A stretch of DNA of 64,000 nucleotides from an uncultured Acidobacteriota bacterium (GTDB lineage: Bacteria > Acidobacteriota > Terriglobia > Terriglobales > Acidobacteriaceae): the NCBI GenBank assembly GCA_963703735.1, contig CAVPFM010000007.1:52723-116722 (forward strand). Reading direction: 5' to 3'. A program made the position numbers and the translations under genes. Shown one piece after another: positions 1-64,000 of this stretch; position 1 is the first letter of the stretch; the number at the start of each line of letters is the position of its first letter. The notes beneath the pieces are model-generated. The model did no database searches, had not been told where the DNA came from, and saw only the letters and a list, made by a program, of their open reading frames with translations.

Positions 1-1
1 G

Positions 2-145
2 GAATGCGTCGACCGTGGACTCCGACGGAAGATTCTCGCCGCTGGAAGCAGGCTTAGCGGCGCTTGATTTTGGGGGCGCGTTTTGAGCTGTGGCAACCGA
101 GAAGGTCAGAAAAAGAATACAGAACAAAGTCAGAAAACTGCGCAT
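2..145 (-). CDS. 5' end of an exported protein of unknown function; gene runs off the left edge
   Basis: Too short for the ORF track. ATG at 145-143 with AAGGAAG just upstream. Hand translation MRSFLTLFCILFLTFSVATAQNAPPKSSAAKPASSGENLPSESTVDAF shows a classical Sec signal peptide. The frame stays open to position 2. Confidence 0.45.
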   Translation of the reverse strand, partial: MRSFLTLFCILFLTFSVATAQNAPPKSSAAKPASSGENLPSESTVDAF

Positions 146-229
146 AGCTTCCTTTCGTATTTGATGTCGCTGAAACTTGGAAAAAATGAAATCGGGATTG
201 CAGTTGAACCGCACCATCCAGAACTAAAC

Positions 230-1870
230 TCAAACCTCAGACTTGGCGGCAATCGGAAAACGGCGTCCATAGCCGAATGCCTTGGGAGAAATCTTGAGTC
301 CCGGGGCGGCTTGTTGCCGCTTATATTCCACGCGATCTACCATGCGGACGACACGCCGCACGACGTCGGTATCAAAGCCGCGATCGGCTGCAATCTGCTC
401 CGGGGAGTGCGCATCTTCCACATAGTCTTCCAAAACCGCGTCCAAGACTTCATACGGTGGCAGAGAGTCGCTGTCTTTCTGATTCGGGCGTAACTCGGCT
501 GAAGGTGGCTTTTCCAGCGTGTCGTGCGGAATCACGGCGCGCCGCGAATTCACGTAGCGGCTCAGCCGATAGACCAGGGTTTTGGGGACGTCCGAAATCA
601 CTGCAAGGCCGCCAGCCATGTCTCCGTAAAGTGTACAGTAGCCCACTCCGAGTTCACTCTTGTTGCCGGTGGAGAGCACGATCGCGCCAAACTTATTGGA
701 GAGCGCCATCAGCAACATGCCGCGGGCGCGGGACTGCAAGTTCTCTTCGGTCGTGTCTTCTTGCTGCCCGGCAAAGACTGGCTTCAGCATTTCGCGATAT
801 GCCTCGTAGGCCGGATCGATCGAGATCAGCTCGAATCGAATACCTAGATTCTTTGCCAGGGTGCGCGCGTCGTCGATCGATCCGGGCGAAGAATATGGCC
901 CGGGCATACCGACGCCGATGACGTTCTGAGGGCCGACGGCGTCGGAAGCGATCACTGCGGTGAGTGCGGAATCGATGCCGCCGCTCAAGCCGATGATGGC
1001 CTTCTGAAATCCGCACTTGTGCATGTAGTCGCGCGTGCCCAAAACAAGAGCGCCATAGGCGCTGGCTTCGTCTCCGGGAATCTGCTCGTGCAGATCGCCA
1101 GTCAGAGTTTGAGAATCAAAGAAGATCAGATCCTCTTCGAACGACTTGCCTTGCGCGATCACCTGCCCTTCTCGATTGAGCACCAAGCTGGAGCCATCGA
1201 AAACGAGGCTGTCGTTGCCACCCACTTGATTGACCAGGGCCACTGGAACCTTGTGCTGCCGTGCGATGCTGGCCAGCATGTCGCGGCGGAATTCGCGCTT
1301 GCCGATCCAGAATGGAGAAGCGGATATGTTGAGCACGAAATTGCCGCCGGCGTGAATGAGTGATTCGACGGGATCAACCGTGTACAGGCGTTTCGTCCAA
1401 AAGCGCTTGTCGTTCCACGCGTCTTCGCAGATCGTGAGAGCCATCCGATTGCCGCAGAATGGAAACAGTTCCTGATGTTTAGCGGGGGCGAAGTTGCGCA
1501 TCTCGTCGAACACGTCGTAGGTGGGAAGCAGCATCTTCGACTGGATGAATTCGATCTTACCGTCCCGAAGCAGAGCCGCAGAATTCATGACCGTCTTGCC
1601 GGTGTCGGCGTGGGCGGGCATGACCAGACCGCAGATCACGGCAATTCCTATGGTTTCGGCCGCGATTTTCTCGGCCCATTCTCGATTGTGGACAACGAAC
1701 GACGAGCGCTCGACCAGATCCCGGGGCGGGTATCCGCAGACCGATAATTCGGGGAAGAGGATGAGTCCGGCGCCAGCCGATTCGGCCCGCCGGGAGAATT
1801 CAACCATCTTGGCGGCGTTGCCGGAGAAATCTCCGACGGTAGGATTGATCTGGCCCAGCGCGATCTTCAC
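230..1870 (-). CDS. nadE: Glutamine-dependent NAD+ synthetase
   Basis: 546 aa. N-terminal CN-hydrolase/glutaminase domain (LILFPELSVCGYPPRDL, LTICED). C-terminal ATP-pyrophosphatase motif GLSGGIDSA. Confidence 0.93.
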   Translation of the reverse strand: MKIALGQINPTVGDFSGNAAKMVEFSRRAESAGAGLILFPELSVCGYPPRDLVERSSFVVHNREWAEKIAAETIGIAVICGLVMPAHADTGKTVMNSAALLRDGKIEFIQSKMLLPTYDVFDEMRNFAPAKHQELFPFCGNRMALTICEDAWNDKRFWTKRLYTVDPVESLIHAGGNFVLNISASPFWIGKREFRRDMLASIARQHKVPVALVNQVGGNDSLVFDGSSLVLNREGQVIAQGKSFEEDLIFFDSQTLTGDLHEQIPGDEASAYGALVLGTRDYMHKCGFQKAIIGLSGGIDSALTAVIASDAVGPQNVIGVGMPGPYSSPGSIDDARTLAKNLGIRFELISIDPAYEAYREMLKPVFAGQQEDTTEENLQSRARGMLLMALSNKFGAIVLSTGNKSELGVGYCTLYGDMAGGLAVISDVPKTLVYRLSRYVNSRRAVIPHDTLEKPPSAELRPNQKDSDSLPPYEVLDAVLEDYVEDAHSPEQIAADRGFDTDVVRRVVRMVDRVEYKRQQAAPGLKISPKAFGYGRRFPIAAKSEV

Positions 1871-2009
1871 TTATCAAGTGTAAAACCTGCTTGAAGATAT
1901 TGCACAGCACACCGCGGAACGCTGTTTCGCTCGGAGGTTCTCCGGATACGCCAAAAACTTGCGGAGCCTGCTACAATAACGATTTTGCAGCGAAACCGGA
2001 GGTAGGGCG

Positions 2010-4253
2010 ATGCGCCTACGTACGCAAGCGATTGCGAAATACTGCCTGTTCTTCTCTCTGTCATTTTCGATATTCAACCTTCTTCTTTCTTCCGCCGCCG
2101 CGCAGAACACCACCGGCAAAGCACATCCCTGGATGAACGCGAGCCTGTCTCCCGACGATCGTGCGTCGCTGGTCGTTAAAGAGATGACGCTCGACGAAAA
2201 GATTTCCATGCTTCACGGCACGGGCATGCAAGGTTTGAGTCCAATGAGCCCGCTGGCGATCAGTTCTAATGGCGGAGCGGGATATGTTCCCGCGGTTCCC
2301 CGGCTGGGGATTCCGGCGATTCAGATGTCGGACGCCGCCTATGGCGTCCGAAGCAGCGGTGAAAACGGCCGCTACTCGACCGCGCTCCCCTCCGACATCG
2401 CGGGCGCCGCAACCTGGGATATCAACGGCGCTTACTCCTATGGTGCTCTGATCGGCCGCGAGCTTCGCGCACAGGGCTACAACATGTCGTTAGGCGGAGG
2501 CATGAACCTCACACGTGAGCCACGCAACGGGCGCACTTTTGAATACATGGGCGAGGATCCAATTCTTGCCGGAACGATGGTCGGATCCGTCATGAAAGGT
2601 CTGCAGGCGCAGCATGTTCTCGGCGACATCAAGCATTACGCGCTGAACGACCAGGAGAGCGGGCGCAATGCGGTGAACATTACCATCGACGAGCGTGCGG
2701 CTCGAGAGAGCGACCTGCTCGCCTTTGAAATCGGGCTGGAGAAATCCGACTCAGCGGCAGTGATGTGTTCCTACAATCGCTTGGATGGCGATTACGCGTG
2801 TGAAAATAAGCACTTGCTCACCGACGTCCTGAAAAATGACTGGAAGTTCAAAGGATTTGTTATCAGCGACTGGCAAGCCGCACACAGCTCCGCCAAATCG
2901 TCAGCGGCCGGCCTGGACCACGAAGAGCCCGGATGGATTTTCTATGGAGACGACGTGAAGAAACTGGTGGAGTCGGGCACGGTGCCTCAGTCGGAGATTG
3001 ACGATCACGTGCGCCGGATTTTGCGGTCGATGTTTGCGACCGGCGTGGTCGACGATCCTGGTCAAAAGAGTGTCGTCGACGTGCTCGGCGGGCTCGAAGT
3101 GGCGCGGAAGATCGAAGAGTCGGCGATTGTGCTGTTGAAGAATGACGGAGCACAGCTTCCGCTGGATGCTTCAAACGTTCACAGCATTGTTGTCATCGGT
3201 CCGCACGCGGATGTGGGAATGATTTCCGGCGGCGGCTCGGCGCAGGTCGATCCTCCGGGCGGAAATGCGATTCTGCCCCCCGGCAAGGGGCAGACGCGAT
3301 GGCTGGAGCCGATGTGGTTCCCGACTTCGCCGTTGAAATCCGTCAAAGCCAAGGCCGACGGCGCAACTGTGCAGTTTGATTCCGGTGCTGATCCGGCTGC
3401 GGCTGCGGCTCTGGCCAAGAGCGCGGACGTCGTCATCGTATTCGCTTACCAATGGGAGAGCGAGGGCATGGACCTCGACAGCCTGTCTCTGCCCGAGCAT
3501 CAGGATGATTTGATCGCGAGAGTCGCAGCGGCGAATCCACATACGGTGGTGGTCCTCGAAACTGGTGGTCCGGTGACGATGCCGTGGGCGGGACAGGTCA
3601 GCGCGATCCTCGAAGCCTGGTACGCCGGCAGCAGTGGGTCGGACGCTGTTGCGAATGTTCTTTTCGGAATTGTGAATCCGAGCGCGAAGCTGCCGGTGAC
3701 GTTTCCGCGCAGCGAAGCCGATCTCCCGCATCCGACGATCGTCAAACCTCCCAAAGCGACCGTCGACGCGGACCGACAAGGCTGGAAGCGAATCGCGGCA
3801 GGCTTGCCGGTATTTCAGGTGACTTACGACGAAGGCGTCAAGGTCGGATATAAGTGGTACGACGCCGAAAACAAACCGGTGCTGTTCCCCTTCGGCTTCG
3901 GGCTCTCTTATACGACGTATTCGTATTCGAATCTTAGAGTGACCCCTGGGAAGAATCCGCGAGTGTCCTTCACCGTCACCAACACCGGGAACCGCCCGGG
4001 AGCCGAAGTTGCAGAAGTCTATGCATCCCTGCCCCCTTCCGCCAATGAACCCCCCAAACGCCTGGTTGGATGGAACAAAGTGCAGCTTAAGGCGGGAGAG
4101 AGTAAAGAAGTCAGTGTCGAAGTCGATCCGAAATATCTCTCGATTTTCGACGTGAAGCAGAACGCATGGCAACTGGTTCCCGGAGAGTACAGCTTCATGG
4201 CCGGCGGCTCCTCTGAGAGCTTGCCGCTGAAGCAGGCCGTGAATCTGAATTAG
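2010..4253 (+). CDS. Secreted glycoside hydrolase family 3 beta-glucosidase
   Basis: 747 aa. Signal peptide ending SSAAAQ. GH3 signatures KHYALNDQE and nucleophile context GFVISDW, plus a C-terminal sandwich/Fn3-like domain. GGAGG lies 7 nt upstream of the ATG at 2010. Confidence 0.9.
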   Translation: MRLRTQAIAKYCLFFSLSFSIFNLLLSSAAAQNTTGKAHPWMNASLSPDDRASLVVKEMTLDEKISMLHGTGMQGLSPMSPLAISSNGGAGYVPAVPRLGIPAIQMSDAAYGVRSSGENGRYSTALPSDIAGAATWDINGAYSYGALIGRELRAQGYNMSLGGGMNLTREPRNGRTFEYMGEDPILAGTMVGSVMKGLQAQHVLGDIKHYALNDQESGRNAVNITIDERAARESDLLAFEIGLEKSDSAAVMCSYNRLDGDYACENKHLLTDVLKNDWKFKGFVISDWQAAHSSAKSSAAGLDHEEPGWIFYGDDVKKLVESGTVPQSEIDDHVRRILRSMFATGVVDDPGQKSVVDVLGGLEVARKIEESAIVLLKNDGAQLPLDASNVHSIVVIGPHADVGMISGGGSAQVDPPGGNAILPPGKGQTRWLEPMWFPTSPLKSVKAKADGATVQFDSGADPAAAAALAKSADVVIVFAYQWESEGMDLDSLSLPEHQDDLIARVAAANPHTVVVLETGGPVTMPWAGQVSAILEAWYAGSSGSDAVANVLFGIVNPSAKLPVTFPRSEADLPHPTIVKPPKATVDADRQGWKRIAAGLPVFQVTYDEGVKVGYKWYDAENKPVLFPFGFGLSYTTYSYSNLRVTPGKNPRVSFTVTNTGNRPGAEVAEVYASLPPSANEPPKRLVGWNKVQLKAGESKEVSVEVDPKYLSIFDVKQNAWQLVPGEYSFMAGGSSESLPLKQAVNLN

Positions 4254-4282
4254 GATTTGGAATGAGAGTAGCGCCGTCGGCA

Positions 4283-7102
4283 CTACTCTTCTCCACCTGC
4301 TGGAAATACCGTGTGCCGCGCTGCAGGCATCGGCGCTGCACCTTTCCGATCCTGCCAGAGCACGCGATTGAGTTGCGCTGCGCCCGCGGCATCGGGACGC
4401 GAGAAATTCATCTTCGCAGAGATCTTGGCGCCCGGTGCGTCTTTTTTATTCGTTTCGTAGATCAGCCCATTCTTCAGATTACGGAAGTCCGCCTTGTACG
4501 GCGCTTGATCCCCAGGTCCCGAGAACAGGCCGCTCATCACGGGAGCATACGCGTCGTTCTGATTCATCGACGGAAGCCCCAACAGCATTTCCATGGTGTG
4601 GATGACATTGACTGTCGTATAGAAGCGGTGCTCGAGATTGGGCTGCGCGGCAGATCCAGGCGCGTACTTGCTAATGACGAAGGCCATTGAGCGATGTGCG
4701 TCCACATGGTCGGCGCCATCCTGCGCGTCGTCTTCGAGGACCAAGATGGCGGTGTCATCCCAATAGGGGCTGTGCGAAACAGCATCGACAACGCGGCCAA
4801 GAGCGAGATCGTTGTCGGCCACGGAAGCCGCGGGGCGCGGAAAGTTCGGACGCGTGCCTCCCGTGTGATCGTCGGGTAAATACAGCAGAACGAAGGCAGG
4901 CATCTCGAATCGCGGTCCCTCGTTCTGCTGACGAGCGCGCACGAAGGCGGAGAACTCATTTAGAAATTCGTCAGCACGAAGCTGGTCGGGATATTCCGTA
5001 TTGAAGTCCGGAAATAGTGGATCAAAATGATCGCGCAATTCGGCCTTGCTCGGCTTTACACCGCTAAACAACGGCACCTCCCACGGAAACGGGCTCGATC
5101 CTCCGTGCGGGTCGCCGACATTTGGAGGCAGCGTGTCGCCCTGGTTCATCACCGAGCGAGGACACTTCGCTTCCTGGCCCGAGGGAGTTCCCTGCTTCGG
5201 ACTCGCGGCCTTGCGCTTCTGGTTGCACCACTCCGCATTCACAAACTCTCCGTAGTCGCGGAAGCTTACGTGATTGCGCGCGAGATTGTCCCATAGGAAG
5301 CCGGTTGACGGATCATCAATATCGGGCTGGTTGTGCTCGAGTGGATATTCGTCGGCGACCTGGCCCTGGAAATCGTAGGTCCGTTCCTTGCCGCGATAGG
5401 CAATCTGCCAAGTCTTCTCGTTGTAGTCGGAAGTGATGGCAGCCGTCGACCAGAGATGGCCGTCGCCGGAGACTTCGCCGCTGTCGTAGAAATTGTCGAG
5501 CACTCCGAACTGGAGCGCGAGTTTGTGTTCGTTCGGCGTGATGTCCTGGCCGTAGAGCGTGAGCGAGGGATCTCCGTCGCCAACTTTCAAATCTCCGAGG
5601 ATCTGGTCGTAGGTGCGGTTCTCTTTAATGATGTAAATGACGTGCTTGATCGGATTCTGCCCGCTAGCGAAATTGATCGTTCCGGGATCGCTATGAAAGA
5701 GGTTGTCTCGTTCCACCGTCTGTGTGAACTCAGGCAGCTTCTGCAAAGTTGACGGAATGTTGAGACGGGCGATTGACCCTCTAAGAAGGGTTGGAATATA
5801 GGGATGATCTTTGTGCTTGGTCTCGTACACCGTCTTGCCCATGTCTTTGTTCGCGCGCGCTCCTGCGCCTTTGGCGGTTGCGATGAGGAGATCATCGCCA
5901 TGAACGGCAAGGGCGCTGGGATACCAATCCGTCGGAATGAAAGATGGATCCGCGAAAAACGTGTCGCCCGGGCCCGGACCGTTGGAAACCTTAGAGACAT
6001 CGAGAACGGCGACCGCATCCAGCGACGCGTCGGCTACAAATAGATGTTCTCCATCCCCTGTTTGAGCAAGAGCAATGGGAGCATTTCCACCGAATTTCTG
6101 TTGGCTTATAGAGACGGGCAGGAAGTGAAAGGCTTGGCCCTGGTCGGTTGAGACGACGGCGACTTCGTCAAGATTGGACAATGTCACGTACAAACTCTTC
6201 TCGTTCGGACTCAGCAACATCGCCGTCGGGTGCGATCCCGGCGCGAGTGGATCGTCCGGTTGCTTCAGCGTGATCCAGCGCGCCACTTTACCGCTCGTCA
6301 AATCCAGTTCCGCCACCTGCGATGCGTTCCATAAGCTGCACCACGCACGGCGGCCATCGCGTGTAGCGACACATGTGTATGGAAATGACGACGGCACCAG
6401 ATCGTTCGTGCTGAGATCGAATGTCTGCAGAATCTTCCCGCTGGCTGGATCGAGCAGCACAACGTTGTCCGAGAGATTGTTGGCGACCAACAGCTTGTCT
6501 TGGCCGCGGTCGGAGATGAGCGCAAGTCCGGCAGGATACGGAATCGCCGTACGCGGGGGCGCCTTTAGTCCGACCGCAAGTTTTTTCTCGGTTGAGAGCG
6601 GCTGCGGTGGAATCGAAATGAATCCCTGCGGAGCTACCTTGCCCGCGGAAAAGGTGTACACGGCAATTCCGTTACCCGTGTCGCCTGCTTTTGTGCCCGT
6701 CGGATCGGACAGTGATCCCACAGACGCGTACAACCGCTTGCCATCCGAGCTGAACGCCAGCCCGATGAAATAGCTCTGGTGTGATTCGTCGCTGAGTCGC
6801 GCATCGGGAAATTCCGTGATCTGATTCGTCTTCAGATTCAGCACCGAAATCGACTGGTGCGCGAACGTCTCCTGCGTGCCGTAGCCGTCATTGAGCAGCG
6901 CGGCGTAGTTGCCGTCGGGGCTGACGACCATTGTGGCCGGAAAACTGTTCGTGCTACCGATACGTCCCGGAGAAGGGACGGTCAGCATCTTGCTGGTCGG
7001 CAGATTGATCGGCGGACGATCGGGAGCGGGAGATTGTGCGCACAAGACCGTAGGCGCGAGTAAGCATAAAGGCAGCAGACGACGAACGAGTGCAGGCTTC
7101 AC
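4283..7102 (-). CDS. Secreted beta-propeller (YncE/YVTN-like) fused to a phosphoesterase-family (PlcN/AcpA-type) domain
   Basis: 939 aa. Signal peptide MKPALVRRLLPLCLLAPTVLCAQ. The N-terminal half has repeated propeller-like units (LYASVGS, LLVANNLSDNVVLLD, LYVTLSNLDEVAVV, LFVADASLDAVAVLD). The C-terminal half has the phosphoesterase motifs IKHVIYIIKENRTYDQILGDL, LPDDHTGG and EDDAQDGADHVDAHRS. Confidence 0.8.
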   Translation of the reverse strand: MKPALVRRLLPLCLLAPTVLCAQSPAPDRPPINLPTSKMLTVPSPGRIGSTNSFPATMVVSPDGNYAALLNDGYGTQETFAHQSISVLNLKTNQITEFPDARLSDESHQSYFIGLAFSSDGKRLYASVGSLSDPTGTKAGDTGNGIAVYTFSAGKVAPQGFISIPPQPLSTEKKLAVGLKAPPRTAIPYPAGLALISDRGQDKLLVANNLSDNVVLLDPASGKILQTFDLSTNDLVPSSFPYTCVATRDGRRAWCSLWNASQVAELDLTSGKVARWITLKQPDDPLAPGSHPTAMLLSPNEKSLYVTLSNLDEVAVVSTDQGQAFHFLPVSISQQKFGGNAPIALAQTGDGEHLFVADASLDAVAVLDVSKVSNGPGPGDTFFADPSFIPTDWYPSALAVHGDDLLIATAKGAGARANKDMGKTVYETKHKDHPYIPTLLRGSIARLNIPSTLQKLPEFTQTVERDNLFHSDPGTINFASGQNPIKHVIYIIKENRTYDQILGDLKVGDGDPSLTLYGQDITPNEHKLALQFGVLDNFYDSGEVSGDGHLWSTAAITSDYNEKTWQIAYRGKERTYDFQGQVADEYPLEHNQPDIDDPSTGFLWDNLARNHVSFRDYGEFVNAEWCNQKRKAASPKQGTPSGQEAKCPRSVMNQGDTLPPNVGDPHGGSSPFPWEVPLFSGVKPSKAELRDHFDPLFPDFNTEYPDQLRADEFLNEFSAFVRARQQNEGPRFEMPAFVLLYLPDDHTGGTRPNFPRPAASVADNDLALGRVVDAVSHSPYWDDTAILVLEDDAQDGADHVDAHRSMAFVISKYAPGSAAQPNLEHRFYTTVNVIHTMEMLLGLPSMNQNDAYAPVMSGLFSGPGDQAPYKADFRNLKNGLIYETNKKDAPGAKISAKMNFSRPDAAGAAQLNRVLWQDRKGAAPMPAARHTVFPAGGEE

Positions 7103-7216
7103 GGACCCTCCGCGATGGATGGAGTCAGAAATGAAAGAGGTGATGAGCGTAATTCAACCCGGCGCGAACGGTCAAAGCTGAGCTCTCAAAGCGAAGTTTT
7201 GCTAGCGACAGAGCCA

Positions 7217-7256
7217 GTCGAGCTTCGCTCGACCGGACAGCCGAGGGCGGCTGTCC
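7217..7256 (-). terminator. Two tandem GC-rich hairpins downstream of phoU; possible terminator or repeat unit
   Basis: GTCGAGC-ttc-GCTCGAC (7217-7233) followed by GGACAGCC-gagggc-GGCTGTCC (7235-7256), 18-57 nt after the phoU stop. No U-tract follows, so it is not a canonical intrinsic terminator. Confidence 0.3.
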
Positions 7257-7273
7257 CCACACGGACTGTGTCG

Positions 7274-7987
7274 CTAGATGCCTGAAGCGCGCGTAGGGAG
7301 TTGCGGTTCCGGAGCCGACGGAGTTTCTTCCGGATGAACGTTGTGCCGCACGTCAGAACCCTGTACCCAGAAGATGACATCCTCGGCGATATTCGTGGCG
7401 TGGTCGGCAACGCGTTCTAAATTGCGGGCGACCAGCAGTGCATCCAGAGCCTGCCGCACGATCTCAGGACGATCGTTCATCGTCTTGACCAGCTGGATGA
7501 AGGCGTCGTCGCGCATCCGGTCGATGACGTTGTCCATTTCGAGCACAGCTTGTGCGAGCTCCACTTTGCCCTCGATGAACGACTCTAACGCCCGGCGCAC
7601 CATGGCACTCACGGCTGTTCCCATACGCGCGATGTCGACGGGAAGGTCTGCCGCAGGCAGTTCCACCATGTCCATCACGCGCTCGGCGATGTTCACCGCC
7701 TGATCGCCAACACGCTCGAGATCGGAATTAATCTTGGTGACGGCGAGGATGAAGCGCAGGTCCACCGCCATCGGCTGCTGCATAGCGAGCATGTCAAAAG
7801 CAGCTTCGTCGATTTCGCGTTCGGCGATGTTGATCAGATTTTCGCCTTCGAGCACCATCTGGCAGCGGGTCAGGTCGCGCTCTACATAGGCCTGGCGGGC
7901 GCGGTCCACCGCCTGCTCCGCCAGTCCTCCCATGCGAAGCAACCGCTGCCGTAGATCGTCGAGCCCCTGCTGAAAGCGCGTACGCAT
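7274..7987 (-). CDS. phoU: Phosphate signalling complex protein PhoU
   Basis: 237 aa. Two PhoU repeats with metal-binding-type motifs (VGDQAVNIAERV, VADHATNIAEDV). Lies directly downstream of pstB. Confidence 0.93.
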   Translation of the reverse strand: MRTRFQQGLDDLRQRLLRMGGLAEQAVDRARQAYVERDLTRCQMVLEGENLINIAEREIDEAAFDMLAMQQPMAVDLRFILAVTKINSDLERVGDQAVNIAERVMDMVELPAADLPVDIARMGTAVSAMVRRALESFIEGKVELAQAVLEMDNVIDRMRDDAFIQLVKTMNDRPEIVRQALDALLVARNLERVADHATNIAEDVIFWVQGSDVRHNVHPEETPSAPEPQLPTRASGI

Positions 7988-8016
7988 TATCCGAACCTTT
8001 CCTTACTTGAATCTGC

Positions 8017-8775
8017 CTACCCGAATCTGCCGGTGATGTAATCTTCCGTCTTCTTGTCGGACGGCTTGGTAAAAATTTTCTCGGTCTTATCGAACTCAAT
8101 CATCTTGCCCAGCAGGAAAAAGCCGGTGAACTCTGCGACGCGCGCCGCCTGTTGCATGTTGTGCGTCACGATTACGATGGTATACCGCTCTTTCAGCTGG
8201 AAGATCAACTCTTCAATTTTTCCGGTAGAAATCGGATCGAGCGCCGAGCAGGGTTCGTCCATCAGGAGAACTTCGGGCTCGACCGCCAGGGCGCGCGCGA
8301 TACACAACCGCTGCTGCTGGCCGCCTGAAAGACTGGCTCCGGATTTCTTATGGAGATGGTCCTTGGCTTCGTCCCACAGAGCCGAAACTTCCAGCGAACG
8401 CTGCACGATCTCGTCCAGCTTGCGGCGGTCGCGAAATCCATTCAACTTGAGCCCCGACGCGACGTTGTCGTAAATCGACATGGTGGGGAACGGATTCGGC
8501 TTCTGGAATACCATGCCGACGCGACGTCGCAGCTGTGTAGCGGAAGTTCCGTTGTAGGCGTCGATTTCGCCGATGCGGACGCGGCCTTCCACCCGCGCTT
8601 CCGGAATCGTCTCGTGCATGCGATTAATGCAGCGGATGAACGTCGATTTTCCGCACCCCGAAGGACCAATCAGCGCGGTGGCATGGTTCGCCGCCACCTT
8701 GAGATTGATGTCAAATAACGCTTGGCCCTTGCCATACCAGGCATTCAGGTTCTCGACCTGGATTCCAACGCCCAT
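8017..8775 (-). CDS. pstB: Phosphate ABC transporter ATP-binding protein
   Basis: 252 aa. Walker [13 protein letters not shown] signature LSGGQQQRL, Walker B LLMDEP. PstB-typical N-terminus. Confidence 0.95.
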
Positions 8776-8778
8776 AAA

Positions 8779-9651
8779 TTATGCCGCTCCGAACGAGCCG
8801 CGCCGAACCGCATACCGAACGGCAGCGACCGAGCTTACGATAAGAAGGATGAGAACGAACGATCCGGCCCATGCCTGACGATGCCAGTCATCATAAGCGG
8901 AGTTGGCGTACACATAGATCTGCAACGGTAGGGCGGCGGTGGGCTGATCGTACCGCAGATTCCAAAACGTATTGCCCAGCGCAGTGAAAAGCAACGGCGC
9001 AGTTTCGCCCGCTACTCTAGCGAAGGCCAGCATGACGCCGGTGATCACACCGGAAGTCGCGGTGCGAAGCGTGATCGAAAGTGTTGTCCGCCAGCGCGGG
9101 ACGCCGAGGCCATACGCCGCCTCCCGTAGCGCCTGCGGGACTAACAGCAGCATCTCTTCCGTCGTCCGGCAAATGGTCGGGACCATCATGATCGACAGTG
9201 CCACTCCGCCGGCCAGCGCTGAAAATCCGCGACCGCGAACCAGGATCGCCCAGGCGACGATGCCGATCACGATCGACGGCACTCCGTTGAGCACGTCTGC
9301 GGTGAAGCGAATGGCGGCTCCGAAGCGATTGCGTCCGAACTCAGCCAGGTAGATGCCAGCGCCGACTCCAAACGGTACGCCAATGACGCTGGCAATCCCG
9401 AGAATCAGCATCGATCCGACGATCGCGTTGGCCATGCCTCCGCCGGGCTCGCCGACGGGCTTGGGAGTTTGGGTGAGGAAAGCCCAGTTAAGGGAGCCCA
9501 CGCCCTTGTAGACGAGGTAGCCAAAGATAGCAATCAGCGGAGCCAACACCAGCACGACGGTCAGCACGGCCACACCCGTCATCACATGATCGGTGACGCG
9601 GCGGCGCAGACTGATCGGTGGAACGGTGGCCTGTGAAGTGGATGTGCTCAT
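8779..9651 (-). CDS. pstA: Phosphate ABC transporter permease PstA
   Basis: 290 aa polytopic permease. Its stop lies 3 nt before the pstB start, in the order pstC-pstA-pstB-phoU. Confidence 0.9.
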   Translation of the reverse strand: MSTSTSQATVPPISLRRRVTDHVMTGVAVLTVVLVLAPLIAIFGYLVYKGVGSLNWAFLTQTPKPVGEPGGGMANAIVGSMLILGIASVIGVPFGVGAGIYLAEFGRNRFGAAIRFTADVLNGVPSIVIGIVAWAILVRGRGFSALAGGVALSIMMVPTICRTTEEMLLLVPQALREAAYGLGVPRWRTTLSITLRTATSGVITGVMLAFARVAGETAPLLFTALGNTFWNLRYDQPTAALPLQIYVYANSAYDDWHRQAWAGSFVLILLIVSSVAAVRYAVRRGSFGAA

Positions 9652-9655
9652 GAGT

Positions 9656-10699
9656 TCAGGCGTTTCCCCTCGCAGGCTGACCGCGTGTCACGGTCCACAC
9701 AAGAAGTTGCGCCAGCGCATTGACAACGATCGTGACCACGAAGAGCGCAAGGCCAATCTCGACTAGAGCGGAAAGATAGGTATCGCCGGTCGCCTCGCTA
9801 AACTCGTTGGCGAGCACGCTAGCCATGGTGTATCCGGGCGCAAATAGGGACTTCGCAATCTCCGGGCGGTTGCCGATCACCATGGTGACTGCCATGGTCT
9901 CTCCCAGCGCACGGCCCAATCCAAGAATGATTCCGCCAACGATCCCGGCGCGCGCGTTGCGCAGAACCCCGACTCGAATCATCTCCCAGCGCGTTGCACC
10001 CAGGGCCAGCACCGCCTCTCGCTGGTGTTGTGGGACGACCATCAGCACTTCGCGGGCGATCGAGGAGATGATCGGAATGATCATGACGGCCAGGATAATT
10101 CCGGCAGCCAGCATTCCGATCCCGTAAGGAGCGCCGGTAAAGAGCCCAGTCCATCCGAGAGTCTTTCCCAGAAACGGTTCGACGTAGCCGCTCAACAGCG
10201 GCACCAACACAAACATCGCCCAGAGCCCGTAGATCACGCTGGGAATCGCCGCCAGCAATTCCACGAAAAACGACAGTGGAGCGCGGAAGACTTTGGGGCA
10301 CATCTCAGTGGTGAAGACGGCAACCCCGACCGCTAGCGGGACTGCGATGATGAGCGCCACCAGGGATGAAACCAGGGTTCCGTAGATAAAGGGCAGAGCG
10401 CCGAATTGCTCGCTCACCGGGTCCCAATCGCTGCCGGCGAAGAATTTGAACCCAAATGCGTGCCAGGAAAGTCCGGAACCTGAGATCAGGGCGTAGACGA
10501 TCAGGATCAAAACTCCCAGGACGGCCAGGCCGCAAGCTGTCATCAACGACTTAAAAACACGGTCGGGAATTTCGCCGCCTGAAACGTGCAGCAGGGGTGC
10601 CGTCCGGGGCTCGGTCAAGGCTGTAACTTTCGTAGCTTCAACAGGTTGCGGACCAGGCATATCAGGCCGTGAGAACGCATGGTTGGCCATTCGGCTCAA
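9656..10699 (-). CDS. pstC: Phosphate ABC transporter permease PstC; start uncertain
   Basis: 347 aa polytopic permease, 4 nt upstream of pstA. The track start at 10699 is TTG. An in-frame ATG sits at 10690 (MANHAF...) and another at 10660. No good SD sequence is visible for any of them. Confidence 0.88.
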   Translation of the reverse strand: MSRMANHAFSRPDMPGPQPVEATKVTALTEPRTAPLLHVSGGEIPDRVFKSLMTACGLAVLGVLILIVYALISGSGLSWHAFGFKFFAGSDWDPVSEQFGALPFIYGTLVSSLVALIIAVPLAVGVAVFTTEMCPKVFRAPLSFFVELLAAIPSVIYGLWAMFVLVPLLSGYVEPFLGKTLGWTGLFTGAPYGIGMLAAGIILAVMIIPIISSIAREVLMVVPQHQREAVLALGATRWEMIRVGVLRNARAGIVGGIILGLGRALGETMAVTMVIGNRPEIAKSLFAPGYTMASVLANEFSEATGDTYLSALVEIGLALFVVTIVVNALAQLLVWTVTRGQPARGNA

Positions 10700-10713
10700 C
10701 CGTAGCAGAGACT

Positions 10714-10741
10714 TGTTACAAAGATGTTAAAATGGGGTAGT
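10714..10741 (-). promoter_or_regulatory. Candidate Pho box: phased hexamers ACTACC-N5-TTAACA-N5-GTAACA
   Basis: Read on the minus strand. Hexamers at 10741-10736, 10730-10725 and 10719-10714 have 11-bp periodicity. They lie in the pstC/CHAD divergent intergenic region. The architecture matches the pstS site at 19188-19215. Confidence 0.4.
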
Positions 10742-10875
10742 TTTTCAGCCGTCCTGAGTTCCCTCATCAATCGGCCGGAGTTTTGAATCACTGGACACCC
10801 GCAGCACCCAGGCTCTTAATTTCCAGCGTGATGGATTCTTTTCCTCCCTCAGGACCTGATTTTTGTTCGATTTTT

Positions 10876-11724
10876 ATGGCTATCGCATCCAAGCGCGGCA
10901 AACTTATTTTTCGCAAGACCGAGCGCGACCTGCTCCGGCTATCCGCCGGGCACGAGCCCGAAGTGGTACACAGCTTCCGCACGACAACCCGCCGTCTGCA
11001 GATCCTGCTGGAGAAACTGGTTTCTGACCAAGATCGGAACCAGAAGAAGCTGCTAAAGATGCTGAACCGCATCCGCAAGCGTGCGGGAAGGGTGCGCGAC
11101 CTTGACGCTCAACTAGCAGCGCTGCGAAGCCTGAAGGTTCCCTTGGAACCGCGCCGAAAAACTCAGCTCACGCAACAACTTCTTGAGCTTCGTGCGAAAC
11201 ACGAAACAAAGCTTGGCAAGGCTCTGAAAAACAAAGAAGTCCGCGACATTCGTAAACGTTTGGAGCGTGCCGCAAAATCGGTGGAGTTCGAAACCGAGCG
11301 GGATCCTTTGACCGTTGCTCGGCAGATGATCCAATCGGTCGATCGTCCCTCCGGCAAAATCGCTGAGGACTTGCTCCATCGGTACCGGATCGCCGTCAAG
11401 CGGGCGCGCTATGCCGCGGAGTTCGCGCCAAAGTCGGCGGAGTCCACGGAATTCGTCGCGCAACTGAAGCGCTTGCAGGACGCGCTGGGCAACTGGCATG
11501 ACTGGCTCATCCTGACGCACACAGCGGTCCAGCGTCTGGGCGAGATCAACCAGTCGCCGCTCGTCGCCGCGTTGCACAATGTGACGCGAGGTAAGTTCCG
11601 GCACGCGGTGGCCGAACTCACTGCGAACGGAAACGTGAGCATCGGAAAGCCTATGGCACCGGTTCCTCAGAAATTGGACACGAAGGGTCCGACTCTCGTT
11701 GGCAAGACTGAAACGGCCGCTTAG
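10876..11724 (+). CDS. CHAD domain protein (polyphosphate-granule-associated family)
   Basis: Start re-set to the ATG at 10876 (MAIASKRGKL...). Helical, basic protein with CHAD-type motifs HSFRTTTRRLQ, YRIAVKRARY and LGNWHDW. Adjacent to ppx. Confidence 0.8.
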   Translation: MAIASKRGKLIFRKTERDLLRLSAGHEPEVVHSFRTTTRRLQILLEKLVSDQDRNQKKLLKMLNRIRKRAGRVRDLDAQLAALRSLKVPLEPRRKTQLTQQLLELRAKHETKLGKALKNKEVRDIRKRLERAAKSVEFETERDPLTVARQMIQSVDRPSGKIAEDLLHRYRIAVKRARYAAEFAPKSAESTEFVAQLKRLQDALGNWHDWLILTHTAVQRLGEINQSPLVAALHNVTRGKFRHAVAELTANGNVSIGKPMAPVPQKLDTKGPTLVGKTETAA

Positions 11725-11818
11725 TTTCCGATCCGAGCCCGACCTAAGCCTCATTCCAGAAACTGTTGTGGCTCAATTCCCTTCCGCTCCCTTCCGCATG
11801 TAAACTGTTGGGCTTCCC

Positions 11819-13348
11819 ATGCCCACGTTCGCCGCGGTCGATGTCGGCTCCAATTCCGTTCGCCTTAAGATTGCTCGCCTTCAAGGCGGCCGCCTGCGCG
11901 CCTTGCACGAAGACCGTGAAGTGACGCGTCTCGGCGACGGAGTGTTCGGCTCTGGATTTCTCACTCCCGATTCAATGGCCGAGACCGTCAAAGTCTTGCG
12001 CCGCTTTCATCGCGCCACGCAGCAGATTGTCACCGACACTGTGCGCGTGGTTGCCACCAGTGCGCTGCGCGACGCGCGCAACTCGCAGGCATTTCTGGAG
12101 TGGGTGCGATCCGCAACGGGTTGGCGGGTTGAAATCATCTCCGGCGTGGAAGAAGCGCGCCTCATTCACCTCGGGCTAGTCTCTGGACCGCGCATCGACA
12201 GCGCTCCCATGCTGATGATGGATCTGGGCGGCGGAAGCTGCGAACTAACCGTTTCCCAAGGCGGACACATCCGGGACGCCGCCAGCCTTCCGCTGGGCGC
12301 GGTTCGCCTGACGAACGAATTCCTCCGCCACGACCCTCCGCGCAAGGGAGAACTTAAGCGTCTGCGCGGTTTCGTCGCGCGCGAGGTGAATCGAGTAGTA
12401 GATCGCATTTCCGCTTCGAAGGTGAAGAACGTAATTGCGACCTCCGGCACAGCAGCGGCGCTGGCTGCTGTGGCGGGCCATATGCGGCGCGGGGCCGCGC
12501 GTCAGAGAAACATGGTGTCGCGGGCTGAGATGACCCGCATCGCCAAACGCCTGGCCCGGCTACCGGTCGCCGAGCGTCGCAAAATCGAGGGAATCGGACC
12601 CCGCCGCGCGGAAATCATCGTCGCCGGCGCCACGGTCTATCACGAACTGCTGGACCGTCTCCATCTCAAGGGCTTCCGCTATTCCCCTCTCGGATTGCGC
12701 GACGGAATCCTGGCGCAGATGGCGGCAGATTACGATCGCAGCACGCGCTCGGGCCGTCAGATCGAATCCGAGCGCTGGGAATCGATCATGAAGGCGGTCG
12801 CGCATTATCACGTGGATCGCAAGCACGCGCTGGATGTCCGCGACGCGGCTACTTTGCTTTTCACCTCGCTGCGCTCCGTGCACCGCCTTCCGCCGGAATA
12901 CCGCGAGTGGCTGGCCGCAGCCGCCATGCTGTATGAAGTTGGCGACTACGTCAATCGTAACGGGCGCCACCGGCACGCCAACTACATCATTTCCAATTCT
13001 GAAATCCTCGGCTACACGCCGCAAGAGCGCCGCCTGATCGCGGCGATTGCGCGCTATCTGGGAAAAACGCGTCCCAGCCTAGAAGACGGTCCGATGAAAG
13101 CGATTGAGGCACCTGAGCGCGCGGACGTGCAGAAGGCGATCGTCCTTCTCCGCCTGGCACGCGCGCTCAATCTAGGCCGCAGCCGCGCGGTGGAGAAAGT
13201 TCGCATCGGAGTTCGATCCGCCGGAGTAAAGTTGACGCTCGTGCCCCGACGTCGCATGGGAGTGGATCTGGAACTCTGGGCAATTGAAAAAGAGTGTGAT
13301 TACTTCCGCGAGGTGTTCGGACGGGAGCTTTCCACTGCCGTGTCGTAA
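11819..13348 (+). CDS. ppx: Exopolyphosphatase / guanosine pentaphosphate phosphohydrolase family
   Basis: 509 aa. ASKHA-fold motifs AAVDVGSNSVRL and MDLGGGSCEL. C-terminal HD-like helical domain. Confidence 0.9.
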   Translation: MPTFAAVDVGSNSVRLKIARLQGGRLRALHEDREVTRLGDGVFGSGFLTPDSMAETVKVLRRFHRATQQIVTDTVRVVATSALRDARNSQAFLEWVRSATGWRVEIISGVEEARLIHLGLVSGPRIDSAPMLMMDLGGGSCELTVSQGGHIRDAASLPLGAVRLTNEFLRHDPPRKGELKRLRGFVAREVNRVVDRISASKVKNVIATSGTAAALAAVAGHMRRGAARQRNMVSRAEMTRIAKRLARLPVAERRKIEGIGPRRAEIIVAGATVYHELLDRLHLKGFRYSPLGLRDGILAQMAADYDRSTRSGRQIESERWESIMKAVAHYHVDRKHALDVRDAATLLFTSLRSVHRLPPEYREWLAAAAMLYEVGDYVNRNGRHRHANYIISNSEILGYTPQERRLIAAIARYLGKTRPSLEDGPMKAIEAPERADVQKAIVLLRLARALNLGRSRAVEKVRIGVRSAGVKLTLVPRRRMGVDLELWAIEKECDYFREVFGRELSTAVS

Positions 13349-13830
13349 AGCGTCCGCAGCAGCTTTGGCGTAATGCACCATTGCAGGGTCCCAGAGGTAC
13401 GGCGCATTTCCACTTTGGCGACCGCGCCTTTCTTCAGTTCGAGCGACGCTTCGCACCCTGAATCGCTGATGATCGCGCCCAGAAACTGGCTCAGATTGGG
13501 ATTGTGCCCAACAACCATAATCGCTTCCTGCCGCGAATATTTCTCCAGCAACTTGCGGAAGTCAGCAAGCCCGGCGATCGGACGCAGCGCGGCGTCGATC
13601 TGCAATTTCCCTTCGTAGCCAAGCTCATTGCCCACCAGCGAAGCGGTCTGCGTGCATCGTTTCAGCGGGCTAGAGACAATTGCGTCCACCTGAGCGTTTA
13701 GCGCCGTAAGAGCGCGGCCAACGTAGCCGCACTGCTCGATTCCCTCTTTGTCGAGGGCGCGTTTTTCATCCTTTTTCGGATTGGCGATGTGCTCGCCGGC
13801 ACTGGCGTGGCGCAGAAAATAAAGAATCAT
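13300..13830 (-). CDS. sixA: SixA-type phosphohistidine phosphatase
   Basis: 176 aa. Histidine-phosphatase RHA motif (MILYFLRHASAGEH) and VGHNP. The start lies 3 nt after the ppk1 stop. The 3' end overlaps the ppx 3' end by 49 nt (convergent). Confidence 0.8.
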   Translation of the reverse strand: MILYFLRHASAGEHIANPKKDEKRALDKEGIEQCGYVGRALTALNAQVDAIVSSPLKRCTQTASLVGNELGYEGKLQIDAALRPIAGLADFRKLLEKYSRQEAIMVVGHNPNLSQFLGAIISDSGCEASLELKKGAVAKVEMRRTSGTLQWCITPKLLRTLYDTAVESSRPNTSRK

Positions 13831-13833
13831 GGC

Positions 13834-16002
13834 TTACCGTTCCCTTCCCACGCTTACTTTACGCCTTGGCGCGGGAACTAGGGCGGGCATGAGCGCCGGT
13901 GCCTTCCCTTCCGCCACGCTCATCAGAAAATCCTGCGCACTGAAGGCTGCAGCACCGAGGGGCGGACGGCGATTTCTTTTTCCATGGATCGGCTGCCATC
14001 CAGGGATATACGTCGCGTCACTCAGCAGGATGCGTGCTTTCCGGTTGTCCGCCAGGTATGCACCCAGAATCTCGTGACGAATCCTTTCTCGCAGCATCTC
14101 GTCGCGGACCGGCACCAGCACTTCGACACGTTCATAGAGATTGCGCGGCATCCAATCCGCGCTGCCGATATAAATCTCTTCGTCGCCACCATTGGCGAAG
14201 GAGAAGATTCGGCTGTGCTCCAGAAAGCGCCCCACAATGCTGCGCACGCGGATATTGGCGCTGACTCCGCGTACTCCCGGACGCAACGCGCAGATACCGC
14301 GAACAATCAAATCGATGTGCACTCCCGCCTGCGACGAGCGGTAGAGCGCCTGAATAATATTCTTGTCGAGCAGCGCGTTCATCTTGGCGATGATCCGCGC
14401 CGGCTTTCCCTGCAGAGCGTGCTCGGCCTCGCGGTCAATCAGGGCGACACACTTTTCCGCTAAATCGAGGGGAGCGACCAGAAGCGGTTCGTAGCTTGGG
14501 TTCTCGGCATACGCGGTCAGAAAACTGAACACATCGTGGACGGCGCGGGTGACCTCGGGATTCGCCGTGAACAGGCTCAGGTCGGTATAGATGCGAGCGG
14601 TCGTCGCGTTGTAGTTTCCCGTGCCGATATGCGCGTAACTGCGCGGGACTCCATCGGGATCGCGACGCACGAGCAGCGACAGCTTGCAGTGCGTCTTCAG
14701 CCCGACGAGGCCGTGAAAGACTTGCACGCCGGCGTCCTCCATATCGCGCGCCCAGCGGATGTTCGAAGCTTCATCGAAACGCGCCTTCAACTCCACGACT
14801 GCCGTCACTTCCTTGCGCGACGCGGCTTCCATGAGCGCGGGCACAATGTGCGAACGTTCGCTGGTCCGGTAAAGCGTCTGCTTGATCGAGAGAACGTTGT
14901 CGTCCTCGGCCGCCGAGCCGATGAACGAAACCACCGCGTCGTAAGAATCAAACGGGTGGTGCAGCAGCACGTCGTGCTGCCGCAACTCCTCGAACATATC
15001 CTTCGATTTCGAAGTGAGCCGTAGTTCCCGCGGAGCAAACGGACGATCCTTCAGCTCCGGACGGTCGACTTGCTCGTAGACATTGAACAAACGCACGAGG
15101 TTCACGGGCCCGTTGACAGGAAAGACCTGCCACGGATCCAGCTCAAAGACGGTCCGCAGTCGCTCGATAATCTCTGGATCGGCGTCGGCTTCGATCTCCA
15201 TGCGTACCGCATCGCCCTTGCGGCGATTGTGCAATTCGGTGCGGACCGACTCGAGCAGGCTGCGCGCCTCCTCTTCCGCCAGATACAGGTTGCTATTGCG
15301 GGTCACGCGGAAAGGGGCCGAGGAAACGATGTCGTAACCCTGATACATGCGGACGGCGTGATGCGCGACCAGATCCGCGAGAAAAATAAAATCCGCAGGT
15401 CCTTCGGACGGAAGTCGAACGAGTCTTGGCAAAGCGCGCGGAACCGAAACCACTCCGGTATAGGTCAGCGCGGAACGACGACGACGCCGCAACAGAAATC
15501 CGACGCACAAGGCCTTGTTGATCACCCGCGGAAACGGATGCGCCGGGTCCACGGTCACCGGGGTCAGCAGCGGGTCCAGTTCCCGCTCGCAATACTCATC
15601 CACGAACCGCAAGGCACGAGAGTCCAACTCGTGCAAACCCAGCACGCGAATTCCGTTGACCGAGAGCGCCGGTCGCAGGCGGGTACTCCAGCAGTCATAT
15701 TGGTCGTCAACAAACTCGTGCGTCAGCTTATTGAGGACATCCCGTTTTTCGGTCAGCGTCAGACCGTCGGGGCCTGCCTCGTTGTAGCCGTCTTCGATCT
15801 GCTGCATCATCGCCGCAACCCGCACTTCGAAGAATTCGTCGAGGTTGCTGGCGGAAATAGACAAGAACTTTAGCCGCTCGAGAAGAGGATTGCCCTCGTC
15901 CTCGGCTTCTTCGAGCACACGCCGGTTAAACGCGAGCCACGAGGTGTCGCGATTGAGGAAGTACTGAGGATTATCCAGCGAGATGCGAGCCATGGAACGC
16001 AC
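13834..16002 (-). CDS. ppk: Polyphosphate kinase 1
   Basis: 722 aa. N-terminal FLNRDTSWLAFNRRVLEEA. Two PLD-like C-terminal domains (GLKTHCKLSLLVRR, VGRFLEHSRIF). Confidence 0.95.
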   Translation of the reverse strand: MRSMARISLDNPQYFLNRDTSWLAFNRRVLEEAEDEGNPLLERLKFLSISASNLDEFFEVRVAAMMQQIEDGYNEAGPDGLTLTEKRDVLNKLTHEFVDDQYDCWSTRLRPALSVNGIRVLGLHELDSRALRFVDEYCERELDPLLTPVTVDPAHPFPRVINKALCVGFLLRRRRRSALTYTGVVSVPRALPRLVRLPSEGPADFIFLADLVAHHAVRMYQGYDIVSSAPFRVTRNSNLYLAEEEARSLLESVRTELHNRRKGDAVRMEIEADADPEIIERLRTVFELDPWQVFPVNGPVNLVRLFNVYEQVDRPELKDRPFAPRELRLTSKSKDMFEELRQHDVLLHHPFDSYDAVVSFIGSAAEDDNVLSIKQTLYRTSERSHIVPALMEAASRKEVTAVVELKARFDEASNIRWARDMEDAGVQVFHGLVGLKTHCKLSLLVRRDPDGVPRSYAHIGTGNYNATTARIYTDLSLFTANPEVTRAVHDVFSFLTAYAENPSYEPLLVAPLDLAEKCVALIDREAEHALQGKPARIIAKMNALLDKNIIQALYRSSQAGVHIDLIVRGICALRPGVRGVSANIRVRSIVGRFLEHSRIFSFANGGDEEIYIGSADWMPRNLYERVEVLVPVRDEMLRERIRHEILGAYLADNRKARILLSDATYIPGWQPIHGKRNRRPPLGAAAFSAQDFLMSVAEGKAPALMPALVPAPRRKVSVGRER

Positions 16003-16148
16003 TTATTGGAATGCTGTTTGAAGTCGAACTCACCACCGGAGCATCATTCGCATCGGAGCGCCGAATGCGAACCGCTAGTATAAAGCATCCTCGGAGTCTT
16101 GCTCGGATGCCGACTCAACTCTTGCACTGCCTTCTGCTGATAATGAAA

Positions 16149-16185
16149 CCCGGCACGGACCGCGCATCTGCGCTCTCCGTGCCGG
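16149..16185 (-). terminator. Intrinsic terminator downstream of the porin gene
   Basis: CCGGCACGGA...TCCGTGCCGG forms a 10-bp stem, with an inner GCGCA/TGCGC pairing. On the minus strand it is followed by TTTCATTATC. It lies 40 nt after the porin stop. Confidence 0.55.
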
Positions 16186-16224
16186 TAGCTGTTGCCTTGT
16201 CCTGAACCTAACTACGATCGCTCG

Positions 16225-18081
16225 TTACGGCAGGTAATACCGGAACGACGTGAAGATCATCGAGTCGAGTCCATGCGGCTGGTTCGGCGATGAAGCTCCC
16301 GACCAGGCATTGCGGGTAACGTACGAGTACTGTGGTCCCCACTGGACGCGGCCTTTGGGTCCGTTGTAAATGCGATACCAGAAGCCCGCCGTTCCTTCGA
16401 TCAGCACGCGCGTGTCTGCAGTGCAGCTCGACAGCCCGCCCGGCAGGAATCCGTTGTTGTTCACAGGACCGGTTTCCGTGAAGCATCCCGTGTTGCTGAA
16501 CTGCGGAGACCCGTAGCCGACAGCCTTTTTGAGGATCGGGTCAAATGTCGCGCTGCGGCCCGCATATTCCGCTCCGGTATTGAAGTAAATATCTAGCTTG
16601 GGTCCGTGCCACTCGAGAGTCGCCAAACCCTGCAAGCTCTTGATCAAGCCCAGCGTGCCGTCATCGCGCACGGTCACGTCGGAGAGTCCACCGGTGCCGT
16701 AGCGGCCGATTCCGGCGCCACCGAGGCCGTGCAAACCGAAGTCGACCTTCTTGCCGGCAAATGACCAGCGAGCATTGGCGCCGATACCGCCGCCGTTCTT
16801 CGAAGAGTTGTAGGCTCCCTTGGCATTCGGCCCAGCAGTAGTGCTCAGGCAATCCGTCGTCGAAGAAACGTCTTCGCAGGGGAACACCCGGTCACGGAAG
16901 CGGCTGAACACACCGAAGACTTCGTAGTGTCCAAAGCCAGGCTCGAAGGCAAGCTTGGCAACAACGTCTGGCGAGGGATTGAACGCATACGACGCCGCAG
17001 GCGTACAGGTTGTGGTCGCTGCGGTGTCGGTGCTGTTGAGTGCAGTGCTGCAAGTGGTGATGGCGCCGTTGTAAAGTCCACCACCTGCTCCGGCCGAGCC
17101 CAGCAGGAAGTTGGCAGCGTTGTTATGGGTGGTCAGAGTGGCCTGCGCGTTTTCGAGCGAAACCGCGAACCAGACCTTGTTGTCGAAGTTTTTCGCGAGG
17201 CGAACGCCGTACTGCCGCGCCCAACTGAAACCCACGGTATATTGCGGGTCGATGGTCATGGGCAGAGCCTCACTACGGTTGTCCACGCCATGCTTGGTTT
17301 CGGTCACCAGACTCCACATCTGGCCGCCAGTGAAGCTCCAGCCATTGTCGAACGCAGCCTGGCCCCACGCCTGGCGCTGGCGGAGCGTGTAGCTGTTGCT
17401 CTCGTTGTTGTTGGAAGTGACGCCGGCCGAGAGGAAGTCAGCCTCGACGTAGCCGGAAAGCTTCACGAAATCCAACTTCCCTTCCGCGAGCATCGAGAGG
17501 CGTGACTGCCGTCCGGAACCGAAGAACTCGGAAACCGAACTCTGTGATGCGCCCGGCATGGTTACAGAGTTGAAGGGAGTGTTGATGTCGGCGGCCAGTG
17601 CACGCGTGCGGTAGACCGATTCTGCCGCCAGGAAGCCACCGGGGGTGATCGTGATTCCCTTGACGTGAATTGCAGTGGGCGGTTCCGAGAGCTTCTTCTG
17701 CGTGTCCTGCACGGCCACCACGGTGTTCGCCATGTTGCCCTTGAGGTCGGTGACATCGTTCTTCAAATCAGTGACGGTCTGCTGCTGCTGCGTGGCGACG
17801 GCCTGAGCGGCGTCCGCTTTGCTGGACGCATCTGCGGCAGTGCTCTGGGCCTGCTGGACGGTCTGATCCTTTTGGTGAAGCAGGTCCCGCAACTCCTGAA
17901 TTTGCCGCTCCTGCTGCGCCAACGCTGCCTGTTGCGAGGTGATCGCATCCTTCAGGGCCTGTACGTCAGCTGCTGTAATCGCAGCTGACTTCTTTTTTGT
18001 AGATTTCGGCGGTGTACTGGTTTGCCCCACCAGTCCGGTCGCCAGCAGAAGAATTGCACACCATCTCCACTCGAACCTCAT
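16225..18081 (-). CDS. Outer-membrane porin with N-terminal coiled coil; putative phosphate/anion-selective porin by context
   Basis: 618 aa. Signal peptide MRFEWRWCAILLLATGLVGQ. A roughly 100-aa Q/A-rich heptad-like segment (QQAALAQQERQIQELRDLLHQKDQ...) is followed by alternating beta-strand-like sequence rich in G/Y/F/N. AAGGAGAG SD sequence. Lies between pstS and ppk1. Confidence 0.6.
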   Translation of the reverse strand: MRFEWRWCAILLLATGLVGQTSTPPKSTKKKSAAITAADVQALKDAITSQQAALAQQERQIQELRDLLHQKDQTVQQAQSTAADASSKADAAQAVATQQQQTVTDLKNDVTDLKGNMANTVVAVQDTQKKLSEPPTAIHVKGITITPGGFLAAESVYRTRALAADINTPFNSVTMPGASQSSVSEFFGSGRQSRLSMLAEGKLDFVKLSGYVEADFLSAGVTSNNNESNSYTLRQRQAWGQAAFDNGWSFTGGQMWSLVTETKHGVDNRSEALPMTIDPQYTVGFSWARQYGVRLAKNFDNKVWFAVSLENAQATLTTHNNAANFLLGSAGAGGGLYNGAITTCSTALNSTDTAATTTCTPAASYAFNPSPDVVAKLAFEPGFGHYEVFGVFSRFRDRVFPCEDVSSTTDCLSTTAGPNAKGAYNSSKNGGGIGANARWSFAGKKVDFGLHGLGGAGIGRYGTGGLSDVTVRDDGTLGLIKSLQGLATLEWHGPKLDIYFNTGAEYAGRSATFDPILKKAVGYGSPQFSNTGCFTETGPVNNNGFLPGGLSSCTADTRVLIEGTAGFWYRIYNGPKGRVQWGPQYSYVTRNAWSGASSPNQPHGLDSMIFTSFRYYLP

Positions 18082-18111
18082 CGTTCACTCTCCTTTTTTT
18101 CGCGATGCATC

Positions 18112-18135
18112 AAAACCCGGGGCGCCTTGGGTTTT
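18112..18135 (-). terminator. Hairpin at the pstS stop codon; possible attenuating terminator between pstS and the porin gene
   Basis: AAAACCC...GGGTTTT is a 7-bp stem with an inner GGCGCC. The U-run is part of, or follows, the 3' arm on the minus strand. The porin SD sequence lies 20 nt downstream. Confidence 0.4.
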
Positions 18136-19139
18136 TACTTGACTTGCTTGATTGCTTCTTTCACTTTCGCAACCACGTTATCCGGCAGCGACGCATAGGA
18201 CAGGCCGGAGGTCATCTTCTGCCCGTCGGTCACCATCCAATTCAGAAAATCAGCGAGGATTTTCCCCTTGGCCGCATCTTTGGACTGCGCTGGAATCAGT
18301 AGCCACGTAAAGCTTGAAATCGGATACGCGTCCTTGCCGGGCGCGTTTGTGATCGATACTCGAAAATCCGCCGGCATCTTCGGTGCCGAAGCCGCTGCCG
18401 CCGTCACGCCGTCGAGGGATGCCTTTACGAACGCCCCCGCCGAATTCCTCACGCTTCCGTGAGGAATGTTGTTTTGAACCGCGTAGATCAATTCGACGTA
18501 GCCGATCGATCCCGACAACTGCCGGATCAATCCCGAAACGCCTTCATTGCCCTTGCCGCCCATCCCGATCGGCCACTTCACCGAAGTGTCCGCCCCCACC
18601 TGGTTCTTCCAGTCGGGGCTCACTTTCGAAAGGTAGTCCGTCCAGACAAAGCTGGTGCCGCTGCCGTCGGAGCGGTGCACGACGATGATGTCTTTGTCAG
18701 GAAAGTTAACGCCAGGATTGGCGGCAGTCAGAGCTTTATCATTCCATTTCGAAATCTTGCCGAGGAAAATTCCGGCCAGCGCTTCTGGCGTGAACTTCAC
18801 TTCGCCGCTCACTCCAGGAACGTTATAGGCCGGAACGACTGCGCCCAAGACAGTCGGAATATTCAAAATCTTGACCTTCGAATCCTGCAATTGCTTGTCG
18901 GTCATGGGCATGTCGCTGGCGCCGAAATCGACCGTTCCGGATGTGACCTGCCGGATTCCCCCGCCGCTCCCAATCGGCTGATAGTTCACTTGAACGTCGG
19001 AATGAATCTTGTGATATTCGCTAAACCATTTCGAGTACATGGGTGCGGGAAACGTAGCGCCTGCTCCGTTCAGCGTGGTCTGCCCTACGACCGGCATGGC
19101 CAACAGGACACACACCAACAGCAGCACAATTTTGCGCAT
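18135..19139 (-). CDS. pstS: Phosphate ABC transporter substrate-binding protein
   Basis: 334 aa. Signal peptide. PstS motifs GAGATFPAPMY, GSGGGI and SDGSGTSF. AGGAGGAG SD sequence. Confidence 0.93.
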   Translation of the reverse strand: MRKIVLLLVCVLLAMPVVGQTTLNGAGATFPAPMYSKWFSEYHKIHSDVQVNYQPIGSGGGIRQVTSGTVDFGASDMPMTDKQLQDSKVKILNIPTVLGAVVPAYNVPGVSGEVKFTPEALAGIFLGKISKWNDKALTAANPGVNFPDKDIIVVHRSDGSGTSFVWTDYLSKVSPDWKNQVGADTSVKWPIGMGGKGNEGVSGLIRQLSGSIGYVELIYAVQNNIPHGSVRNSAGAFVKASLDGVTAAAASAPKMPADFRVSITNAPGKDAYPISSFTWLLIPAQSKDAAKGKILADFLNWMVTDGQKMTSGLSYASLPDNVVAKVKEAIKQVK

Positions 19140-19187
19140 TGCCAGGTGACTCCTCCTTGAATAGGTGTCCCCTTTCTATCGTCGGTG

Positions 19188-19215
19188 TGTTAAAGGACGG
19201 TTACAAACGGGTAAA
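19188..19215 (-). promoter_or_regulatory. Candidate Pho box: three phased hexamers TTTACC-N5-GTAACC-N5-TTAACA
   Basis: Read on the minus strand, 49-76 nt upstream of the pstS ATG. Exact 6+5 (11-bp) phasing. The hexamers resemble the PhoP-type TT(A/T/C)ACA direct-repeat consensus. Confidence 0.5.
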
Positions 19216-19472
19216 TTTCTGATGAACGGGATGAGAATGAAAACGTGGAGAGTCAACCCTAGAAGAGATCTAATAGCTGGTGGATCTGCGAAGAAGTTTT
19301 CAGCCGGCAGCTTGGAGTCGAGCGGTGCATGGTCCCGATTTTGCCGGCGCTGCGCTCCACGTTAGTCACGCCCCACGTATGCTTGGATGACGACTTCAAT
19401 GGAATCACCACCAGCCTTGTAAAACACTTGTTTCTTTGACTGGGATACATTTGAGTTCGAGGATTGCGATCC

Positions 19473-21884
19473 ATGACTGATTCCCCCACCCGCTACGCTC
19501 CCGGATGGCCCGGTATTCCGCCGCGCTGGACCTCCAGCGCCAAGAGTGGTGTCGGCACGGCACTCAACCAGCACAGCAAAGTCTGGTTCACTTTAAGTCA
19601 CGGCATCCTGAATGAAGTCTATTTTCCCCGAGTGGACCAGGCATGTACGCGCGACATGGGATTCATCGTTACCGATGGCCGCGATTTTTTTTCGGAAGAA
19701 AAACGGAATTGCACACTCGAAAACCGCCCGGTGGAACCCGGCATTCCGGCGTATGAAATGATCAACAGCTGCAACTCGGGACGCTACCGCATTCACAAAG
19801 AAGTGCTGACCGATCCCTTCCGCAACGTGGTTCTGCAAAAAGTCCGCTTCGAGCCCCTGACCGGTCAACTGTCCGACTACCACTTATTTGCCTTGCTCTC
19901 GCCTCATCTGGCCAACTTCGGAAATGGCAATACGGGATGGATCGGCGACTACAAAGGCTACCCCATGTTCTTCGCCCAGCACGACGGAGCGACCTTGAGT
20001 CTGGCTTCGTCGACGCCGTGGAAAAAGATGTCCGTCGGCTTTGTCGGAGCCTCCGACGGCTGGCAGGACCTCTCGCAGCACTTCAAGATGGAGTGGGAAT
20101 ATACGCGCGCGGAGAACGGCAACATTGCCTTCACCGGAGAAATTGACCTCGCTGCCTGCAACGGCGAGTTCATCCTTGCTCTTGGCTTCGGCGCGATCTG
20201 GACCGAGGCCGGGCAACAATCCCGCTCAGCCCTGTTTGAGGACTACAACGAAATTCGCCTGCAGTACATCACGCAATGGAGCAACTGGCAAACCAAGCTG
20301 CTAAAGCTCGACCAGCCCTTACGGCAAAATGATTTATATCGCGCGTCCACGGCCGCCCTGCGAACGCACGAGTCCAAGGACTTTCTCGGCGGCATCATCG
20401 CCAGCCTTTCGATTCCGTGGGGATTCAACAAGGGCGACGAGGATCTCGGCGGATATCACCTCGTCTGGCCGCGCGACCTGGTTGAGACTGCGGGAGCGCT
20501 GTTGGCAGCCGGTGCGGTCAATGACGCGGTGCGTGTGCTCCGATACCTCGAGGCCACGCAGGAGGCAGACGGCAATTGGGCGCAGAATCTGTGGCTCGAT
20601 GGGCGACCTTACTGGAGCGGCATCCAGATGGATGAGACCGCCTTTCCCATTCTGCTGATCGATCTCCTCCGCCGCGAAGCGCCGGAAGCCTTGGGCAAGC
20701 TCGATCGCTGGTGGCCGATGGTCCACAACGCCGCGAGCTTCATCATCCGCAATGGCCCGGTCACGCAGCAAGATCGCTGGGAAGAAGACGCCGGCTATTC
20801 TCCGTTTACTCTCGCGGCAGAAATTTCAGCGCTGCTGGCTGGCGCCGATCTGGCGGATCTCACCGGGCATTCGGACCAGGCCCAAACCATGCGGGATGTC
20901 GCCGACGCGTGGAACGACAACATCGAACGTTGGGTTTATGCCAGTGGCGGCGACCTCGCGCAGCAACTCGGGGTGGAAGGATACTACGTACGGATCGCCC
21001 CTCCCGACACCGATGGCGCCGCATCGCCTACGGAGGGCTTCGTGCCGATCAAGAACCGTCCGCCGGGGCAGGACGGGGAGCGCGCCTACCATATCATCAG
21101 CCCCGATGCACTGGCACTAGTTCGCTTCGGCTTGCGTGCGCCCGACGATCCGCGGATTCTCAACACGCTTCGTGCGATTGATGCGCTTCTTGCTGTCCAA
21201 CTTCCGCAGGGGCCGTGCTGGTATCGCTACAACGGCGACGGTTATGGAGAGCACAAAGACGGCTCTGCCTTCGACGGGACCGGCATCGGCCGCGCCTGGC
21301 CGCTGCTCGCCGGAGAGCGCGGTCATTACTCTTTGGCTGCCGGACATCGCGATGAAGCCGTGGCGCTGCTTACCGTGATGGAAAATTCGACTGCCGGACA
21401 TAGCCGCTTGCTTCCCGAGCAGGTTTGGGATGCGGCCGATATTCCGGCGCTCGAACTCTTCCGTGGCAAGCCAACCGGCTCGGCGTGCCCGCTAGTGTGG
21501 GCGCATTCCGAATACATCAAGCTGCGCCGCTCGATTCGCGACGGCAAAATCTTCGACCAGCCCCCGCAAACCGTGAAGCGATATCTGATCGATAAACATG
21601 TGCGACAAATCTTCGGTTGGAGATTTAATAACAAGACGCGTTCAATTCCGCGGAACAAGACGCTCCGCATCGTGATGCTCTCTCCCGCGCGCGTGCACTG
21701 GAGTGTCGACGACTGGAAGACGGCGCACGACACCGACACCCGCGATACGGGACTCGGAATCCATGTCCTCGACCTGCCGACCGCGTCTCTGCCGGTGGGA
21801 GCTCAGGCGATCTTCACGTTTTTCTGGTCGGAAGAAAATCGATGGGAAGGTACGGACTATCTTGTTACGGTCGAAAAGAACTGA
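19473..21884 (+). CDS. GH15 glucoamylase/glucodextranase-type glycoside hydrolase
   Basis: Start re-set to the ATG at 19473, with GAGGA 9 nt upstream; the track start at 19464 is TTG. N-terminal beta-sandwich domain followed by an (alpha/alpha)6 catalytic domain. Motifs LWPRDL, WEEDAGYSPFTLAA and LLPEQVWD. Confidence 0.85.
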   Translation: MTDSPTRYAPGWPGIPPRWTSSAKSGVGTALNQHSKVWFTLSHGILNEVYFPRVDQACTRDMGFIVTDGRDFFSEEKRNCTLENRPVEPGIPAYEMINSCNSGRYRIHKEVLTDPFRNVVLQKVRFEPLTGQLSDYHLFALLSPHLANFGNGNTGWIGDYKGYPMFFAQHDGATLSLASSTPWKKMSVGFVGASDGWQDLSQHFKMEWEYTRAENGNIAFTGEIDLAACNGEFILALGFGAIWTEAGQQSRSALFEDYNEIRLQYITQWSNWQTKLLKLDQPLRQNDLYRASTAALRTHESKDFLGGIIASLSIPWGFNKGDEDLGGYHLVWPRDLVETAGALLAAGAVNDAVRVLRYLEATQEADGNWAQNLWLDGRPYWSGIQMDETAFPILLIDLLRREAPEALGKLDRWWPMVHNAASFIIRNGPVTQQDRWEEDAGYSPFTLAAEISALLAGADLADLTGHSDQAQTMRDVADAWNDNIERWVYASGGDLAQQLGVEGYYVRIAPPDTDGAASPTEGFVPIKNRPPGQDGERAYHIISPDALALVRFGLRAPDDPRILNTLRAIDALLAVQLPQGPCWYRYNGDGYGEHKDGSAFDGTGIGRAWPLLAGERGHYSLAAGHRDEAVALLTVMENSTAGHSRLLPEQVWDAADIPALELFRGKPTGSACPLVWAHSEYIKLRRSIRDGKIFDQPPQTVKRYLIDKHVRQIFGWRFNNKTRSIPRNKTLRIVMLSPARVHWSVDDWKTAHDTDTRDTGLGIHVLDLPTASLPVGAQAIFTFFWSEENRWEGTDYLVTVEKN

Positions 21885-21907
21885 AAGGATTCGACGCTCG
21901 ACTGACT

Positions 21908-21983
21908 CCACGAAGAACATGAAGCGGCAGGAAGGAAACGGCGGAGAAAGGCAGTCCTTCGTGAGACTTCGTGTCCTTCGTGG
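21908..21983. repeat. Inverted/direct repeat cluster: CCACGAAG ... 3x CTTCGTG
   Basis: CCACGAAG at 21908-21915. CTTCGTG at 21957-63, 21967-73 and 21976-82(+G). Lies between the convergent GH15 and PP2C genes. Confidence 0.6.
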
Positions 21984-21995
21984 TTAACAGGATTT

Positions 21996-23684
21996 CTATG
22001 AAAGCTCAGGGTCGGAATAGCACAATTCCACGACGGTGCAATCGTCGCTCAACGGATTCCCCGCGCAAAATTCAGTAACTGCGGAAAATATGCCTTCCAG
22101 CGTCGGCGACTTGGCGGCAGCCGCCTCCAACCGGAAGTCTTCAAAAAAATCTCCCATCGCGTTTTCCGCTTCCGTCACTCCGTCCGTTACGAGGATGAAG
22201 CGGTCGCCGGACCGCATCTGACAGGTCGAACTTTCAAATGTCGCATCCGGCAGCAATCCAACAGGAACATTGCCGTGCGGAGGGCGTATGACCTCGCCGG
22301 CGCAAACCAGCAGAGGAGGCACGTGGCCGCAATTCACGTATTCGAGTTCGCCATCGCGCCGTAGCCGTACCAGCAGCACAGTCGCATATTTTTCACCCAC
22401 CAGCTTGTCGGTAAAGAAGCGGTTCACCGCCGAAACCACATCGAGCAACGGCATTCCGGCGGTCAAATGCGAATAGATCATTCCCTGCAGCGTAGAAGCC
22501 AGTAGCGCTGCCGAAACTCCCTTGCCACTGACGTCCGCCAACACCACGGCCAAGCCCTCTTTGGTATTCACTGCATCAAAGAAGTCGCCACCAATTTCTT
22601 TGCAAGACAAGTTCTTGCCGCGCAGCTGCGCAAATGGCACTTCTGGAATCTTCACTTGCATCAGCCGCTGCTGGATGCTGGCCGCAATGCCCAACTCCTG
22701 CTGGTAACGCCGGGCCTCTTCTTCCGCTTGCACAAGGCGCGCATTCTCGATGAGCGACGCAGCTTCTGTCGCGATCGCGTGCAAAATGTCGTGGCCGACC
22801 CCGCTGATATCGCGGGAAGCAAAGCGCGAGTCGACGTACAAAACACCCATCGCCTGCGCCGCGTTCGCTCCGGGCAGAGGCGTCTGCGCATCGCGCGTCG
22901 CTTGCACCTGCATTTTGCGCAGCGGAATGCACACCACCGTCCGCAGATCGTAGGCGACTATACTCTGCCGGCCGGCCATATCGAGCGACTGGCTCGTGTC
23001 GGTCAGCAGAAACTCCGAATTCGCCCGCATCGATTCTTCCAGGATGGAGTGCGAAATCGTCTTGTCGTCGAGCAGCGGTTCCTTCTTGGCATTGCGCCCG
23101 GCCGCCAGCCGCAGCTTCCCTTCTTCGTCCTTCAGGAAGACGTAGGCGCGTTCCGCCCGCGTCAGTTGCAAGGTAACGTCCAGCATGGTGATCAGAATCT
23201 CATCCAGCACCCCCGCCGTATTTAACTTGCGCGCTGCTTCGAGGAACCAACGGAGGGTTTCAAGTTCCGTGGTTTCTGGCTTGATGCCGATGCCGGAAAT
23301 CTGGCTGAGAAATTCTCTCGCTGTGTTCGAAGTGGCATGCGCCGGGTTGAACAGGATGTAGGCCGAGTCGCGCGCGCCAAACTCAAGCCGGTCGCCGCGT
23401 TCCAGCTTCTGACGCTGGATCCGCTCCCCATTAACGAACGTGCCGTGTTTGCTTCCGAGATCGACCAGGAAGAATTCCTGGCCCTCCTGCATGATCTGTG
23501 CGTGATCGCGCGAGACTCGCGGGTCGGCGATGACCAGGTCTTTGTCCACCTTCCGCCCCACCGTAAAGGGCGTGCGGTTCAGGACAATGTTTTTCTGTTC
23601 GCTGCCCTGGACAAACACAAGGGCGGGAAAAACTCCGGATCCGGAGCCGTGATGGCTGTGATGACTGATTGTATTCAGGGCCAT
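21996..23684 (-). CDS. FHA - GAF - PP2C/SpoIIE-type serine/threonine phosphatase
   Basis: 562 aa. FHA domain (FTVGRKVDKDLVIADPRVSRDHAQI...GSKHGTFVNG). GAF domain (LTRAERAYVFLKDEEGKLRLAAGRN). PPM domain (GGDFFD, LADVSGKGVSAALL, NCGHVPP, LVTDGVTEA). Confidence 0.88.
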   Translation of the reverse strand: MALNTISHHSHHGSGSGVFPALVFVQGSEQKNIVLNRTPFTVGRKVDKDLVIADPRVSRDHAQIMQEGQEFFLVDLGSKHGTFVNGERIQRQKLERGDRLEFGARDSAYILFNPAHATSNTAREFLSQISGIGIKPETTELETLRWFLEAARKLNTAGVLDEILITMLDVTLQLTRAERAYVFLKDEEGKLRLAAGRNAKKEPLLDDKTISHSILEESMRANSEFLLTDTSQSLDMAGRQSIVAYDLRTVVCIPLRKMQVQATRDAQTPLPGANAAQAMGVLYVDSRFASRDISGVGHDILHAIATEAASLIENARLVQAEEEARRYQQELGIAASIQQRLMQVKIPEVPFAQLRGKNLSCKEIGGDFFDAVNTKEGLAVVLADVSGKGVSAALLASTLQGMIYSHLTAGMPLLDVVSAVNRFFTDKLVGEKYATVLLVRLRRDGELEYVNCGHVPPLLVCAGEVIRPPHGNVPVGLLPDATFESSTCQMRSGDRFILVTDGVTEAENAMGDFFEDFRLEAAAAKSPTLEGIFSAVTEFCAGNPLSDDCTVVELCYSDPELS

Positions 23685-23759
23685 GAAAGGTCAGTCGGCG
23701 CGCTGTTCCCCCCGGCCAACCAGCAGCGCTCCGGGGCCACATCTCTCGCAGCCAACAGA

Positions 23760-25061
23760 CTACTCTGCCGCCGCGTCCTGCCGCAAGATGCGCTGCCCCA
23801 GCACAACGCTCCTGGTCACTAGCAGCAACGCTAAGACTAGGACTGGAATGGCAAAGTTTGAGTACAGAGGCAGCGCCCACAATGCCTGCAAACCCGACGC
23901 CGGTAGGAACAGCAACGCAGTCGCCAGTAACGCGGCCCCAATCCAGGGCAAAAACACTGCCAGCGCTGTCACCACAACTAGGAGCCGCGAGAGTCGGTTC
24001 GTCCGCCACAAATCTCCGATCGAGCGCACGATCAACATCACCGCCGGAATCAAAAGGAGCTGGTTGTATGGCGCGAACATCGGAATCACCACAAGCGTGA
24101 CGGCGAGAGCCAGAGAAACGGACCATTGGAAGTCTGCCGAGCCCTCAGGCGCCTTCCTTACCCGCCAAGTTAATAAGATAAAGGCGCCGACGAGAATCAT
24201 TGATAGGACCCTGCCCCACGCTGGAGTCAGGGCGACGTCGAGCACCGACTTTCCCCCGCCCGTGTACTGGTAATACGCAGCACAAGCCGCTCGAAATTCG
24301 TGGATCCATCCTGGTAATGCAGCTTCACCCGCAACCACGAGCGCTGCCAAAGTCAGGATGAAACTCCAAAGCGCACGCTGCCGGTCGCGCCAGTTACCAA
24401 CCACCCAAATGCACAGCCAGAGAGCCGGCAATGCCGACAGTTGTGGCTTGACGGTGGCAACAGCTAACAGGATCCCGGCCCAGATAAACTGCCGCCGAGC
24501 GAGGGCGCACATCGCGGCTGCCAGCAACGCCGCGACCAACACCGAAAGTTGTTGCAACTTCAGTCCTTGAATGGCCGGGAAGCAACTCAATGCGAGCAGT
24601 ATCCATTCGAACTTCCCCAGCCACGAAACGCGCCATCCGATCGCCTCCAACCAGAGCAGCGCGGATACAATCGTGATTGCCAAGAACATCCAGAAGAAGA
24701 CCGTATGCACGATTGAGAAAGGCAATCCTATCGTCGGCGCCAGCAAGAACACGACGTACAGCGGGTAAGCAAATGCCTGCTGGTCTTTGGGATCGTTCGG
24801 CCGCGCCGGATCCAGCGGGCGTCCGTAGTAGCCAATTTGAATCTCACGCGTGATGTCGGCCCCATACGGGTCGCGCCGGTGCCGCAGCAACTCCCGCGCG
24901 CCCAGCCATCGCGGATAAAGGTCGGAAAGATTTCCCCGAGGCCTCTGCTTCGCCAGTTCGTCCGCCCGCTGATGAGGAATCAAGATCAGTTGGACGTAGA
25001 GCCACATGCTGCCCGCAGCAAACAGCGCCAACAAAAGACCGAGTTTTGATCGACTCCCCAT
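23760..25061 (-). CDS. Polytopic membrane protein, DUF2029/GT87-like glycosyltransferase
   Basis: About 12 TM segments; ATVKPQ loop motif. Start set to the ATG at 25061 (MGSRSKLGLLL...) to avoid overlap with the divergent neighbour. The track start at 25124 is also possible. Confidence 0.6.
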   Translation of the reverse strand: MGSRSKLGLLLALFAAGSMWLYVQLILIPHQRADELAKQRPRGNLSDLYPRWLGARELLRHRRDPYGADITREIQIGYYGRPLDPARPNDPKDQQAFAYPLYVVFLLAPTIGLPFSIVHTVFFWMFLAITIVSALLWLEAIGWRVSWLGKFEWILLALSCFPAIQGLKLQQLSVLVAALLAAAMCALARRQFIWAGILLAVATVKPQLSALPALWLCIWVVGNWRDRQRALWSFILTLAALVVAGEAALPGWIHEFRAACAAYYQYTGGGKSVLDVALTPAWGRVLSMILVGAFILLTWRVRKAPEGSADFQWSVSLALAVTLVVIPMFAPYNQLLLIPAVMLIVRSIGDLWRTNRLSRLLVVVTALAVFLPWIGAALLATALLFLPASGLQALWALPLYSNFAIPVLVLALLLVTRSVVLGQRILRQDAAAE

Positions 25062-25101
25062 GTTCTGCAGCGTGTGGGCCCTACTAGAGAAGCGCGGACC
25101 C

Positions 25102-26055
25102 ATGTTACAACTTATGCTTCCCATGCCAGAGACGCGACCCCGTCTGCTGATCTCGACCGCTCTCGGCCTCGCGACCGGGCTGTTCTGCTGGTTCCTAATG
25201 GTCCGCCTTCATCAAGGCAGCGCGGATTTTTCGTGGGCCATTCGCGCCGCCCGCGACTTGCTCGCAAGACGGAATCCATACGACACTCCCTACCAACTCT
25301 ATCCTCTCTCCTCCGCCCTGTTCGGACTGCCATTCGTTCGGATGAGCCCTGAAATCGCCGCGGGAATCTTCTATGGACTCAGCACCGCGCTGCTCGCCTT
25401 CGGAATCTCGCGGCACGGATATCACCGGCTGCTGATTTTTCTTGCGTACCCGTACTGGGCGGGAATGTTGACCGCGCAATGGATTCCGCTCCTCATGGCG
25501 AGCGCGTTCTTTTCGCTTTTGCTACCCGTCACTCTTGCAAAACCACAGATCGGGCTCCCCGTTGCGCTGACTCACCTTGACCGGAAGGGCGCAGTCGCAT
25601 GTCTGGTGGTCCTGCTTTTGAGTTTCCTGATCATGCCGCACTGGGTTTCTCTGTGGCTGGCTCAACTGGGACGTTACGCGCGCTTCATCCCTCTACTCGT
25701 CCTTCCTGGGCCGCTGCTGGCAGCGGTATTGCTTCGCTATCGGGATCGGGATGCCTGGCTTCTGTTTCTCGGAGCGTGCATGCCGCAGCGGTGGTTCTAC
25801 GATCCGTTTTACTTGTGGCTGATCCCGAGAACTCGACGACAGATTGTCTACACGGCGAGCTTGAGCTGGATCCCAGGAATATGGCGGTGGTACCACGCCC
25901 CGCGCGATTTCACCGAAGTCGGCCGCTGGACGGTACTGTGGCTGTACTTGCCAATGCTAGTGGTCTTGCTGTTGCGGGAGACATCGCCAGACAACACACC
26001 AGGCCTAGAAGCACAAGAGCAAACAGATTCTCGTGCGAGTAGTGCAACGTCATAA
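25102..26055 (+). CDS. Polytopic membrane protein, smaller DUF2029-like paralogue
   Basis: About 9 TM segments; TLAKPQIG motif. The start is ambiguous (ATG at 25006, 25060, 25102, 25114 or 25123). I chose 25102, just before the basic stretch and the first TM segment. Confidence 0.55.
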   Translation: MLQLMLPMPETRPRLLISTALGLATGLFCWFLMVRLHQGSADFSWAIRAARDLLARRNPYDTPYQLYPLSSALFGLPFVRMSPEIAAGIFYGLSTALLAFGISRHGYHRLLIFLAYPYWAGMLTAQWIPLLMASAFFSLLLPVTLAKPQIGLPVALTHLDRKGAVACLVVLLLSFLIMPHWVSLWLAQLGRYARFIPLLVLPGPLLAAVLLRYRDRDAWLLFLGACMPQRWFYDPFYLWLIPRTRRQIVYTASLSWIPGIWRWYHAPRDFTEVGRWTVLWLYLPMLVVLLLRETSPDNTPGLEAQEQTDSRASSATS

Positions 26056-27202
26056 TCAGGTAGAGTGGCGTGAAAAACATGAGGGCCAGAACGACTTCGA
26101 GTCGTTTGGTGCCCGCCCCGAGTCGCTGAGACTGCTCTCCCAAGATACCGTCCACCGTAACCAAAACGGGCAGCAGCAGAATGCTCATGTCGTGGTTGTA
26201 GCTGTGATAACCGACCAGGAATGTCGCCACCATCGCGATCGAGAAACCCTTGTTCCAGGCATCGACTTCTCGCAAGTTCTCCGGGCGCCAATAACGAGAC
26301 GCCCAAACCAGAAGTCCGACCGACACCGCAATCAAGACCAGTTGTAGCCACGCCGCAGGAGGCTTCAGCTCGCTCCATCCGGTGAACAGACCCCGCAGGT
26401 TCGGCATGTTTTCCGGGACGATCACGCCCGGCGGCTGTTGTCGATTGATCTGCAAAATATATCGCGGGTAGTAAAGCAGTTGCTTCCAACCGACAACTGC
26501 CCACGAAACGGCGAAGTCGAATCCCAGGCCAAGAAGCATCCCTCCCACGGCGCGCCAGCGGCGGCGCAACAGCAAAACGAACACAAACGGCAAAACCAGG
26601 TGGAACTTAAATAGCCCCAGGCCGAGAAAAACTCCCGCTCGCATGTCTCGCGCGCGGCGGAACGAGCCATAGGCCAGGCAATAGAGGACCAGCAACAGGA
26701 TGGAATCCTGCCCCTGCAGCAGAGCGTATGCCACCGGAAAGAAGGCTAACGGGGCCAGTATGAGCAACGAGCGGAACCCTGATTCAACTGTGGGGAGCCA
26801 CGGGCGCATCAGATATGCGCTCACGCCGATCAGTAGCAGATTCACGAGAAACCACAACAAATAGGCGCGAAGATACGGCAAATAGGTCATGCAGAGGAAT
26901 GGCACCGCTTCAAACGGAGGATGGTTGAAGGGCAAAGGATGGTCGCGAACGGCCGCGCCCGGGACAACTTCCCGCCAGGTTGCCCTTTGCGCATCGGCGC
27001 TGTATAGGACCGGGCCCCGATCCTGCCGGAGCATGAGTCCAGCCGTATAAAAGATGCTGAAATCGGGGGATCCGGCCTGAACCCGGTAACGGGCCAGCCA
27101 GAAAACCGCGCAATGCAGCGCGATCATTCCCAAACAAAACGACGTCAGCGCAAACCGGAGCTTGGGCCTGTCGGACATGAGGCGCGGTCGATTGTATCCC
27201 AC
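25910..27202 (-). CDS. Polytopic membrane protein, DUF2029/GT87-like glycosyltransferase
   Basis: 430 aa, about 12 TM segments. N-terminal region typical of the family (GSPDFSIFYTAG). The 3' end overlaps the convergent neighbour by 146 nt. Confidence 0.6.
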   Translation of the reverse strand: MGYNRPRLMSDRPKLRFALTSFCLGMIALHCAVFWLARYRVQAGSPDFSIFYTAGLMLRQDRGPVLYSADAQRATWREVVPGAAVRDHPLPFNHPPFEAVPFLCMTYLPYLRAYLLWFLVNLLLIGVSAYLMRPWLPTVESGFRSLLILAPLAFFPVAYALLQGQDSILLLVLYCLAYGSFRRARDMRAGVFLGLGLFKFHLVLPFVFVLLLRRRWRAVGGMLLGLGFDFAVSWAVVGWKQLLYYPRYILQINRQQPPGVIVPENMPNLRGLFTGWSELKPPAAWLQLVLIAVSVGLLVWASRYWRPENLREVDAWNKGFSIAMVATFLVGYHSYNHDMSILLLPVLVTVDGILGEQSQRLGAGTKRLEVVLALMFFTPLYLIMTLHYSHENLFALVLLGLVCCLAMSPATARPLALASTATVPSSGRLR

Positions 27203-27416
27203 AGGCGCCCGGCCGACCCCTCGGATTCCGGCCCTCCGAACCCCGGCACCGGATTGGTTACCGACAGTAATCCCGGGTGCAAGAATTTGTCACTTTATTC
27301 CGAGATGCAGGTATGATTACCGTAAGTCGAGTGGCGGCGAGCCCTAAATGAGGTCCCAGCTGGGCTCTCGAATACCATTCCTTATCGATCTCGAAAATGC
27401 AGTTAGGAGAAAACCA

Positions 27417-27584
27417 ATGATCCTTGAGGCAGCGCGTCAGCTTTGGTCCGAAGAGCAGGGGCAGGACATCGCCGAATATGCAGTCATGCTGGCGGTGATC
27501 CTGGTGATCGTCGTCGGAACGATCCGGTTAATCGGGTCCAACGCCAACAATGTGTTCTCCAACGTCGCCAGTTCGATTCAGTAG
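27417..27584 (+). CDS. flp: Flp family type IVb pilin
   Basis: Start re-set to the ATG at 27417, with AGGAGA 7 nt upstream. 55 aa. Flp motif G-QDIA-EY followed by the hydrophobic helix AVMLAVILVIVVGTI. Confidence 0.88.
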   Translation: MILEAARQLWSEEQGQDIAEYAVMLAVILVIVVGTIRLIGSNANNVFSNVASSIQ

Positions 27585-27638
27585 CGAATAAAAACGCCCA
27601 AGTTCGACGGAAGCAGTGACGCAGTTTAAGGAAATGGA

Positions 27639-28508
27639 ATGAATCGCACACGTCTGTTAATGATCGGGGTTCTGGCGCTTGGGTTGGGCCTGTTCGTAAG
27701 TATGTACGTCTACAAGAGCTTGCAAGCGAAAAGCGGTGCAGGCGGCGACCCCGGCGTCGATGTCATGGTGGCCGCGAACGATTTGCAGGTGGGCGCACGC
27801 GTCGAAGAACACGACATCAAGATCATTCGGATACCTGGCGGAGATCTCCCGCCGGGCGCGCCCAGAAAGCGTTCCGAAGTCGTTGGGCACGGCGTCATCA
27901 TTCCGATCTCCCGCGGTGAATTCATTCTGCCCAATCGTCTTGCCGCCGAGAATGCCGGATCGGGCCTCCCATCTCTGATTCCGCCCGGGATGCGCGCCGT
28001 TTCCGTTCGCGTGAATGAAGTTGTATCCGTGGCTGGATTTGTGACTCCCGGAACACGCGTGGATGTTCTGCTCACCGGAACGCCCAGCAACAACGGGGAT
28101 CAGGAAACCACGACGGTTCTGCAAAATGTTGCAGTTCTCGCTTCGGGTCATACGCTGGAACGAACTTCAACTGGCGAGGCCCAGAATACGGCCGTGATTA
28201 CGCTTCTGGTTTCTCCCGACGACGCGCAGCGACTCACTCTCGCCAGTTCGCAAGGACATATTCAACTCGCGCTGCGCAATCCGCTCGACACCAAGCAAGA
28301 TGAAGTGCCGTCGTCCAACTCCAAGGGTCTTTATAGGTTGATGGCGACACCCGAACCTGTCGTGCACGCCCCGGTTCATCGCGTTGCGACCCCGAAAGCC
28401 GCTCCGCCTCCTCCGCCCGCAACCGGGGTCAGCGTAGAGGTCTATCAGGGCGACAAGAAAGTCGATGTAGTGAAATGTGGCGATGACGGTTGTGGTGAGG
28501 CCAAGTGA
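27639..28508 (+). CDS. cpaB: Flp pilus assembly protein CpaB/RcpC
   Basis: 289 aa. N-terminal TM segment, SAF-like domain (VMVAANDLQVGARVEEHDI) and RcpC beta-clip domain. Position in the tad operon. Confidence 0.85.
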   Translation: MNRTRLLMIGVLALGLGLFVSMYVYKSLQAKSGAGGDPGVDVMVAANDLQVGARVEEHDIKIIRIPGGDLPPGAPRKRSEVVGHGVIIPISRGEFILPNRLAAENAGSGLPSLIPPGMRAVSVRVNEVVSVAGFVTPGTRVDVLLTGTPSNNGDQETTTVLQNVAVLASGHTLERTSTGEAQNTAVITLLVSPDDAQRLTLASSQGHIQLALRNPLDTKQDEVPSSNSKGLYRLMATPEPVVHAPVHRVATPKAAPPPPPATGVSVEVYQGDKKVDVVKCGDDGCGEAK

Positions 28509-28582
28509 TCCGTAGAGATTCGATGTTGCTCAACGCCACGTTGCACACCGGTCAGTTTCCTCACAGGGAGACCAATCTGACA

Positions 28583-29977
28583 ATGAACGTTCGCATGTCT
28601 TTGCTTGGGGCCCTGCTGCTCGCGTCGCTTATCCTGCCCGCGTCCTCCGAAACCGTGCAGCAAGCAGACGCCCCGGCGCAGCCTCAGAGCCCGGTTCCGA
28701 CCGGAACCCAGACCGCTAACCTTCCGGCTCAGTCCCAAGCCACGCAAGGATCGGCGCCCCTGCGCGTGATGGTGGGCAAATCGCTGCTCATCAATACGAC
28801 GGAGCGCCTGAAGCGCATCTCTATCACCGACCCAAACATCGCCTTTGCCCAGCCGATCACTCCGACGCAGATTCTCGTGCACGGCAAATCTCCCGGAGAA
28901 GTTTCGCTTCTCATCTGGGATGAACTGGAGCGCTCGCGTAGCTTCGACCTGCGGGTTGACGTCGACGTCAGCGCCTGCGCCGAAGAAGAGCATCGCGTTT
29001 TCCCCGACGAGCAAATTACGGTCACGCCATCGCGGGCGGCCATCGTTCTCTCCGGACACGTTTCAACCGAGGATGTGGCCAAGCGCGCCGGCGAGCTTGC
29101 CAGCGCCTATTCGCCGAAGGTCGTGAATGTTCTGACCTTCGGTCCCGTCGGCGCACAAGAAGTTCTGCTGCAGGTAAAGTTTGCTGAAGTGGATCGCACC
29201 GCCCTCACACAGCTGGGCGTGAATTTTCTTTCCAACGGCGCCGCGAATACCATCGGCACGATTACAACTGGACAGTACGGCGGCTTCGGACCGCAAACTT
29301 TAACCAACCAAAACGGCACCACGACCACGACCGGTCAGACTCTTAACAACGTGTTGAACCTGTTCGTCTTTCGTCCGGACATTAATTTCGGCGCTGTGAT
29401 TGAAGCTCTGGAAACTAAGAATCTTCTTCAAATCCTGGCCGAGCCGAATCTCATCGCCGTCAACGGCAAGAAAGCCAGCTTCCTCGCCGGCGGACAATTT
29501 CCCTTCCCCATCGTGCAGCCGGGCGCTGGCTTTACCGCAGTCACCATCTCATTCAAAGAGTTCGGCGTGCGGCTGGAGTTCACCCCCGTCATCACTCCGA
29601 ACGGCAGCATCCATCTAACCGTCGCTCCCGAAGTCAGCACGCTCGATTTTGCCAACGCGCTCACCATCTCCGGATTCACCGTCCCTGCGCTTAGCACCCG
29701 CAAGGCTGAAACTGAATTCGAAGTCCAGGACGGACAGAGTTTCGTAATCGCCGGTTTGATGGACAACCGCGTGACCGATATTTACAACAAAATCCCGGGG
29801 CTCGGGGACATTCCGATCCTGGGGGCGTTCTTCCGCAGCAAGAGTCTTCAAAAGAGCAATTCGGAACTGATGGTGCTTTGCACGGTGCATCGTGTTTCAC
29901 CGACCACGGACCCGCCGGCTCCGCCGAAGAACGCGAAGCCTTTCATGGATACGGGCAAGTTTGATAAGAGCAAGTAG
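28583..29977 (+). CDS. cpaC: Tad secretin CpaC/RcpA
   Basis: Start re-set to the ATG at 28583 (MNVRMSLLGALLLASLILPASSE signal peptide). Pilus-N domain (LRVMVGKSLLINT...ISITDPNIA). Secretin domain (LLQILAEPNLIAVNGKKASFLAGGQFPFP...GDIPILGAFFRS). Confidence 0.9.
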   Translation: MNVRMSLLGALLLASLILPASSETVQQADAPAQPQSPVPTGTQTANLPAQSQATQGSAPLRVMVGKSLLINTTERLKRISITDPNIAFAQPITPTQILVHGKSPGEVSLLIWDELERSRSFDLRVDVDVSACAEEEHRVFPDEQITVTPSRAAIVLSGHVSTEDVAKRAGELASAYSPKVVNVLTFGPVGAQEVLLQVKFAEVDRTALTQLGVNFLSNGAANTIGTITTGQYGGFGPQTLTNQNGTTTTTGQTLNNVLNLFVFRPDINFGAVIEALETKNLLQILAEPNLIAVNGKKASFLAGGQFPFPIVQPGAGFTAVTISFKEFGVRLEFTPVITPNGSIHLTVAPEVSTLDFANALTISGFTVPALSTRKAETEFEVQDGQSFVIAGLMDNRVTDIYNKIPGLGDIPILGAFFRSKSLQKSNSELMVLCTVHRVSPTTDPPAPPKNAKPFMDTGKFDKSK

Positions 29978-30047
29978 CTACGAATTCCTCTCGTGATGGG
30001 CTCGGCACGACAGGAGCAAGTCTTAACGTGAAGGGCCACAGATTGCT

Positions 30048-31220
30048 ATGCCAGAGCTGACAGTCGTCATCGTGGCCACCGACAACGAGCAGCGCGCCCT
30101 TCTGCAGGTGCTCGTTGACAACACCAGTGTGGCCAGGACCGCTCACACTTGCGCAAGTTATCCGCTGGCTTCATCGGATCCGGTCACCCGCCGCGTGCGC
30201 GCCGCCAATCCCGATGTAACTCTGGTCGATATTCCTACCGACAATGCACCCCAGGCACTCCGTGCCATCGAACTGCTTCACCAGGAAATGCCGGATCTCG
30301 CCATCTTTGCCATCGGCAATCTGAATCAGCCGCAGGTGATTGTGAACGCCATGCGCGCCGGCGCAAAGGAATTCATCGAGCGTCCCACCACCACGACCGA
30401 TCTTCTCGAAGCTTTTGTGCGCCTCTCGGCCGCGCAACGCCGCGGACAGCAAGAAGGCTTGCGAGGCAAGGTGTTTTCCGTCGTCAATGCTAAAGGTGGA
30501 AACGGCGCGACGACTGTCGCCGTGAATCTGGCGCTGGCGCTGCAGTCCGCATACAGCCAAACGGCTCTAGTCGACCTGGCTCCCCTGGGCCACGCGGCGC
30601 TGCACATGAACCTGAAGCCAGTGTTCACCGTGGCCGACGCCACCCGCAACTTGCACCGCATGGACGCTTCCCTGCTCGAAAGCTTCATGACGCGGCACAA
30701 TGGAGGATTGCAGCTGCTCGCGGGAACGAACGTGCCCGCAGCTCTAGATCCGTCGACCGCAGAGTTTGTGCGTCTGTTCGATATGCTGGTCACGCATTAC
30801 CGTTACGTCGTGGTCGATGCCTCTTCGCGCTTCGACGCAGCCACCCGGCTCATCGCCAGTTTGTCCGAAACCGTGTTGCTCGTTGCCTGCAGCGATGTCG
30901 CATCGCTATGGAGCGCAGCCCGCGTTCAGCAGTATTTGGGAGAAACCGGCGGGCGCGAGCGCGTCCGGTTAGTTTTGAACCGGTTTCGCAAAGTTCCAGG
31001 CTTCAGCGAAGCCGACGCCGAGGCTGCGGTCGGCGCCAAACTCCTGTGGCGGGTGCCTAATCAGTATTTCGCCGTCTCCAGCGCGATCGATCGCGGAACT
31101 CCGGTGATGGATCAGCGCAACTCCGAGATCGCCCGCTGTTTCTCCGGATTGGCGCAGGAATTGACGCGCAACGACGCTGACGTGAAGCGCGCGGCGTGGT
31201 CATTGTTCAAGTCAGTTTAG
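30048..31220 (+). CDS. cpaE: CpaE/TadZ: receiver-like domain plus ParA/MinD-type ATPase
   Basis: 390 aa. N-terminal CheY-like fold. Deviant Walker A motif NAKGGNGATTVAVNLA. Confidence 0.85.
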   Translation: MPELTVVIVATDNEQRALLQVLVDNTSVARTAHTCASYPLASSDPVTRRVRAANPDVTLVDIPTDNAPQALRAIELLHQEMPDLAIFAIGNLNQPQVIVNAMRAGAKEFIERPTTTTDLLEAFVRLSAAQRRGQQEGLRGKVFSVVNAKGGNGATTVAVNLALALQSAYSQTALVDLAPLGHAALHMNLKPVFTVADATRNLHRMDASLLESFMTRHNGGLQLLAGTNVPAALDPSTAEFVRLFDMLVTHYRYVVVDASSRFDAATRLIASLSETVLLVACSDVASLWSAARVQQYLGETGGRERVRLVLNRFRKVPGFSEADAEAAVGAKLLWRVPNQYFAVSSAIDRGTPVMDQRNSEIARCFSGLAQELTRNDADVKRAAWSLFKSV

Positions 31221-31233
31221 AATTTAGGGGCTT

Positions 31234-32529
31234 ATGGCAAATCTTCAATCGTTCGAGCGCACCGACATTCAGCAGGTGAAAGCCGACCTGCACCGCAAGG
31301 TTCTCGACCGTTTGGACCTGGAAAAACTAGGCAAGGCGGCCGGAGACTCGGCTCGCGATGAAGTCCTGGTAGTGATCCGTGCGGTGGTCAACGGCGAAGT
31401 CGTTCCTCTCAGCTTTGCTGAACGCGAACGTCTTTCGCGTGAAATTCTCGATGAGATCTTCGGCCTCGGTCCGTTAGAGCAACTCCTCAAAGATCCCAAC
31501 ATCTCCGATATCCTGGTCAACCGTTACGATCGGGTGTACGTGGAAAAGGCGGGCAAACTCGAACTCACCACGCTGACGTTCAAGGACAACGTGCACTTGA
31601 TGCAGATCATCGAGCGCATCGTTTCCCGCGTAGGCCGCCGCGTCGACGAGTCCTCTCCAATGGTTGATGCGCGCCTCACCGATGGCTCCCGTGTGAACGC
31701 CATCATTCCGCCGCTCGCCCTCGACGGTCCGTGTCTCTCCATTCGCCGTTTCGGACGTGAGCCAGTCACCGCGCGGCAGATGATTGAAAATCAGACGCTC
31801 ACCGAATCGATGCTGGAACTCCTCTCGGCCATGGTCAAGGGTCGCCTCAACATCCTGGTATCTGGCGGAACCGGCGCCGGCAAGACCACCCTGCTCAACG
31901 TGCTCTCGGGGTACATTCCTAACACTGAGCGCATCGTCTCCATCGAAGACGCGGCCGAATTGCAGCTCAAGCAGGAAAACATCGTCCGCCTGGAAACTCG
32001 CCCGCCCAACATCGAAGGCAAGGGCGCTGTCCGCCAGCGGCAGCTGGTCATCAACAGTTTGCGTATGCGCCCCGACCGCATCGTAGTTGGCGAGGTGCGT
32101 GGCGAGGAAGCCTTCGACATGTTGCAGGCCATGAACACGGGTCACGAAGGATCGCTCACCACGGTCCACGCCAACTCTCCGCGCGATGCCATGGCTCGTA
32201 TCGAAAACATGGTCTCGATGGCCAATCTCAACATTCCGGAGCGGGCCGTACGCCAGCAAATCTCCTCCGCCGTGCATGCGGTGATTCAAATTGCCCGCCT
32301 GTCCGACGGTACGCGCAAAGTGACCACGATCTCCGAAGTCACCGGAATGGACGCCGATTCGATTGCGATGCAGGACATCTTTTCCTTCGATCGCACCGGC
32401 ATTGATGAGAACGGAAAGGTCCGCGGTGCGTTTCGAGCCACCGGGACTCGTCCGAAGTTTGCCGATCGCTTGGCAACCGCAGGCGCCCGTCTACGGCCTG
32501 CGCTGTTTGAATCGAAGGCCGAGGTCTAG
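31234..32529 (+). CDS. cpaF: Tad secretion ATPase CpaF/TadA
   Basis: 431 aa. Walker [15 protein letters not shown], Asp box [12 protein letters not shown], Walker [13 protein letters not shown], His box [11 protein letters not shown]. Confidence 0.95.
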
Positions 32530-32536
32530 GTCCAAT

Positions 32537-33508
32537 ATGACTGCAGCTCTGATCGCGCTGGTTGTCTTCGGAGTGGTCGCGCTCCTCGCGTTCGCGGTGT
32601 TCTCTCTTCTTGATCAGCGCAGCGCGCAAGCCCGCTTGATCAAAGAGCGACTGGCCAACGAGCGCAAAGCTCCCGATCTTGCCGCCGACGAAGAACTGGC
32701 GCTGCTGCGGGACGAGCAACTCAGCCGAATCCCCGCCCTCGACAACCTGCTTCGCCGTTCGGCTCGCGTCTCCGACCTGCAGAAAATGCTGCTACAGGCA
32801 GGCATGGACATGCGCGCTGGAAATTTCCTGGGATTCTCGGCGCTCAGCGGAATCGTCGTCACCATCGTCACCTATATTCTCAGCAAGCGCGTTGAAATCG
32901 CGTGGATTGGCCTGCTCGTCGGCTTCGTCCTGCCGTATTCCTACGCTTCGTATAAGCGCAATAAGCGCTTCGAGAAGTTCGAGGAACTCTTCCCGGAAGC
33001 CATCGACACTCTGGCTCGCGCCGTCCGAGCTGGTCACGCCTTTACCACCGCGCTCGAGATGATTACCAGCGAAATTTCAGAGCCGATCGCCGGCGAGTTC
33101 CGGCAGCTCTATGAGGAACAGAAGTTCGGCATGCCTGTCCGCGATGCTCTGCTGAATCTGACGGACCGGATGCCGCTGGTCGACGTGAAATTTTTTGTAA
33201 CAGCTGTCATGTTGCAGCGCGAGACCGGCGGCAACCTCGCGGAAATTCTCGACAACCTCTCTTATGTCATTCGCGAGCGCTTCAAAATACAGCGCCAGGT
33301 TCGCGTATATACCGCCCAGGGCCGCCTTACGATGGCCCTCCTGATGGGCATGCCGCCCATCATCGTCACCGTGATGCTGGTGCTGAATCCCAGCTTCATT
33401 CACCCGCTGTTTGCGGATCCCATCGGCCACACTCTTTTGGTCGCGGGAATCACTTTGCAAACCATTGGATATTTCGTGATCCGGAAAATTATCCGGATTC
33501 AGGTTTAA
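32537..33508 (+). CDS. tadB: Tad platform protein TadB
   Basis: Start re-set to the ATG at 32537 (MTAALIALVVF...), 7 nt after the cpaF stop. T2SF-like domain with 3-4 TM segments. Confidence 0.85.
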   Translation: MTAALIALVVFGVVALLAFAVFSLLDQRSAQARLIKERLANERKAPDLAADEELALLRDEQLSRIPALDNLLRRSARVSDLQKMLLQAGMDMRAGNFLGFSALSGIVVTIVTYILSKRVEIAWIGLLVGFVLPYSYASYKRNKRFEKFEELFPEAIDTLARAVRAGHAFTTALEMITSEISEPIAGEFRQLYEEQKFGMPVRDALLNLTDRMPLVDVKFFVTAVMLQRETGGNLAEILDNLSYVIRERFKIQRQVRVYTAQGRLTMALLMGMPPIIVTVMLVLNPSFIHPLFADPIGHTLLVAGITLQTIGYFVIRKIIRIQV

Positions 33509-33510
33509 CT

Positions 33511-34422
33511 ATGCTGCCTCTGCTGCTGATTGTCGTCGTCTTCATCACCGTCGTGGTGGGCGTGTTCGCCTTCGGCGCTGCCGCCGTAACGCCGAGTTCC
33601 ATGCTGGGCGCCCGCCTCCGCGCTCTTGGTGGACAGCAGGCACAACCGGCGGAGAACCGTCCCGCCATCCGGGAACGCATTGAGCAGGCGCTCGATCCTC
33701 TCAGCAAAGCCATTCCGCTCTCCGCTTCCGACGTCTCGCGCACGCGCCGCTGGCTGATTCAGGCCGGCTTCCGCGATGCCATTGACGTCAATTACTACTT
33801 CGGCGTGCGTCTTTTGGCGGCCGCCGTTGGTTTCGTCGGAGTGGTCGTCTTCTCCGGATTTGCCAATCCATTTCTGCTCGCCGGCATCTCGGGACTTGGA
33901 TTCTTCCTTCCGCGCTTCATGTTGAAGCGCATGATTCGGGACCGCCAGAACCGCATTCGCCTCGGATTGCCCGATGCCCTTGACTTGACCGTCATCTGCG
34001 TTGAGGCTGGCTTGGCGCTCGATCAGGCTCTGATGCGCGTAGGCCAGGATTTGCACCACGCCCATCCCGACCTCAGCGATGAATTTCATCTTGTCAACCT
34101 GGAAATGCGCGCCGGCAAGCCCCGCGCCGAGGCTCTCCGCAATCTGGTGGAGCGCACTGGTGTTGACGATATCCGCTCCCTTGTTGGTACACTGATTCAG
34201 ACCGACCGCTTCGGTACCAGCGTCGCCCAGGCTCTCCGCGTGCATTCCGATTCCCTCCGCACGGAACGCCGGCAACGCGCCGAAGAACAAGCTGCCAAGA
34301 CCACCATCAAAATGGTCCCCCCACTGGTAATCTTTGTTCTGCCGTCGATCATTTTTGTCACGATCGGTCCCGCCGTGATCGAATTGATCCGGCAACTGGG
34401 GCCGGTTTCAGGCGGCCGCTAG
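33511..34422 (+). CDS. tadC: Tad platform protein TadC
   Basis: 303 aa. Starts 2 nt after the tadB stop. T2SF-like domain (LPDALDLTVICVEAGLALDQAL). Confidence 0.85.
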   Translation: MLPLLLIVVVFITVVVGVFAFGAAAVTPSSMLGARLRALGGQQAQPAENRPAIRERIEQALDPLSKAIPLSASDVSRTRRWLIQAGFRDAIDVNYYFGVRLLAAAVGFVGVVVFSGFANPFLLAGISGLGFFLPRFMLKRMIRDRQNRIRLGLPDALDLTVICVEAGLALDQALMRVGQDLHHAHPDLSDEFHLVNLEMRAGKPRAEALRNLVERTGVDDIRSLVGTLIQTDRFGTSVAQALRVHSDSLRTERRQRAEEQAAKTTIKMVPPLVIFVLPSIIFVTIGPAVIELIRQLGPVSGGR

Positions 34423-34458
34423 CGGCGCAACCAGTTCCGCAGAACAACACGGGGTCTC

Positions 34459-34857
34459 ATGGCAGTTCTCTCCAGCGAAGGGCAGGCTTTCAATCAGACG
34501 CGACAGGCCTACCTCGCCACGTCACTGGCCGTCGCCGACACCCACTGGACTCGCCTGCGTGGGCTGGTTGGCCTGGGGGCCGATGACTTCCGTAATGGTT
34601 CAGGACTCTGGATCGTTCCCTGCCATGGCGTTCATACTCTAGGGATGGGGTTTCCCATTGATGTTGTCTATTTGGATCGGGCCATGACGGTGATACACGT
34701 TCAACCGGAATTGCGGCCGTGGCGATTCGCTCCAGTGCGTAGACAGGCTGCGTCGGTCTTGGAACTGCCGTGTAACGTCGCTGCCGAGACTCGAACGGCG
34801 GTGGGCGATAGAATTGAAATCACTCTCGCAAAGGATCCCAGCCAGCCAACTGCATGA
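34459..34857 (+). CDS. DUF192 (COG1430) family protein
   Basis: 132 aa. Core GLWIVPCHGVHTLGMGFPIDVVYLD is typical of DUF192. The stop overlaps the next start (ATGA at 34854-34857). Confidence 0.7.
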   Translation: MAVLSSEGQAFNQTRQAYLATSLAVADTHWTRLRGLVGLGADDFRNGSGLWIVPCHGVHTLGMGFPIDVVYLDRAMTVIHVQPELRPWRFAPVRRQAASVLELPCNVAAETRTAVGDRIEITLAKDPSQPTA

Positions 34858-37394
34858 GCAGCGTTCTCCAACTCGACGAGGCGGTCACCGTTCGTGACGT
34901 CCGGGACGCTCCTCGCCTTCTGGTTGAGTGGTCCTCGCCCTGGCAGGAATTCGTCAGCTCCATCAAGCCGGCGCTGATGCGATCGGAAGCCCGTCTGGCG
35001 GGAGAAGCTCCGTTTGGATTGATTCCTCTGCGGATCATGGCGCCCTCGTATTTCCTCGAGGCATTTCTGATCCTGGCGGCAATCTTTGTGCAGTACAAAG
35101 TCGCTGAACTGCGCCCTTATGTCTCGCCGCGATTATCGCCCCATGACGTTATTTATTACACCGGCGACGAACTGCCTCGTACCGAAGATCTCGGCGGCGC
35201 TCAGGCGGGAACGGCAGGCCGCGCTGGCGGCGATGAGTCGCACCATCGCACCCAGACCATCAAGATCGCGCGCGGCGGATCTCTCACTCCGCGCGTAGTC
35301 GATGCGCCGAATCTTAAGCTCACTCCTACGCACGATGCCGTAGCGAACCTGCTGGCCGTCAAGCCCGATCCCGGTCCACCGCCTGCGGAAGGGTTGCGTT
35401 CTGCGCGCTCGGCTCCGAATCTCGCTACGTCGATTGTGGCCCCAGCTCCCAATGTCATTCGCGACTACACGCGCAACGGAGTTCAACTCGATTCCGTGAT
35501 TGCGCCCGCTCCGAATGTCACGCGCGATCGCACGCTGACTGCGCCGACTTTCAACGCGACACTGATTCCTCCTGCGCCCAGCGTTCCGGATGATCACAAG
35601 CTCGTCGCTCCCGCGCTGGCTCCGTCGGTCATTGCTCCTGCGCCGCGAGTTTCACGGGATCGCTCGCTTACCGCCCGGTCACTCGACCCATCGGTCGTAG
35701 CACCCGCTCCAAGCGTCGCGCGCGACCGGGCTCGTTCCAGCCCCGCGCTTTCCTCGAATGTGATTCCGCCCCCTGGCGCATTCAGCCGCGAAATCTCTAG
35801 CACGCCCGTGCAGATGACGAATACGTCGGCGGTGCCTCCGCCCGTTTCCGCGCCCGAGCGCGCCACACTCCGGAATCCGAAGCTGTCGCTGCCATCGCCT
35901 TCCGTGGTCGCTCCTCCACCTTCATCCGACATCTCCCCCGACATGCGCCGTCTCGCGAGCGGTAGCGTACAAGATCCTGCGAAGACCGTCGTCCCTCCAC
36001 CGCCATCACAATCCGGCAGCGGAACGTTCATGAGCAGTCTGATCGGCAAGATTTTTGGAGCCACCGAGGTTGTGCCTCCGCCACCGTCCGTGAACACAGG
36101 AAGCACCCCCGGCGGACCGTCAACCTCACTCTCCAGCGATGTCGTCCCGCCTCCGCCCACAGTCGGCTCGGCGGCGGCTGGTGGTAATCCACGTGGCAGT
36201 CGCAACGGTGCCGGCGCATCGCTCGGTGCCAATGCGGTGGCTCCGCCTCCGGCCGTTGGAGCAAATGGCGGCACCGGCGCTCGTGCCAATGGCGCTGCGC
36301 CCTATCTCGGAAATCCCGGCGTGGTCCCGCCGCCCCCGTCGCTCTCGGGAGCAGGCGGCGGCACCGGCAACTCGGGAGGCGGCGCCGGCGCTCCCGGAGG
36401 AACTCTGCTCGCTAACAATATCGTGCCTCCGCCGCCATCAGTTGGCGGAGGATCGGCTGCGGGCGGGTCGGGTTCTGGCCGCAAGGGCGCTGGACTCGGC
36501 GCTCCCACGGATGTTGGCGCCGGTCTAACCCCGCCCACTAACGGCGGCAGCGGGACCAATGCTGGCGCAGTCATTTCCACTCAGCCCGGAGCCAAAGTCG
36601 GCATGCCCACCAGCGGCGGCTCAGGGTCGCTCGCGATGTCCCCCTCTGGGGCAGACAAATCCGGACTAGGTGGTGTGGGCAGCGGAACCGGCATCGGCCG
36701 CGACAACGGCCCCGGCAGCTCTCTCAATGGTCAAGGCGGCGGCGCTGCGAAAACCGGCGCCGGGCGCGGCTCCGATCCAAGCTCGAACGGAGGCATTTCT
36801 CCGACCCCGGGACCAGGAGGGGCTGGAAATTTGACTGCGGGTAACCCGCCCGTCCGGGGCGTCGACATCAGCGGTGGCAGCAGCATTGTCACCCTGCCTG
36901 GATTTGGCTCGGACAGTGGCGTAGCTAGCGAACCTGCTACACCGGGTCGCACCCCTGTGAAACAGCGAGACGCGCTGGGCGTAACGGTCGTAGCAACAGC
37001 CAGTTCCGGCGGAGCCTTCGAGCCTTACAAGAATCTTCTCCGCGGCGAGAAGTACACCACCTATTTGGATACGACGCTCGGGACGGTTGTCATGGAATTT
37101 GCCGACGAATCGACCACGGGGCATCCTTTCGGCGGAACTCTAGCCGCGCCAACGCCGATTAAAACCGATCTCGCGGAGGGCCTGCCCCGCGCGCGCATGG
37201 TCGTCACCTGCACGCTCGACGCGTCCGGCAATCTTAGAAATATCCGTGTTCTCGAAGCTGGACCCGCCACAATGACCGCCAAGGTTGTCGCAGCGCTCCG
37301 TGCCTGGAAATTCCAGCCCGCAACGCGAGGAACTCAGGCGGTGGAAGTAACCGCAATCCTGGGCTTCGGAATCGACACCAACGACCGCTTCTAA
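34854..37394 (+). CDS. Giant membrane-anchored Pro/Gly-rich protein with a C-terminal TonB-C-like domain
   Basis: 846 aa. One TM segment (SYFLEAFLILAAIFVQY, about aa 65-81). Fourteen [IVA][IV][AP]P[AP]P.. repeats, then a long Gly-rich stretch. The last 90 aa or so resemble TonB_C (MVVTCTLDASGNLRNIRVLEAGP...VVAALRAWKFQPATRGTQAVEV). Confidence 0.75.
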   Translation: MSSVLQLDEAVTVRDVRDAPRLLVEWSSPWQEFVSSIKPALMRSEARLAGEAPFGLIPLRIMAPSYFLEAFLILAAIFVQYKVAELRPYVSPRLSPHDVIYYTGDELPRTEDLGGAQAGTAGRAGGDESHHRTQTIKIARGGSLTPRVVDAPNLKLTPTHDAVANLLAVKPDPGPPPAEGLRSARSAPNLATSIVAPAPNVIRDYTRNGVQLDSVIAPAPNVTRDRTLTAPTFNATLIPPAPSVPDDHKLVAPALAPSVIAPAPRVSRDRSLTARSLDPSVVAPAPSVARDRARSSPALSSNVIPPPGAFSREISSTPVQMTNTSAVPPPVSAPERATLRNPKLSLPSPSVVAPPPSSDISPDMRRLASGSVQDPAKTVVPPPPSQSGSGTFMSSLIGKIFGATEVVPPPPSVNTGSTPGGPSTSLSSDVVPPPPTVGSAAAGGNPRGSRNGAGASLGANAVAPPPAVGANGGTGARANGAAPYLGNPGVVPPPPSLSGAGGGTGNSGGGAGAPGGTLLANNIVPPPPSVGGGSAAGGSGSGRKGAGLGAPTDVGAGLTPPTNGGSGTNAGAVISTQPGAKVGMPTSGGSGSLAMSPSGADKSGLGGVGSGTGIGRDNGPGSSLNGQGGGAAKTGAGRGSDPSSNGGISPTPGPGGAGNLTAGNPPVRGVDISGGSSIVTLPGFGSDSGVASEPATPGRTPVKQRDALGVTVVATASSGGAFEPYKNLLRGEKYTTYLDTTLGTVVMEFADESTTGHPFGGTLAAPTPIKTDLAEGLPRARMVVTCTLDASGNLRNIRVLEAGPATMTAKVVAALRAWKFQPATRGTQAVEVTAILGFGIDTNDRF
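35433..36443 (+). repeat. Fourteen coding repeats of the motif V-V-(A/P)-P-(A/P)-P-(S/N)-V
   Basis: IVAPAPNV, VIAPAPNV, LIPPAPSV, VIAPAPRV, VVAPAPSV, VIPPPGAF, AVPPPVSA, VVAPPPSS, VVPPPPSQ, VVPPPPSV, VVPPPPTV, AVAPPPAV, VVPPPPSL and IVPPPPSV, at aa 194-530. The first five have a period of about 22 aa. Confidence 0.9.
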
Positions 37395-37462
37395 CGTTCA
37401 TTCGCTTGGTGGAATTTCTTATGCCCCGTGAAGCTGGCGAAAGCGTCGCTTCAAATAGAAGG

Positions 37463-37510
37463 CGTCATCCCGACCGGAGCCGCTTTTCAGGCGAAGGGAG
37501 GGATCTCGCG
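37463..37510 (+). repeat. Short interspersed repeat, GTCATYCCGA...GCGAAGGG family (copy 1)
   Basis: gcGTCATCCCGAccggagccgcttttcagGCGAAGGGagggatctcgcg, between convergent genes. Related copies at 42341-42365 and on the minus strand at 54181-54254. Confidence 0.6.
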
Positions 37511-37536
37511 TGCAGCGGCACAGAACTATCCCCTAA

Positions 37537-39093
37537 TCACTTCGCATTCTTCCGAGCCCGCCGGCGAGGCGGCCTCCGCCCCTTTTCCGGCACTTCCTTC
37601 TCAATCGGATCCGACAACCGGTGCAGCGGCCGATCGCCCGCAGAAGATAACTGCCGCCCGGCAGCCTTCGCTGACAGCCCCTGGCCGGTGTAGATCGCTT
37701 CGCTGAACGTCGATCCCGAATTCGCCTGCGCCACCGCGAACACTCCATGCGGCACACCATTGGTAAACGCGGTCGCGATATAGTCGCCCACCATCAATCC
37801 GTTCTGAGAAACGGGCAGCCAGCTCACAAGCATCGGCCCGCTCAGCGAACTCGGACTATTCCAACTCGTCCCCCCATTCGCTGAAGAGATATACCCGAGC
37901 GCCAGCTGGCAGGTGGCCACCGTGCAACCGCTCTGCGAATAGTAGTAATAATGCAGAGCCACGTGCGCCACCGTGCCAGAAGTCGCCGGATCAATCCCAA
38001 TCCCCGGGATGAAATGATCCACCGTGCTCGACACATCGTCGATCGGAATCCTCGTCACTGCGCCCCAATTCACTCCATCGGCCGACGTGCTGTAAACAAG
38101 ATCATTCGAAGTACAGCTTGCGCGGAAGCGGCAATCTTCCCACACCACCCAAATCGTCCCCGCTCCATCCACCGCCGCTGACGGCAACGGTCCGCTGCGA
38201 ATTCCTCCCGCATCAGAATGAAACTGGATATTGGATATCGTCACCGGAGCGCTCCAGGTCACGCCCCCATCGCCGGAACTGTAGGCCAGCATCAACGGCG
38301 CAGCCGTGGACTCGATCGGCACCACCACCGTCCCGCTCGGCTGCACCAGCGGCTGTCCACCAATTCCGTCGGACAGGTTCGCCGTCGGCGTCGCAGCACC
38401 CCACGTCAGTCCGCCATCGCTCGACGTGCTCATCACGATCTCATCTGCGTTCAGCGGATCATCCCACTCCATATAGCAATTTCCGTAGTGCGGGCTACTC
38501 GGCCAGCTATCGCACACAATCCAGTTCTTGTCGGAGCTCTGCGACGTCGCGTCGACGCTCACCGGATTCTGCCACGTGAATCCGCCATCGGTGGAGCGGC
38601 TGACCACCACCGCCGGCGTCGCCGAACTATTCGACAGCGGCAACGACGAGATCATCCACGCTCCATGCTTCGCGTCGTAAGCCACCGCCGGATCGCTCGC
38701 CGCGTCGTATGGACCACTTCCCTCGCCAATCGTCAATCCCGGCAAAAAGCCGTGACTCCACGTCGTGCCGCCATCCGTCGACGTCGCCCATCCAATATCC
38801 GTCGCGCCTCCCGGGGAAATTCTTCCTGTCTGAAATGCCGCGACCAGCGTCGATCCGTTTGACAACATGTGCGGCTCGACCTCGGTCGCGTGCTGCCCCG
38901 GCCCCACGGTAAACGGATCCGAACTGACCTGCGTCAGATTCGATCCCACTGGATTTCCCGGCTGCGTCGTTGGTGGAGTTGTCGATGTTGAGATAGGAGA
39001 CGAAGATCCCGAGCACGCCGCGAGCGCCAGTGTGAGCGCCACCGCCGCGGCCACCCGTGCGGAAAAATACTGGGCCATTTTCAGTTGATCCAA
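37537..39093 (-). CDS. BNR/Asp-box repeat beta-propeller lipoprotein (sialidase-like fold)
   Basis: 518 aa. Lipobox LALAACS. Asp-box repeats STDGGTTWS, STDGGFTWQ, SSDGGLTWG, SGDGGVTWS and SANGGTSWN. Confidence 0.8.
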   Translation of the reverse strand: MDQLKMAQYFSARVAAAVALTLALAACSGSSSPISTSTTPPTTQPGNPVGSNLTQVSSDPFTVGPGQHATEVEPHMLSNGSTLVAAFQTGRISPGGATDIGWATSTDGGTTWSHGFLPGLTIGEGSGPYDAASDPAVAYDAKHGAWMISSLPLSNSSATPAVVVSRSTDGGFTWQNPVSVDATSQSSDKNWIVCDSWPSSPHYGNCYMEWDDPLNADEIVMSTSSDGGLTWGAATPTANLSDGIGGQPLVQPSGTVVVPIESTAAPLMLAYSSGDGGVTWSAPVTISNIQFHSDAGGIRSGPLPSAAVDGAGTIWVVWEDCRFRASCTSNDLVYSTSADGVNWGAVTRIPIDDVSSTVDHFIPGIGIDPATSGTVAHVALHYYYYSQSGCTVATCQLALGYISSANGGTSWNSPSSLSGPMLVSWLPVSQNGLMVGDYIATAFTNGVPHGVFAVAQANSGSTFSEAIYTGQGLSAKAAGRQLSSAGDRPLHRLSDPIEKEVPEKGRRPPRRRARKNAK

Positions 39094-39182
39094 GACGGCG
39101 CGAATGTGGAACTCAAGGACGCAGCGCCACTTTCATTTTCAGCGCGGCGAATAGAAAGGTCAATTGCCAGTTCATATGCGGA

Positions 39183-40799
39183 CTACGGCAGCTTCATCTC
39201 CGCGTGCAGTTTCACTCCGCTCTCCGGCCCGTTTGCAAACGCAATCGAGACGTCATCCTCGTAGATCACTCGCCACTCCGGAGTCTTTGCGAGAATACTC
39301 GCGAGCGCGGCATTCCTCGGCAGTAGCACGCACTGCGGATTATTCTCCCGGAGGAAATCCTCCCACCCATGCTCCAGATGCATCATGCGCAAGTACGATT
39401 GCAGAAATTCAGCCCCGTACAAATCGTGCCGGTCATCGACCACTACCGGCACCTGCGGATACATCCGGTAAATCAAATATCCGCCCCAGTAATCCGGGCT
39501 CAGGATCGGCCCCTGCACCGAATGCGCTTCCAGATAATTCACCGCATCCACCGGCATCCGCTTCGGACCGAAGTGCGCATCCATCAGCACGCTCGATCCC
39601 ACACGGCCCCCATTCAACGCAATCACCAACGTGCCAATGGTCACCACGATCGCCCAAAAATGCGCGCGCAACCCCAGTTCCACCGCGCTCATTCTCAGCG
39701 AGAATCCTTCGAGGAACTCCACTCGCGGCAGCCACGGCCCGACAATCATCGCGAGCAGAATGGCCGAAATCGGAATATTCCGCGACGCATACAATCCCGC
39801 ATACGTCACAAACAGCACGAGCAGCCCTTCACTCGTACGCAGCTTCCGTCCCCGCGTCACCAGCACTCCCAGCGACAGCACCAGCAAGAGCAGAAAGCAT
39901 TTCTGCGCCACGCCATGAAAATTTGGCGATTGAAACTCCTCGATGTGATCCATCAAAAAGCGGTTCGTCAGGTACGAATAAATATGCGCATGCAGCCGCC
40001 ATCCATACGGATTCACAAAACTCGCCAACACCGACGCCCCGCCCACTCGCGTCAGATCGCGCACCCGCTTCCCTGCGGCGATCCGGTGCAGCACTTCGTC
40101 AATTCGCGCACCCTTCGTTCGAAACAGGGTCCAGATCGATCCAAACCAGAAGATCGCCAGCAGCACAAACCCAAGCACAAACCCGCCGTGCACATTCACC
40201 CAGACGAGCATCAGGGGCGGCAAAGCCCAGAGTTTTCGATGCCGCCCCACTCCCTTGAAATAATTTCGCTCCGTCGAATCCAGGAGCCAGAAGAAGGCGA
40301 GCGTGAACATCCAGCTCACGATATGCGGACGCGCCAGAAAGTGCAGGGTCGATGCCGACAATGCCAGCAGCACCAGCAACAGCGCCGAAAATATGTTCAT
40401 CTCGCGCCGGACCAGCAGCCGAAACATCCAGCCAAACACTCCCGCGATCATCGCCGCCGTGAACCACACCACTCCATTCAATCCGGCAATATTCGCCAAC
40501 TCCCCGACGACCACGTCATAAAGCCACTCCCACGCAAACCAGGGCTTGCCGCCCATGGTCGAAGAAAAGGGATCGGTCCGCGGGATCGCGTGCGTCGCGA
40601 GAATCTGCTGCCCCGTCCGAATGTGCCATCCAATGCCCGCGTCGCCCAATAGCTTCACCGAGAGCGCCGTGAAGATCAAAAGGCACAGGACACAGACGAA
40701 GATCAGGTCCGAAACCGAGGGCAGCAACCATCGCACCCACGCCCGAGTAGATTTTTCCTGGGGAATGACAGTTGAATAACTTCTGGAACCATCGGCCAT
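39183..40799 (-). CDS. Large polytopic membrane protein with C-terminal soluble domain; GT-C-like, function unknown
   Basis: Start re-set to the ATG at 40799 (MADGSRSY...), because the track extension would overlap ndh. About 12 TM segments. N-terminal loop motif GWHIRTGQQILATHAIPRTDPFS...PWFAWEWL. Confidence 0.55.
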   Translation of the reverse strand: MADGSRSYSTVIPQEKSTRAWVRWLLPSVSDLIFVCVLCLLIFTALSVKLLGDAGIGWHIRTGQQILATHAIPRTDPFSSTMGGKPWFAWEWLYDVVVGELANIAGLNGVVWFTAAMIAGVFGWMFRLLVRREMNIFSALLLVLLALSASTLHFLARPHIVSWMFTLAFFWLLDSTERNYFKGVGRHRKLWALPPLMLVWVNVHGGFVLGFVLLAIFWFGSIWTLFRTKGARIDEVLHRIAAGKRVRDLTRVGGASVLASFVNPYGWRLHAHIYSYLTNRFLMDHIEEFQSPNFHGVAQKCFLLLLVLSLGVLVTRGRKLRTSEGLLVLFVTYAGLYASRNIPISAILLAMIVGPWLPRVEFLEGFSLRMSAVELGLRAHFWAIVVTIGTLVIALNGGRVGSSVLMDAHFGPKRMPVDAVNYLEAHSVQGPILSPDYWGGYLIYRMYPQVPVVVDDRHDLYGAEFLQSYLRMMHLEHGWEDFLRENNPQCVLLPRNAALASILAKTPEWRVIYEDDVSIAFANGPESGVKLHAEMKLP

Positions 40800-40836
40800 C
40801 GCGTGAATCTTATAGAGTGGAGCAGAGATCAGCAAG

Positions 40837-42273
40837 ATGACGAACCAACTTCCCCCTCGCGTAGTGATCGTCGGCGCTGGCTTCGGAGGCCTTAACGCAG
40901 CCCAGGTGCTGGCCAAAGCGCGCGTCCGCGTCACCGTCATCGATCGTAGGAATTACCACACGTTTCAGCCGCTGCTCTACCAGGTCGCCACCGCCGGACT
41001 CTCGCCCGGAGAAATCGCCGCGCCCATCCGTTCAATTCTTCGCTCAGATAAGAATATTGAAGTCCTCATGGCCGAGGTCACCGGATTCGATCTCAACCGC
41101 CGCGTCGTCCTCACTCCCGACGGCGAAATTCCCTATGCCTATCTGATCGTCGCCGCGGGAGCCGGACATTCTTATTTCGGACACGATGAGTGGGAACCCT
41201 ATGCTCCTGGGCTTAAGACCATCGAAGACGCCCTCGAGATCCGCCGCCGCGTATTACTCGCTTTCGAGTTGGCCGAGCGACAGGCGGCAGCCGGAGAAAC
41301 CAGCTCCCAGCTCAACTTTCTCGTCGTTGGTGGAGGCCCTACCGGAGTCGAACTAGCCGGCACGCTCGCGGAAATCAGCCGCCACGCTCTCGCCCACGAA
41401 TTTCGCACCATCGACCCCGCGCGCACCCACATCTTGTTGATCGAAGGGGGTCCGCGGATCCTCCCCGCGTACGCGGAAGATCTATCCCGCAGCGCCGAGC
41501 AACAACTGAATCACCTCGGGGTCGAGGTGCGCACCTCAACCATGGTCACGCAGGTCGAAGCCGGCGCCGTATATTTCGGCAGCACGCGCTTTCCCGCAAC
41601 CGTGATCCTCTGGGCCGCCGGAGTTGCAGCCTCCCCTCTCGGCAAGAAGTTGGGAGTCGCTGTCGACCGCGCCGGACGCGTCCCTGTGCAACCGGATTTG
41701 ACGATTCCCGGGCATCCCGAAGTCTTTGTCATCGGCGATCTCGCCGCAGCGAAAGACGAACAGGGCAAATTGCTCCCCGGCGTAGCTCCGGTCGCCATGC
41801 AGCAAGGCAACTACGTAGCAAAGCTAATTCGCAAAGAAGTGGAGTCACGCGAGGGTGCCCCACCCTTGTCGCTTTCTTTGCGAGAGAAGCCTGCCCGGAG
41901 CGCGACCGAGCGCAGCGAGGGCAAGTCGAAGGGTGGGGATTTTGACTCCGACCGTTCCAAGTTCCACTACTGGGATAAAGGCAGCCTGGCCACGATCGGC
42001 CGCGCCGCAGCAGTCGCTCAATTCGGAAAAATCCACATCTCCGGATTCCTCGCGTGGCTTTCCTGGCTCTTCATTCACATCCTGTTCCTGATCGGCTTCC
42101 GTAACCGCGTGCTCGTTTTCATTCAGTGGGCCTGGTCGTACGTCACCTACGAACGCGGCGCGAGACTGATCACCGGCAGCACCGACTTGCCGGGATGGAG
42201 ACCAACTCTTCCAACTCCCAGTGGCGCTCAAGTCTCCGCGCCTCAAGAAATTCAAACCAACACCCGCAAATAG
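40837..42273 (+). CDS. ndh: Type II NADH dehydrogenase (NDH-2) carrying an in-frame repeat-derived insertion
   Basis: 478 aa. Two Rossmann motifs (VVIVGAGFGGL, FLVVGGGPTGVE), GDLAA and FHYWDKGSLATIGR. About 35-40 extra residues (EGAPPLSLSLREKPARSATERSEGKSKGGDFDSDRS) are encoded by repeat 41847-41949. Confidence 0.88.
   Translation: MTNQLPPRVVIVGAGFGGLNAAQVLAKARVRVTVIDRRNYHTFQPLLYQVATAGLSPGEIAAPIRSILRSDKNIEVLMAEVTGFDLNRRVVLTPDGEIPYAYLIVAAGAGHSYFGHDEWEPYAPGLKTIEDALEIRRRVLLAFELAERQAAAGETSSQLNFLVVGGGPTGVELAGTLAEISRHALAHEFRTIDPARTHILLIEGGPRILPAYAEDLSRSAEQQLNHLGVEVRTSTMVTQVEAGAVYFGSTRFPATVILWAAGVAASPLGKKLGVAVDRAGRVPVQPDLTIPGHPEVFVIGDLAAAKDEQGKLLPGVAPVAMQQGNYVAKLIRKEVESREGAPPLSLSLREKPARSATERSEGKSKGGDFDSDRSKFHYWDKGSLATIGRAAAVAQFGKIHISGFLAWLSWLFIHILFLIGFRNRVLVFIQWAWSYVTYERGARLITGSTDLPGWRPTLPTPSGAQVSAPQEIQTNTRK
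41847..41949. repeat. Palindromic interspersed element (CCCCACCCTT ... AAGGGTGGGG family), copy A, inside the ndh coding sequence
   Basis: ACGCGAGGGTGCCCCACCCTT...(61 nt)...AAGGGTGGGGATTTTGACTCC. Arms at 41858-41867 and 41929-41938. The termini are shared with copy B. Confidence 0.8.
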
Positions 42274-42340
42274 GTGGACAATAGGATTGGACGCGGTGCC
42301 TCGCTCAACACCAAGTCGGCCGCGGCTTTCATGCATCTTT

Positions 42341-42365
42341 GTCATCCCGAGAGAAGCGAAGGGCC
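42341..42365 (+). repeat. GTCATYCCGA...GCGAAGGG family repeat (copy 2)
   Basis: GTCATCCCGAgagaAGCGAAGGGcc, ending 1 nt before the nfeD ATG. Confidence 0.5.
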
Positions 42366-42366
42366 T

Positions 42367-43710
42367 ATGCACTTCCTACCCAAATTCAATAATCTAATTC
42401 GCGCACTACTCTGGCTAGTGGCAGCGGTCGCATTCGCCGCACCCGCCTCCGCCCAGGTCCTCAAAATCGTTGTCGACGACACCATCCAGCCCATCAGCGC
42501 CGAATACATCTCCCGCGCCATTGATCAGGCCCACCGCTCCAACGCGCAAGCCGTATTGATTGAGATGAACACACCCGGCGGCCTCGTCAGCTCCACTCGC
42601 GAAATCATTGAGAAAATCACCAGTTCCCCGGTGCCGGTGATCGTTTACGTAACTCCCACCGGTGGACATGCGGGCTCCGCCGGGATCTTCATACTTGAGT
42701 CCGCGGATATTGCCGCCATGGCTCCCGGAACCGCCGCTGGAGCTGCTCATCCCGTAACTCTGATCGGCCCCGTCCAGGTGAAGCCCGACGATGAGATGAA
42801 GCAGAAAATCGAGAACGACACCGCCGCCCTGATGCGCTCCGTTGCCTCCAAGCGCGGACGCAATACCGACGCCGCCGAGAGCGCCGTGCGCGAATCGAAG
42901 TCTTTCACCGAGCAGGAAGCTCTCACCCAACATCTCATCGACTACGTCGCCAACCGTCGGGAAGATCTTTTCCGCCAGATGAGGGGAAAATCTTTCAAGC
43001 GCTTCAACGGTGAGACTGCAGCTCTCAACTTGACGGATCAGTCGATCCTTCCCTTTGAGATGACCGTCAAGGAGCGCGTTCTAGACGAACTGATGGACCC
43101 CAACGTCGCGTTCCTGATCCTCATCATCGGGGCGCTCGCCCTCTACGTCGAATTCAACCATCCGGGAGCCGTCATACCGGGAACGGTGGGAGTGGTCTTC
43201 ATCCTCGTCGCGGCCTTCGCGCTGAATCTTCTCCCTACACGCTTTGCCGCACTCATTCTGATTCTCGGAGCCTTCGCTCTCTTCGCCGCCGAAGCCAAAT
43301 TTGTTACTCACGGAGTTCTCACTGTCGGCGGCATCGCACTGCTCACTCTGGGTGGCCTGCTGCTCGTGGATTCCCCGATTCCTGAGATGCGCGTTCACCT
43401 GCTGACCGCGCTGGCAGTGAGCATTCCCTTCGGCATCATCACCGCGTTCCTGATGACGATTGCCTACCGGGCCCGCCGCAACAAGATCGTGACCGGAGAA
43501 CAGGGCCTGGTCGGTGAAACGGGAGTGGCGCAGACCGCGCTCGCGCCGCAGGGCAAGATCTTTGTCCACGGCGAACTATGGGACGCGATCGCTTCGACAA
43601 CTTTACCGGTAGGGCAGATCGTGGTAGTGCGCCAAATAGAGGGCCTGACGCTGCAAGTGGACCCGCTAGGCGCAACGCCAAACACAGATCCAGCCCCCGC
43701 AATTCTTTAA
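42367..43710 (+). CDS. nfeD: NfeD-family membrane-bound ClpP-class serine protease (long form)
   Basis: Start re-set to the ATG at 42367 (MHFLPKFNNLIRALLWLVAAVAFAAPASAQ signal peptide). ClpP-like domain (IEMNTPGGLV...GHAGSAGIFI). Four to five TM segments. C-terminal OB domain (GKIFVHGELWDA). Confidence 0.85.
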   Translation: MHFLPKFNNLIRALLWLVAAVAFAAPASAQVLKIVVDDTIQPISAEYISRAIDQAHRSNAQAVLIEMNTPGGLVSSTREIIEKITSSPVPVIVYVTPTGGHAGSAGIFILESADIAAMAPGTAAGAAHPVTLIGPVQVKPDDEMKQKIENDTAALMRSVASKRGRNTDAAESAVRESKSFTEQEALTQHLIDYVANRREDLFRQMRGKSFKRFNGETAALNLTDQSILPFEMTVKERVLDELMDPNVAFLILIIGALALYVEFNHPGAVIPGTVGVVFILVAAFALNLLPTRFAALILILGAFALFAAEAKFVTHGVLTVGGIALLTLGGLLLVDSPIPEMRVHLLTALAVSIPFGIITAFLMTIAYRARRNKIVTGEQGLVGETGVAQTALAPQGKIFVHGELWDAIASTTLPVGQIVVVRQIEGLTLQVDPLGATPNTDPAPAIL

Positions 43711-43718
43711 GAACAATG

Positions 43719-43776
43719 ACGCGAGGGTGCCCCACCCTTCTTGCGCCTTATGCGAGAGGGTGGGGAATTTGACTCC
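43719..43776. repeat. Palindromic element family, copy B
   Basis: ACGCGAGGGTGCCCCACCCTTcttgcgccttatgcgagAGGGTGGGGAATTTGACTCCC. Arms at 43730-43738 and 43757-43765. Intergenic, between convergent genes. Confidence 0.8.
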
Positions 43777-43887
43777 CTTCCCACGAAAGAAGTTGATACC
43801 CCAAAACAACAAGGCACCGAGGTCCGCCGAGCGGATGCGCCCCTCAATGCCTTTCCCTTTGCGAGAGAAATCAGACCAGAAGCGTAC

Positions 43888-44355
43888 TTACTTCACCATG
43901 ATCTTCTTGCCGCTCGGATCGAGCGTACCCTGCACGCGTACGCGCTTTCCATCGAACTTGGCGACGTCGGTCTGATGATCGATGTCATAAACCTGACCCG
44001 AGTCATCCTTCAGCACGTACTTGTCGCCCTGTTTCATCACGGTTCCCGAAAAAGTCTGGCTGTCGGTCGCGGTTGCGTCAGGAGAAGACTTCGATCCCGT
44101 TTGCGGAGCGTTCGGATCCGGCGTCTGTGACTGGTCCGGAGTCTGCGAGGAGGGCGCTTGCTGCGACTGCGGCGGCATCTCCGGCGACGAGGCTTGGGGC
44201 CGCTGCTGCGATGGAGTCGTGTCCGGCGCTGTCGCAGGCTGCTGCGTCTGCTGATCCGACGGTGTGGTTTGCGCATGGAGCGCGCTGCCCCAGGAGATCA
44301 TGCCGATGGCGATCGCCAGGGTGGCGAGGAACGAGAGAGACTGAATCTTTTTCAC
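43888..44355 (-). CDS. Small secreted protein with a Q/P/S-rich linker and C-terminal beta domain (DUF5818-like)
   Basis: 155 aa. Signal peptide MKKIQSLSFLATLAIAIGMISWGSALHAQ. C-terminal FSGTVMKQGDKYVLKDDSGQVYDIDHQTDVAKFDGKRVRVQGTLD. Confidence 0.6.
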   Translation of the reverse strand: MKKIQSLSFLATLAIAIGMISWGSALHAQTTPSDQQTQQPATAPDTTPSQQRPQASSPEMPPQSQQAPSSQTPDQSQTPDPNAPQTGSKSSPDATATDSQTFSGTVMKQGDKYVLKDDSGQVYDIDHQTDVAKFDGKRVRVQGTLDPSGKKIMVK

Positions 44356-44624
44356 AAATCCTCCAGGAGCCAGTGCGGCTCGTGCGAAGGTCTTTGCAAG
44401 CTCTCTGCCACAAAATCACCACCTTAGGATGGGCGAAACCACGGGGGTTGAAATCACAAGGTTTAGCGTACCTCACTAGATTCGCCCACAGGCCGATGTC
44501 AGGATTCTTTTCGGATGGCATACGTGGATCGCTGTAGCTCGTAATACGCAATCCAATTGCTCGCGGTGGAACCTGTCGAGCATTTCTTGCCAGATTTGAA
44601 GAAAAGTTTCCCTCAACAAGAATT

Positions 44625-44660
44625 CACAAAAGAAAAAAGCCGCGACGAAAGTCGCAGCTC
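44625..44660 (-). terminator. Rho-independent terminator of pnp
   Basis: On the minus strand, GCUGCGAC-uuuc-GUCGCGGC (8-bp stem, 44639-44658) is followed by UUUUUUCUUUUG. It lies about 50 nt after the pnp stop. Confidence 0.7.
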
Positions 44661-44707
44661 TTTTCATGAAACGAGGTTTTAATCCGCGCGAATCCGTGAC
44701 AAAGAAG

Positions 44708-47155
44708 TTAGTGTCGCCCTCCGCCACCGCCGCCGCCGCCGTGGCCTCCATGCCGGCCTCCGCCACCACCGCCGCTGCGGCCTCCGCGACCACGACCTCG
44801 GCCACCGCCGCCACCGCCGCCTGGACGTCCTCCACGGCCACCGCGATCTCCTCCACGGTCACCGCCTCGGGGACGCTCTCCAGCGCCAGCTCCAACCGGC
44901 GGAGCCCCGCCTTCACGATTGAAGTTAGGCTCATCCGGATCATCCGGAAAATCACCGCCGCCTTCGATCACCAGCGTTCCAGCCGGAAGCGGTTCGCCGC
45001 CCTCTTCCGCAGGAACTGCCGGAGCAGCTTCTCCGCCGCCCGAGGCCGCCATCTTCGCGCGCTGCTCTTTCAAAATCGCTTTGCGCGAGAGCCGTATGCG
45101 ATTGCCTTCGACGGCCAGCACCTTTACCAGCACCTGATCGCCTTCCTTCAACTCGTCGCGAACGTCAGCGATCCGATGCTCCGCCACTTCGCTGATGTGC
45201 AACAGGCCCTCCGTGCCCGGAATGATCTCGACGAATGCGCCGAAATCCGCCAGCCGCGTAACCTTGCCAAGGTAAGTCTTCCCGACTTCTGCTGTCGCCG
45301 TGATGTCGCCGATAATCTGCAGCGCCTTCGCCGCCGAAGCCTGATCGCTCGACGCCACCTTGACCAGTCCGGAATCTTCCACGTCGATCTTCACTCCTGT
45401 CTGCTCCACGATGCTGCGGATCATTTTCCCGCCCGGCCCAATCAGATCGCGAATCTTGTCGGTTGGGATCTGCACCGTGTAGAACCTCGGCGCGTAATCG
45501 GAAATCTTCTCGCGGCCCGTCGTGATCACTTCCTCCATCTTGCCGAGGATGTGCATCCGTCCGCGCTGCGCCTGCGACAGCGCCTCGCGCATGATCTGCG
45601 CCGTGATCCCCGCGACTTTGATATCCATTTGCAGCGCGGTAATTCCGTCCTTCGTTCCGGCAACTTTAAAGTCCATGTCGCCGTAGTGATCTTCCGCGCC
45701 CGCGATGTCGGTTAGGATGGCGTAATCGCTGCCTTCTTTTACCAATCCCATCGCAACGCCGGCCACCGGAGCCTTCAGCGGAACGCCTGCATCCATCAGC
45801 GAAAGTGAAGCTCCGCAGACGGTCGCCATCGATGACGATCCGTTCGATTCCAGAATGTCCGAAACCACGCGCATCGCATAAGGCCACTTCTCTTCCAGCG
45901 GCAACACTGCTGAGAGCGCCCTCTCCGCCAGCGCTCCGTGTCCAATCTCGCGCCGTCCCGCACCACGCATAAACGCCACTTCCCCAACCGAAAACGGCGG
46001 AAAATTATAGTGCAGCATGAAGCGCTTTTTGGCTTCGCCTTCGAAACCTTCGAGGCGCTGCATGTCGTCGCTGGTGCCGAGGGTAGTTGTGACCAGGGCT
46101 TGGGTTTCGCCGCGGGTGAAGATTGCGCTGCCGTGCGTCCGCGGAAGGACTCCGGCTTCGATCCAGATTTCGCGGACCTGGTCGAACGCGCGTCCATCGG
46201 GACGGCGCTTCTGATTGATCACCGCCTCGCGGAAGATGCGCTCGCGCAGCGTTTCGTAGTAGTGATCGAGCTTGCGCTTGGCTACTTCGTCGCCTTCGGG
46301 CAGCTCGGCTGCCAGCTTCTTCTTGATGTCCTTCACCAGCGTGTAGCTCTCGGCCTTGGGATGCTTCTTGGTATCGAGCGCGTCGGTGAGTTGCTCGCCC
46401 ACCTTGCCACGCAGGCTGTTGTAGTAGGCGTCATCGAACTGCGGAGGCTCGACTTTACGCTTCGGCTTCCCTGCCTTGTCGCGCAGCTCGTTGATCCCTG
46501 CGCAGACTTTCTTGATCTCGGTGTGTCCGAACTCGATCGCGTCGACAACCGTTTCTTCTTTTACTTCTTTCGCGCCCGACTCGATCATCACGATGCCATC
46601 CGCGGTGCCGACCACCATGATGTTCAGCAGGCTCTCTCGCATTTCGTCGTAGGTTGGATTGACCACGAACGACCCATTCACCAGGCCCACGCGCACTGCG
46701 CCAATCGGGCCAAGGAACGGAATGTCGGAAACGGTCAGAGCCGCCGAAGCGCCATTGATACCGCAAACATCGGGATCGTTATTCGTATCCGCGGAGAGTA
46801 CGAACGCGATGACCTGCGTCTCGCACTTGAATCCCTCGGCAAACATTGGACGCACTGGCCGATCAATCTGCCGGCTGGTGAGGACTTCGCGCTCGCTCAT
46901 CCGGCCTTCGCGCTTGATGAAGCCGCCAGGGAAACGTCCGCCGGCGTAGGTGTACTCGCGATAGTCCACGGTGAGGGGAAAGAAGTCGATGCCTTCGCGC
47001 GGGTCGGCGTTGGCGGTAGCGGTGGCGAGAACGACGTTCTCGCCCATGCGGACGACAGCGGATCCATGGGCCTGCTTGGCCAATTTTCCCGTTTCAAATG
47101 AGATGGATTTTCCGCCGGTCAGACTGACTGTAACTACGGTTGGATCTGGTTTCAT
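44708..47155 (-). CDS. pnp: Polyribonucleotide nucleotidyltransferase (PNPase) with a ~116-aa Gly/Arg-rich C-terminal extension
   Basis: 815 aa. Two RNase PH domains, a KH domain and an S1 domain (GKVTRLADFGAFVEIIPGTEGLLHISE). Then an acidic/Pro segment and the tail ...RGGDRGGDRGGRGGRPGGGGGGGRGRGRGGRSGGGGGGRHGGHGGGGGGGGRH. Confidence 0.95.
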   Translation of the reverse strand: MKPDPTVVTVSLTGGKSISFETGKLAKQAHGSAVVRMGENVVLATATANADPREGIDFFPLTVDYREYTYAGGRFPGGFIKREGRMSEREVLTSRQIDRPVRPMFAEGFKCETQVIAFVLSADTNNDPDVCGINGASAALTVSDIPFLGPIGAVRVGLVNGSFVVNPTYDEMRESLLNIMVVGTADGIVMIESGAKEVKEETVVDAIEFGHTEIKKVCAGINELRDKAGKPKRKVEPPQFDDAYYNSLRGKVGEQLTDALDTKKHPKAESYTLVKDIKKKLAAELPEGDEVAKRKLDHYYETLRERIFREAVINQKRRPDGRAFDQVREIWIEAGVLPRTHGSAIFTRGETQALVTTTLGTSDDMQRLEGFEGEAKKRFMLHYNFPPFSVGEVAFMRGAGRREIGHGALAERALSAVLPLEEKWPYAMRVVSDILESNGSSSMATVCGASLSLMDAGVPLKAPVAGVAMGLVKEGSDYAILTDIAGAEDHYGDMDFKVAGTKDGITALQMDIKVAGITAQIMREALSQAQRGRMHILGKMEEVITTGREKISDYAPRFYTVQIPTDKIRDLIGPGGKMIRSIVEQTGVKIDVEDSGLVKVASSDQASAAKALQIIGDITATAEVGKTYLGKVTRLADFGAFVEIIPGTEGLLHISEVAEHRIADVRDELKEGDQVLVKVLAVEGNRIRLSRKAILKEQRAKMAASGGGEAAPAVPAEEGGEPLPAGTLVIEGGGDFPDDPDEPNFNREGGAPPVGAGAGERPRGGDRGGDRGGRGGRPGGGGGGGRGRGRGGRSGGGGGGRHGGHGGGGGGGGRH

Positions 47156-47514
47156 GAATTGATTTCCTTTGGAGTGCTTAGAGCCGTGAGCCTTGAGCTA
47201 GGAGCGAGCGGGCGCCACATCCTTCGCGGTTTTCGAAGGGTGAGGATGTTGACGTAAGGTAGGCACACCTCACCCGACATCACCCTGGTGTGGAGATAGG
47301 CTGCGCTTGAAAAACGCACGTGTGGAGATTTCCTCGATGCTGCCGTTTCACCAGAAACGGCGCTCAGAAATAGCCCCGGGAAAGAAAGTTTCAAGGTTTC
47401 GAGATTCTCAATGTTTCAAGGTTCCGTTGGAAACCTTGAAACGTTGTCACTTTGAAACCTGGATGGATGCCCGCCGGTCGACGTTGTCGAAGCGAAGGGA
47501 TTCCCGGGTCAAGA
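47156..47514 (-). promoter_or_regulatory. Structured rpsO-pnp intergenic leader (multiple hairpins)
   Basis: 359 nt. Hairpin GTTTCAAGGTTCC-gtt-GGAAACCTTGAAAC (47413-47442), with extra arm copies at 47388-47400 and 47452-47460. GCCGTTTC-acca-GAAACGGC at 47342-47361. GGGTGAGG/CCTCACCC at 47238-47275. Confidence 0.5.
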
Positions 47515-47781
47515 CTACTTGCGGATGCCGAGTTTGGTAATGACGGTCTTGTATTTCTCGGTATCGTATTTCTTGAGGTAGTCGAGCAAGCTACGGCGCT
47601 TGCTGACCAGCATGAGAAGTCCGCGGCGTGAACCGTGGTCTTTCTGGTGCGTCTTGAAGTGCTCCGTCAACTGTCCAATACGTTCGCTAAGCAGGGCGAT
47701 CTGAACCTCGGGGCTGCCGGTATCGCTCGCAGTTCTCCCGTACTGGTCAATGAGGGATTTCTTTTGCTCTCTGGCTAACAC
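47515..47781 (-). CDS. rpsO: 30S ribosomal protein S15
   Basis: 88 aa, GTG start. S15 signature [48 protein letters not shown]. Confidence 0.95.
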
Positions 47782-47891
47782 TAAACTGGTGCACTCCTGT
47801 TCTTAATCGATTGTCTTTGTGACGCTTACGAGGATATCACGGGGGCTTGAAGACGGTAAAGGCTAAGCCGCGTCGATCGATTCCAGACCCC

Positions 47892-47950
47892 GGGGGGTGC
47901 CCCACCCTTCTTTCGCGTTCTTTGCGAAAGAGGGTGGGGATTCTGATTTT
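47892..47950. repeat. Palindromic element family, copy C
   Basis: GGGGTGCCCCACCCTTCTTTCGCgttctttGCGAAAGAGGGTGGGGATTCTGATTTT forms a stem of about 16 bp (47900-47916 / 47924-47939). Upstream of rpsO. Confidence 0.8.
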
Positions 47951-48253
47951 CGTGGACGACCAAGAAAATCGCTGCCCGAGCGACGCTTGGAGCGGCGCAC
48001 CCCCGAAACGAGAGGAGTAGGCTGGGGCCATGAAACCATGCATCTTTTGTGGCACGCCGTCCGATTCCAAGGAGGATTTGTTTCCGCGTTGGATTCTGAA
48101 GCGGGTCGTCACTCGCCAGCCGCTCTATCGCAAGATGGGGGACATGCAGCACGTCTCCGTGTCGCCAGCGAAAAACCCCAAATTCCCCTTGCCCGCTCCA
48201 ACGTTGCGAGCTAACGTGTGGTGCCCGAATTCGTTCGACAGGAGTTCACCCCT

Positions 48254-48688
48254 ATGTCGGCCGACGAAAACATCCAACTGATGCGCCGCTGGTTTCAGGA
48301 AGTATGGAATGAGGGCCGAACCGATACGATTCGCGAGTTGCTGGCTCCGAATGCGGTAGCCATCGGACAAAGAGGCGCGGACGCGAAGATTCACGGGCCA
48401 GAGGAATTCGATGCGTTCGTGCGCGAAATTCGCGGCGCGTTTCCGGATATCAGAGTCACCGTCGAAGACGTCTTTGGCGCCGGCGATAAAGTTGTCCTGC
48501 GCTGGTCGGCAGTTATGACTCACACGGGAGCTGCGCCTGGCCTTCCTGCCAGTGGCCGCACGGTGCGAAGTCGAGGCATCACGATCGCGCGGATTGTTGA
48601 CGGAAAGATCGTCGAGGGCTGGGATAACTGGGACCAACTCGGAATGCTCCAGCAAATCGGCGTGTACCCACAGCCCGTCGCAGCGTGA
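48254..48688 (+). CDS. SnoaL-like / ester cyclase family protein
   Basis: Start re-set to the ATG at 48254, with GGAG 9 nt upstream. Family hallmarks: N-terminal NIQLMRRWFQEVWNEGR and C-terminal GKIVEGWDNWD. Confidence 0.75.
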   Translation: MSADENIQLMRRWFQEVWNEGRTDTIRELLAPNAVAIGQRGADAKIHGPEEFDAFVREIRGAFPDIRVTVEDVFGAGDKVVLRWSAVMTHTGAAPGLPASGRTVRSRGITIARIVDGKIVEGWDNWDQLGMLQQIGVYPQPVAA

Positions 48689-48753
48689 GGCATATGCGGG
48701 ATACTGGGCCCTGAGGTTTTAGGCCTTGGCTTGCCGCCAGCACGAAAGCGGCT

Positions 48754-48787
48754 GCCCCCACCTTTGACGCTTTCGAATCGTGGGGGC
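48754..48787. repeat. Divergent palindromic element, copy D
   Basis: GCCCCCAC-ctttgacgctttcgaatc-GTGGGGGC, between convergent genes. Confidence 0.5.
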
Positions 48788-48793
48788 TTCGGC

Positions 48794-49723
48794 TTACGCG
48801 GCCTCCAGGGCCTTGCGGTCCCACTTCGCCGTGGTCGCTCCCGCATCGTATGTGCTCTGGAGAAACTCGAGCAACGCCGTGCTTGGCGATTTCGCACTCC
48901 TGACGTCGTCATACATCAAGAGGTACTCGCCCATGCCAGAGTGATAGAACGCCTCGCCAGGTCGCACGGTTTGTTCAGCGAATCCGGGCGCGGCGGGCGC
49001 GGCATAGCAATAGAACGCCGCTTCTTTGACCTCTCCGCCGCCGGGCCACCAGCCTGCGCTGATCACCTCATGCGAATACGCCTCCTGCATGATCTTGCGG
49101 AGGACCGGATCGGCGTCGTTACGCTCGGGAGCGCGCCGGCCTGAAAAACGCGTAACCGCCAGATCGAAGCTACCCCAGAAGAAATGCACGGGACTGGACT
49201 TGCCGATGAAACGCGAACGGAAGACTTTGAATACATCGTCCGCCGAGAGCAGAATCCGCCATAACCGCCGTGCGGATTCGCCATCGTAAGCAGCGTGAAC
49301 CGTATCCTGATCGAAGGGGATGGGATCGGCGACTTCCACTGGCACCTTCCAGATTTGTACCTCGATATCCAGCGAGCGGAGCGCGGACCTCAGTTCGCTG
49401 TAAAAATCGGCCACCGAACGCGGCGCTAGCGCTACAGACGCGGTCTTCGGATCGGAAGTACGAATCACCAGCTTGCTCTGGTGAAAATCAAACTCCATTT
49501 CGAAGGAGCGGCTTCCGTAAGGCATCATGGAGGTTGTGAGCCCGCATGAACTCACGTACAGCGGCACATTCCACCAGTGATTCACCTTCGGGGTGAGTGC
49601 GAGGCGTATCTTTCCGACGATCTGCGTCCACATGTGCAGCGTGGCGCAGGTGTCTTTCCAGTCAGCCAGCCGAAGCATCGGCCAGCATTCCGACAAATCC
49701 GAGATGTTGGTTGCCTTGGTCAC
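48794..49723 (-). CDS. DUF5996 family protein
   Basis: Conserved N-terminal region WPMLRLADWKDTCATLHMWTQIVGKIRLALTP. Preferred start is the GTG at 49723, with AGGAG 6 nt upstream. The track start, TTG at 49765, overlaps the cpaF2 stop. Confidence 0.7.
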   Translation of the reverse strand: MTKATNISDLSECWPMLRLADWKDTCATLHMWTQIVGKIRLALTPKVNHWWNVPLYVSSCGLTTSMMPYGSRSFEMEFDFHQSKLVIRTSDPKTASVALAPRSVADFYSELRSALRSLDIEVQIWKVPVEVADPIPFDQDTVHAAYDGESARRLWRILLSADDVFKVFRSRFIGKSSPVHFFWGSFDLAVTRFSGRRAPERNDADPVLRKIMQEAYSHEVISAGWWPGGGEVKEAAFYCYAAPAAPGFAEQTVRPGEAFYHSGMGEYLLMYDDVRSAKSPSTALLEFLQSTYDAGATTAKWDRKALEAA

Positions 49724-49761
49724 GGAATGCTCCTGTGAGTCTCGCAGCAGTTTCTCACCGT

Positions 49762-51120
49762 TCAACTCCGCTTTCGGCCGAGTTGATCGAACATGTCTAT
49801 TGGCAGATCGTATCCTGCGGCCTTGAGGCGCTCAGCAAATTTGGGACGGATTCCAGCCGCAGTGAAAGCTCCTACCACGCGGCCTTCCGCGGAAACTCCC
49901 TGTTTCTCGAAAGTAAACAGATCCTGCATGCTGACGACGTCAGACTCCATGCCGGTGATCTCGGTAATGTGCGTCAGACGCCGCGTGCCGTCGGTGAAGC
50001 GCGCTACCTGAAGGATCAGGCTCACCGCCGACGCGATCTGCTTGCGAATGGCTTTTTCTGGCAAGTTCAGGTTCGTCATCATAGCCATGGTTTCAATGCG
50101 AGCGAGAGCGTCGCGCGGGCTGTTGGCGTGGATCGTGGTCATCGATCCGTCATGGCCGGTGTTCATCGCTTGCAACATGTCGAGAGCTTCTTCGCCCCGC
50201 ACCTCGCCAACCACGATGCGATTGGGCCGCATGCGGAGGCTGTTGATCACCAACTGCCGCGCGTGAACGGCTCCCTTGCCGTCCGGATCGGGAGGACGGC
50301 ATTCCAGCCGGACAACGTGCCGCTGCTTCAGTTGCAACTCCGCGGAGTCTTCGATGGTGACGATGCGTTCTTTTGCCGAGATATATCCGGAAAGGACGTT
50401 GAGCAGCGTCGTCTTGCCCGCACCTGTTCCGCCCGAGATGATGATGTTGAGACGCGCTGCCACCGCGGCTTTCAGCAGCGACAGCATGGGCGCGGTCAGA
50501 GTCTGATTGGCGACGAGGTCGGCGTCGGTGATAGGAGTGTGGCCGAAGCGGCGGATCGAAAGATGAGGACCGTCGAGCGCCAGCGGCGGAAGGATGACGT
50601 TGACGCGGGATCCGTCGGCTAGGCGGGCATCGACCATGGGAGAAGACTCGTCGACGCGGCGTCCGATCGCGGAGACGATCTTCTGGATGATGCGCATCAG
50701 GTGCGCGTCGTCCTTGAAGACAACTTTGGTTTCCTCGAGCATTCCGCCGCGCTCGACGTAGACTTCTTTGGCGCCATTGACCAGGATGTCGCTCACGCCG
50801 GGATCTTGCAGCAGCGGCTCAAGCGGGCCGAGTCCGAAGACTTCTTCGAGAATTTCGCGGGAGAGTTGCTCTTTCTCTGGAGCGGAAAGTGGGGCTTTGA
50901 GATGCGCAACCACGTCCTGAATGACGGCGAACACCTGGAAGCGCGTGCGGTCGTCGGGAACGGCAGCGATCTGTTCGAGATCGAGTTTATTGAGCAGGTA
51001 GCGATGGATCCCGTGCTTGAGATCCTGATAGGCGCGAAAGTCGAGTCCGGCGGGCTTTTGAGGCAGGCCTGAAGTGAGAGGCTTGGCCGCGAGCGAGGGA
51101 GCTATTTCAGGCTTGCCCAT
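49762..51120 (-). CDS. Second, orphan CpaF/TadA-family secretion ATPase
   Basis: 452 aa. Alignable by eye with cpaF (31234-32529) over the whole core. Shared runs include [59 protein letters not shown] and HANSPRDA. No other tad genes are adjacent. Confidence 0.9.
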
Positions 51121-51237
51121 AGATATTCAATACCACGACAAGGCAAGAATTGTAGGGCTCGGCCAGAGGAAAGGAAAGCCCTGCGTCTCATCGCCGCGGC
51201 TGGCTGAGAGAAGCAGGGCTGATTCGTGGTGCGCTGA

Positions 51238-51996
51238 CTAGCCGACGAGCGTGAAATTGACTTGCACTTGGGTCTCGACTTCGACTGGCTGCTGGTTCAG
51301 CCGATAGGGTTTGTACTTCCACTGCTTCACGGCTTCGATGGCTGCGGGCGCGAGTTCGGGATGTCCGCTGATCAGTTCGATATTCTCGACATCGCCTTCC
51401 TTGCTGACGATGACCTTGAGAATGACAACGCCTTGAATGTGGGAATCCTTGGCTGCTTGCGGGTAAATCGGTGGCACTTTCTTGGCAACGAATGCGGACT
51501 CCACGCTCGATGAGACGCGTACGCGCTGCGGAGGAGGAAACAGTTTGCCCGAATCGACAGCGCCGACAATTCCTCCTTGTTGCCCGGGTTTGGCTCCGCC
51601 GGGAATGTCACCCGCAACCCCTTCCGCGGCAGGCTTATCGGAAAGCGTGAAGTTTACCGTGACCTGAGTTTCCACCGCGATAGGATCGCCGTTCAGAAGA
51701 TACGGTTTGTACTTCCACTGCTTGACGGCTTCGATGGCTGCAGGAACAAGCATGGGGTGTCCGCTGAGCATCTCAATGTTCTCAACGTCTCCGCCTTTTG
51801 TGAGTCGCACTTTCACTACAACCGTGCCCTGAACCCTCGCCTTGCGAGCGGCCTCGGGATAGATTGGTGGCACCTTTTTCAGGACGTAGCCCGACATGAC
51901 GTCTCTGGAAACGCGTACGCGCTCAGGGTGAACTTGAGCAATGGCGATCGAGGCGCAACCGATCAGGAGAAAAGATGCTGCGAGACGACGGGACAT
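51238..51996 (-). CDS. Secreted protein with two tandem TonB-C-like domains
   Basis: Start re-set to the ATG at 51996 (GGAGG SD sequence; signal peptide MSRRLAASFLLIGCASIAIAQ). Two ~93-aa repeats (aa 26-118 and 157-250) share KKVPPIYP, GDVENIE, SGHP, PAAIEAVKQWKYKPY and VNFTL. Confidence 0.8.
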   Translation of the reverse strand: MSRRLAASFLLIGCASIAIAQVHPERVRVSRDVMSGYVLKKVPPIYPEAARKARVQGTVVVKVRLTKGGDVENIEMLSGHPMLVPAAIEAVKQWKYKPYLLNGDPIAVETQVTVNFTLSDKPAAEGVAGDIPGGAKPGQQGGIVGAVDSGKLFPPPQRVRVSSSVESAFVAKKVPPIYPQAAKDSHIQGVVILKVIVSKEGDVENIELISGHPELAPAAIEAVKQWKYKPYRLNQQPVEVETQVQVNFTLVG

Positions 51997-52079
51997 TGAG
52001 ACCTCCACAGACGTGATGTCGCGGGTCGTTCGAGACCCGTTTCGTGTACCGGGGATTGGACCGCTGGGAACCTGCGTTA

Positions 52080-52892
52080 TTAGACGCCGATATGATCGGA
52101 TTTGTTCCCGGAGATGCGCGATACGAATCCCGCGATCGCTTCGAGAACGGCTTCGGGCTGATCGCGTTGCGGAGAGTGACGGCAATCCGGAAGAGCGAGA
52201 ATCACAACCGGTCCTGCACTCTGCTTCGCGATGGCTTCCACTTGGGCCATGGTTCCGTACTGGTCGTTGAGGCCCTGAATCACGAGGATCGGGCAGGTAA
52301 TGCGCGGGAGATATTCTTCGATGGTCCAGCAGCGGAAGTCGGGATGAAGCCAGATGTCGTTCCATCCCCAGAAGGTTCGGGCGGCGTCGCGATGATGACG
52401 GGCGAGTTTCTCCGGCACGTTTGTGGTCCGGAATTTCACTTTGGCTTCGGCGATGCTAGTCACGCTGAGGCCCTCGACAAAAACGTGAGGCGCAAGAAGG
52501 ACAAGACCAAGCACGCGATCGTGGGCTCCAGCGTGGATGAGAGCGATGGAGGCTCCGTCGCTGTCGCCGATCAGGATGGGTTCATCGATTTCGAGTTGCC
52601 CCAAAAGATCGGGGAGAGTAGTGAGGGCTTCGTCGTGCATGTAGGTTACGGCGCGAGCTTCGGCGAGCAGGTCTGAATTGCCGGAACCGTAGCGCGAATA
52701 AACGGAGACCGGACATCCCGTGGCATCGGCGACGCGCGCGGGAAAATCTTTCCAGTGTGAGACCGAGCCGAGGCCTTCATGCAGAAAGACCAGCTCTGGA
52801 GCTTGCGGGACGCGTCCCGGGACGCGGAAGACTTCAAGGCTGTGGCCTTGGACGGTGAGTTGGAATGTTTGGCAGTTGGGGGCTGGATTCAT
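52080..52892 (-). CDS. Alpha/beta hydrolase
   Basis: Start re-set to the ATG at 52892 (MNPAPNCQTF...), because the track extension overlaps the divergent gene. Oxyanion-type FLHEGLGS; nucleophile elbow GDSDG. Confidence 0.75.
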   Translation of the reverse strand: MNPAPNCQTFQLTVQGHSLEVFRVPGRVPQAPELVFLHEGLGSVSHWKDFPARVADATGCPVSVYSRYGSGNSDLLAEARAVTYMHDEALTTLPDLLGQLEIDEPILIGDSDGASIALIHAGAHDRVLGLVLLAPHVFVEGLSVTSIAEAKVKFRTTNVPEKLARHHRDAARTFWGWNDIWLHPDFRCWTIEEYLPRITCPILVIQGLNDQYGTMAQVEAIAKQSAGPVVILALPDCRHSPQRDQPEAVLEAIAGFVSRISGNKSDHIGV

Positions 52893-52965
52893 ATTGGCGC
52901 ACGGCGTCTTGATACTGCATCGAAGGTTCAAGATATCGTAAGCTATAGACAGGCACAGGAGGGAT

Positions 52966-54159
52966 ATGCGCTGCGCTCGCTGCGGCAATGAAAATCCGGA
53001 GGAGAACCGCTTCTGCGGGATGTGCGGGGCCACGTTATTGGCGACGCCCGCCGTGGCAGAGACACAGACCCAGCGCGCAGCCGGCGCGAGCCCTGTCCTT
53101 CCCACACCGGTAACGACTCCCCCAACACCTTCGGTGCCGCGCCAGGTTGACGGGCCTCGTCCTGTCCCTCCGCCTCCTCGAGATCCGCCAACCATCAGTG
53201 GACCTTCGTTTTTGGGCTTGAATGATCCGGGTCCGCGGAAGCGCGCCAGCTTAAGCATTGATCCACACGCTCCGGGATCGAGGGGCATCGACTATCTTCT
53301 GGATGATGAAGAGGAGCCGAGAAGCGGAGGCGCGGGAAAGTTCATTCTGATCCTGATCGCTCTCGCGTTGGCCGTGGGCTTCGGATATTTGCGCTGGAAG
53401 AACCAGGGGTTTGCGTGGCTGAATACGGGTGGGCACAAGCCTTCGGCTGCGGCACAAAGTCCGAGCGATGCTGATACCGGTACTCCTTCTAGCTCGCCCG
53501 CCAGTTCTCCGGCCAATTCGCCAGCGGCGGGGTCTCCGAGCATGACTCCGGACGCGCAAACACCAGCAGCGAACCAGCCCGCGGCGACACAGCCGGCTAC
53601 AACGCCCGCGCAGCCGCCCTCAGCAACGGGTCCTAGCGGGAATACAGCGGCGAATCCGCCTGGGGGAACGGGGACGGCATCGCCATCGAGTGCAGCTCCG
53701 GCGAAGAGCGACAATTCAAACGCGGCCAAAGCGAATCCGCCAGCCGATTCAGATGATTCGGATACAGCGGATGACAATGACACCGCGACGGCTGCAGCAA
53801 AGCCGGCGAAACCGGCGGCAAAGCCGTCCGCGGCGGCGCCGAAGCCGGTTCGGACCGGCGATCCGGTGAGCGAAGCGCAGAGATATCTCTACGGGAAGGG
53901 CTCGCCTCAGGATTGCGATCGCGGGCTGCGGATTTTGAAGCCCGCCGCGAATGAAGCAAATCCGAAGGCCATGATCCAAATGGGAGCGCTTTATTCCGCG
54001 GGGTTGTGTACGCCGCGCGACCTGCCGACGGCGTATCGCTGGTTCGCTCTAGCGCTGCGCAAGGATCCAGACAACATGGCGGTGCAGACGGATCTGCAAA
54101 AATTGTGGGGAGAGATGACGCAGCCGGAGAGGCAGCTGGCGATCAAGTTGTCGCAATAG
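52966..54159 (+). CDS. Zinc-ribbon / TM / low-complexity / Sel1-repeat protein
   Basis: 397 aa. N-terminal MRCARCGNENPEENRFCGMCG. One TM segment (FILILIALALAVGFGYL). A P/A/S-rich linker. C-terminal Sel1-like repeats (IQMGALYSAGLCTPRDLPTAYRWFALAL). Confidence 0.7.
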   Translation: MRCARCGNENPEENRFCGMCGATLLATPAVAETQTQRAAGASPVLPTPVTTPPTPSVPRQVDGPRPVPPPPRDPPTISGPSFLGLNDPGPRKRASLSIDPHAPGSRGIDYLLDDEEEPRSGGAGKFILILIALALAVGFGYLRWKNQGFAWLNTGGHKPSAAAQSPSDADTGTPSSSPASSPANSPAAGSPSMTPDAQTPAANQPAATQPATTPAQPPSATGPSGNTAANPPGGTGTASPSSAAPAKSDNSNAAKANPPADSDDSDTADDNDTATAAAKPAKPAAKPSAAAPKPVRTGDPVSEAQRYLYGKGSPQDCDRGLRILKPAANEANPKAMIQMGALYSAGLCTPRDLPTAYRWFALALRKDPDNMAVQTDLQKLWGEMTQPERQLAIKLSQ

Positions 54160-54180
54160 GTGCGCGTTCTTGCCGTTTAC

Positions 54181-54254
54181 CTCGCGAGGGTGGCGGGGTT
54201 CGTCGCGCTGCACGGGACAGCAAGTTCCTCGATCGCTTCGCTCCTCGGAATGAC
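54181..54254 (-). repeat. GTCATYCCGA...GCGAAG family repeat (copy 3)
   Basis: The minus strand reads GTCATTCCGAGGAGCGAAGCGATCGAGGAACTTGCTGTCCCGTGCAGCGCGACGAACCCCGCCACCCTCGCGAG. Between convergent genes. Confidence 0.5.
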
Positions 54255-54331
54255 AAGAGCCGGAGGGGCGATAAGAGCCGGACCGGCGGCTGCGTTAATT
54301 CCCTGGCCCGGCCCGGAATTCGATTTACGTT

Positions 54332-56308
54332 CTAGACTTCGTCTTGCTCTTTCAGTTTGGCGATTACGCCGAAATCTTCGAGCGTGGTTGTGTCGCCTTT
54401 CACGTCTCCGTTGGTGGCGAGTTCGCGGAGGAGACGGCGCATGATTTTTCCACTGCGCGTTTTGGGCAGACTGTCGGTGAAGCGGATGTCGTCAGGCTTG
54501 GCCAGCGCTCCGATTTCTTTTGCGACCCACTTGCGCAACTCTTCCTTCAGTTCGGCGGTGGGCTGTCTTCCCTGCTCCAGCGTTACGAAAGCGGAAATCG
54601 CCTGACCTTTTAGATCGTCGGGACGTCCGACTACCGCGGCTTCCGCGACCGCTTCGTGCGCCACCAGCGCGCTTTCGACTTCCATGGTGCTGAGGCGGTG
54701 TCCGCTGACGTTGAGGACGTCGTCGACGCGGCCCATGATCCAGAAATATCCGTCTTTGTCTTTGCGGGCGCCGTCACCGGTGAAGTACATGCCGGGAATC
54801 TGCGACCAGTAATTCTTCACGTAGCGATCAGGATCGCCGTAGACCGTGCGCAGCATGCCGGGCCACGGCCGCTTGATGACGAGAAATCCGCCCGAGCCCT
54901 CTGGGACAGGCTGGCCCTCCATGGTGACGATTTCAGCCACGACTCCCGGGAACGGGCGCGTTGCCGAGCCGGGCGTGGTCGCGATGGCGCCAGGGATCGG
55001 CGTGAGCATGATGTGACCAGTTTCGGTCTGCCACCAGGTATCAACGATGGGACAACGATTTCCGCCGATGGTTTCGCGATACCACATCCAGGCCTCGGGA
55101 TTGATGGGCTCACCGACGGTGCCGAGCAGGCGCAGGCTGGACATGTCGTGCTTCTTTGGCCACTGGTCACCCCACTTGATGAAGGTACGGATGGCCGTGG
55201 GCGCGGTGTAGAAGATGTTCACTTGGTGGCGGGCGATGATCGACCAGAAACGATCGGGCTCGGGACAATTCGGAGCACCTTCGTACATCAGGCTGGTAGC
55301 GCCGTTTTGCAGCGGGCCGTAGACGATGTAGCTGTGGCCGGTCACCCAACCGATGTCAGCTGTACACCAGTACGTGTCTTCCTCCTTGAGATCGAAAACC
55401 CACTTGGTGGTGAGATAGGTACCGACGGAATAGCCGCCGGTAGTGTGGACAACGCCCTTCGGTTTGCCGGTGGTGCCGGAGGTGTAGAGGATGTAGAGCG
55501 GGTGCTCGGCGTCGAGAGGCTCGGCGGGACAGACATCGGAGGCCTGGGCCATCAACTCGTGCCACCAGTGGTCGCGTCCGGCTTGCATGTGGATGGGAGT
55601 TCCGGTGCGCTTGTAGACAACGACGTGCTTCACGCTGGGACAAGACCTGAGCGCTTCTTCGACTGCGGGGAATAATTTCACTTCGGCGCCGCGCCGGTAA
55701 GAGCCATCCTGCGTGATGACGGCTGAGGCTTGCGAGTCATGAATGCGGTCGATGAGCGCGTTGGAAGAGAATCCGCCGAAGACGACGGTGTGCGGCGCTC
55801 CGATGCGGGCGCACGCCAGCATGGCGATGGGGAGCTCGGGCGTCATGCCCATGTAGATGGCGACGCGGTCTCCCTTTTTTACGCCGAGGGACTTGAGCAC
55901 ATTCGCGAACTTCTGCACTTCGCGATGGAGTTGCTGGTAGGTGAGGGTGCGGATTTCTCCGGGCTCGCTTTCCCAGATGATGGCGGCTTTATTTTTTCGC
56001 CAAGTCTCAACGTGGCGATCGAGACAGTTGTAGGAGAGATTGATCTGTCCGCCGACGAACCACTTTGCCCAGGGGCAATTCCACTCGAGCACCTTGTCCC
56101 ACTTCTTGAACCAGTGCAGTTCGCTGGCGACCCGCGACCAGAAAGTGTCGGGATCGTCGACCGATTCTTTGTAGAGGCGCTCGTATTCCGCGAGGCTCTT
56201 AATGTGGGCGTGACGGCTGAATTCGGCGGGCGGCTCGAATCTCCGCTGCTCCTGCAGGATGGAATCGATGTTGGTAGATTGCGTATCCATGAGTGCTTTG
56301 TCGGCCAT
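54332..56308 (-). CDS. acs: Acetyl-CoA synthetase
   Basis: 658 aa. AMP-binding motif [12 protein letters not shown]; [15 protein letters not shown]; C-terminal [12 protein letters not shown]. Confidence 0.95.
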
Positions 56309-56426
56309 GCGGCAACCTCAACGTGGAGGAATGATTTTTTCGCGTCCAAAAATCGGACACAGAATTTGCGAAGTTTATTCTACACACGAATGGCTGGATG
56401 TGACGGGGATCACAGGCCGGAGATAT

Positions 56427-57350
56427 TCACTTTTTCCCGATAAACCAGCCCAGCAGGTGGCTTTCGAATTGCTGCGGCGCTGTGGACATGGCACCGCAGT
56501 GATCGGCGCCGGGAACTTCCCATAGAACGGTCGCGGGGCTACGGGCGTGAATCAATCGGGAATGGCGGACGGGAATATTGCTATCGATTTGACCGTGAAT
56601 GGGCAGCACCGGGACGTGTGACGCGGCGACCGCGTCCGTTGGAGAGATCTCCCGCATATCTAGCTTGTACTTCCAGCGTGCGCGAAGGAATGCAATGTCG
56701 ACGAGCGGGCGGAGGAGAGTTCGGCCGATCCAGGGCCCGCGATGAAAGGGCTGCCCCATGCGATCGTAAGCGATCTCGCGAAAATCAGAGAACGAGGATT
56801 CGGCAACGACGGAACAGAACCGACTCTCACTTTGAAGAGACTGCAACAATTCTGCAGCTCCCATTGATTCGCCCAAGCCGTAGATGCAGCGCGGATGGAT
56901 TTCAGCAGAGAGTAAATCGAACCATTGATGGATGTCCTTGCGCTCGAGGAGTCCGTAGGTTGCCAAAGCGCCGCCGCTGAGGCCATGAGCGCGCGCATCG
57001 GGCAGGAGCACTGTGAATCCGTGCACGAGCAGGAACTCGGCGTATCCGGTCATTCCGAGGCGATTGTCGCCCAGGCCGTGAAGCAGCACGACAGCATCGC
57101 CGTTCGAGTGGACGGGACGCAGGAGCCAGGCACGCAGGACCGCGGCATCGGGAGCGGTGATGGATACATCCTCCATCTGCGCGTTCAGTTCGCCGACAGA
57201 TTGACGGAAACCGGCGACTTCTTGCTCTGTCAGTGGACGGCGAGCCGGACGTAGCGTCGCGTCCGCCAAATAAATGCCGCCGATCGAGCAAAGAGCGAAA
57301 TACATGGTGAATGCGAAGATCAGCCAACGCAGTCTGCGGCGGGAACGCAT
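56427..57350 (-). CDS. Membrane-anchored alpha/beta hydrolase
   Basis: 307 aa. N-terminal TM segment. HGLGDN; nucleophile elbow GESMG; C-terminal GADHCG. Confidence 0.75.
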   Translation of the reverse strand: MRSRRRLRWLIFAFTMYFALCSIGGIYLADATLRPARRPLTEQEVAGFRQSVGELNAQMEDVSITAPDAAVLRAWLLRPVHSNGDAVVLLHGLGDNRLGMTGYAEFLLVHGFTVLLPDARAHGLSGGALATYGLLERKDIHQWFDLLSAEIHPRCIYGLGESMGAAELLQSLQSESRFCSVVAESSFSDFREIAYDRMGQPFHRGPWIGRTLLRPLVDIAFLRARWKYKLDMREISPTDAVAASHVPVLPIHGQIDSNIPVRHSRLIHARSPATVLWEVPGADHCGAMSTAPQQFESHLLGWFIGKK

Positions 57351-57413
57351 GGTCGAATGAGGATACGCGGTCGGATGGTTTGCCGTTCCCCGTCTTCTAC
57401 ACCGATCAACAGA

Positions 57414-57860
57414 TCAGAGGTCGAGGAAGCGAGACCGGGTGGCATCGGTTGGGAGCGGACAGGCATCGTAGCGGCCGAAGATGCGATAGCGGTGACGCGC
57501 TACGAGGCAGTAGGCCCAATCCCTGATTAGGTGCGGAAGAAGCCGCATTATGAGAGCGAGGTGCCTCCAAATTTCACCCAGTTGCTCGATTACAAATAGA
57601 ACCGCGTCGGAACGGGAGAGCAATGATCCGGCGGGATGCGGATCATTCGCAGAATTCTGGTTCGGATCGTAGTCAAGAACGACATAGATCGTGTCGAGGG
57701 CCGCTACATTTGGGTGCTGCCGGGCGAGGATGTCTTTAGCCAAGGAGCTCTGCAGCGAGGCGAACCGAAAAATACCTTCGCTGTCGCGCTTCAGGATGAA
57801 CTTGACCATGCGGTCGCAGAGTCCGCAAACGCCATCGTAAAGGATGAGGGGATGGCTCAA
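57414..57860 (-). CDS. DCC-family thiol-disulfide oxidoreductase (DUF393)
   Basis: 148 aa, TTG start. N-terminal LILYDGVCGLCD motif. Confidence 0.75.
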   Translation of the reverse strand: MSHPLILYDGVCGLCDRMVKFILKRDSEGIFRFASLQSSLAKDILARQHPNVAALDTIYVVLDYDPNQNSANDPHPAGSLLSRSDAVLFVIEQLGEIWRHLALIMRLLPHLIRDWAYCLVARHRYRIFGRYDACPLPTDATRSRFLDL

Positions 57861-58101
57861 CTGTTTTTGCGCTTCGGCTTCAGGGTCTTGTCCGCGAATC
57901 TATCAATAGCGGTACCAACTGAGCAAATTGGCGAGGTGGCCTCCCAGGAGGCGGCTGACTCGCCGGAGCGGCGGGTGATCGAAGCATTGGAGCTTGGACG
58001 AATTGGAAGCTGCGGCATCACCGGCGTCGTGCTTGGATCCGTCGGCGGAAAAGCTGGATTTGTATCCTTCTGGTAATTGCTGTCGCGTATCCATAAATTT
58101 C

Positions 58102-58968
58102 TTATTTCGCAAACTGGGAGAGCGGAACACTTCTCACCGCGTTCTCGTTCGCTTGATCGGCGAGGAGCCCGGTGGGGTATCCGAGGCATGCGAGTGTTGC
58201 GGCGGCATAGTGCTCAATGAGCGCAGTTTGCTTCTGATTCAGTTTTTGGCGCCAGCCCTGAGCGACTCCCGAACTGATCAGGCGGCCTTCATGCATTCGG
58301 CTTTTGGGCAAGGTGGCGGATTGATCTTCTTTCGCGCGCATCTTTTCGATGGAGTTGTTTGCGCAGGCGCGATGAATCGTGGCGGGATCGGCCGGCATTG
58401 CCAGGAACGTCAGCGCACGCGACATCGTCGACTCGACGTCGTTGCAGACATCCTCGAAACGCAATAGCAGCAAGTTGCCGCTTGCGGCTAAAGGAGAGTT
58501 GAGCCACTCCTGGATGTGATTCTGCCAAGCACCCCAACGCGATGTTTTCCCCTGCATGAAGGGCTCGATGTATCGGTCAAGGGCAGCCGAATCGAGAAGA
58601 TCCATGGCGGCTTCGCGCGCGAAACTGGAGAGCAGGACGTCGCGCACATCTCGGACGACATAGATTGCGCGACGGTACTTGCGGCGGTAGCGTTCGTGGG
58701 TTTTGATCAAGCGTCCGCCACCAGGAAGAAGCGGATGCGCATACACGTGGACGCCGATCTCAGGAACGAGGCGCTGTACATTTTCGAAAGAACACAGCGC
58801 GCCACTGATCGCTTCGGCGAGAGGAAAGCGCAGAAGCGTATTGCCGGACCTGGGATAGGAGGCCAGAAATACGTCACTCGAGTCCAAGCCAAGATGTCGA
58901 ACCCAAACCAGAGGAGCCCGCAGCGAGGTGCGCGAAACTCGCGCGCGAATTCTGATCACGGCCGACAC
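58102..58968 (-). CDS. Sulfotransferase (Sulfotransfer_1-like, PAPS-dependent)
   Basis: 288 aa. The GTG start directly abuts the upstream stop (TGAGTG). 5'-PSB-like loop SYPRSGNTLL; 3'-PB-like IYVVRDVRDVLLS. Confidence 0.8.
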   Translation of the reverse strand: MSAVIRIRARVSRTSLRAPLVWVRHLGLDSSDVFLASYPRSGNTLLRFPLAEAISGALCSFENVQRLVPEIGVHVYAHPLLPGGGRLIKTHERYRRKYRRAIYVVRDVRDVLLSSFAREAAMDLLDSAALDRYIEPFMQGKTSRWGAWQNHIQEWLNSPLAASGNLLLLRFEDVCNDVESTMSRALTFLAMPADPATIHRACANNSIEKMRAKEDQSATLPKSRMHEGRLISSGVAQGWRQKLNQKQTALIEHYAAATLACLGYPTGLLADQANENAVRSVPLSQFAK

Positions 58969-60066
58969 TCAGACCTCTTTAGCCCCAACGAGTTCAGACT
59001 GAGAACGGAGGGCGGCTTCGGTCTTCACGGAGGGAGTCGCGGGCGTATCTCGATACTTCCTCTTGCGATAGCCTTGAAGAAGCGATAGCGGCGCCATCGA
59101 GAAGCAAAATGCAGTGAAACTATCGAAGGCGCGCAGAACGCGGTAGGTCAGCTTGTCCTTAATGCGTTGCAGCAGGTCAGCAGAGTTTGCCTTCGAGGCG
59201 TCAGCGCTCGGATAGGGCGGCCAGTTGCCCACGAAATGCTTGCGCCAGAAAACCACGTAGCGATCGATCTTGGCGCGTAGATCGTTGTCGACGACGTTGG
59301 GACGTGGGCCCGCAACGATCTTGTCCCCTTTGACGAACGCATGATGCTGGCCTCCGTAGATAGCGGTGCGATCCGCGCCTTGCAGATTCGCCAGATCATC
59401 CTGATACGGAATCTGCAGAAAGCTGCAGACTTCCCGCATGACCGCCGGAGTGTCGCGCACCAAATCTTCATAACTGAGGGCATAGACCGGCTTGCCGTGT
59501 GCAACCAGCCAATCGTGCTGCTGCTTGTAGACTCCATAACCGATCAGTCCGCGGAGGGTTGATCCCGGACGCTTGAAGTAGGAGTTCCCGCTCTTGGCGG
59601 CACGCAAGATGCTGTTGGCCGTACCCGCCGGATCGCGCCAGACGATGATGAACTTGGCGTTGGGAAATGTCTCAGCCATTTCCTGCAGACGGTCGTAGTA
59701 GTTGGGAGATTTGTCGCCCCAGATCGTCGCACCTTTGCGGCGTGCGAATTCTTTGTGGACCGCTTCGAAAGCCTTCGGGAAATCCGCGATGCCCTGATTG
59801 AAGTCTTGGACGTTGAGGCCGTGACGGGTGAAGGCCTGATTCCAGAATTCCCAACGCTGTGCCCAGTCGCAGGAGCGTCCGGCCTTCAGGAATGCTGAGC
59901 GCAGCAGCAGCAAGTCGGCCTCATACATGAGTCCGACCTGCGGATGCTTGTTCAACAAGGCGTAGAGCAACGACGAACCCGACCGCCACATGCTGACCAC
60001 AAAGAGCGGGCCCAAAACCTGCCCCGTCGCAGTATGGGTGGTCGGTTTAGCTGATGGCGATGGCAT
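58969..60066 (-). CDS. Sulfotransferase family protein (Sulfotransfer_3-like)
   Basis: Start re-set to the ATG at 60066 (MPSPSAKP...). P-loop-like SMWRSGSSLLYALL; KFIIVWRDP. Hydrophobic/amphipathic C-terminal segment AFDSFTAFCFSMAPLSLL. Overlaps the upstream gene by 20 nt. Confidence 0.7.
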   Translation of the reverse strand: MPSPSAKPTTHTATGQVLGPLFVVSMWRSGSSLLYALLNKHPQVGLMYEADLLLLRSAFLKAGRSCDWAQRWEFWNQAFTRHGLNVQDFNQGIADFPKAFEAVHKEFARRKGATIWGDKSPNYYDRLQEMAETFPNAKFIIVWRDPAGTANSILRAAKSGNSYFKRPGSTLRGLIGYGVYKQQHDWLVAHGKPVYALSYEDLVRDTPAVMREVCSFLQIPYQDDLANLQGADRTAIYGGQHHAFVKGDKIVAGPRPNVVDNDLRAKIDRYVVFWRKHFVGNWPPYPSADASKANSADLLQRIKDKLTYRVLRAFDSFTAFCFSMAPLSLLQGYRKRKYRDTPATPSVKTEAALRSQSELVGAKEV

Positions 60067-60706
60067 GTTTCGCCTCAATGTCCGCGGAATGCGCGGGGAA
60101 CGCGACAACGGGATTCGCCTCCGAGGAACGCATCCTCCACGCGCCATCCACTTTTTCGATAAACGTCACGGTGCCGGTGGACGGTCCTCCCTGCACCGGA
60201 ACTCGATCACGATCTCCGTGTTCGAGGATGGTCTTCGCCGCAAGGAGATTTCGCACGTGGGTCACGGCAACGATATACCCTGATGATTGCTCCGCCAGAG
60301 CGAGCATCTCGGTCAGGCGTCGCGAATAGCGGGCGTAGAACTGATGAAACGATTCGCCGTTCGGAGCCGGCAAGTCTGGACGCTCGTTCAGCAGATTCAG
60401 AAACGGGATGATCTCCCGCAGCAGTTGGCCGCCGAATACGCCCAGGTTCCACGGGCGAAGTTCGTCTGTGGTGACCACGGACGCATTGGTAGTACGGCGA
60501 ATCGCTTCTGCCGTCTGGCCAGCTCGCTTCAAATCGGAAGAGTAGATAGCGGTGACGGGATAACCAGCGATCTGGAGAGCGGTTTCCTCCGCTTCCTGCA
60601 AGCCTTGCTCATCGAGCGGAATGTCGAGCCAAGCGCGCAAACGCTCTTCTTTGCCGTGACTGTTAAGGGGAGTATGTCCGTGCCGAATCAGAATAAGCTT
60701 ACCCAC
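60047..60706 (-). CDS. Histidine phosphatase superfamily (PGAM-like) protein
   Basis: Start re-set to the GTG at 60706, with AGGAG 8 nt upstream. RHG motif KLILIRHGHT; later VTHVRN. Confidence 0.75.
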   Translation of the reverse strand: MGKLILIRHGHTPLNSHGKEERLRAWLDIPLDEQGLQEAEETALQIAGYPVTAIYSSDLKRAGQTAEAIRRTTNASVVTTDELRPWNLGVFGGQLLREIIPFLNLLNERPDLPAPNGESFHQFYARYSRRLTEMLALAEQSSGYIVAVTHVRNLLAAKTILEHGDRDRVPVQGGPSTGTVTFIEKVDGAWRMRSSEANPVVAFPAHSADIEAKHAIAIS

Positions 60707-60827
60707 AGATTGGACTCCTATTGAGATTTGTATGGCGCACGACAATGACGGTGCTATATACGGGATGCAGAGGCGTCGTCATGGACGTGTTGAACCGGAG
60801 GGGGAATCGTCAATCTATAGTAGTCCG

Positions 60828-60870
60828 ATTGACATTATGGGAATGTAACACGTCAGTAACAATTGTCAAT
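60828..60870 (+). promoter_or_regulatory. Inverted repeat ATTGACA/TGTCAAT enclosing two phased hexamers GTAACA-N5-GTAACA
   Basis: Inverted-repeat arms at 60828-60834 and 60864-60870. GTAACA at 60845-60850 and 60856-60861 (plus strand). Lies in an AT-rich 272-nt gap upstream of the phosphatase-sulfotransferase genes. The hexamer and 6+5 phasing match the pst sites. Confidence 0.4.
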
Positions 60871-61017
60871 AGGAATTTGGTGGTAGAGATGGCACTTTTC
60901 ACCCTGTATCAAACACGCGATTCCCGCACTGGACGCCGCTTTCCGGCCGACTAAGCCCATGAGGCAGGACTGGCGTTTCACCCGCTGCGCGGTCTCGACT
61001 CCTTCAAGAAGACGAGG

Positions 61018-61398
61018 CTAGCCCGCCAAAAGAGCCACTCCGCCGGCAACCAAGGCGGCGGCGATCCAGCGGCGGCGGTCGACTTTCTCATGAAGGAAGA
61101 ACCTCGCGGCGAAGGCATTGCCGATGAAGGTAAGGGAGGCGGCGGCGGGGGCGACAAGGCTGACATCTCCCCAGGACAGCGCAAAGAGCAGGCTGAAAAA
61201 TGCGAGCGCCATGGCCGTCACGCCGAAAAAGAAATTCGGATTACCGAGAGTGCGGCCGATGACGGTCCCCAGTCCGCGGCGCTTCCATACATCGTGCACG
61301 TCGCCAACCTGCTTCATCGCACGGGCGAGGACGACGTCCCCGACGACGGAAAAGAAAACGACGACGAGAATCCCACCCCAGGTGTAGAGGCTCTTCAT
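61018..61398 (-). CDS. Half-size EamA/DMT-superfamily membrane protein (4 TM)
   Basis: 126 aa, four predicted TM helices. The ATG overlaps the upstream stop (ATGA at 61395-61398). Confidence 0.65.
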   Translation of the reverse strand: MKSLYTWGGILVVVFFSVVGDVVLARAMKQVGDVHDVWKRRGLGTVIGRTLGNPNFFFGVTAMALAFFSLLFALSWGDVSLVAPAAASLTFIGNAFAARFFLHEKVDRRRWIAAALVAGGVALLAG

Positions 61399-61844
61399 CG
61401 CTTGCCTCCGCCTGCGGCCGCCGAGACAACAACCTCTTGAGCATCTTCTTCCGCCTCGGGATGAGAGTGCGAGGTGAGGGCCGGACCTCCGGCAACGAAG
61501 CTGACGCCACCGGAAATGAGAGCTATGCCCATCCAGCGCAGCGGGCTGACTTGCTCGTGCAGGAAGAACTTGGCGACCAGGGCCAGCAGAACGTATCCGA
61601 GCGAAGTTGCGGGCAGGACATACGTGAGGTCCGCCCAGGAAAGCGCATTCATGTAGGAAGCGAAGAAGGCGAGCAGCAAGATAATGCCGACCGCGACCCA
61701 GGGATTGAGAACCGCTGAGATGACGCCCTGGAGATGATGGACGGAAATCCTGCCGGTCTGCTTCATCCCGTGCGAGAGCATGGAGTCACCAGCCGCTGCG
61801 AAGACGGTCACTCCAGCCAGCACCAGATACTTGCGGAAGGTCAA
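61395..61844 (-). CDS. Half-size EamA/DMT-superfamily membrane protein (4 TM), paralogue of the downstream gene
   Basis: 149 aa, TTG start. Shares motifs with its neighbour (GD..L...MKQ.G; LSW.D....P). Acidic C-terminal tail. Confidence 0.6.
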   Translation of the reverse strand: MTFRKYLVLAGVTVFAAAGDSMLSHGMKQTGRISVHHLQGVISAVLNPWVAVGIILLLAFFASYMNALSWADLTYVLPATSLGYVLLALVAKFFLHEQVSPLRWMGIALISGGVSFVAGGPALTSHSHPEAEEDAQEVVVSAAAGGGKR

Positions 61845-61850
61845 CGGCAG

Positions 61851-61916
61851 TTCTCAGTTCTCAGCTGTCAGTTCTCAGTCCGGTTTTCAACGTTAGATTA
61901 TCTGGACTGAGAACTG
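61851..61916. repeat. Four tandem heptamers overlapping a 13-bp inverted repeat
   Basis: TTCTCAG TTCTCAG CTGTCAG TTCTCAG (61851-61878). CAGTTCTCAGTCC (61869-61881) pairs with GGACTGAGAACTG (61904-61916). Lies between the hpnJ 3' end and the EamA-like start. Confidence 0.8.
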
Positions 61917-61977
61917 GTTCCAAGAATCAGGTACGCAAAATCAGTTCCCGGCTCACAAATTGTTACTCTGAGATTTG

Positions 61978-63463
61978 TTAGTCTGACATGCTCGCGAAGC
62001 CCGTCGGGTGCGACGCCGCAGCTTCATCGGCGTGCTTCTTGACCAGTTTGTTGCGGGCCGTGCGCAGCTTCCAGAATGTTCTTGCTTCTTTGTACAACCG
62101 CCTGCGCTCATCGCCGTTGAAGATCGCCTTCTTCACAATCCGCCAGGCAGCCTTCGGACGGAAGTAGTACTCGTCGTAGAAGCGATGGACCGCGCCGAGA
62201 ATTTCGTCAGCCGGCAATCCGGGATACTGGATGTGGGCGAGTTGATGTCCGCCCTCATCGACCATCTTGTTGTCTCCGACGATGAACCCGTTCTTCACCG
62301 CGTAATCGTAGAGCTCGGTGCCTGGATAGGCGTGCGCGACCGAAACCTGAATGGTTTCGACGTCGAGCCTCCTTCGCGAAGGCGATTGTATTGTTGATTG
62401 TCTCGGGAGTCTCGCCGGGCAGTCCCAGGATGAAGTCGCCGTGGACGACCAAGCCGAGCTTGTGGCAGTCCTTGGTAAACTGGCGGGCGCGCTCGACCGT
62501 CGCGCCTTTCTTGATGTTCTTGAGAATCTGCGGGTCGCCGGACTCGTAGCCAACGATTAAGAGTCGGCAGCCGGCTTCTTTCATTGCCTTCAGCGTTTCG
62601 AAATCGGTTGTAACGCGCGAGGTGCAGGACCAGGTCAGTCCGAGCGGCTTCAGCTTCGCGCAGAGTTCGATGGTGCGCGCCTTCTGGATGTTGAAAGTGT
62701 CATCGTCGAAGAAAAATTCCTTTACGTTCGGCCAGTATTCTTTGGCCTTCGCCATCTCAGCAGCGACATCGTCGGTGGAACGCTTGCGCCACGGATGTCC
62801 GCTCAAAGTCTGCGGCCAGAGGCAGAAGGTGCATTGCGCCGGGCAGCCTCGGGTGGTATAGAGCGAGACGTATGGATTGAGCAAGAATGGAACGTTGTAT
62901 CTGGAAACGTCAAGATCGCGCTTGTAAACTTCGGTGACATGCGGCAGAGCGTCGAGATCCTGAATCTGCGGAGCATCGGGATTGTGGACGATCTTGCCGT
63001 CCTTCCGGAAAGAAACTCCGGCAATCTCTTCAAGAGGCTTGCCTTTGGCATAGTCGACAATGGCGTAGTCGAATTCCTTGCGGCAAATGAAATCGATGTC
63101 GGGACAATCGCGGAGGGATTTTTCCGGGAGCACGCTGACGTGCGGACCGACGAAGGCAATCTTCATCCTGGGATTCGCTTGTTTAATCGCGCTCGAGATT
63201 CGAACGTCGCCGGGAAAACCAGGCGTCGACGTAAACAGCACGAGGAATTCGTAATCCTTAGCGATCTCGATGGTTTCCGCAGCGGAGATATGATGCGGAG
63301 GAGCATCGAGCAGCCGTGAGCCCTCCAACAGGCCGGCGGGATAAGCGAGCCAGACGGGATACCAGAAACTCTCAATTTCGCGGGTGGCGGGCCAACGAGA
63401 GCCGGCGCCTCCGTCGAAATTCTCAAATGAGGGAGGGTTCAGAAACAGTGTCTTTAAAGGCAT
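61978..63463 (-). pseudogene. hpnJ: HpnJ-like B12-binding radical SAM gene, interrupted by a 1-nt frameshift
   Basis: ORF 62255-63463 has the N-terminus MPLKTLFLNPPSFENFDGGAGSRW and the radical SAM motif CPAQCTFC. It loses homology after ...TIAFAKE. The sequence continues in the +1 frame (ORF 61978-62553) as LDVETIQVSVAHAYPGTELYDYA... The junction is at AAGGAGGCTC, about 62366-62374. Confidence 0.7.
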
Positions 63464-63678
63464 ATTGGGTATTGTCTATATTTTAGCATTGGAACGAGGT
63501 TTCCCCAGAAAGCGCCCGTGTTCTGGCAGGTTCCCCGTAATCCTTCCGCTGGTACGTAAATCCTTGATTTAACTGTACTAGCATCCTTCCGAAAAACAAA
63601 TGGCCTTAGGGTGAACCTATGTTTGGATGCAGTGAATGGGGAAAGGGCGCTGTGAGTGGGGATGGGATGCTCGGGACG

Positions 63679-64000
63679 CTACTGGGCTTCGTTGGCCGTT
63701 GGAACGCGGAAGGTGACGCCACGGTCGTCGTTGGCCTTCGCAGTGGCGGCGAGGTCCAGATTGGATAGCGGGATTTTCTGCGTGCGCCCGGGAGTGAAAT
63801 TCCAGAGAGTTTGTCCGACGATCGCGTAGTTCTGAATTTCCTGTTGGCGCTGGTCGCGGAAAACCAGGACTGTGGGAGGAACCATTGAACTCGGCTGCGG
63901 ATCGCTGCTTGCGGCTCTCGGGGCAGGACGGGGTGCCGATCTGTGAGCGTAGAGATCCTGATCGCCGTCGGCTTCCTCCTGGCGCATCATCTGCTGCTGT
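63679..64000 (-). CDS. 3' part of a conserved hypothetical protein; frame open to the window edge
   Basis: The frame stays open from 64000 (..QQQMMRQEEADGDQD..). The C-terminal part VLVFRDQRQQEIQNYAIVGQTLWNF...LDLAATAKANDDRGVTFRVP looks like a folded domain. No family assigned. Confidence 0.45.
   Translation of the reverse strand, partial: QQQMMRQEEADGDQDLYAHRSAPRPAPRAASSDPQPSSMVPPTVLVFRDQRQQEIQNYAIVGQTLWNFTPGRTQKIPLSNLDLAATAKANDDRGVTFRVPTANEAQ

Follow-up and report, generated by a model that had tools for sequence, protein, structure and literature searches.

Phased hexamers upstream of the pstS gene of an uncultured Acidobacteriota bacterium very likely represent a real phosphate-starvation operator (Pho box). 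The window analysed is the whole 64,000-nucleotide stretch of DNA that contains this gene. A sequence-only reading of the window had proposed that three of these hexamers resemble a PhoP/PhoB box, and this resemblance is supported by their phasing, rarity and conservation, by the promoter geometry and by the set of phosphate genes preceded by such an element. We consider it highly probable that these hexamers form the central part of a PhoB/PhoP-type Pho box composed of head-to-tail 11-bp units, for which regulator binding, a response to phosphate and the position of the transcription start are predicted by analogy with known boxes. The elements of the pstS region are as follows.

19221 to 19226, minus strand: Pho-box unit 1, TTCATC, in 11-bp phase and near-invariant as TTCAT/CC in 88 distinct pstS upstream regions.
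19210 to 19215, minus strand: Pho-box unit 2, TTTACC, which is TTCACC in most relatives.
19199 to 19204, minus strand: Pho-box unit 3, GTAACC, within the top-scoring 22-mer of the genome (23.2 bits).
19188 to 19193, minus strand: Pho-box unit 4, TTAACA, promoter-proximal, which is GTAACA in most relatives.
19173 to 19178, minus strand: predicted -10 hexamer of pstS, TAGAAA, 9 nt downstream of unit 4, with GATAGAA in the footprint.
19151 to 19158, minus strand: Shine-Dalgarno sequence of pstS, AAGGAGGA, conserved in the footprint.
18135 to 19139, minus strand: pstS, phosphate-binding protein of the Pst ABC transporter (334-aa ORF; PF12849; TIGR00975 380 bits, cut-off 205).

The arrangement TTTACC-cgttt-GTAACC-gtcct-TTAACA, reported for the minus strand from 19215 to 19188 with 6+5 spacing, is confirmed by a letter check, and the distance of 49-76 nt reported between this arrangement and the pstS ATG is correct, because the ATG is located at 19139. 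All three hexamers are present and phased, but the array as first described is incomplete, a fourth unit, TTCATC at 19226-19221, having been overlooked. The footprint of the region, which was built first from 22 same-genus orthologues and then from 88 distinct upstream sequences (Candidatus Sulfotelmatobacter), consists of one sharp 55-nt block. The information content is approximately zero until ATTCATC, is high over ATTCATCAGAAATTCACCCGTTTGTAACCGTCCTGTAACA-N9-TAGAA, where the N9 positions are variable to moderate, and drops after TAGAA until the Shine-Dalgarno sequence. Because this sharp footprint includes ATTCATC, the pstS element contains four 11-bp units. A canonical sigma-70 -35/-10 pair is absent from the pstS region searched (13000-19600). 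The last pstS unit precedes a -10-like hexamer by 9 nt, which suggests that the array stands in place of a -35 element. At six promoters the arrays are located approximately 10 bp upstream of the -10 hexamers, at the place of a -35 element, where the -10 hexamers are assigned from sequence alone. The units are direct repeats in exact 11-bp phase, four at pstS, two at pstC and two to three at pitA, and the promoters of a phosphodiesterase gene and an OlsF-like gene contain three to four units each in the same exact phase. The lineage consensus proposed earlier, (T/G)T(A/T)AC(A/C), holds in its overall form, but its third position is A/C, not A/T, and the hexamer is better written as (T/G)T(A/C)A(C/T)(A/C). 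This refined hexamer is preceded by T-rich spacer ends, and the promoter-proximal units are TGTAAC(A/C).

The pstS gene is located in a phosphate supercluster that contains pstS, the gene for a 618-aa secreted protein, ppk1, ppx, the gene for a CHAD protein and pstC-pstA-pstB-phoU. The elements of this cluster other than those of the pstS region are as follows.

16225 to 18081, minus strand: 618-aa secreted protein, between pstS and ppk1; Pfam and NCBIfam give no family.
10725 to 10730, minus strand: pstC Pho-box unit TTAACA, with invariant TTTTAACA in 29 genus genomes.
10714 to 10719, minus strand: pstC Pho-box unit GTAACA, promoter-proximal (22-mer 22.2 bits).
10699 to 10704, minus strand: predicted -10 hexamer of pstCAB-phoU, TACGGT, 9 nt after the box, TA(C/G)GGT in orthologues.
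7274 to 10699, minus strand: pstC-pstA-pstB-phoU operon (BPD_transp_1 twice, ABC_tran; PhoU PF01895, TIGR02135 194.5 bits, above cut-off).

The gap between pstS and the 618-aa protein gene contains only a weak hairpin (~18112-18135), and a strong GC hairpin follows the 618-aa protein gene (~16149-16185). This gene is possibly co-transcribed with pstS. Upstream of pstC, where the same architecture had been reported at 10714-10741, two phased hexamers, TTAACA and GTAACA, are present, but the hexamer reported as the first one, ACTACC, is not conserved in 29 orthologous promoters. The pattern shared by relatives (29 genomes) is TTTTAACA-N5-(G/T)TAACA-N9-TA(C/G)GGT. A conserved ATGGCC at 10690, 8 nt past the predicted -10 hexamer, suggests that the pstC mRNA is leaderless or near-leaderless.

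A 22-position matrix (spacer-hexamer-spacer-hexamer) was trained on orthologous promoters alone, with the source genome left out, and 13.3 million positions were scanned with it. The gene map was obtained with a crude codon-usage ORF picker; some starts are wrong (that of the phosphodiesterase gene is over-extended), and distances to starts are therefore approximate. In the window, only three sites score at least 11 with this orthologue-derived matrix, and they are the three sites noticed in the sequence-only reading. Matches in the genome include the following.

23.2 bits: upstream of pstS.
22.9 bits: upstream of DUF485-actP.
22.2 bits: upstream of pstC.
20.6 bits: upstream of a STAS gene.
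20.2 bits: upstream of the gene for the best PhoB candidate, inverted.
20.1 bits: in an 800-nt gap (G000:C3:256361-256382) in which the crude gene map calls no gene.
18.4 bits: upstream of the gene for a secreted type I phosphodiesterase (PF01663).
18.4 bits: upstream of a phoU-like/phoB-like operon.
17.9 and 16.8 bits: upstream of pitA.
17.3 bits: at 60845 of the window.
16.7 bits: upstream of the gene for an ornithine-lipid-type acyltransferase+GNAT protein (OlsF-like).
16.0 bits: upstream of a metallophosphoesterase gene.

Phosphate genes or their regulators lie downstream of five of the nine matches that score at least 18, and pitA comes next at 17.9. Oriented upstream matches scoring at least 16 number 12, compared with a mean of 1.6 and a maximum of 3 for 20 column-permuted matrices; at a threshold of 18, six such matches are found, compared with a mean of 0.2 for the 20 permuted matrices. 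The motif is thus enriched genome-wide before Pho-type genes, and its top matches precede mostly phosphate genes. High-scoring sites before genes without a known phosphate role, namely DUF485-actP and the genes for a STAS protein and an ECF sigma factor, count against the Pho reading. The actP gene was rejected as a member of the regulon: its box is present only in the source genome and the nearest relative, and is absent from eight other orthologous upstream regions. This site, TTAACA-ctccg-TTAACA (G000:C4:498888-498909, L238), which is located 142 nt before DUF485-actP and is the second-best match in the genome, may have been gained recently or have arisen by chance. The STAS site is a three-unit array, TTAACA-ctcct-TTCACA-tttct-GTAATA (G000:C6:23981-24013), just before a 115-aa STAS-domain gene. 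Another site, GTAACA-ctccg-TTAACC (G000:C1:381414-381430), precedes a 491-aa OprB-family porin gene (PF04966) by 268 nt, and is almost the same as the actP site in its spacer and in the bases that follow (CTCCG...CAGAC).

Six forward sites have a common geometry, in which TA is found exactly 9 nt past the last hexamer; they precede pstS, pstC, pitA, phoU2, the metallophosphoesterase gene and the OlsF-like gene. The pitA pattern is T(T/C)(A/C)ACA-N5-GTAACA-N9-TATAGT in 16 orthologous upstream regions. The phoU2-phoB2 operon is preceded by box-N9-TAGACT in all 30 of the 30 genus genomes, where the distal hexamer is GTAACC, TTCATC or TTAACG, all within the consensus. The metallophosphoesterase box is found in 5 of 5 genomes with a fixed geometry (N9, TAnnnn, 6 nt, ATG), and the box of the OlsF-like acyltransferase gene is found in 4 of 4 genomes with the same geometry. 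Upstream of the secreted phosphodiesterase gene, phased arrays are present in 19 of 23 homologous regions although the sequences have turned over; these arrays have no clear -10 hexamer at N9 spacing. The phoB1-phoR1 operon is preceded by an inverted box, TTCATC-N5-GTAACA, in 29 of 30 genomes, approximately 65-85 nt before the GTG codon, and phoB1 has its own TACAAT, apart from the inverted box, 6-7 nt before this GTG. The inverted box is closely preceded by a 10-bp sequence, CCTCTGTGAA (TTCACAGAGG on the other strand), repeated four times in tandem (G000:C1:~1035890-1035935, L208), and relatives (L209 and L223) have one or two copies. The TTCACA in this repeat is a box-type hexamer, but its period is 10 bp, not 11.

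The predicted -10 hexamer is located only 6-8 nt before the conserved start, without a Shine-Dalgarno sequence, at pstC (ATGGCC; window 10688-10704), the metallophosphoesterase gene (ATG; G000:C4:529578-529640), phoB1 (GTG; G000:C1:~1036000-1036040) and the OlsF-like gene (ATG; G000:C9:60312-60380). These short gaps suggest that leaderless mRNAs are common in the source Acidobacterium. Two of the orthologues are interrupted: the pitA orthologue of one relative (G016, L041) contains an in-frame TAG, and the phosphodiesterase orthologue of another (G046, L260) is split by an in-frame TGA. They may be pseudogenes or assembly errors.

The third site that had been assigned the same architecture is as follows.

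60845 to 60861, plus strand: GTAACA-cgtca-GTAACA, candidate site (17.3 bits, rank 11 genome-wide).

Two perfect GTAACA hexamers are present in exact phase, as had been reported, but this site, a candidate Pho box, points away from the nearby gene. The chances are about equal that it is not a Pho box and represents instead part of the operator of another regulator, or of the promoter of a phosphatase-sulfotransferase operon. The site lies inside an ATTGACA...TGTCAAT inverted repeat. The genes on both sides of it are on the minus strand; a histidine-phosphatase-family gene has this site 139-155 nt upstream of its start, in the opposite orientation. TAnnnn is absent at N9, and TAGGAA is found at N8. 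Four orthologous upstream regions from more distant relatives have no such direct repeat and contain other palindrome-like sequences with TGTTAC; a 21-codon ORF downstream of the site is not kept in the nearest relative. A role as a Pho box is favoured by the two consensus hexamers, and by the nearest relative, the only one in which they are kept, where the spacer has changed. Since the box of phoB1 is inverted and conserved, a site in reverse orientation may still be functional. An Rfam search of 60000-62500 yielded only sub-threshold microRNA noise.

Conservation of the box in orthologous promoters is found at most of these sites within the genus, including the clean pstS footprint, and also across the class. 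Forty pstS upstream regions were sampled from class Terriglobia outside the genus, in other genera and other families, and a related box (score at least 12) is present in 29 of them, in at least five Terriglobia families; by a rough estimate, ~1% of random 430-nt stretches reach this score. The class-wide consensus is ..TTCAC..-..TTCAC.-TTGTAACC-nnnCTGTAACA, followed by an A-rich -10 hexamer at offset 9-10. No matrix match is found within 1.5 kb of the pstS homologues (L033-L038) that come from a second family within the order; some of these genes are located immediately behind another gene, so that the promoter was probably missed in this sample.

Two PhoB candidates, PhoB1 and PhoB2, have the PhoB model TIGR02154 as their best NCBIfam model, with 241.8 and 222.4 bits respectively against a curated cut-off of 296.2. 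The kinase PhoR1 gives 307.9 bits with TIGR02966 (PhoR; cut-off 334.2) and scores higher with the PnpS and WalK models. PhoB1 and PhoB2 are 60% identical and have a common recognition-helix region, PRS(V/I)DVY(V/I)RR(I/L)REKIE. Their genes are arranged in a phoB-phoR-phoU-like operon and a phoU-like/phoB-like operon, and this gene context supports the assignment of the PhoB and PhoR candidates. Each PhoB-like gene adjoins a gene for a PhoU-domain protein (G000:C1:1204055-1208697 and G000:C1:1035945-1039627), in addition to the canonical phoU behind pstB, and both PhoB/PhoU-type pairs are present in 30 of the 30 genus genomes sampled. Behind the orphan phoU2-phoB2 pair lies a gene for a 919-aa protein that, as judged from its sequence, resembles phosphoenolpyruvate carboxylase.

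It is improbable, though worth weighing, that the element is a real conserved operator bound by another OmpR-family regulator, such as a WalR-like regulator or a regulator of the general nutrient or stress response, and is not primarily under phosphate control. The genome encodes at least ten full-length OmpR-family regulators, and both PhoB candidates score below the curated PhoB cut-off. The closest solved structures to the effector domain of PhoB1, the best PhoB candidate, are those of VicR/WalR (5e-24), with E. coli PhoB next (6e-19). The WalR/YycF box of Bacillota is TGT(A/T)A(A/T/C)-N5-TGT(A/T)A(A/T/C), and TGTAAC-N5-TGTAAC at pstS fits this consensus letter for letter. The essential WalRK system governs genes of cell-wall metabolism. 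However, the regulon is one of phosphate acquisition and not of the cell wall: downstream of the top conserved sites are genes for phosphate transport, phosphoesterases and Pho regulators, and cell-wall genes are absent among the top matrix matches. The box-bearing genes form the textbook Pho core set, which consists of pstS, pstCAB-phoU, pitA, phoBR, a phoU-like gene and genes for phosphoesterases and phosphorus-free lipid synthesis. In addition, PhoR-like and PhoU-like genes accompany those of the two best PhoB candidates, each of which adjoins a PhoU-domain gene and has an upstream box.

Exact triples of the hexamer are rare. The pattern KTWACM-N5-KTWACM-N5-KTWACM, with at most one mismatch, has one match in the window and none in 100 shuffles. 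In the genome (6.64 Mb, 57.5% G+C), the exact triple occurs twice, whereas permuted-column hexamers give a mean of 0.05 triples and none of them reaches two (n=60). The gene for a 528-aa PHO4/PitA phosphate transporter begins 70 nt downstream of the second triple, which is independent of the window sites that gave the original pattern. Because the single hexamer is rare (8668 copies genome-wide), ~5.7 dimers and 0.004 triples are expected, compared with 14 and 2 seen. The two-hexamer matches exceed expectation only relative to the frequency of the hexamer itself (~2.5-fold) and are not in excess over permuted patterns (14 versus ~25); the raw dimer count was therefore dropped as support, and support comes instead from location, triples and conservation. 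It is scarcely credible that the phased hexamers arise from chance or from the base composition of AT-rich promoter DNA (as a UP-like element or a degenerate -35) and have no dedicated regulator: this dimer count agrees with such an origin, and permuted matrices also give some intergenic matches, since intergenic DNA is AT-richer than coding DNA and AT-rich matrices therefore favour it, but the triples are ~40 times more common than those of permuted hexamers and both precede phosphate transporter genes, the footprints are sharp-edged and keep the hexamers while the spacers change, the -10 hexamer is spaced 9 nt from the nearest unit and 20 nt from the one beyond it, where a -35 element would need 16-18 nt, and the match excess over permuted matrices is 7- to 30-fold.

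The core of the box most resembles those of the Bacillus subtilis PhoP and cyanobacterial SphR boxes, and its distal units resemble Streptomyces GTTCACC. The PhoP box of B. subtilis consists of TT(A/T/C)ACA direct repeats with ~5-bp spacers, and has four repeats for two dimers. The hexamers TTAACA and TTCACA are almost identical to these repeats and the 11-bp periodicity is common to both; at pstS, likewise, four tandem units are present on the coding strand and end ~20 nt before the predicted start, without a -35 element. The two boxes differ in that the proximal units here favour G at position 1 (GTAACA or GTAACC), and in that this organism belongs to the Acidobacteriota, not the Bacillota, and has two paralogous regulators and a box to which binding is predicted. 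In the published definition, a PHO box has at least two direct repeat units of 11 nt, each with seven conserved and four less conserved bases (PMC4415409), and the E. coli box, which has two 11-nt units, is located 10 bp upstream of a -10 hexamer of the form TAN3T/A (PMC1906773). The box described here resembles that of E. coli PhoB in its tandem 11-nt units of approximately 7+4 bases, located 9-10 nt upstream of a TAnnnT-type -10 hexamer and replacing the -35 element, and the regulon shares the members pstS, pst-phoU and phoBR. It differs from the E. coli box in its core, which is TGTAAC/TTAACA and not CTGTCAT, in the presence of a box at pitA, in the inversion of the phoB1-phoR1 box, and in regulators that fall below the curated PhoB cut-off. 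In the cyanobacterial SphR box, three or more 8-bp CTTAACCT repeats stand in tandem, separated by linkers of 3 bp (PMC1906773). Its core is very similar to CTTTAACC and CTTTAACA found here, three or more units are usual, and it too is located upstream of pst genes; the lineage is different, however, and here the proximal unit is usually GTAACA with a fixed N9 to the -10 hexamer. The PHO box of Streptomyces coelicolor PhoP is composed of GTTCACC direct repeat units (PMC4415409). It likewise has 11-nt units, the number of which differs by promoter to give simple and complex operators, and the distal TTCACC and TTCATC found here are nearly GTTCACC, whereas the proximal units are TAAC-type, not TCAC-type. 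No Pho box has been described for Acidobacteria in the papers searched.

Because the geometry matches that of published PHO boxes and the core is similar, we infer activation by a phosphorylated PhoB-type regulator. Each unit would consist of a conserved core of approximately 7 bp, (T)(T/G)T(A/C)A(C/T)(A/C), and a less conserved spacer, and the four pstS units (19226-19188, minus strand) would provide room for two dimers of a response regulator of the OmpR/PhoB family. If E. coli PhoB and B. subtilis PhoP are a guide, PhoR1 would phosphorylate PhoB1, and possibly also PhoB2, upon phosphate limitation. The phosphorylated regulator would then bind head-to-tail to the tandem units and recruit RNA polymerase to a promoter lacking its own -35 element, so that pstS, and perhaps also the downstream gene for the 618-aa secreted protein, would be switched on. 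The same operator, identically spaced, would drive pstCAB-phoU, pitA, phoU2-phoB2, the metallophosphoesterase gene and the ornithine-lipid-type acyltransferase gene. The phoB1 box, because it is inverted, fits a simple model of -35 replacement poorly.

A tentative and rather doubtful extension of the Pho-box reading is that Terriglobia have a two-regulator Pho circuit, in which PhoB paralogues with near-identical recognition helices and their own PhoU-domain partners share one common box in a hierarchical or feedback design, and in which the regulon includes pitA and phosphorus-free lipid synthesis. The operon phoU2-phoB2 has a forward box, which in such a circuit would be of the activator type, and phoB1-phoR1 has a conserved inverted box ~70 nt upstream of a separate promoter of the leaderless type. 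To our knowledge, a hierarchical or feedback design with two PhoB proteins has not been described for E. coli or Bacillus.

The pstS element is the expected kind of operator in an unstudied phylum, a result that those who work on bacterial regulation would anticipate. More unusual, as far as the sequences indicate, are the duplicated PhoB/PhoU pairs, the inverted box of phoB1, the apparent Pho control of pitA and of a gene for phosphorus-free lipid synthesis, and the frequent leaderless-type spacing. Acidobacteriota, most of them uncultured, are among the most abundant bacteria of soil and peat, and there are hardly any studies of how their genes are regulated. With a validated Pho-box model, phosphate-starvation regulons would be readable directly from metagenome-assembled genomes, metatranscriptomes of phosphorus-limited soils and peat would become interpretable, and both PhoB paralogues would be testable with synthetic DNA in a culture-free manner.

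Follow-up and report, generated by a model that had tools for sequence, protein, structure and literature searches.

Nine genes follow one another on the plus strand of the window (the whole 64-kb stretch of acidobacterial DNA that was analysed). Their order is flp-cpaB-cpaC-cpaE-cpaF-tadB-tadC, a DUF192 gene and a gene encoding an 846-amino-acid protein, and profile matches support all of them except flp. The first seven genes occupy positions 27417-34422, and the DUF192 gene starts 36 nt further on. With corrected starts the successive gaps are 54, 74, 70, 13, 7, 2 and 36 nt, in agreement with an earlier sequence-only reading that gave gaps of 2-75 nt among the Tad genes and the same distance from tadC to the DUF192 gene. 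The stop codon of the latter overlaps the start of the long gene (ATGA at 34854-34857), as that reading had noticed. Sequence inspection revealed no terminator-like or promoter-like site between tadC and the DUF192 gene; such a pair of signals had been named beforehand as speaking against a link of the last two genes with the Tad operon.

The flp gene (27417-27584) encodes a 55-aa Flp-type prepilin. It has no Pfam match; its translation contains the G-x4-EY processing motif of Flp proteins (MILEAARQLWSEEQG/QDIAEYAVMLAVILVIVVG), visible in the canonical form G/QDIAEY, and flp genes of related loci have the same position and 77-96% identity. The cpaB/rcpC gene (27639-28508; TIGR03177, 4e-61; PF16976, 1e-30; SAF domain) is followed by the secretin gene cpaC/rcpA (28583-29977; Secretin, 2e-44; T2SS-T3SS_pil_N, 2e-13). 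The cpaC ORF opens at 28505; translation probably begins at the ATG at 28583, ahead of a stretch resembling a signal peptide (MNVRMSLLGALLLASLILP). The product of cpaE/tadZ (30048-31220) has a receiver-like domain before a ParA/MinD-type ATPase (AAA_31, ParA, Response_reg and TadZ_N matches), and cpaF/tadA (31234-32529; T2SSE, 4e-62; TIGR03819, 4e-100) encodes the motor ATPase. The two platform proteins are encoded by tadB (32537-33508; T2SSF, 2.5e-19) and tadC (33511-34422; T2SSF, 3e-19). For tadB the start was corrected from the ORF start at 32363 to the ATG at 32537, 7 nt past the cpaF stop, which gives a protein of 323 aa, the same length as its homologue in locus L001.

Prepilin peptidase, TadE/F/G and TadD were not found in the window by profile scans and tblastn, as the sequence-only reading had stated. 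Pfam scans of about 50 large ORFs (120 aa or longer) detected no PF01478, PF07811 or PF13400, and tblastn with TadV, TadE and TadG of a related Terriglobales locus gave no match in any frame of the window at E <= 0.01. The further claim that the DUF192/long-protein pair stands instead of the usual accessory genes is refuted by two relatives. In L094 the order is Peptidase_A24-TadE-TadE-cpaB-cpaC-TadG-cpaE-cpaF-tadB-tadC, then the pair, and L084, which also has the long protein, contains TadE and two TadG genes. Replacement of TadV/TadE/TadG by the pair was rejected, one relative having all three in the same operon. Because the pair of L094 follows a full accessory set, the genes missing from the window are most likely elsewhere in the same genome. 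TPR-type TadD was seen in none of the loci with the long protein.

Upstream and divergent, on the minus strand, are two GT87 (GT-C) glycosyltransferase genes (23760-25124 and 25910-27202; PF09594, 5e-10 and 8e-27) and a gene for an FHA-GAF-SpoIIE (PP2C-type) phosphatase (21996-23684; SpoIIE, 2e-40; FHA, 1e-20). The Tad operons of L001, L086 and L094 are also bordered by GT87 genes, and GT87, PAP2 or PMT_2 genes come after DUF192 in other lineages; tentatively, the two GT87 genes of the window are possibly part of the same functional neighbourhood. The same type of FHA-GAF-SpoIIE protein is encoded upstream of the Tad operon in L085, and FHA proteins come after DUF192 in low-GC Tad loci. A regulatory function of this phosphatase for the Tad locus is likewise possible and tentative.

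The DUF192 protein and its linkage to Tad loci

The DUF192 gene (34459-34857, plus strand) encodes a short protein of 132 aa belonging to a Tad-associated subfamily, with a PF02643 match of 3.9e-15 (56 bits; cutoff 27). Its AlphaFold model matches 3M7A and 3PJY. The residues R32, G35, H59, T60, M63, D73 and E102 are invariant, which suggests a putative conserved binding or catalytic pocket. The window protein lacks a hydrophobic N-terminus (maximum KD19 = 1.15), and no signal peptide or TM segment was detected in it or in any Tad-linked relative examined. It is thus predicted to be a soluble cytoplasmic factor. A protein confined to the cytoplasm has no access to the secretin, the outer membrane or the cell wall. 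This rules out the share that the sequence-only reading had given DUF192 in a linkage to them, and its site of action must be on the cytoplasmic or inner-membrane face of the Tad machine. Its target there might be the CpaF motor, the TadB/TadC platform, or the prepilin and its peptidase.

Of 80 diverse metagenome loci with a short DUF192 gene (GC 26-69%), 62 contain Tad genes, which in 60 cases lie directly upstream of it. No Tad gene was seen in the other 18, of which about 6 have at least 4 kb of upstream DNA. Among plasmids, 15 records match the window DUF192; all seven that were inspected place it in Tad or type IV pilus loci (Streptomyces, Alkaliphilus and Moraxella), so that the linkage extends to three other phyla, Actinomycetota, Bacillota and Pseudomonadota. 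As a control, longer 3M7A-type DUF192 genes on plasmids were near Tad genes in none of four cases. Judged by these neighbourhoods, the short subfamily without signal peptide appears strongly enriched in, and to travel with, Tad loci of both diderm and monoderm bacteria. A DUF192 gene had already been noted second to last in a tad operon of a Gram-positive bacterium (PMC12786226, 2025). The gene next to it differs by lineage (ATPase, TadC, secretin or peptidase), and therefore the context names no direct partner.

Architecture and distribution of the long TonB-family protein

The 846-aa protein (34854-37394, plus strand) belongs to a TonB family specific to Terriglobia Tad operons. Its TonB_C match only just passes the cutoff (4.9e-6; 27.3 bits against 24.6), TIGR01352 scores 30.1 against 27.1, and a PDB profile search found TonB at 3e-4. 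The cytoplasmic N-terminus carries a conserved motif, LLVEW-x3-W-x2-F (residues 22-33; 34917-34952), in which L23, W26, W30 and F33 hardly vary among 44 sequences; among loci numbered L084 and up, the motif is limited to this family. A single TM helix follows (residues 59-86; 35028-35111; Kyte-Doolittle peak 2.07 at residue 61; pLDDT 80-87). Beside the membrane lies a conserved periplasmic box, YYSGDELP-x3-D-GGA-x2-G-x2-GRAGG...VVDAP-L-LP...AVANLLA...PGPPP (residues 95-180; 35136-35393), in which P108, D112, G115, G119, G122 and G126 are invariant down to 28% identity; AlphaFold did not fold it confidently.

The box is followed by a Pro-rich repeat spacer (residues 181-560; 35394-36533; 17% Pro; 12 V-(V/A)-P-P-P-P units; pLDDT <50), whose length varies among relatives of 500-855 aa, and by a Gly/Ser-rich region (residues 561-705; 36534-36968; 28% Gly) with low-confidence strands only. 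The pLDDT is <50 over about residues 90-710 (∼620 residues). The glycine columns of residues 561-705 are invariant across the family, and together with the conserved box they imply structure or partners beyond the AlphaFold model. The C-terminal folded domain (residues 706-846; 36969-37391; pLDDT 73-92) has a beta-rich part and then a TonB C-terminal fold. Its confident part is residues 711-840, and Foldseek ranks TonB C-terminal domains as its best PDB matches (6i97_D with E 1.6e-4 and a target TM-score of 0.63). Thus the outline of one TM helix, a Pro/Gly spacer of about 600 aa and a TonB_C-like end, drawn before any database search, was upheld in all its parts.

Relatives of the long protein comprise more than 120 full-length sequences at >=68% identity, 460 cluster representatives and 249 GTDB species; as far as the sequences retrieved show, the family is known only from Terriglobia. 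In 79 of 80 species loci a full-length relative (53-88% identity) ends a Tad operon. All of cpaB, cpaC, cpaE, cpaF, tadB, tadC and DUF192 lie upstream in the same order in 73 loci, with flp detected in 72 of these; in six more the contig ends inside the region, with the genes that fit still in place, and for L083 there is no DNA upstream. Outside the operon the neighbouring genes vary from locus to locus. In four distant relatives of 33-47% identity (L084, L085, L086 and L094) the gene likewise comes after tadC-DUF192 and overlaps by 4 nt. P0355, a member more remote again, follows and adjoins TadE-TadE-TadG; it shares a 170-aa C-terminal module with the window protein (hhalign 99.8%, E 5e-28). 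The weak, TonB_C-only matches P0356 and P0357 are not in Tad contexts and therefore mark the edge of the family, whose members occur solely as the last gene of a Tad operon or beside Tad pseudopilin genes. Since the arrangement is the same in every related locus with enough DNA, it is not due to chance. Shared ancestry can account for part of a synteny that is conserved inside a single bacterial class. The enrichment beside tad loci that the sequence-only reading had proposed as a check was thus observed for both genes in the neighbourhood comparison.

Possible roles of the two proteins

The end of this soil acidobacterium's Tad operon points to two largely unstudied parts of an adhesive-pilus machine, one recurring in Tad loci of many bacterial groups and the other confined to a single class. 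Our preferred reading, to which we give a probability of about 0.55 as a whole, is a complete, canonical Tad (type IVc) pilus operon to which two further components, both largely uncharacterised, have been added. In this reading the long protein, which is confined to Terriglobia, is a bitopic protein of the inner membrane that derives from TonB, composed of a short cytoplasmic motif, one TM helix, the periplasmic box, about 530 disordered Pro/Gly-rich residues and the TonB-fold C-terminal domain. Most likely it serves as an envelope-spanning connector, with the Tad platform in the inner membrane at one end and the CpaC secretin, a different outer-membrane partner or peptidoglycan perhaps at the other; these partners and the scaffold role are what we infer. 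A linker of ∼530 residues far exceeds what it takes to cross the periplasm, and the protein may thus be more than a simple tether.

The two genes could instead form a dedicated two-protein module, in which DUF192 binds the LLVEW-x3-W-x2-F motif, either chaperoning the long protein or serving as its adaptor to the platform, and translational coupling sets the stoichiometry. The NTGA overlap recurs in 61 of 85 loci, distant members included, a conserved cytoplasmic N-terminus of 58 residues is rare in TonB-like proteins, and P0293 has three copies of the motif. Moreover P0355, the sole family member without an adjoining DUF192 gene, also lacks the motif, but this co-absence is a single case. Short DUF192 genes occur in Tad loci of many lineages that have neither the long protein nor the motif, and there they overlap the next gene, FHA, GT87 or PAP2, by 4-8 nt. 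DUF192 thus overlaps whatever gene follows, and therefore the coupling is not specific to this pair. Because of this, and because DUF192 is far more widespread, the two proteins are probably separate accessories, and we regard a dedicated module as rather doubtful. The 'accessory module' of the sequence-only reading accordingly stands as to two Tad-linked accessories and fails as to a conserved pair.

We consider it unlikely that the long protein is an energy-transducing TonB paralogue, pulled by a proton-driven motor of ExbBD/TolQR/AglRQS type encoded elsewhere, which would gate or assemble the secretin or aid pilus dynamics. The TonB C-terminal fold and Pro-rich spacer would fit, and S16-x3-H20 is part of the TM signature of TonB. 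Distant members have S-x3-H in the TM helix, but in the clade of the window the same place reads S-x3-E (S-Y-F-L-E), with Glu in place of His. Where the C-terminal domain of E. coli TonB begins with Y-P, the family consensus has L-P. Neither the large window ORFs nor the genes tabulated for seven related loci include a MotA_ExbB or ExbD family match, which speaks against this reading. In the GltG/GltJ precedent a TolQR-like motor does take part (PMC11761067).

That the pair are chance neighbours, an ordinary nutrient-uptake TonB and an unrelated housekeeping DUF192 gene, is already disfavoured and highly improbable: TonB_C proteins are numerous in Acidobacteria (the window has another at 51238-52365) and the weak homologues sit outside Tad contexts, but the position is invariant while the flanks change, over 80 species loci and down to 33% identity, DUF192 is independently Tad-linked in other phyla, and the tadC-DUF192 gap has no terminator-like site.

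A long protein acting as a connector has counterparts in known systems. In classical Tad loci tadD lies after tadC, a slot that the long protein occupies here. The proposed link to the CpaC secretin may be likened to the type II secretin connectors: GspB/OutB ties a secretin to both peptidoglycan and the inner membrane (PMC9239104), and ExeB is described as TonB-like (PMC4098917). GltG/GltJ of the myxobacterial gliding machine share the layout of the long protein: an N-terminal domain in the cytoplasm, then a TM helix, a long periplasmic stretch that is disordered, and at the end a TonB-CTD-like domain (PMC11761067). Their role as envelope-spanning connectors is the one that we propose for the long protein.

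The Tad operon and its surroundings

Nine genes, all but the first identified with Pfam and NCBIfam, are arranged in one direction at 27417-37394 (+). The first, flp (27417-27584, +), encodes a 55-aa product that has no profile match and did not score with Pfam Flp_Fap; it carries the G-x4-EY processing motif of Flp prepilins (G/QDIAEY, in EEQG/QDIAEYAVMLAVILVIVVG). It is followed on the same strand by cpaB/RcpC (TIGR03177, 4e-61), a cpaC/RcpA-type secretin gene (Secretin, 2e-44; T2SS-T3SS_pil_N, 2e-13), a TadZ/CpaE-type gene for a ParA-like ATPase with a receiver-like N-terminus, the CpaF/TadA ATPase gene (T2SSE, 4e-62; TIGR03819, 4e-100), and tadB and tadC, which encode two T2SSF platform proteins. 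This Tad core is ordinary. The last two genes encode a 132-aa DUF192 protein (34459-34857, +; PF02643, 56.2 bits against a cutoff of 27, E 3.9e-15, positions 3-96 of 96) and an 846-aa TonB-family protein (34854-37394, +), here called the long protein, whose sole profile match is TonB_C at residues 781-834.

The start of tadB was corrected to the ATG at 32537, 7 nt past the cpaF stop, and that of cpaC most likely to 28583, preceding a signal-peptide-like sequence. With these starts the intergenic gaps are 54, 74, 70, 13, 7, 2 and 36 nt. The tight packing claimed in the sequence-only reading was thus retained, and the overlap between the DUF192 stop and the long-protein start was confirmed as ATGA at 34854-34857. 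A sequence scan detected no promoter-like or terminator-like sites between tadC and DUF192, and promoter and terminator counts in the entire region were not above shuffled expectation. Neither the Rfam scan nor the tRNA scan of the window gave a hit.

Pfam scans of about 50 large ORFs in the 64-kb window revealed no prepilin peptidase, TadE/F/G or TadD, and tblastn of the window with TadV, TadE and TadG of a related locus gave no match, in agreement with the absence that had been read from the sequence. TadV/CpaA and TadE/TadF(/TadG) may be encoded elsewhere in the genome. The same reading took the DUF192/TonB-C pair to stand in place of the usual accessory genes. This was contradicted by L094, the locus of a distant relative, whose operon order is Peptidase_A24-TadE-TadE-cpaB-cpaC-TadG-cpaE-cpaF-tadB-tadC-DUF192-long protein. 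Since that operon holds usual accessories together with the pair, the pair is an addition and not a substitute.

Several other features were observed around the locus. A second CpaF paralogue (49762-51120, −; 452 aa), with 64% identity to the operon CpaF over 414 residues, is encoded downstream of the operon at a distance of about 12 kb, and no other Tad genes surround it. Directly upstream of it, 51238-52365 (−) encodes a 375-aa TonB-family protein with two TonB_C domains (4e-43), so that 49762-52365 (−) is a second ATPase/TonB_C pairing within the window. A DUF5996 gene (48794-49765) comes after the second CpaF gene. Two GT87 genes are located just upstream of flp (23760-27202, −). Genes for GT-C-type glycosyltransferases recur beside Tad loci among the fetched loci (L001, L086, L094, L121, L132 and L150), and GT87, PAP2_3, PMT_2 or Glyco_transf_22 genes flank the operon or come after DUF192 in other lineages; they may reflect glycosylation of the pilin or envelope tied to the pilus. 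A gene for an FHA-GAF-SpoIIE (PP2C) phosphatase is found upstream of the locus (21996-23684, −) and also in L085 (1-452), and low-GC Tad loci (L105, 10296-15168) encode three FHA-domain proteins directly after DUF192. The FHA/PP2C neighbours hint at phospho-threonine-based regulation of these Tad systems. A phosphate/polyphosphate cluster at 7274-19139 (phoU, pstB, two pst permease genes, a CHAD protein, ppx, a histidine phosphatase, ppk and a PstS-like binding protein) is unrelated to the Tad finding.

A second assembly of the same population (L002, ERZ25039506 contig_55834) was compared with 24878-47391 of the window. The two are 100% identical in the flanks, DUF192 and the long gene, and differ by 10-20%, with frameshifting indels, in cpaB-tadC (~27.9-34.5 kb) and in the PNPase gene (44.5-47.4 kb). 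Reading frames of these genes are intact in the window copy. Conserved genes of related strains were probably mixed in the consensus; recombination is the alternative explanation.

Architecture and conservation of the long protein

The TonB_C match of the long protein was recovered with PF03544 (27.3 vs 24.6 bits) and TIGR01352 (30.1 vs 27.1 bits). A single TM segment was found, with the hydropathy peak at residue 61. The AlphaFold model, built on 44 homologues, was confident in only three parts, namely a helix at 29-41, the TM helix at 59-86 and a C-terminal domain at 711-840 (pLDDT 73-92); residues 90-710 were predicted to be disordered. The top PDB matches of the C-terminal domain in Foldseek were TonB C-terminal domains (6i97_D, E 1.6e-4, TM-score 0.63 on the target; further matches 6fip, 1u07 and 2gsk), and a PDB-sequence profile search with the long protein reached TonB at 3e-4. 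Hydropathy, AlphaFold and Foldseek therefore bear out the architecture first proposed, an N-terminal TM helix, a Pro/Gly-rich spacer and a TonB_C-like end.

Residues 181-560 contain 12 V-(V/A)-P-P-P-P units and 17% Pro, and form a Pro-rich periplasmic spacer. The blocks on either side of it, 95-180 and 561-705, keep many invariant positions down to 28% identity, for example P108, D112, G115, G119, G122 and G126, plus a long glycine series. The cytoplasmic N-terminus bears a nearly invariant LLVEW-x3-W-x2-F motif, which was detected in no other protein of the fetched loci from L084 upward. In P0293, the L094 relative (10001-12115), residues 1-100 hold three tandem copies of this motif ahead of the TM helix, an arrangement that fits a repeated docking peptide. 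The TM helix of the window clade has S-x3-E (S-Y-F-L-E) and not the S-x3-H signature of the TonB family, which corresponds to the start of the TonB TM signature; S-x3-H occurs at the same TM position in more distant members.

More than 120 full-length relatives share at least 68% identity with the long protein, and their source names are Candidatus Sulfotelmatobacter or Terriglobales. At E <= 1e-3, 460 representatives of 50%-identity clusters were collected; the complete-looking ones are about 500-855 aa long and conserved at both ends. A relative is encoded in 249 GTDB species genomes. Conservation of the operon was assessed by tblastn of the window proteins against 80 fetched species loci. 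In 73 of them cpaB, cpaC, cpaE, cpaF, tadB, tadC and DUF192 lie upstream in identical order, with flp also detected in 72 of the 73. Six loci are cut at a contig end and retain the genes that fit, and one (L083) has no upstream DNA. The flanks are variable, the downstream BNR and orf585 genes and the upstream GT87 gene not being constant.

The genes of four distant members again follow tadC-DUF192, and each overlaps its neighbour by 4 nt: P0274 (635 aa, L084), P0294 (720 aa, L085), P0339 (604 aa, L086, a locus without cpaE) and P0293 (704 aa, L094). The more distant P0355 resembles the long protein in layout, and in sequence over no more than the final 170 residues (hhalign 99.8%); its gene is placed after TadE-TadE-TadG, and DUF192 is absent. 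The edge of the family is marked by two weak matches to TonB_C only, because these sit in unrelated genomic contexts.

A short DUF192 subfamily in Tad loci

The window DUF192 has no hydrophobic N-terminus (maximum KD19 1.15). Its AlphaFold model (pLDDT 72.8) matched 3M7A (E 5e-7) and 3PJY (E 2e-6) in Foldseek, with TM-scores of 0.63-0.69 at 17-18% identity, and a profile search reached the same two structures at E ~1e-3. As a single sequence it had no PDB match, so that 3M7A and 3PJY were reached by profile or fold only. No structure matched has a known function; 3M7A (Saro_0823) and 3PJY (R01717) carry no functional annotation and share the Pfam family and fold with the window protein, 3PJY being labelled 'signal peptide protein' by its depositors. 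A literature search on COG1430 and UPF0127 found nothing.

We define the Tad-associated short subfamily as DUF192 proteins of mostly ~110-140 aa (a few ORFs are longer), without a signal peptide, encoded inside a Tad locus and carrying the motifs N-x-TR ... R-x-x-GL-x-G ... HT-x-x-M. The window protein, with 132 aa and its place after tadC, belongs here. A homologue search with a diverse DUF192 profile returned nearly all close Sulfotelmatobacter or Streptomyces proteins and added no lineage. By tblastn against 72,556 plasmids, 15 records were matched, and in all seven inspected the gene is in a Tad or type IV pilus locus. The order is cpaF-tadB-tadC-small gene-TadE-TadE-TadG-LysM protein-DUF192 on five Streptomyces plasmids, prepilin peptidase-DUF192 on an Alkaliphilus plasmid, and cpaB-secretin-ATPase-tadB-tadC-DUF192-TadE on a Moraxella bovis plasmid. 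As a control, the longer 3M7A-type subfamily matched 145 plasmids and had Tad genes nearby in none of four inspected; the neighbours there were korB/parB, a cold-shock gene, DUF456 and a bacteriocin exporter. This longer type is frequent on plasmids, with 81 of the 145 records typed conjugative, and on the one conjugative plasmid inspected, pYKBG020 (L095, 5842-6318), the order is korB/parB, DUF192, relaxase genes.

An alignment with the Alkaliphilus protein as its first sequence was used to scan metagenome contigs and gave 80 loci of 26% to 69% GC. Tad genes were found by tblastn in 62 loci, directly upstream of DUF192 in 60 of these. The preceding gene is a CpaF-like ATPase gene in 16 loci, a TadC-like gene in about 16, cpaB-secretin in about 22 and a prepilin peptidase gene in 2; two loci have tadC before DUF192 and the long protein after it, as in the window. 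Of the 18 loci without Tad genes, 9 offer under 1.1 kb of DNA upstream. A signal-peptide-like start was seen in none of the DUF192 ORFs of the scan.

Genes 3′ of DUF192 vary by lineage, frequently with an overlap of 4-8 nt, and include those for three FHA-domain proteins, large cytoplasmic HTH-like proteins, GT87, PAP2 and PMT_2. A general rule that DUF192 is paired with a large envelope protein was rejected because the downstream partners elsewhere are cytoplasmic HTH-like or FHA proteins or glycosyltransferases. The Streptomyces LysM 'giant' beside DUF192 was considered as a counterpart of the long protein and has no similarity to it; judged by its sequence, it appears to cross the membrane several times and to have a large C-terminal part in the cytoplasm, and it was rejected as a true counterpart. 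A group of Tad loci of 40-43% GC has an ATPase gene, DUF192 and then a conserved family of 544-818-aa proteins (L111, 531-2987; L112, 955-3129; L149, 6279-8066; L153, 7237-8871). For these proteins Pfam matches are weak or absent (a weak HTH_33 in L153 alone), and TM-like segments are nearly lacking, L153 having a single marginal peak; the shared N-terminus, MGVIYKLKPE...SKSSIN, looks like a helix-turn-helix, and the C-terminus is conserved.

Interpretation and comparison with known systems

Both extra genes are Tad-linked, and the evidence separates DUF192 from the long protein. The neighbourhood counts around Tad genes were positive for each (73/80 species loci for the long protein; 62/80 metagenome and 7/7 inspected plasmid loci for DUF192). 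The sequence-only reading had joined the two in one Tad accessory module; the link to Tad stood, and the unity of the module did not, with DUF192 present in loci without the long protein and followed by different genes. They are probably separate accessories. DUF192 is cytoplasmic and occurs in monoderm loci without a secretin; its place of action must therefore be the inner-membrane or the cytoplasmic side of the machine. Gene context does not reveal its direct partner.

For the long protein we favour the role of an envelope-spanning connector, which would link the Tad platform to the secretin, the outer membrane or the cell wall, because its layout is that of GltG/GltJ and its likely job would resemble that of GspB/OutB and ExeB. 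Among three alternatives the likeliest is a dedicated partnership between DUF192 and the long-protein N-terminus. The 4-nt gene overlap and the nearly invariant LLVEW motif are consistent with it; the many DUF192 loci with other followers point the other way. Second is a role energised by the proton motive force, for which the TonB fold and the S-x3-H of distant members would speak; the window clade has S-x3-E, and exbB and exbD were found neither among the large ORFs of the window nor in the related locus tables. Chance adjacency is effectively excluded by the gene order kept across species. We consider it improbable that two further claims hold together: DUF192 would be a widespread overlooked core-like Tad factor (perhaps an enzyme or adaptor on the prepilin or the CpaF motor), and the Tad system of Terriglobia would in addition be coupled to a proton-driven motor by its own TonB paralogue, which would gate the secretin or assemble it, making a PMF-assisted Tad pilus.

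Acidobacteria are an abundant soil phylum, and experimental knowledge of their surface structures is sparse. Tad pili serve adhesion, biofilm formation and colonisation in many bacteria. New here are a Tad-dedicated family of TonB paralogues in Terriglobia, evidence that the DUF192-Tad link is broad and specific to a subfamily, and the presence of two independent accessories alongside the usual ones. A cytoplasmic DUF192 subfamily is embedded in diderm and monoderm Tad loci. This gives DUF192, whose two solved structures come without an assigned role, a context in which its function can be tested. [quoted passage not shown] That protein and the window DUF192 are both short, penultimate in the operon and matched to 3PJY, 3M7A and 6OZD, whereas the last gene encodes a coiled-coil protein in Bulleidia extructa and a TonB-like protein in the window. 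That report made no claim on distribution; the link now extends to Terriglobia, Streptomyces, Moraxella and the 62 metagenome loci, and is subfamily-specific. In the broad survey of type IV filaments (Denise et al.) the Tad parts list is taken as settled; DUF192 and TonB are not mentioned, and its Tad model has neither gene.

With TonB of the ExbB-ExbD-TonB system, which binds the TonB boxes of outer-membrane transporters, the long protein shares the C-terminal fold, Pfam/TIGRFAM membership, an N-terminal TM anchor and a Pro-rich spacer. It is about 3.5 times as long as E. coli TonB. Unlike TonB, it has a conserved cytoplasmic N-terminus of 58 residues and extra conserved periplasmic blocks, its TM motif differs in the window clade, and its genes lie in Tad operons, never adjoining exbBD in the window and related locus tables. 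In classical Tad loci tadD occupies the slot after tadC, and FimV and TsaP are peptidoglycan-binding partners of the type IVa pilus secretin. Judged from its position in that slot, the long protein may fill the niche of TadD/RcpB or FimV/TsaP in secretin assembly or anchoring, although it shares no homology with them and shows neither TPR nor lipoprotein nor LysM features. TadD is cited as essential to secretin assembly by Denise et al. If the long protein replaces TadD-type assembly factors, it would be another way of building or anchoring a secretin.

GspB/OutB and ExeB, bitopic proteins of the inner membrane, belong to a machine of the type IV filament family; they aid secretin assembly and tie the secretin to the inner membrane and peptidoglycan (PMC9239104, PMC4098917). 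The analogy drawn with them is a functional one. In GspB, a periplasmic HR domain acts by binding the N0 domain of the secretin. No HR domain was found in the long protein, TonB_C being the sole profile or fold match, and it has a real TonB C-terminal fold, unlike GspB/OutB and ExeB, and no GspA/ExeA-type ATPase partner. ExeB was first described as TonB-like with a Pro-rich region (PMC4098917).

The closest layout is that of GltG/GltJ of the Agl-Glt gliding machine of Myxococcus xanthus, which have a TonB-CTD-like domain, a long disordered periplasmic segment, a TM helix and a cytoplasmic N-terminal module (PMC11761067). The match, of our AlphaFold model and hydropathy to that description, is architectural only. 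The N-terminal module is FHA or ZnR-GYF in GltG/GltJ and the short LLVEW motif in the long protein, whose disordered region is several times longer and has conserved Gly-rich blocks. For the long protein the partner machine is the Tad pilus, and no Agl-like or TolQR/ExbBD-like motor is encoded nearby. Both belong to an envelope machine that does not serve transport. Among the known cases the TonB C-terminal fold is carried by the GltG/GltJ pair, ExeB being only described as TonB-like. As an envelope-spanning connector taken up by a machine that is not for transport, the long protein may be the third of its kind, GspB/ExeB and GltG/GltJ being the first two.

Follow-up and report, generated by a model that had tools for sequence, protein, structure and literature searches.

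Bacterial MITEs such as Correia/NEMIS, ERIC and Nezha are small non-coding inverted-repeat elements, usually of 70-300 bp, which are found in transcripts and occasionally in frame within genes, and Rickettsia palindromic elements (RPEs) have a length of roughly 100-150 bp. In the account that PMC3733652 gives of them, RPEs (Ogata et al. 2000) are interspersed palindromes that lie in intergenic regions as well as in frame in many conserved genes. REPs are GTAG- or CGTC-tagged stem-loop repeats of 20-40 bp that belong with the RAYT/TIRYT tyrosine transposases, and they favour positions 3′ of coding regions, chiefly in the intervals that separate unidirectional or convergent genes (Di Nocera et al. 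2013, PMC3733652). The same source describes Acidobacteria-specific TIRYTs, one of them with a repeat family in Koribacter (PMC3733652).

The stretch of 64,000 nt analysed here (the window) comes from a 6.6-Mb genome (G000), which, like all genomes compared in this study, is a MAG. The initial annotation had proposed that a repeat invaded the coding region of its ndh gene without breaking the frame and created a new loop. The analysis agrees with this proposal, in that the sequence, coordinates and translation of the insert were reproduced, the repeat belongs to a genome-wide family, and the insert forms a surface coil in the AlphaFold model. That is, the segment at 41853-41949 is very probably a non-coding, REP-like hairpin repeat that sits in frame within a permissive NDH-2 loop. 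It is a member of the family read in an open frame, with a predicted translation of about 32 extra residues, the host gene is intact, and the same loop is occupied in multiple species. The features concerned are the following.

40837-42273, plus strand: ndh, encoding a type II NADH:quinone oxidoreductase (NDH-2) of 478 aa (ORF, translation, Pfam, PDB, Foldseek)
41853-41949, plus strand: in-frame long-form hairpin repeat of 97 nt, predicted translation GAPPLSLSLREKPARSATERSEGKSKGGDFDS (model, arm census, AlphaFold)
41853-41867, plus strand: head and left outer arm of this repeat, GGGTGCCCCACCCTT (exact family core; sharp start of the boundary)
41868-41886, plus strand: degenerate inner hairpin, GTCGC-TTTCTTT-GCGAGAG (comparison with family copies; fold)
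41887-41928, plus strand: second module of 42 nt, the 'ERSE..SKG' variant of the GAGCCTGCCCTGAGCG.AGTCGAAGG unit (module census, DNA comparison)
41929-41949, plus strand: right outer arm and tail, AAGGGTGGGGATTTTGACTCC (family consensus, 3′ boundary)
42274-43710, plus strand: gene for an NfeD-like membrane protein (Pfam NfeD1b_N, NfeD_membrane, NfeD)
43725-43776, plus strand: copy B, short form, in sense orientation 14 nt past the stop codon of the NfeD-like gene (arm census, model)
47207-47257, plus strand: weak degenerate fourth copy (arm census idx48; model E=0.0036)
47895-47950, plus strand: copy C, short form (core match, model)

Elements of this kind have been described before in Rickettsia and in REP-rich bacteria (PMC3733652), and the ndh element is an RPE/REP-like in-frame palindrome. 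As with RPEs, to the extent that PMC3733652 portrays them, in-frame copies are found in genes that stay intact (ndh and nine others), where they would be read through as extra surface segments common to orthologues of related species. Unlike RPEs, the element has an unrelated sequence and belongs to another phylum, its unit is much shorter (~52 nt, with a long form of 71-97 nt), it is carried in the 6.6-Mb genome of a free-living soil bacterium and not in that of a reduced intracellular one, and the family has a strong bias in orientation 3′ of genes. Homology to RPEs is unlikely given the different phylum and the much shorter unit; the resemblance claimed here is that the element would work like an RPE. 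The likeness to REPs lies in a short, many-copy stem-loop found mostly 3′ of genes with a minority of intragenic copies, in the occurrence of uvrA and tRNA synthetase genes among the hosts (PMC3733652 and G000), and in the presence of Y1/HUH transposase genes in the source genome. In contrast to REPs, neither a GTAG nor a CGTC tag is present at the ends of the family consensus, whose unit, at 52 nt, exceeds the 20-40 bp of REPs and is bounded by a head and a tail that are conserved and asymmetric. MITEs are resembled in that the element is small, non-coding and interspersed, with arms that are inverted repeats, but it shows no target-site duplication, a search among the Y1_Tnp genes revealed no parent IS sharing its ends, and its size is below the usual one. 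The element had first been called REP/MITE-like. The REP-like half of this name stands and the MITE half does not, and since MITE features are not found (no target-site duplication), 'REP-like' is the better label.

With respect to mobility, no repeat of 2-5 nt could be detected in the flanks above the shuffled expectation at any offset. This lack of a target-site duplication fits a Y1-type mechanism, and the family may have spread via a hairpin-recognising HUH/Y1 transposase. The source genome contains four matches to Y1_Tnp (IS200/IS605-type). None of these four genes is flanked by the ndh-element family, a difference from REPtrons and TIRtrons, and no IS with matching ends was found among the Y1_Tnp genes, the only ones examined. 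One Y1_Tnp gene (C1:832168-832494) is flanked by inverted hairpins, GGGGCTGCCCCACACTTCGCG..CGAAGCGTGGGCACC, with a head related to that of the ndh-element family and a different right arm. The hairpins at this gene constitute a different family, and for this reason no mobilising enzyme is tied to the ndh element. The GGGGWSAS motif of published TIRYT ends was also considered and does not fit the element.

The unit of the family has the consensus GGGTGCCCCACCCTTGTCGCG-(T-rich loop)-CGCGACAGGGTGGGGATTTTGACTTT, with a length of ~52 nt, and is composed of the head GGGTG, an 8-bp G/C-rich outer stem, a variable inner stem, a T-rich loop and the tail ATTTTGACTTT. The consensus begins with GGGTGCCCC... 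at the 5′ end and terminates with ...GGGGATTTTGACTTT at the 3′ end; information content climbs sharply at GGGTGCC and drops after GATTTTGACTTT, and the flanks carry none. For the 15-nt core, GGGTGCCCCACCCTT, the window has 3 occurrences versus 0.14 expected, and the 6.6-Mb genome has 93 when up to 2 mismatches are allowed. A census requiring both arms within 160 nt identified 77 two-armed copies, i.e. 66 short forms (43-56 nt), 10 long forms (71-79 nt) and the ndh copy. A covariance model gave at least 117 matches in the same genome; this model kept only 6 base pairs, the variable inner stems having been misaligned by MAFFT, and acts mainly as a sequence profile. The inner stem varies with matching changes on the two sides (GTCGCG/CGCGAC, CTCGCG/CGCGAG, GTCCTCC/GGAGGAC), and conserved sequence is found in the head, the tail and the outer stem. 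For short forms, the folding energy is around -30 kcal/mol, with z=-4 to -5. The ndh copy shares its layout with the ten intergenic long forms, in which the module GAGCCTGCCCTGAGCGCAGTCGAAGG precedes the right arm. A segment from a second repeat family had been noticed inside the insert, and we find indeed that the module GAGCCTGCCCTGAGCG[A/C]AGTCGAAGGG is present in ~40 dispersed copies in the source genome, inside the loops of several different hairpin families.

Two further stretches, copies C and D, had been described as resembling the ndh insert. Copy C belongs to the family and its RNA folds at -36.1 kcal/mol (z=-4.0), as copy B does at -31.4 kcal/mol (z=-4.0). Copy D (48754-48787), on the other hand, is a generic hairpin that was recovered by neither the arm census nor the model. 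The weak copy at 47207-47257 was missing from the initial list. A search of Rfam gave nothing at gathering scores across the whole window; at E≤1 the surroundings of the insert were likewise free of matches, and those close to copies B and C are attributable to chance.

Of the 77 two-armed copies, the one in ndh has the greatest length, with 93 nt between the arm ends, and it was matched at E=4e-11 (41850-41950) by a covariance model built from 57 other copies. As proposed initially, its termini correspond to those of copy B, with 21 of 21 nt identical at the 5′ end and 19 of 21 at the 3′ end, and this similarity, which had been set beforehand to stand or fall with formal alignment, was kept under alignment and modelling. 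The six bases ACGCGA immediately upstream are also common to the ndh copy and copy B and lie outside the family consensus; this may be a coincidence, as the flanks of the family carry no information. The inner hairpin of the ndh copy is chimeric, its left half being of the 'GTCGC' type and its right half of the 'GCGAG' type, and the full long form folds no better than shuffled sequence (z=-0.98). Its module is a distinct variant with the core CGAGCGCAGCGAG and the peptide 'ERSE..SKG', and, when compared with the ndh element of another species (G163), contains two short insertions that keep the frame. The motif CTGAGCGAGCGCAGCGAG[T/C]CGAA is found exactly in ndh of four other species (G016, G017, G157 and G163), and no occurrence was detected in the rest of the source genome outside ndh. 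Ribosomal bypass, splicing and an intein are out, as every orthologue read with the element has one stop-free frame.

The product of ndh contains the Pfam domains Pyr_redox_2 and NDH2_C, and its best solved relative in the PDB is the mycobacterial NDH-2 9mqy (E=4e-109), with residues 8-337 aligning to 13-350 of the 9mqy chain and 372-447 to 355-430. The AlphaFold model, computed with 58 sequences as input (mean pLDDT 84, pTM 0.82), gave a TM-score of 0.79/0.85 against 9mqy in Foldseek. Sequence and fold therefore both agree with a solved NDH-2, an enzyme type that has two Rossmann-fold domains and a membrane anchor at the C-terminus. The insert had been placed between KLIRKE and the next conserved segment, which is FHYWDKG, and this position holds: the region between them has 34 residues in the ndh product versus 4 in 9mqy. 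In the model, the helix 317-338 opens with APVAMQQG, which we take to be the AQxAxQ quinone-site motif. It is followed by a coil at residues 339-382, of which the ten-residue blocks 341-370 have a mean pLDDT of ~50, and then by a three-stranded sheet (383-403) and two helices (404-418 and 424-437). We take the sheet and the two helices to be the C-terminal membrane-anchor domain. The coil, its low pLDDT and the elements on either side indicate that, in this model, the insert is a disordered surface loop at a domain junction, where the final helix of the catalytic core gives way to the membrane-anchor domain. A single match at E≤1e-30 in its own genome makes ndh the sole NDH-2 of its type in the source genome, which argues for a working gene. 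The NfeD-like gene directly adjoins the ndh stop codon and is probably in one operon with ndh.

Among the 77 two-armed copies, 10 are located in frame inside conserved genes, as determined by searching for stop-free frames across each copy followed by a Pfam check. Besides ndh, the hosts are genes for a radical SAM protein, an Lhr helicase, KpsF, a prolyl oligopeptidase, a DUF255 thioredoxin-like protein, an FtsX-type permease, UvrA, GpsA and GlyQ. In all nine, the frames are open and Pfam domains are found on either side of the insert or are split by it. For instance, the insert lies inside the SIS domain of KpsF and in the interaction domain of UvrA, and it splits the N-terminal domain of GpsA and the tRNA-synt_2e domain of GlyQ. 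ORFs spanning five other copies (idx12, 16, 42, 50 and 53) were rejected as Arg-rich nonsense, and two copies are ambiguous, namely idx17 (nucleoside hydrolase / amidohydrolase) and idx41 (upstream of an aldo-keto reductase). By inspection, the consensus can be read without a stop in five of its six frames, and about one copy in eight would have inserted in frame into a conserved gene, at a loop that tolerates it.

The placement of the intergenic copies was determined with a crude gene caller, which missed ndh itself owing to a 104-nt overlap with a spurious minus-strand ORF, and the figures are therefore approximate. Out of 62 intergenic copies, 38 are between unidirectional, 18 between convergent and 6 between divergent genes, the last fraction comparing with 21% of divergent regions among the intergenic regions genome-wide. 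When orientation is scored against the closest gene 3′ end, 36 copies are sense and 17 antisense (p=0.013), with a median gap after the stop codon of 16.5 nt for the former and 51 nt for the latter. A role as terminator or 3′ stabiliser is plausible for the intergenic copies: the hairpin is strong, and the placement is 3′ and sense. The tail reads A-UUUU-GAC-UUU, whereas an intrinsic terminator has a U-tract directly after its hairpin. A simple consensus terminator scan did not call copies B and C, and a canonical terminator is present nearby at 44632-44665, so that a 3′-end role is suggested by position and orientation only.

The ndh site was then compared across species. Within the genus Candidatus Sulfotelmatobacter, 138 of 151 genomes have ndh, and 61 orthologues from other genus members were read. 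The element is present in the same loop in 27 of the 61 according to the model, and in one more (G016, L003) by eye; in an unbiased first draw, it was found at the site in 4-5 of 21. The frame used is always the one giving G-A-P-P-[F/L]-S-R-x-x-R-[E/Q]-G-G-D-F-D, and the element usually adjoins a conserved R-P-x-F-H-Y-W. Four orthologues (L003, L011, L042 and L046) carry long forms with the ERSE module, four (L011, L039, L042 and L057) carry double or triple elements, and decayed copies were seen in L015, L071 and L074. No element was found in any of eight ndh orthologues from the neighbouring family, in which the loop has 10 residues. An ancestral loop had been considered from the outset as an alternative, and it is not what the orthologues indicate: the nearest ones are without the segment, and those with a shorter segment carry the repeat itself. 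The GlyQ site follows the same pattern as ndh, with the element in about 9 of 24 readable orthologues. When run on 100 sampled genomes of the class, the model gave matches in 10 of the 11 that belong to the same family and in 9 of 11 from one other family, and few or none in the remaining ones; the repeat family is common in Candidatus Sulfotelmatobacter and related Terriglobia genomes. The insertion at the ndh site is therefore neither unique nor necessarily recent, as many species are occupied and nine other genes have in-frame copies.

Both inheritance and turnover are apparent at the site. Sister species share flanks and extensions of the element (L004/L063, L002/L049, L048/L052 and L051/L056/L060), which indicates inheritance. 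Among the last three, which have one 3′ extension in common, the inner stem is GTCGCG..CGCGAC in L051 and CTCGCG..CGCGAG in L056 and L060, and the sisters L042 and L057 differ in their second elements, one being long and the other short; these differences are evidence of turnover. For the copy in the source genome, the balance of the data points to a locally remodelled descendant of an element that was earlier present at this site in the genus and was deleted in the three nearest relatives; copies in general may stay similar through conversion or re-insertion from the genomic pool. This reading is supported by the module variant specific to ndh, shared with four other species and absent elsewhere in the source genome, and by the common 3′ junction, in which the element tail is followed by R-P/S-x-F.

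The strongest rival is that the copy is a fresh, independent insertion, the NDH-2 loop or a copy within it being a hot spot and the relatives representing the empty site, which we consider possible but rather doubtful. It would account for the absence of a recognisable element from ndh of the three genomes nearest in the tree (G066, G046 and G091), the closest being G066 with 96% identity over 394 aligned columns, and for the at least 12 changes of state at the site on a quick protein tree (loop excluded), which is poorly resolved inside the 49-row clade. The divergent second elements of L042 and L057, the tandem and nested copies in G017, G155, G157 and G158, and the different inner-stem subfamilies of the clades are also in its favour. 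The shared module variant and junction speak against it, however, and the copy is degenerate, with its chimeric inner stem and extra indels, which does not suggest youth. Moreover, third codon positions are 32-37% divergent even in the 'closest' relatives, ample time for a loss. In G046 (L036), the junction carries AGCTCCCC-CGATCGGAACTCC, which may be a head-plus-tail remnant according to a post hoc alignment of ~20 nt.

The hairpin could be a tolerated passenger in these genes or be kept for a function. Between sister species, 5-19% of the element's sites differ, compared with 20-34% of flanking third codon positions and up to 47% of the part of the loop outside the element (percentages counted by hand on alignments). 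That is, the element diverges 2-3 times more slowly than the flanking third positions, and the adjacent loop is fast. Among 22 short forms embedded in ndh, pairwise identity is 0.80/0.83/0.84 by codon position, compared with 0.91/0.98/0.61 in the downstream coding sequence; these forms were picked for recognisable arms, which inflates the contrast somewhat. The flat identity over codon positions and the slow divergence indicate that whatever preserves the element acts on nucleotides and not on amino acids, and the likeness could come either from homogenisation by the many genomic copies or from selection on the hairpin. The latter would mean that the hairpin is kept in ndh and glyQ for a nucleic-acid function, under nucleotide constraint across species as DNA or RNA, e.g. 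as an attenuator or pause site for transcription or translation at the boundary of the catalytic and membrane-anchor parts, as a signal for RNA processing or stability, or as a homing site recruiting copies. Along with the codon-position and divergence data, the compensated switch of the inner stem between L051 and L056/L060, within one clade and with a common 3′ extension, would fit such a function. We nevertheless hold it to be unlikely, since gene conversion or re-insertion from ~100 genomic copies would give an equal pattern, the selection of sequences for arm resemblance inflates conservation, more than half of the orthologues are fine without the element, many copies have decayed, and the long form of the source genome has a fold z of only -0.98 relative to shuffled sequences.

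Finally, an ordinary lineage-specific loop that is like the repeat by chance or composition is barely conceivable, for although the segment varies in length across the genus and is rich in G, P, S and R, such a compositional origin is ruled out by the core enrichment, the arm census and the model match (E=4e-11), by ends that agree with copy B at all but two of the compared positions, by the presence of both arms, the tail and the second module in family order, and by the loop of 10 residues in the outgroup.

The finding extends selfish palindromes of the Rickettsia type in essential genes to free-living soil Acidobacteria with large genomes. In practice, inserts of this kind inflate the number of 'lineage-specific loops' in alignments, and they produce spurious repeat-derived ORFs in MAG annotation. 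The parts most worth following up are the multi-species series and the conservation at the nucleotide level. If a nucleic-acid function were true, the in-frame elements would be functional parts of genes rather than tolerated passengers. The series itself is a comparative one, in which one enzyme loop is empty, singly, doubly or triply occupied, or holds a decayed copy, over dozens of species, and it could be used to measure the rates of gain, homogenisation and loss of the elements and to show how proteins gain disordered loops.

Besides the copy in ndh, the repeat family has in-frame copies in other genes of the source genome, among them the following:

Contig C5, 184502-184556 (locus L155), antisense: repeat copy in glyQ, encoding the glycyl-tRNA synthetase alpha subunit, KDQNPRPVSPNNGETRTGHPEE

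Of the 24 genus orthologues that are readable at this site, about 9 carry the element there, long forms being among them.

Within the ndh loop of a relative (L056, genome G141), the element is adjoined by a 12-nt tandem expansion in which GATGTGCATSCT is present three times, giving the peptide DVHADVHPDVHP; microsatellite-like duplication is an additional route of loop growth. In the ndh locus of another relative (L037, genome G121), the ndh match ends at residue 292 within an open frame of 338 aa and the element-bearing loop sits in a different frame from that match. Two explanations are considered for this locus, a pseudogene with a frameshift and an error of assembly.

Two neighbouring features of the window are as follows:

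42274-43710, (+): gene for an NfeD-like membrane protein, starting immediately 3′ of the ndh stop codon
44632-44665, (-): canonical intrinsic terminator shortly downstream of the gene for PNPase, its 15-bp stem leading into a T-run

The terminator is unrelated to the repeat family, and ordinary terminators are therefore also present in this genome.

Copies of the repeat are locally clustered in the source genome (C1:775000-784000 and C1:823000-833000), with five copies in 9 kb. A head-to-head arrangement within about 100 nt is seen for several pairs (e.g. C2:16557/16687 and C11:468805/468883). Outside the window, at C1:832028-832744 (locus L033), inverted copies of the hairpin GGGGCTGCCCCACACTTCGCGATGTTCGAAGCGTGGGCACCA, which belongs to a family other than that of the ndh element, are found on both sides of a Y1_Tnp (IS200/IS605-type) gene. 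The gene and its flanking hairpins constitute a TIRtron-like unit, adjoined by two further repeat copies. Finally, the module GAGCCTGCCCTGAGCGAAGTCGAAGGG, with about 40 copies across the genome, is hosted in hairpin loops belonging to several unrelated families (e.g. C1:748243, C3:83446 and C12:126806) and has the appearance of a small unit in its own right, nesting within hairpins.

Follow-up and report, generated by a model that had tools for sequence, protein, structure and literature searches.

Why does a complete gene for a pilus motor ATPase lie by itself, some 17 kb away from a tad operon, between the genes for a secreted TonB_C-domain protein and a DUF5996 protein? CpaF/TadA is the single bifunctional motor of Tad (type IVc) pili, with structures solved for Caulobacter crescentus CpaF (PDB 9e24, 8rjf and 8rkd; PMC6920026, PMC11300603, PMC12019362). 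The mechanism by which one ATPase serves both extension and retraction is actively debated (the same three papers, and the inversion model of bioRxiv 10.64898/2026.02.24.707734). The locus belongs to a soil acidobacterium and was analyzed within a 64-kb stretch of DNA, hereafter the window, together with related loci.

A CpaF paralogue outside the tad operon

The gene, cpaF2 (49762..51120, minus strand), encodes a 452-aa secretion ATPase of the CpaF/TadA family (Pfam T2SSE, PF00437, E=7e-63). In a phmmer comparison with solved structures, residues 31-438 align with residues 82-490 of Caulobacter CpaF (9e24/8rjf, E=3e-129), whereas the matches to FlaI and GspE are much weaker (~1e-36). The match to the characterised CpaF is full-length, taking in the three-helix bundle at the N-terminus as well as the C-terminal motif; family and layout (three-helix bundle, N-terminal domain, catalytic domain) are shared. 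Alignment to Caulobacter CpaF and to the operon copy CpaF1 confirmed the first-pass annotation of a full-length paralogue with all ATPase motifs: Walker A (GGTGAGKTT, aa 230-238, 50407..50433, minus strand; conserved in all groups compared), the Asp box, Walker B, the His box (TGHDGS) and the R347 position are intact. CpaF2 also has the C-terminal-face residues that Caulobacter needs for retraction (bioRxiv 10.64898/2026.02.24.707734), namely P386/R387, the beta13-beta14 turn and the C-terminal motif. Against NCBIfam TIGR03819 (TadA family conjugal-transfer-associated ATPase) CpaF2 scores 343.1 bits, below the cut-off of 373.15, and CpaF1 likewise falls under it with 335.3 bits.

The gene for CpaF1 (31234-32529, plus strand) lies inside a type-1 tad operon (27417..34422, plus strand) of the order flp, cpaB/rcpC, cpaC, tadZ, cpaF1, tadB, tadC, recognised by Pfam matches to RcpC, Secretin, ParA-like/TadZ, T2SSE and two T2SSF domains. 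This operon is the sole Tad platform visible in the window. T2SSF, secretin and RcpC domains are confined to it (27.6-34.4 kb), and the Flp motif G-x4-EY occurs once, at 27459. Elsewhere in the window, a Flp-motif scan and a tblastn search with type-2 Tad proteins turned up no gene for a pilin, secretin, platform protein or prepilin peptidase; the type-1 Tad proteins encoded in the window served as queries against related loci only. There is no A24 peptidase in the 64 kb, and a complete Tad set (Flp pilin, prepilin peptidase, platform, secretin) was not found near cpaF2 in the window. The window-wide scan thereby bears out an earlier description of cpaF2 as lying roughly 17 kb from the operon without pilin, secretin or platform genes. 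This spacing is not conserved, the gene and the operon being ~320 kb apart on one related contig.

A single lineage of solitary cpaF genes

At 23 related loci (24 gene copies) cpaF2 is always solitary, with no tad gene within 5-10 kb, and neither the window nor any of the 23 loci has a Tad gene within 10 kb. The loci are spread over at least six genomic contexts. Their neighbours include a weak prepilin-like N_methyl protein at one locus (L005) and, near cpaF at another (L171), a PilZ-domain protein that has a 28% homologue in L005.

A phylogeny of CpaF paralogues, which the first-pass annotation had proposed, recovers the solitary copies as one clade (118 sequences, 100 of 100 bootstrap replicates) nested within the operon-borne type-2 cpaF genes, with CpaF1 placed in a distant clade. 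Support for the enclosing clades (L088, L089, L091, L092 and L121; then L093-96; then L100-102 and L004) is 86-100%, and for the immediate type-2 sister group alone only 45%. By phylogeny, the solitary genes are thus a single old lineage in Terriglobia, in relatives of Candidatus Sulfotelmatobacter, that split from type-2 cpaF. CpaF2 is 78-83% identical to the type-2 operon CpaFs. Earlier it had been considered that CpaF2 orthologues might always sit in complete independent tad loci; these 78-83% relatives do, in operons that carry three flp genes and a prepilin peptidase, but the association is not universal.

In the full-text literature, of which our coverage is incomplete, we came across no account of solitary cpaF genes. 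The Sinorhizobium meliloti flp-2 locus (pilA2-cpaF2-cpaG-cpaH; PMC10934763) and the Terriglobia type-2 operons (L088, L089, L091, L092, L121, L004) likewise place a second CpaF paralogue in the genome, but there the ATPase is accompanied by its own pilin and platform genes, none of which occurs within 10 kb at the 23 solitary loci. PMC10934763 does name orphan Tad genes; these are a pilin and a CpaM-like gene, and the ATPase is not among them.

Upstream of cpaF2 we identified a putative sigma-70-like promoter (51149..51177, minus strand), with the -10 element TACAAT (51154-51149), a 17-nt spacer and a degenerate -35 element, TTTCCT (51177-51172). A generic promoter scan did not call it because the -35 element is degenerate. 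The pattern GATTGTTTTCC-N12-CCTAYAAT, also written TTGTTT-17-TAYAAT, or a near variant of it, stands upstream of cpaF2 in all ten solitary-clade loci checked for promoters (the window, L081, L083, L085, L001, L005, L084, L086, L087 and L090), more distant relatives included; in L090 the -10 element is the variant TATACT. The sequence around the motif is otherwise unalignable among these loci, and the exact pattern has six matches across 88 loci, all upstream of solitary cpaF. The -10 element and 5' UTR are identical in all ten of the loci L172-L181, and in many loci the genes flanking solitary cpaF are on the opposite strand. These patterns point to cpaF2 as an independently transcribed unit with a promoter of its own, the activity of which we infer from sequence. 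The window's cpaF2 differs in this from the Caulobacter gene: it is a one-gene unit outside the tad locus, has its own predicted promoter and coexists with an operon-borne CpaF1.

We think it probable that cpaF2 encodes a working paralogue of the Tad motor ATPase, which stands alone, belongs to a single old solitary lineage and acts in trans. After its split from type-2 cpaF the lineage has been passed on as a single gene, with its surroundings rearranged around it. CpaF2 would form the usual PilT/VirB11-type hexamer, hydrolyse ATP, and dock on a TadB/TadC platform encoded elsewhere to drive Flp pilus dynamics. Candidate platforms are that of the type-1 operon 17 kb away and that of a type-2 locus outside the window, and the sigma-70-type promoter would uncouple expression of cpaF2 from that of the operon. 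Against this reading, CpaF2 is just 64% identical to the resident CpaF1, and its closest operon-borne relatives are of the other tad type, which has no representative in the window. A dN/dS about 9-fold above that of cpaF1 and the altered pore-loop tip described below also speak against it.

Residue changes, selection and alternative roles

[quoted passage not shown] Its tip reads PPDPDG in CpaF2 (aa 276-281, 50278..50295, minus strand) and PPN[I/V]EG in operon-borne CpaFs; in Caulobacter numbering the window's protein carries N329D/I330P/E331D. Nearly all of 165 operon-borne CpaFs have N329, a hydrophobic residue at 330 and E331; in the solitary clade, with its 118 members, these positions vary or carry other residues. 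In alpha5, D/E at position 197 is replaced by N/Q/H in the clade. In comparison with the known CpaF/TadA motors, the tip has gone from PN[I/V]EG to PPDPDG, and varies over the clade, and the acidic residue at 197 is lost. Since its pore-loop tip lacks otherwise invariant residues, CpaF2 may not work as an ordinary extension motor.

Loop 8 (GRRVDESSP; G204, R205, R206, D208) and G334 are conserved in CpaF2. The solitary clade and the operon-borne CpaFs do not differ in how well they conserve loop 8, the arginine finger and the C-terminal face. Out of 231 columns conserved in the 165 operon-borne proteins, four are changed or relaxed in the clade, and three of these four lie in alpha5 and the pore-loop tip, the predicted platform contacts of the extension orientation (hypergeometric p=0.006 in a post hoc test that rests on about three substitution events on one stem branch, with p of 0.004-0.045 under other thresholds). 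None of the 25 conserved columns of the C-terminal face is changed, and NSPRDA is kept.

The confinement of changes to predicted extension-face contacts lends weak support to the earlier suggestion of an alternative or retraction-like motor. CpaF2 would in that case be a specialised second motor that has lost engagement through the extension face and retracts or modulates Tad pili through its C-terminal face, a counterpart of the origin of PilT from PilB. A separate promoter fits this proposal, as does the level of constraint: cpaF2 is under purifying selection that is about 9-fold weaker than on cpaF1 (dN/dS 0.113 versus 0.013 in the same two genomes). Other observations speak against it. The bifunctional Caulobacter CpaF also has Q at 197, E331 most often gives way to D, a conservative change, seven clade members retain the ancestral NVEG tip and three more keep V at 330 with E331 lost. 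Together with the post hoc nature of the test and its small number of events, these points lead us to regard a second, specialised motor as possible but unlikely. The PilT and PilU ATPases of type IVa pili are duplicates of the extension ATPase, and their genes often lie at a distance from the pilus operon (PMC6920026). The window's cpaF2 is likewise a duplicated motor gene, apart from the assembly genes and apparently transcribed independently, and a further likeness may be seen in the concentration of changes on the extension face with the opposite face kept. CpaF2 nevertheless belongs to another subfamily (54.9 bits with the pilT_fam model, cut-off 319) and has diverged only slightly from its operon-borne relatives (~80% identity).

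Recruitment of the solitary ATPase to a different envelope machine or into regulation would account for the lack of any Tad partner gene travelling with cpaF2 in any context, and the altered platform-contact residues and the occasional N_methyl and PilZ neighbours are in keeping with it. No other partner recurs across contexts, however, and the clade has just two fixed clade-specific substitutions and undiminished conservation of loop 8, the arginine finger and the C-terminal face, which makes a function outside the Tad system doubtful in our estimation.

We give still less credence to the idea that cpaF2 is the last gene of a decayed second tad locus, with no present function. Its descent from a type-2 operon cpaF and its weaker constraint relative to cpaF1 are compatible with decay, and one locus (L002) shows decay under way, with a type-2 cpaF that is truncated at its 5' end and stands next to an IS21 element. 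Decay would predict many independent events, whereas the solitary genes have a single origin and a shared promoter motif; remnants of tad genes are found at 0 of 23 loci, and the reading frames are intact in the 118 clade members. Against its orthologues cpaF2 has dN/dS of 0.05-0.13. For the closest relatives, where dS is unsaturated (0.5-0.8), the ratio is 0.05-0.06, close to that of pnp (0.04-0.06), and it stays at 0.05-0.11, still similar to pnp, up to dS above 1.

Flanking genes

The TonB_C gene, a 117-nt gap, cpaF2 and the DUF5996 gene follow one another on the same strand, as the first-pass annotation had it. The upstream gene (51238..51996, minus strand) encodes a secreted protein of 252 aa with two TonB_C domains (Pfam TonB_C twice, E=1.7e-43). 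Its N-terminus reads as signal-peptide-like, and it has neither a membrane anchor nor a proline-rich spacer. NCBIfam recognises the tonB_Cterm domain only, and the score against full-length TonB models is 58.9 bits (cut-off 265). The protein shares a bona fide TonB_C domain, present twice, with the TonB/TolA energy transducers. TonB systems, in contrast, have a membrane anchor where this protein has a signal peptide, a proline-rich spacer, one TonB_C domain, and ExbB/ExbD, neither of which is found among the annotated ORFs neighbouring the gene. We rejected the protein as a canonical TonB on the grounds of its missing anchor and spacer, its two TonB_C domains and its low score.

A probable intrinsic terminator of the TonB_C gene (51168..51220, minus strand) consists of the hairpin AGCCCTGC...GCAGGGCT followed by TTTCCTTTCC, with a predicted fold of -40.3 kcal/mol (z=-3.8). 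In L081 and in the ten closest relatives a hairpin stands at the same place, with a different stem sequence but pairing kept, followed by a T-rich tract. TonB_C is directly upstream of cpaF2 in 12 of 23 loci (the window, L081 and L172-L181), which form one species-level cluster (>=90% identity) and keep the adjacency even after an inversion. In relatives at 78-86% identity the TonB_C gene is separated from cpaF2 by other genes (in L083 and L085, by two opposite-strand genes) or absent. Outside the cluster, 8 of 11 loci have no TonB_C in their flanks, and five or six of those 8 lie in unrelated genomic contexts; no TonB_C gene is found near the type-2 operons from which cpaF2 derives. The TonB_C protein has 80-84% amino-acid identity in the closest relatives (dN/dS 0.12-0.17) and evolves 2-3 times faster than cpaF2. 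The 252-aa TonB_C gene is probably a separate transcription unit and a bystander.

The window holds only two TonB_C-domain ORFs (34854-37394, which closes the tad operon, and 51238-51996), and each is near a cpaF, as had been pointed out. The first forms the operon's 3' end as part of a pair (34459..37394, plus strand; Pfam), a DUF192 gene and an 846-aa TonB-like protein with a C-terminal TonB_C domain, the start of which overlaps the DUF192 stop by 4 nt. Of the type-1 operons whose CpaF1 is at >=80% identity, 24 of 28 have a large TonB_C protein after DUF192, against none of 29 operons that are more distant; in close relatives it really is a conserved last gene of the cpaF1 operon.

The downstream gene encodes a DUF5996 protein of 309 aa (48794..49723, minus strand; Pfam DUF5996, E=2.6e-133) with no PDB and no NCBIfam match. 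Two starts had been offered for it, a TTG overlapping the cpaF2 stop and a GTG; the alignment with four orthologues begins at the GTG (49723), with a GGAG 7 nt upstream of it, so that the gene spans 48794-49723, beginning 38 nt past the cpaF2 stop, and the TTG falls away. No terminator lies between the two genes, and DUF5996 is probably co-transcribed with cpaF2, in the window's genome only. It is absent from all ten closest relatives (loci with an identical S15 protein), where no remnants are found, and from L081 (94% identity) and L083. DUF5996 is missing next to cpaF2 in 18 of the 23 related loci, and in 2 of the 23 the distance is within 300 nt; elsewhere it is 0.3-3.8 kb away or missing, with four further loci having it within 4 kb.

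Joint action of the TonB_C protein, CpaF2 and DUF5996, as a minimal system or a repeated CpaF/TonB_C partnership, could appeal to the TonB_C ORF beside each cpaF, the adjacency in the 12 closest loci and the proximity of DUF5996, but seems hardly credible, as the comparative data already largely refute it: the complete trio occurs in the window only, DUF5996 is lacking in the nearest relatives, TonB_C is never adjacent outside one cluster and evolves faster, and a terminator hairpin and a separate promoter intervene. The first-pass annotation's own test, conservation of the neighbourhood, therefore went against it at the 23 loci compared. Most likely the TonB_C protein and DUF5996 are linked to cpaF2 by local synteny and not by function, and adjacency alone should not give the neighbours of cpaF2 pilus-related functions.

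If CpaF2 is merely a spare copy, a lone 'CpaF family protein' in Terriglobia would still mark a real lineage and not a hidden or broken pilus locus. A widespread, maintained and separately transcribed duplicate of CpaF is a natural experiment on motor specialisation. Were CpaF2 indeed a second motor, these Acidobacteria would have a natural two-motor Tad system, an independent replay of the origin of PilT from PilB.

Genes around cpaF2 and their conservation

The cpaF/tadA ATPase gene cpaF2 (49762-51120, minus strand), which has no neighbouring tad genes, encodes a T2SSE ATPase of 452 aa that is identified as CpaF by structure match, residues 31-438 matching the solved Caulobacter crescentus CpaF structures (E=3e-129). 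On the same strand lie a gene for a secreted 252-aa protein with two TonB_C domains (51238-51996), whose signal-peptide-like N-terminus was read from the sequence, and an ORF (48794-49765) that matches DUF5996 end to end and has no match in PDB or NCBIfam. Annotation thus bears out the three genes reported, at these places, in the first-pass annotation. Of the two starts it had considered for DUF5996, the actual one is the GTG at 49723, which GGAG precedes by 7 nt and from which four orthologues align, and not the TTG overlapping the cpaF2 stop. The closest protein matches are labelled Candidatus Sulfotelmatobacter (Terriglobia, Acidobacteriota).

The second copy, cpaF1 (31234-32529; CpaF2 is 64% identical to its product), belongs to a plus-strand tad operon, here called type 1, with the order flp, cpaB, cpaC, tadZ, cpaF1, tadB, tadC (27417-34422 from flp to tadC), DUF192 and an 846-aa protein ending in TonB_C. 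An iterated TonB_C profile finds only two TonB_C ORFs in the window, both noted earlier, and confirms that each is near a cpaF gene. Outside the operon, a scan of the 64-kb window gave no further Flp pilin, platform, secretin or prepilin peptidase gene, and the remaining genes are housekeeping (pst/phoU, ppk, ppx, pnp, rpsO, acs, NDH-2 and others). An Rfam scan of 47000-53500 returned two chance-level matches only and revealed neither a riboswitch nor a leader ahead of cpaF2.

No A24 prepilin peptidase gene (TadV/CpaA) is present in the window (1-64000), and therefore the type-1 machine must depend on a peptidase encoded elsewhere. TadE/F pseudopilin genes are not recognisable in or near the operon. 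At the operon end, a 4-nt overlap joins the DUF192 stop codon to the start of the gene for the 846-aa TonB-like protein (34854-37394, plus strand; 34459-37394 together with DUF192). This protein has a hydrophobic segment close to its N-terminus, then a long stretch rich in Pro, Gly and Ala, and TonB_C at its C-terminus. A gene of this type comes after DUF192 in 24 of the 28 operons whose CpaF1 is at least 80% identical and in none of 29 more distant operons; its product may be a lineage-specific Tad accessory. Divergent from flp are genes for two GT87-family glycosyltransferases and an FHA-GAF-SpoIIE (PP2C) phosphatase (21996-27202, minus strand), which could act in pilin glycosylation or pilus-gene regulation. 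The related locus L182 has this arrangement ahead of its type-1 operon too, and GT87 genes also precede a different kind of tad operon (type 2) in locus L088.

The first-pass annotation had suggested that the repeated pairing of CpaF with TonB_C may be functional and, as one possibility, that DUF5996 takes part in a separate minimal system. We compared 23 related loci among the matches listed, each with a CpaF2-clade gene and at least 1.5 kb of flank on both sides: ten with an S15 protein identical to that of the window (the closest relatives, L172-L181), L081 (94% identity) and 11 at 78-86% identity. In none of the 23 are there tad genes within 5-10 kb of the solitary cpaF. Apart from the window, only L081 and the ten closest relatives have the double TonB_C gene directly upstream of cpaF2, and in three of these ten an inversion placed the hydrolase-TonB_C-cpaF2 block beside pnp. 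At 78-86% identity the two genes are parted by others in L083 and L085 (two opposite-strand genes in each) and in L001, and the TonB_C gene is absent from the L169 and L170 loci. The cpaF2-clade gene is found near dnaA in L086 and L171, between arylsulfotransferase and urocanase genes in L084, beside ftsK in L087, beside a SRAP gene in L005 and in an unannotated setting without tad genes in L090. Only two loci have DUF5996 next to cpaF2, the window (at 38 nt) and L085 (at 292 nt); it lies 1.8-3.8 kb away in three loci and is absent from the other 18; in the ten closest relatives not even remnants of the gene were found. The proposed neighbourhood is thus not conserved, TonB_C being adjacent in one cluster and DUF5996 mostly absent, and these comparisons do not support a TonB_C-CpaF2-DUF5996 module. 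The distance between cpaF2 and the tad operon is not conserved either, because the 17 kb of the window compares with ~320 kb to the type-1 operon on the L085 contig. The presence of CpaF1 and a solitary cpaF2 on one contig was confirmed for the contig of length 704,996; the 96,843 contig and four from the closest-relative set, which match CpaF1 hits by length, are candidates. Contigs with type-2 TadB matches shared no length with those carrying solitary cpaF2, an observation that does not bear on whether one genome has both, just as a gene missing among the top 80 loci gives no information on the complete cpaF complement of a genome.

The stretch from cpaF2 to rpsO is a hotspot of gene turnover, where strains hold Y1 transposases and restriction/methylase-like, TIR and caspase-like genes. 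A convergent SnoaL-like gene directly follows cpaF2 in the closest relatives, at gaps of ~84-420 nt; in the window, DUF5996 sits between this gene (48218-48688, plus strand) and cpaF2, reaching to 49723. One relative, the 376-kb metagenomic contig L177, carries two cpaF2 copies 12.6 kb apart (122-1480 and 14075-15433), 94.2% and 92.5% identical to cpaF2 of the window, one in an un-inverted-like and the other in an inverted-like arrangement of the region. Either the inverted duplication is real or two strains were joined in a chimeric assembly.

Other neighbours were rejected as partners of cpaF2. In five loci (L083:4128-5717, L085:8211-9801, L169:8116-9704, L001:7495-9104 and L170:11359-12935), two secreted proteins (378 and 146 aa) are encoded as a pair next to it. 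The pair lies upstream in divergent orientation in three of these loci, downstream in convergent orientation in the other two, and is missing in the window and other contexts; it has no Pfam matches, and the 146-aa member has a weak PstS-like match. PilZ and N_methyl neighbours are present in one or two loci only. The PilZ-domain protein is encoded 1.5 kb downstream of the solitary cpaF2 in L171 (12806-13498), and a 28%-identical homologue 3.6 kb upstream in L005 (1585-2301), an occurrence that may be due to chance.

Origin and transcription of the solitary cpaF genes

Neighbour-joining trees with Kimura correction were built from at least 250 CpaF sequences of known or inferred genomic context. 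All solitary genes fall in one clade of 118 sequences, recovered in 100 of 100 bootstraps on a 56-taxon subset. The paralogue phylogeny that had been suggested as a check thus separates the two copies of the window, with CpaF1 in a distant clade and CpaF2 in a solitary clade nested among type-2 genes, those of L088, L089, L091, L092 and L121, then L093-96, then L100-102 with L004. Support for the successively larger clades enclosing the solitary clade is 86-100%, and that for the immediate type-2 sister group taken alone is 45%. The type-2 operon of L088 contains three copies of flp and a gene for an A24 prepilin peptidase, and its CpaF is 80% identical to CpaF2. In the simplest history, a type-2 cpaF would have been duplicated or displaced once and gained a promoter, and the solitary gene would then have been passed on vertically for a long time while the flanking genes turned over. 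Locus L002 (3437-7221) is a separate case and a genuine example of tad operon breakup: a type-2 cpaF truncated at its 5' end (match from residue 47) adjoins an IS21-family element (IstA/IstB), with no tad genes around it.

A strong hairpin (-40.3 kcal/mol, z=-3.8) lies 3' of the TonB_C stop codon in the window, with TTTCCTTTCC after it. At the same site a hairpin is also present in L081 and the ten closest relatives, with different stem sequences, preserved pairing and a T-rich tract after it, so that it looks like an intrinsic terminator. About 20 nt beyond it, the sequence from CCTACAAT through the ATG is invariant in all these genomes. At distant solitary loci the intergenic DNA is unalignable except for the motif GATTGTTTTCC-N12-CCTAYAAT(TCT), which can be parsed as TTGTTT, a 17-nt spacer and TAYAAT (in the window the -10 reads TACAAT, 51154-51149). 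The motif occurs in all ten loci examined (with TATACT as the -10 of L090) and was found nowhere else among 88 loci. Its conservation suggests a sigma-70-type promoter that travels with the gene. A generic promoter scan of 48600-52400 made no sigma-70 call because the -35 of the window is degenerate, and the putative promoter was detected only through comparison of relatives. DUF5996 is probably carried on the cpaF2 transcript, in the window genome only.

Shared regulation of cpaF2 and the tad operon was rejected: the motif recurs nowhere else in the window at up to 3 mismatches, the region upstream of flp has a different pair (TTGTCA...TATGAT) in its place, and no shared regulatory site was seen within the window.

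In L084, L086 and L090, the start codon of the ancestral ATG GCT GC. TCT AAC CGA reads ACG (for example, L090:2540-2640, upstream of cpaF2), and gene callers choose an ATG further downstream. Across the solitary clade, the first 20-30 residues of CpaF2 vary in length and sequence.

Selection on cpaF2 and its possible role

Between the window and its closest relatives, cpaF2 has 90-94% amino acid identity and a dN/dS of 0.05-0.10 (dS 0.6-0.8), and pnp 93-96% and 0.04-0.09 (dS 0.47-0.56). Against contig Ga0556619_0000009, CpaF1 is 97.9% identical with a dN/dS of 0.013 (dS 1.30), CpaF2 80.9% with 0.113 (dS 1.20), and TadZ, TadB and TadC 89-92% with 0.03-0.06 (dS 1.0-1.9). By these estimates cpaF2 is clearly under maintaining selection, yet far less constrained than the operon motor.

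In all groups compared, conservation holds for the catalytic motifs, loop 8, P386/R387 (Caulobacter numbering), the beta13-beta14 region and the C-terminal motif. Only two substitutions are fixed and specific to the clade (Y41 and K132), neither within a known motif. Searching for lost conservation instead, we compared the solitary clade with 165 operon-borne CpaFs. Of the 231 columns conserved in the latter, only 4 have changed or are relaxed in the clade, namely (in Caulobacter numbering) position 129, alpha5-helix position 197 (D/E to N/Q/H), and pore-loop positions 329 (N to N/D) and 330 (I/V/L to A/P). The pore-loop change, which surfaced only in this search, gives a tip of PPDPDG in CpaF2 of the window, compared with PPN[I/V]EG in operon-borne CpaFs. 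The alpha5 and pore-loop elements are predicted to contact platform proteins (Yen et al., PMC12019362). Three of the four columns lie within such elements (p=0.006; 0.004-0.045 at other thresholds), in a post hoc test over few evolutionary events, and this extension-face enrichment is a lead, not a result. On the C-terminal face, none of 25 conserved columns is changed.

The evidence from sequence supports cpaF2 as a functional, independently transcribed Tad motor paralogue, which would have to work in trans, on a platform whose genes lie at another place. The only visible candidate platform is the type-1 TadB/TadC (about 32540-34422), 17 kb away; the ancestry of cpaF2 points to a type-2 machine. 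That CpaF2 is a specialised second motor of Tad pili, akin to the alternative or retraction-like motor first proposed, is speculative; in its favour are changes located on the predicted extension face, an intact C-terminal face and relaxed constraint. The idea is topical because CpaF has been proposed to reverse pilus dynamics by flipping the face it presents (bioRxiv 10.64898/2026.02.24.707734). That cpaF2 is a relic is disfavoured by the single origin of the solitary clade, its common promoter motif and purifying selection on the gene.

Second tad loci with their own cpaF have already been described, such as S. meliloti flp-2 (PMC10934763), and in type IVa pili the PilT retraction ATPases are encoded separately and arose through duplication (PMC6920026). 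A search of the full-text literature, the coverage of which was incomplete, turned up no account of a conserved lineage of solitary cpaF genes, and this is weak evidence of novelty. The weight of the finding lies in the solitary clade and the pore-loop change, not in the neighbours that prompted it.
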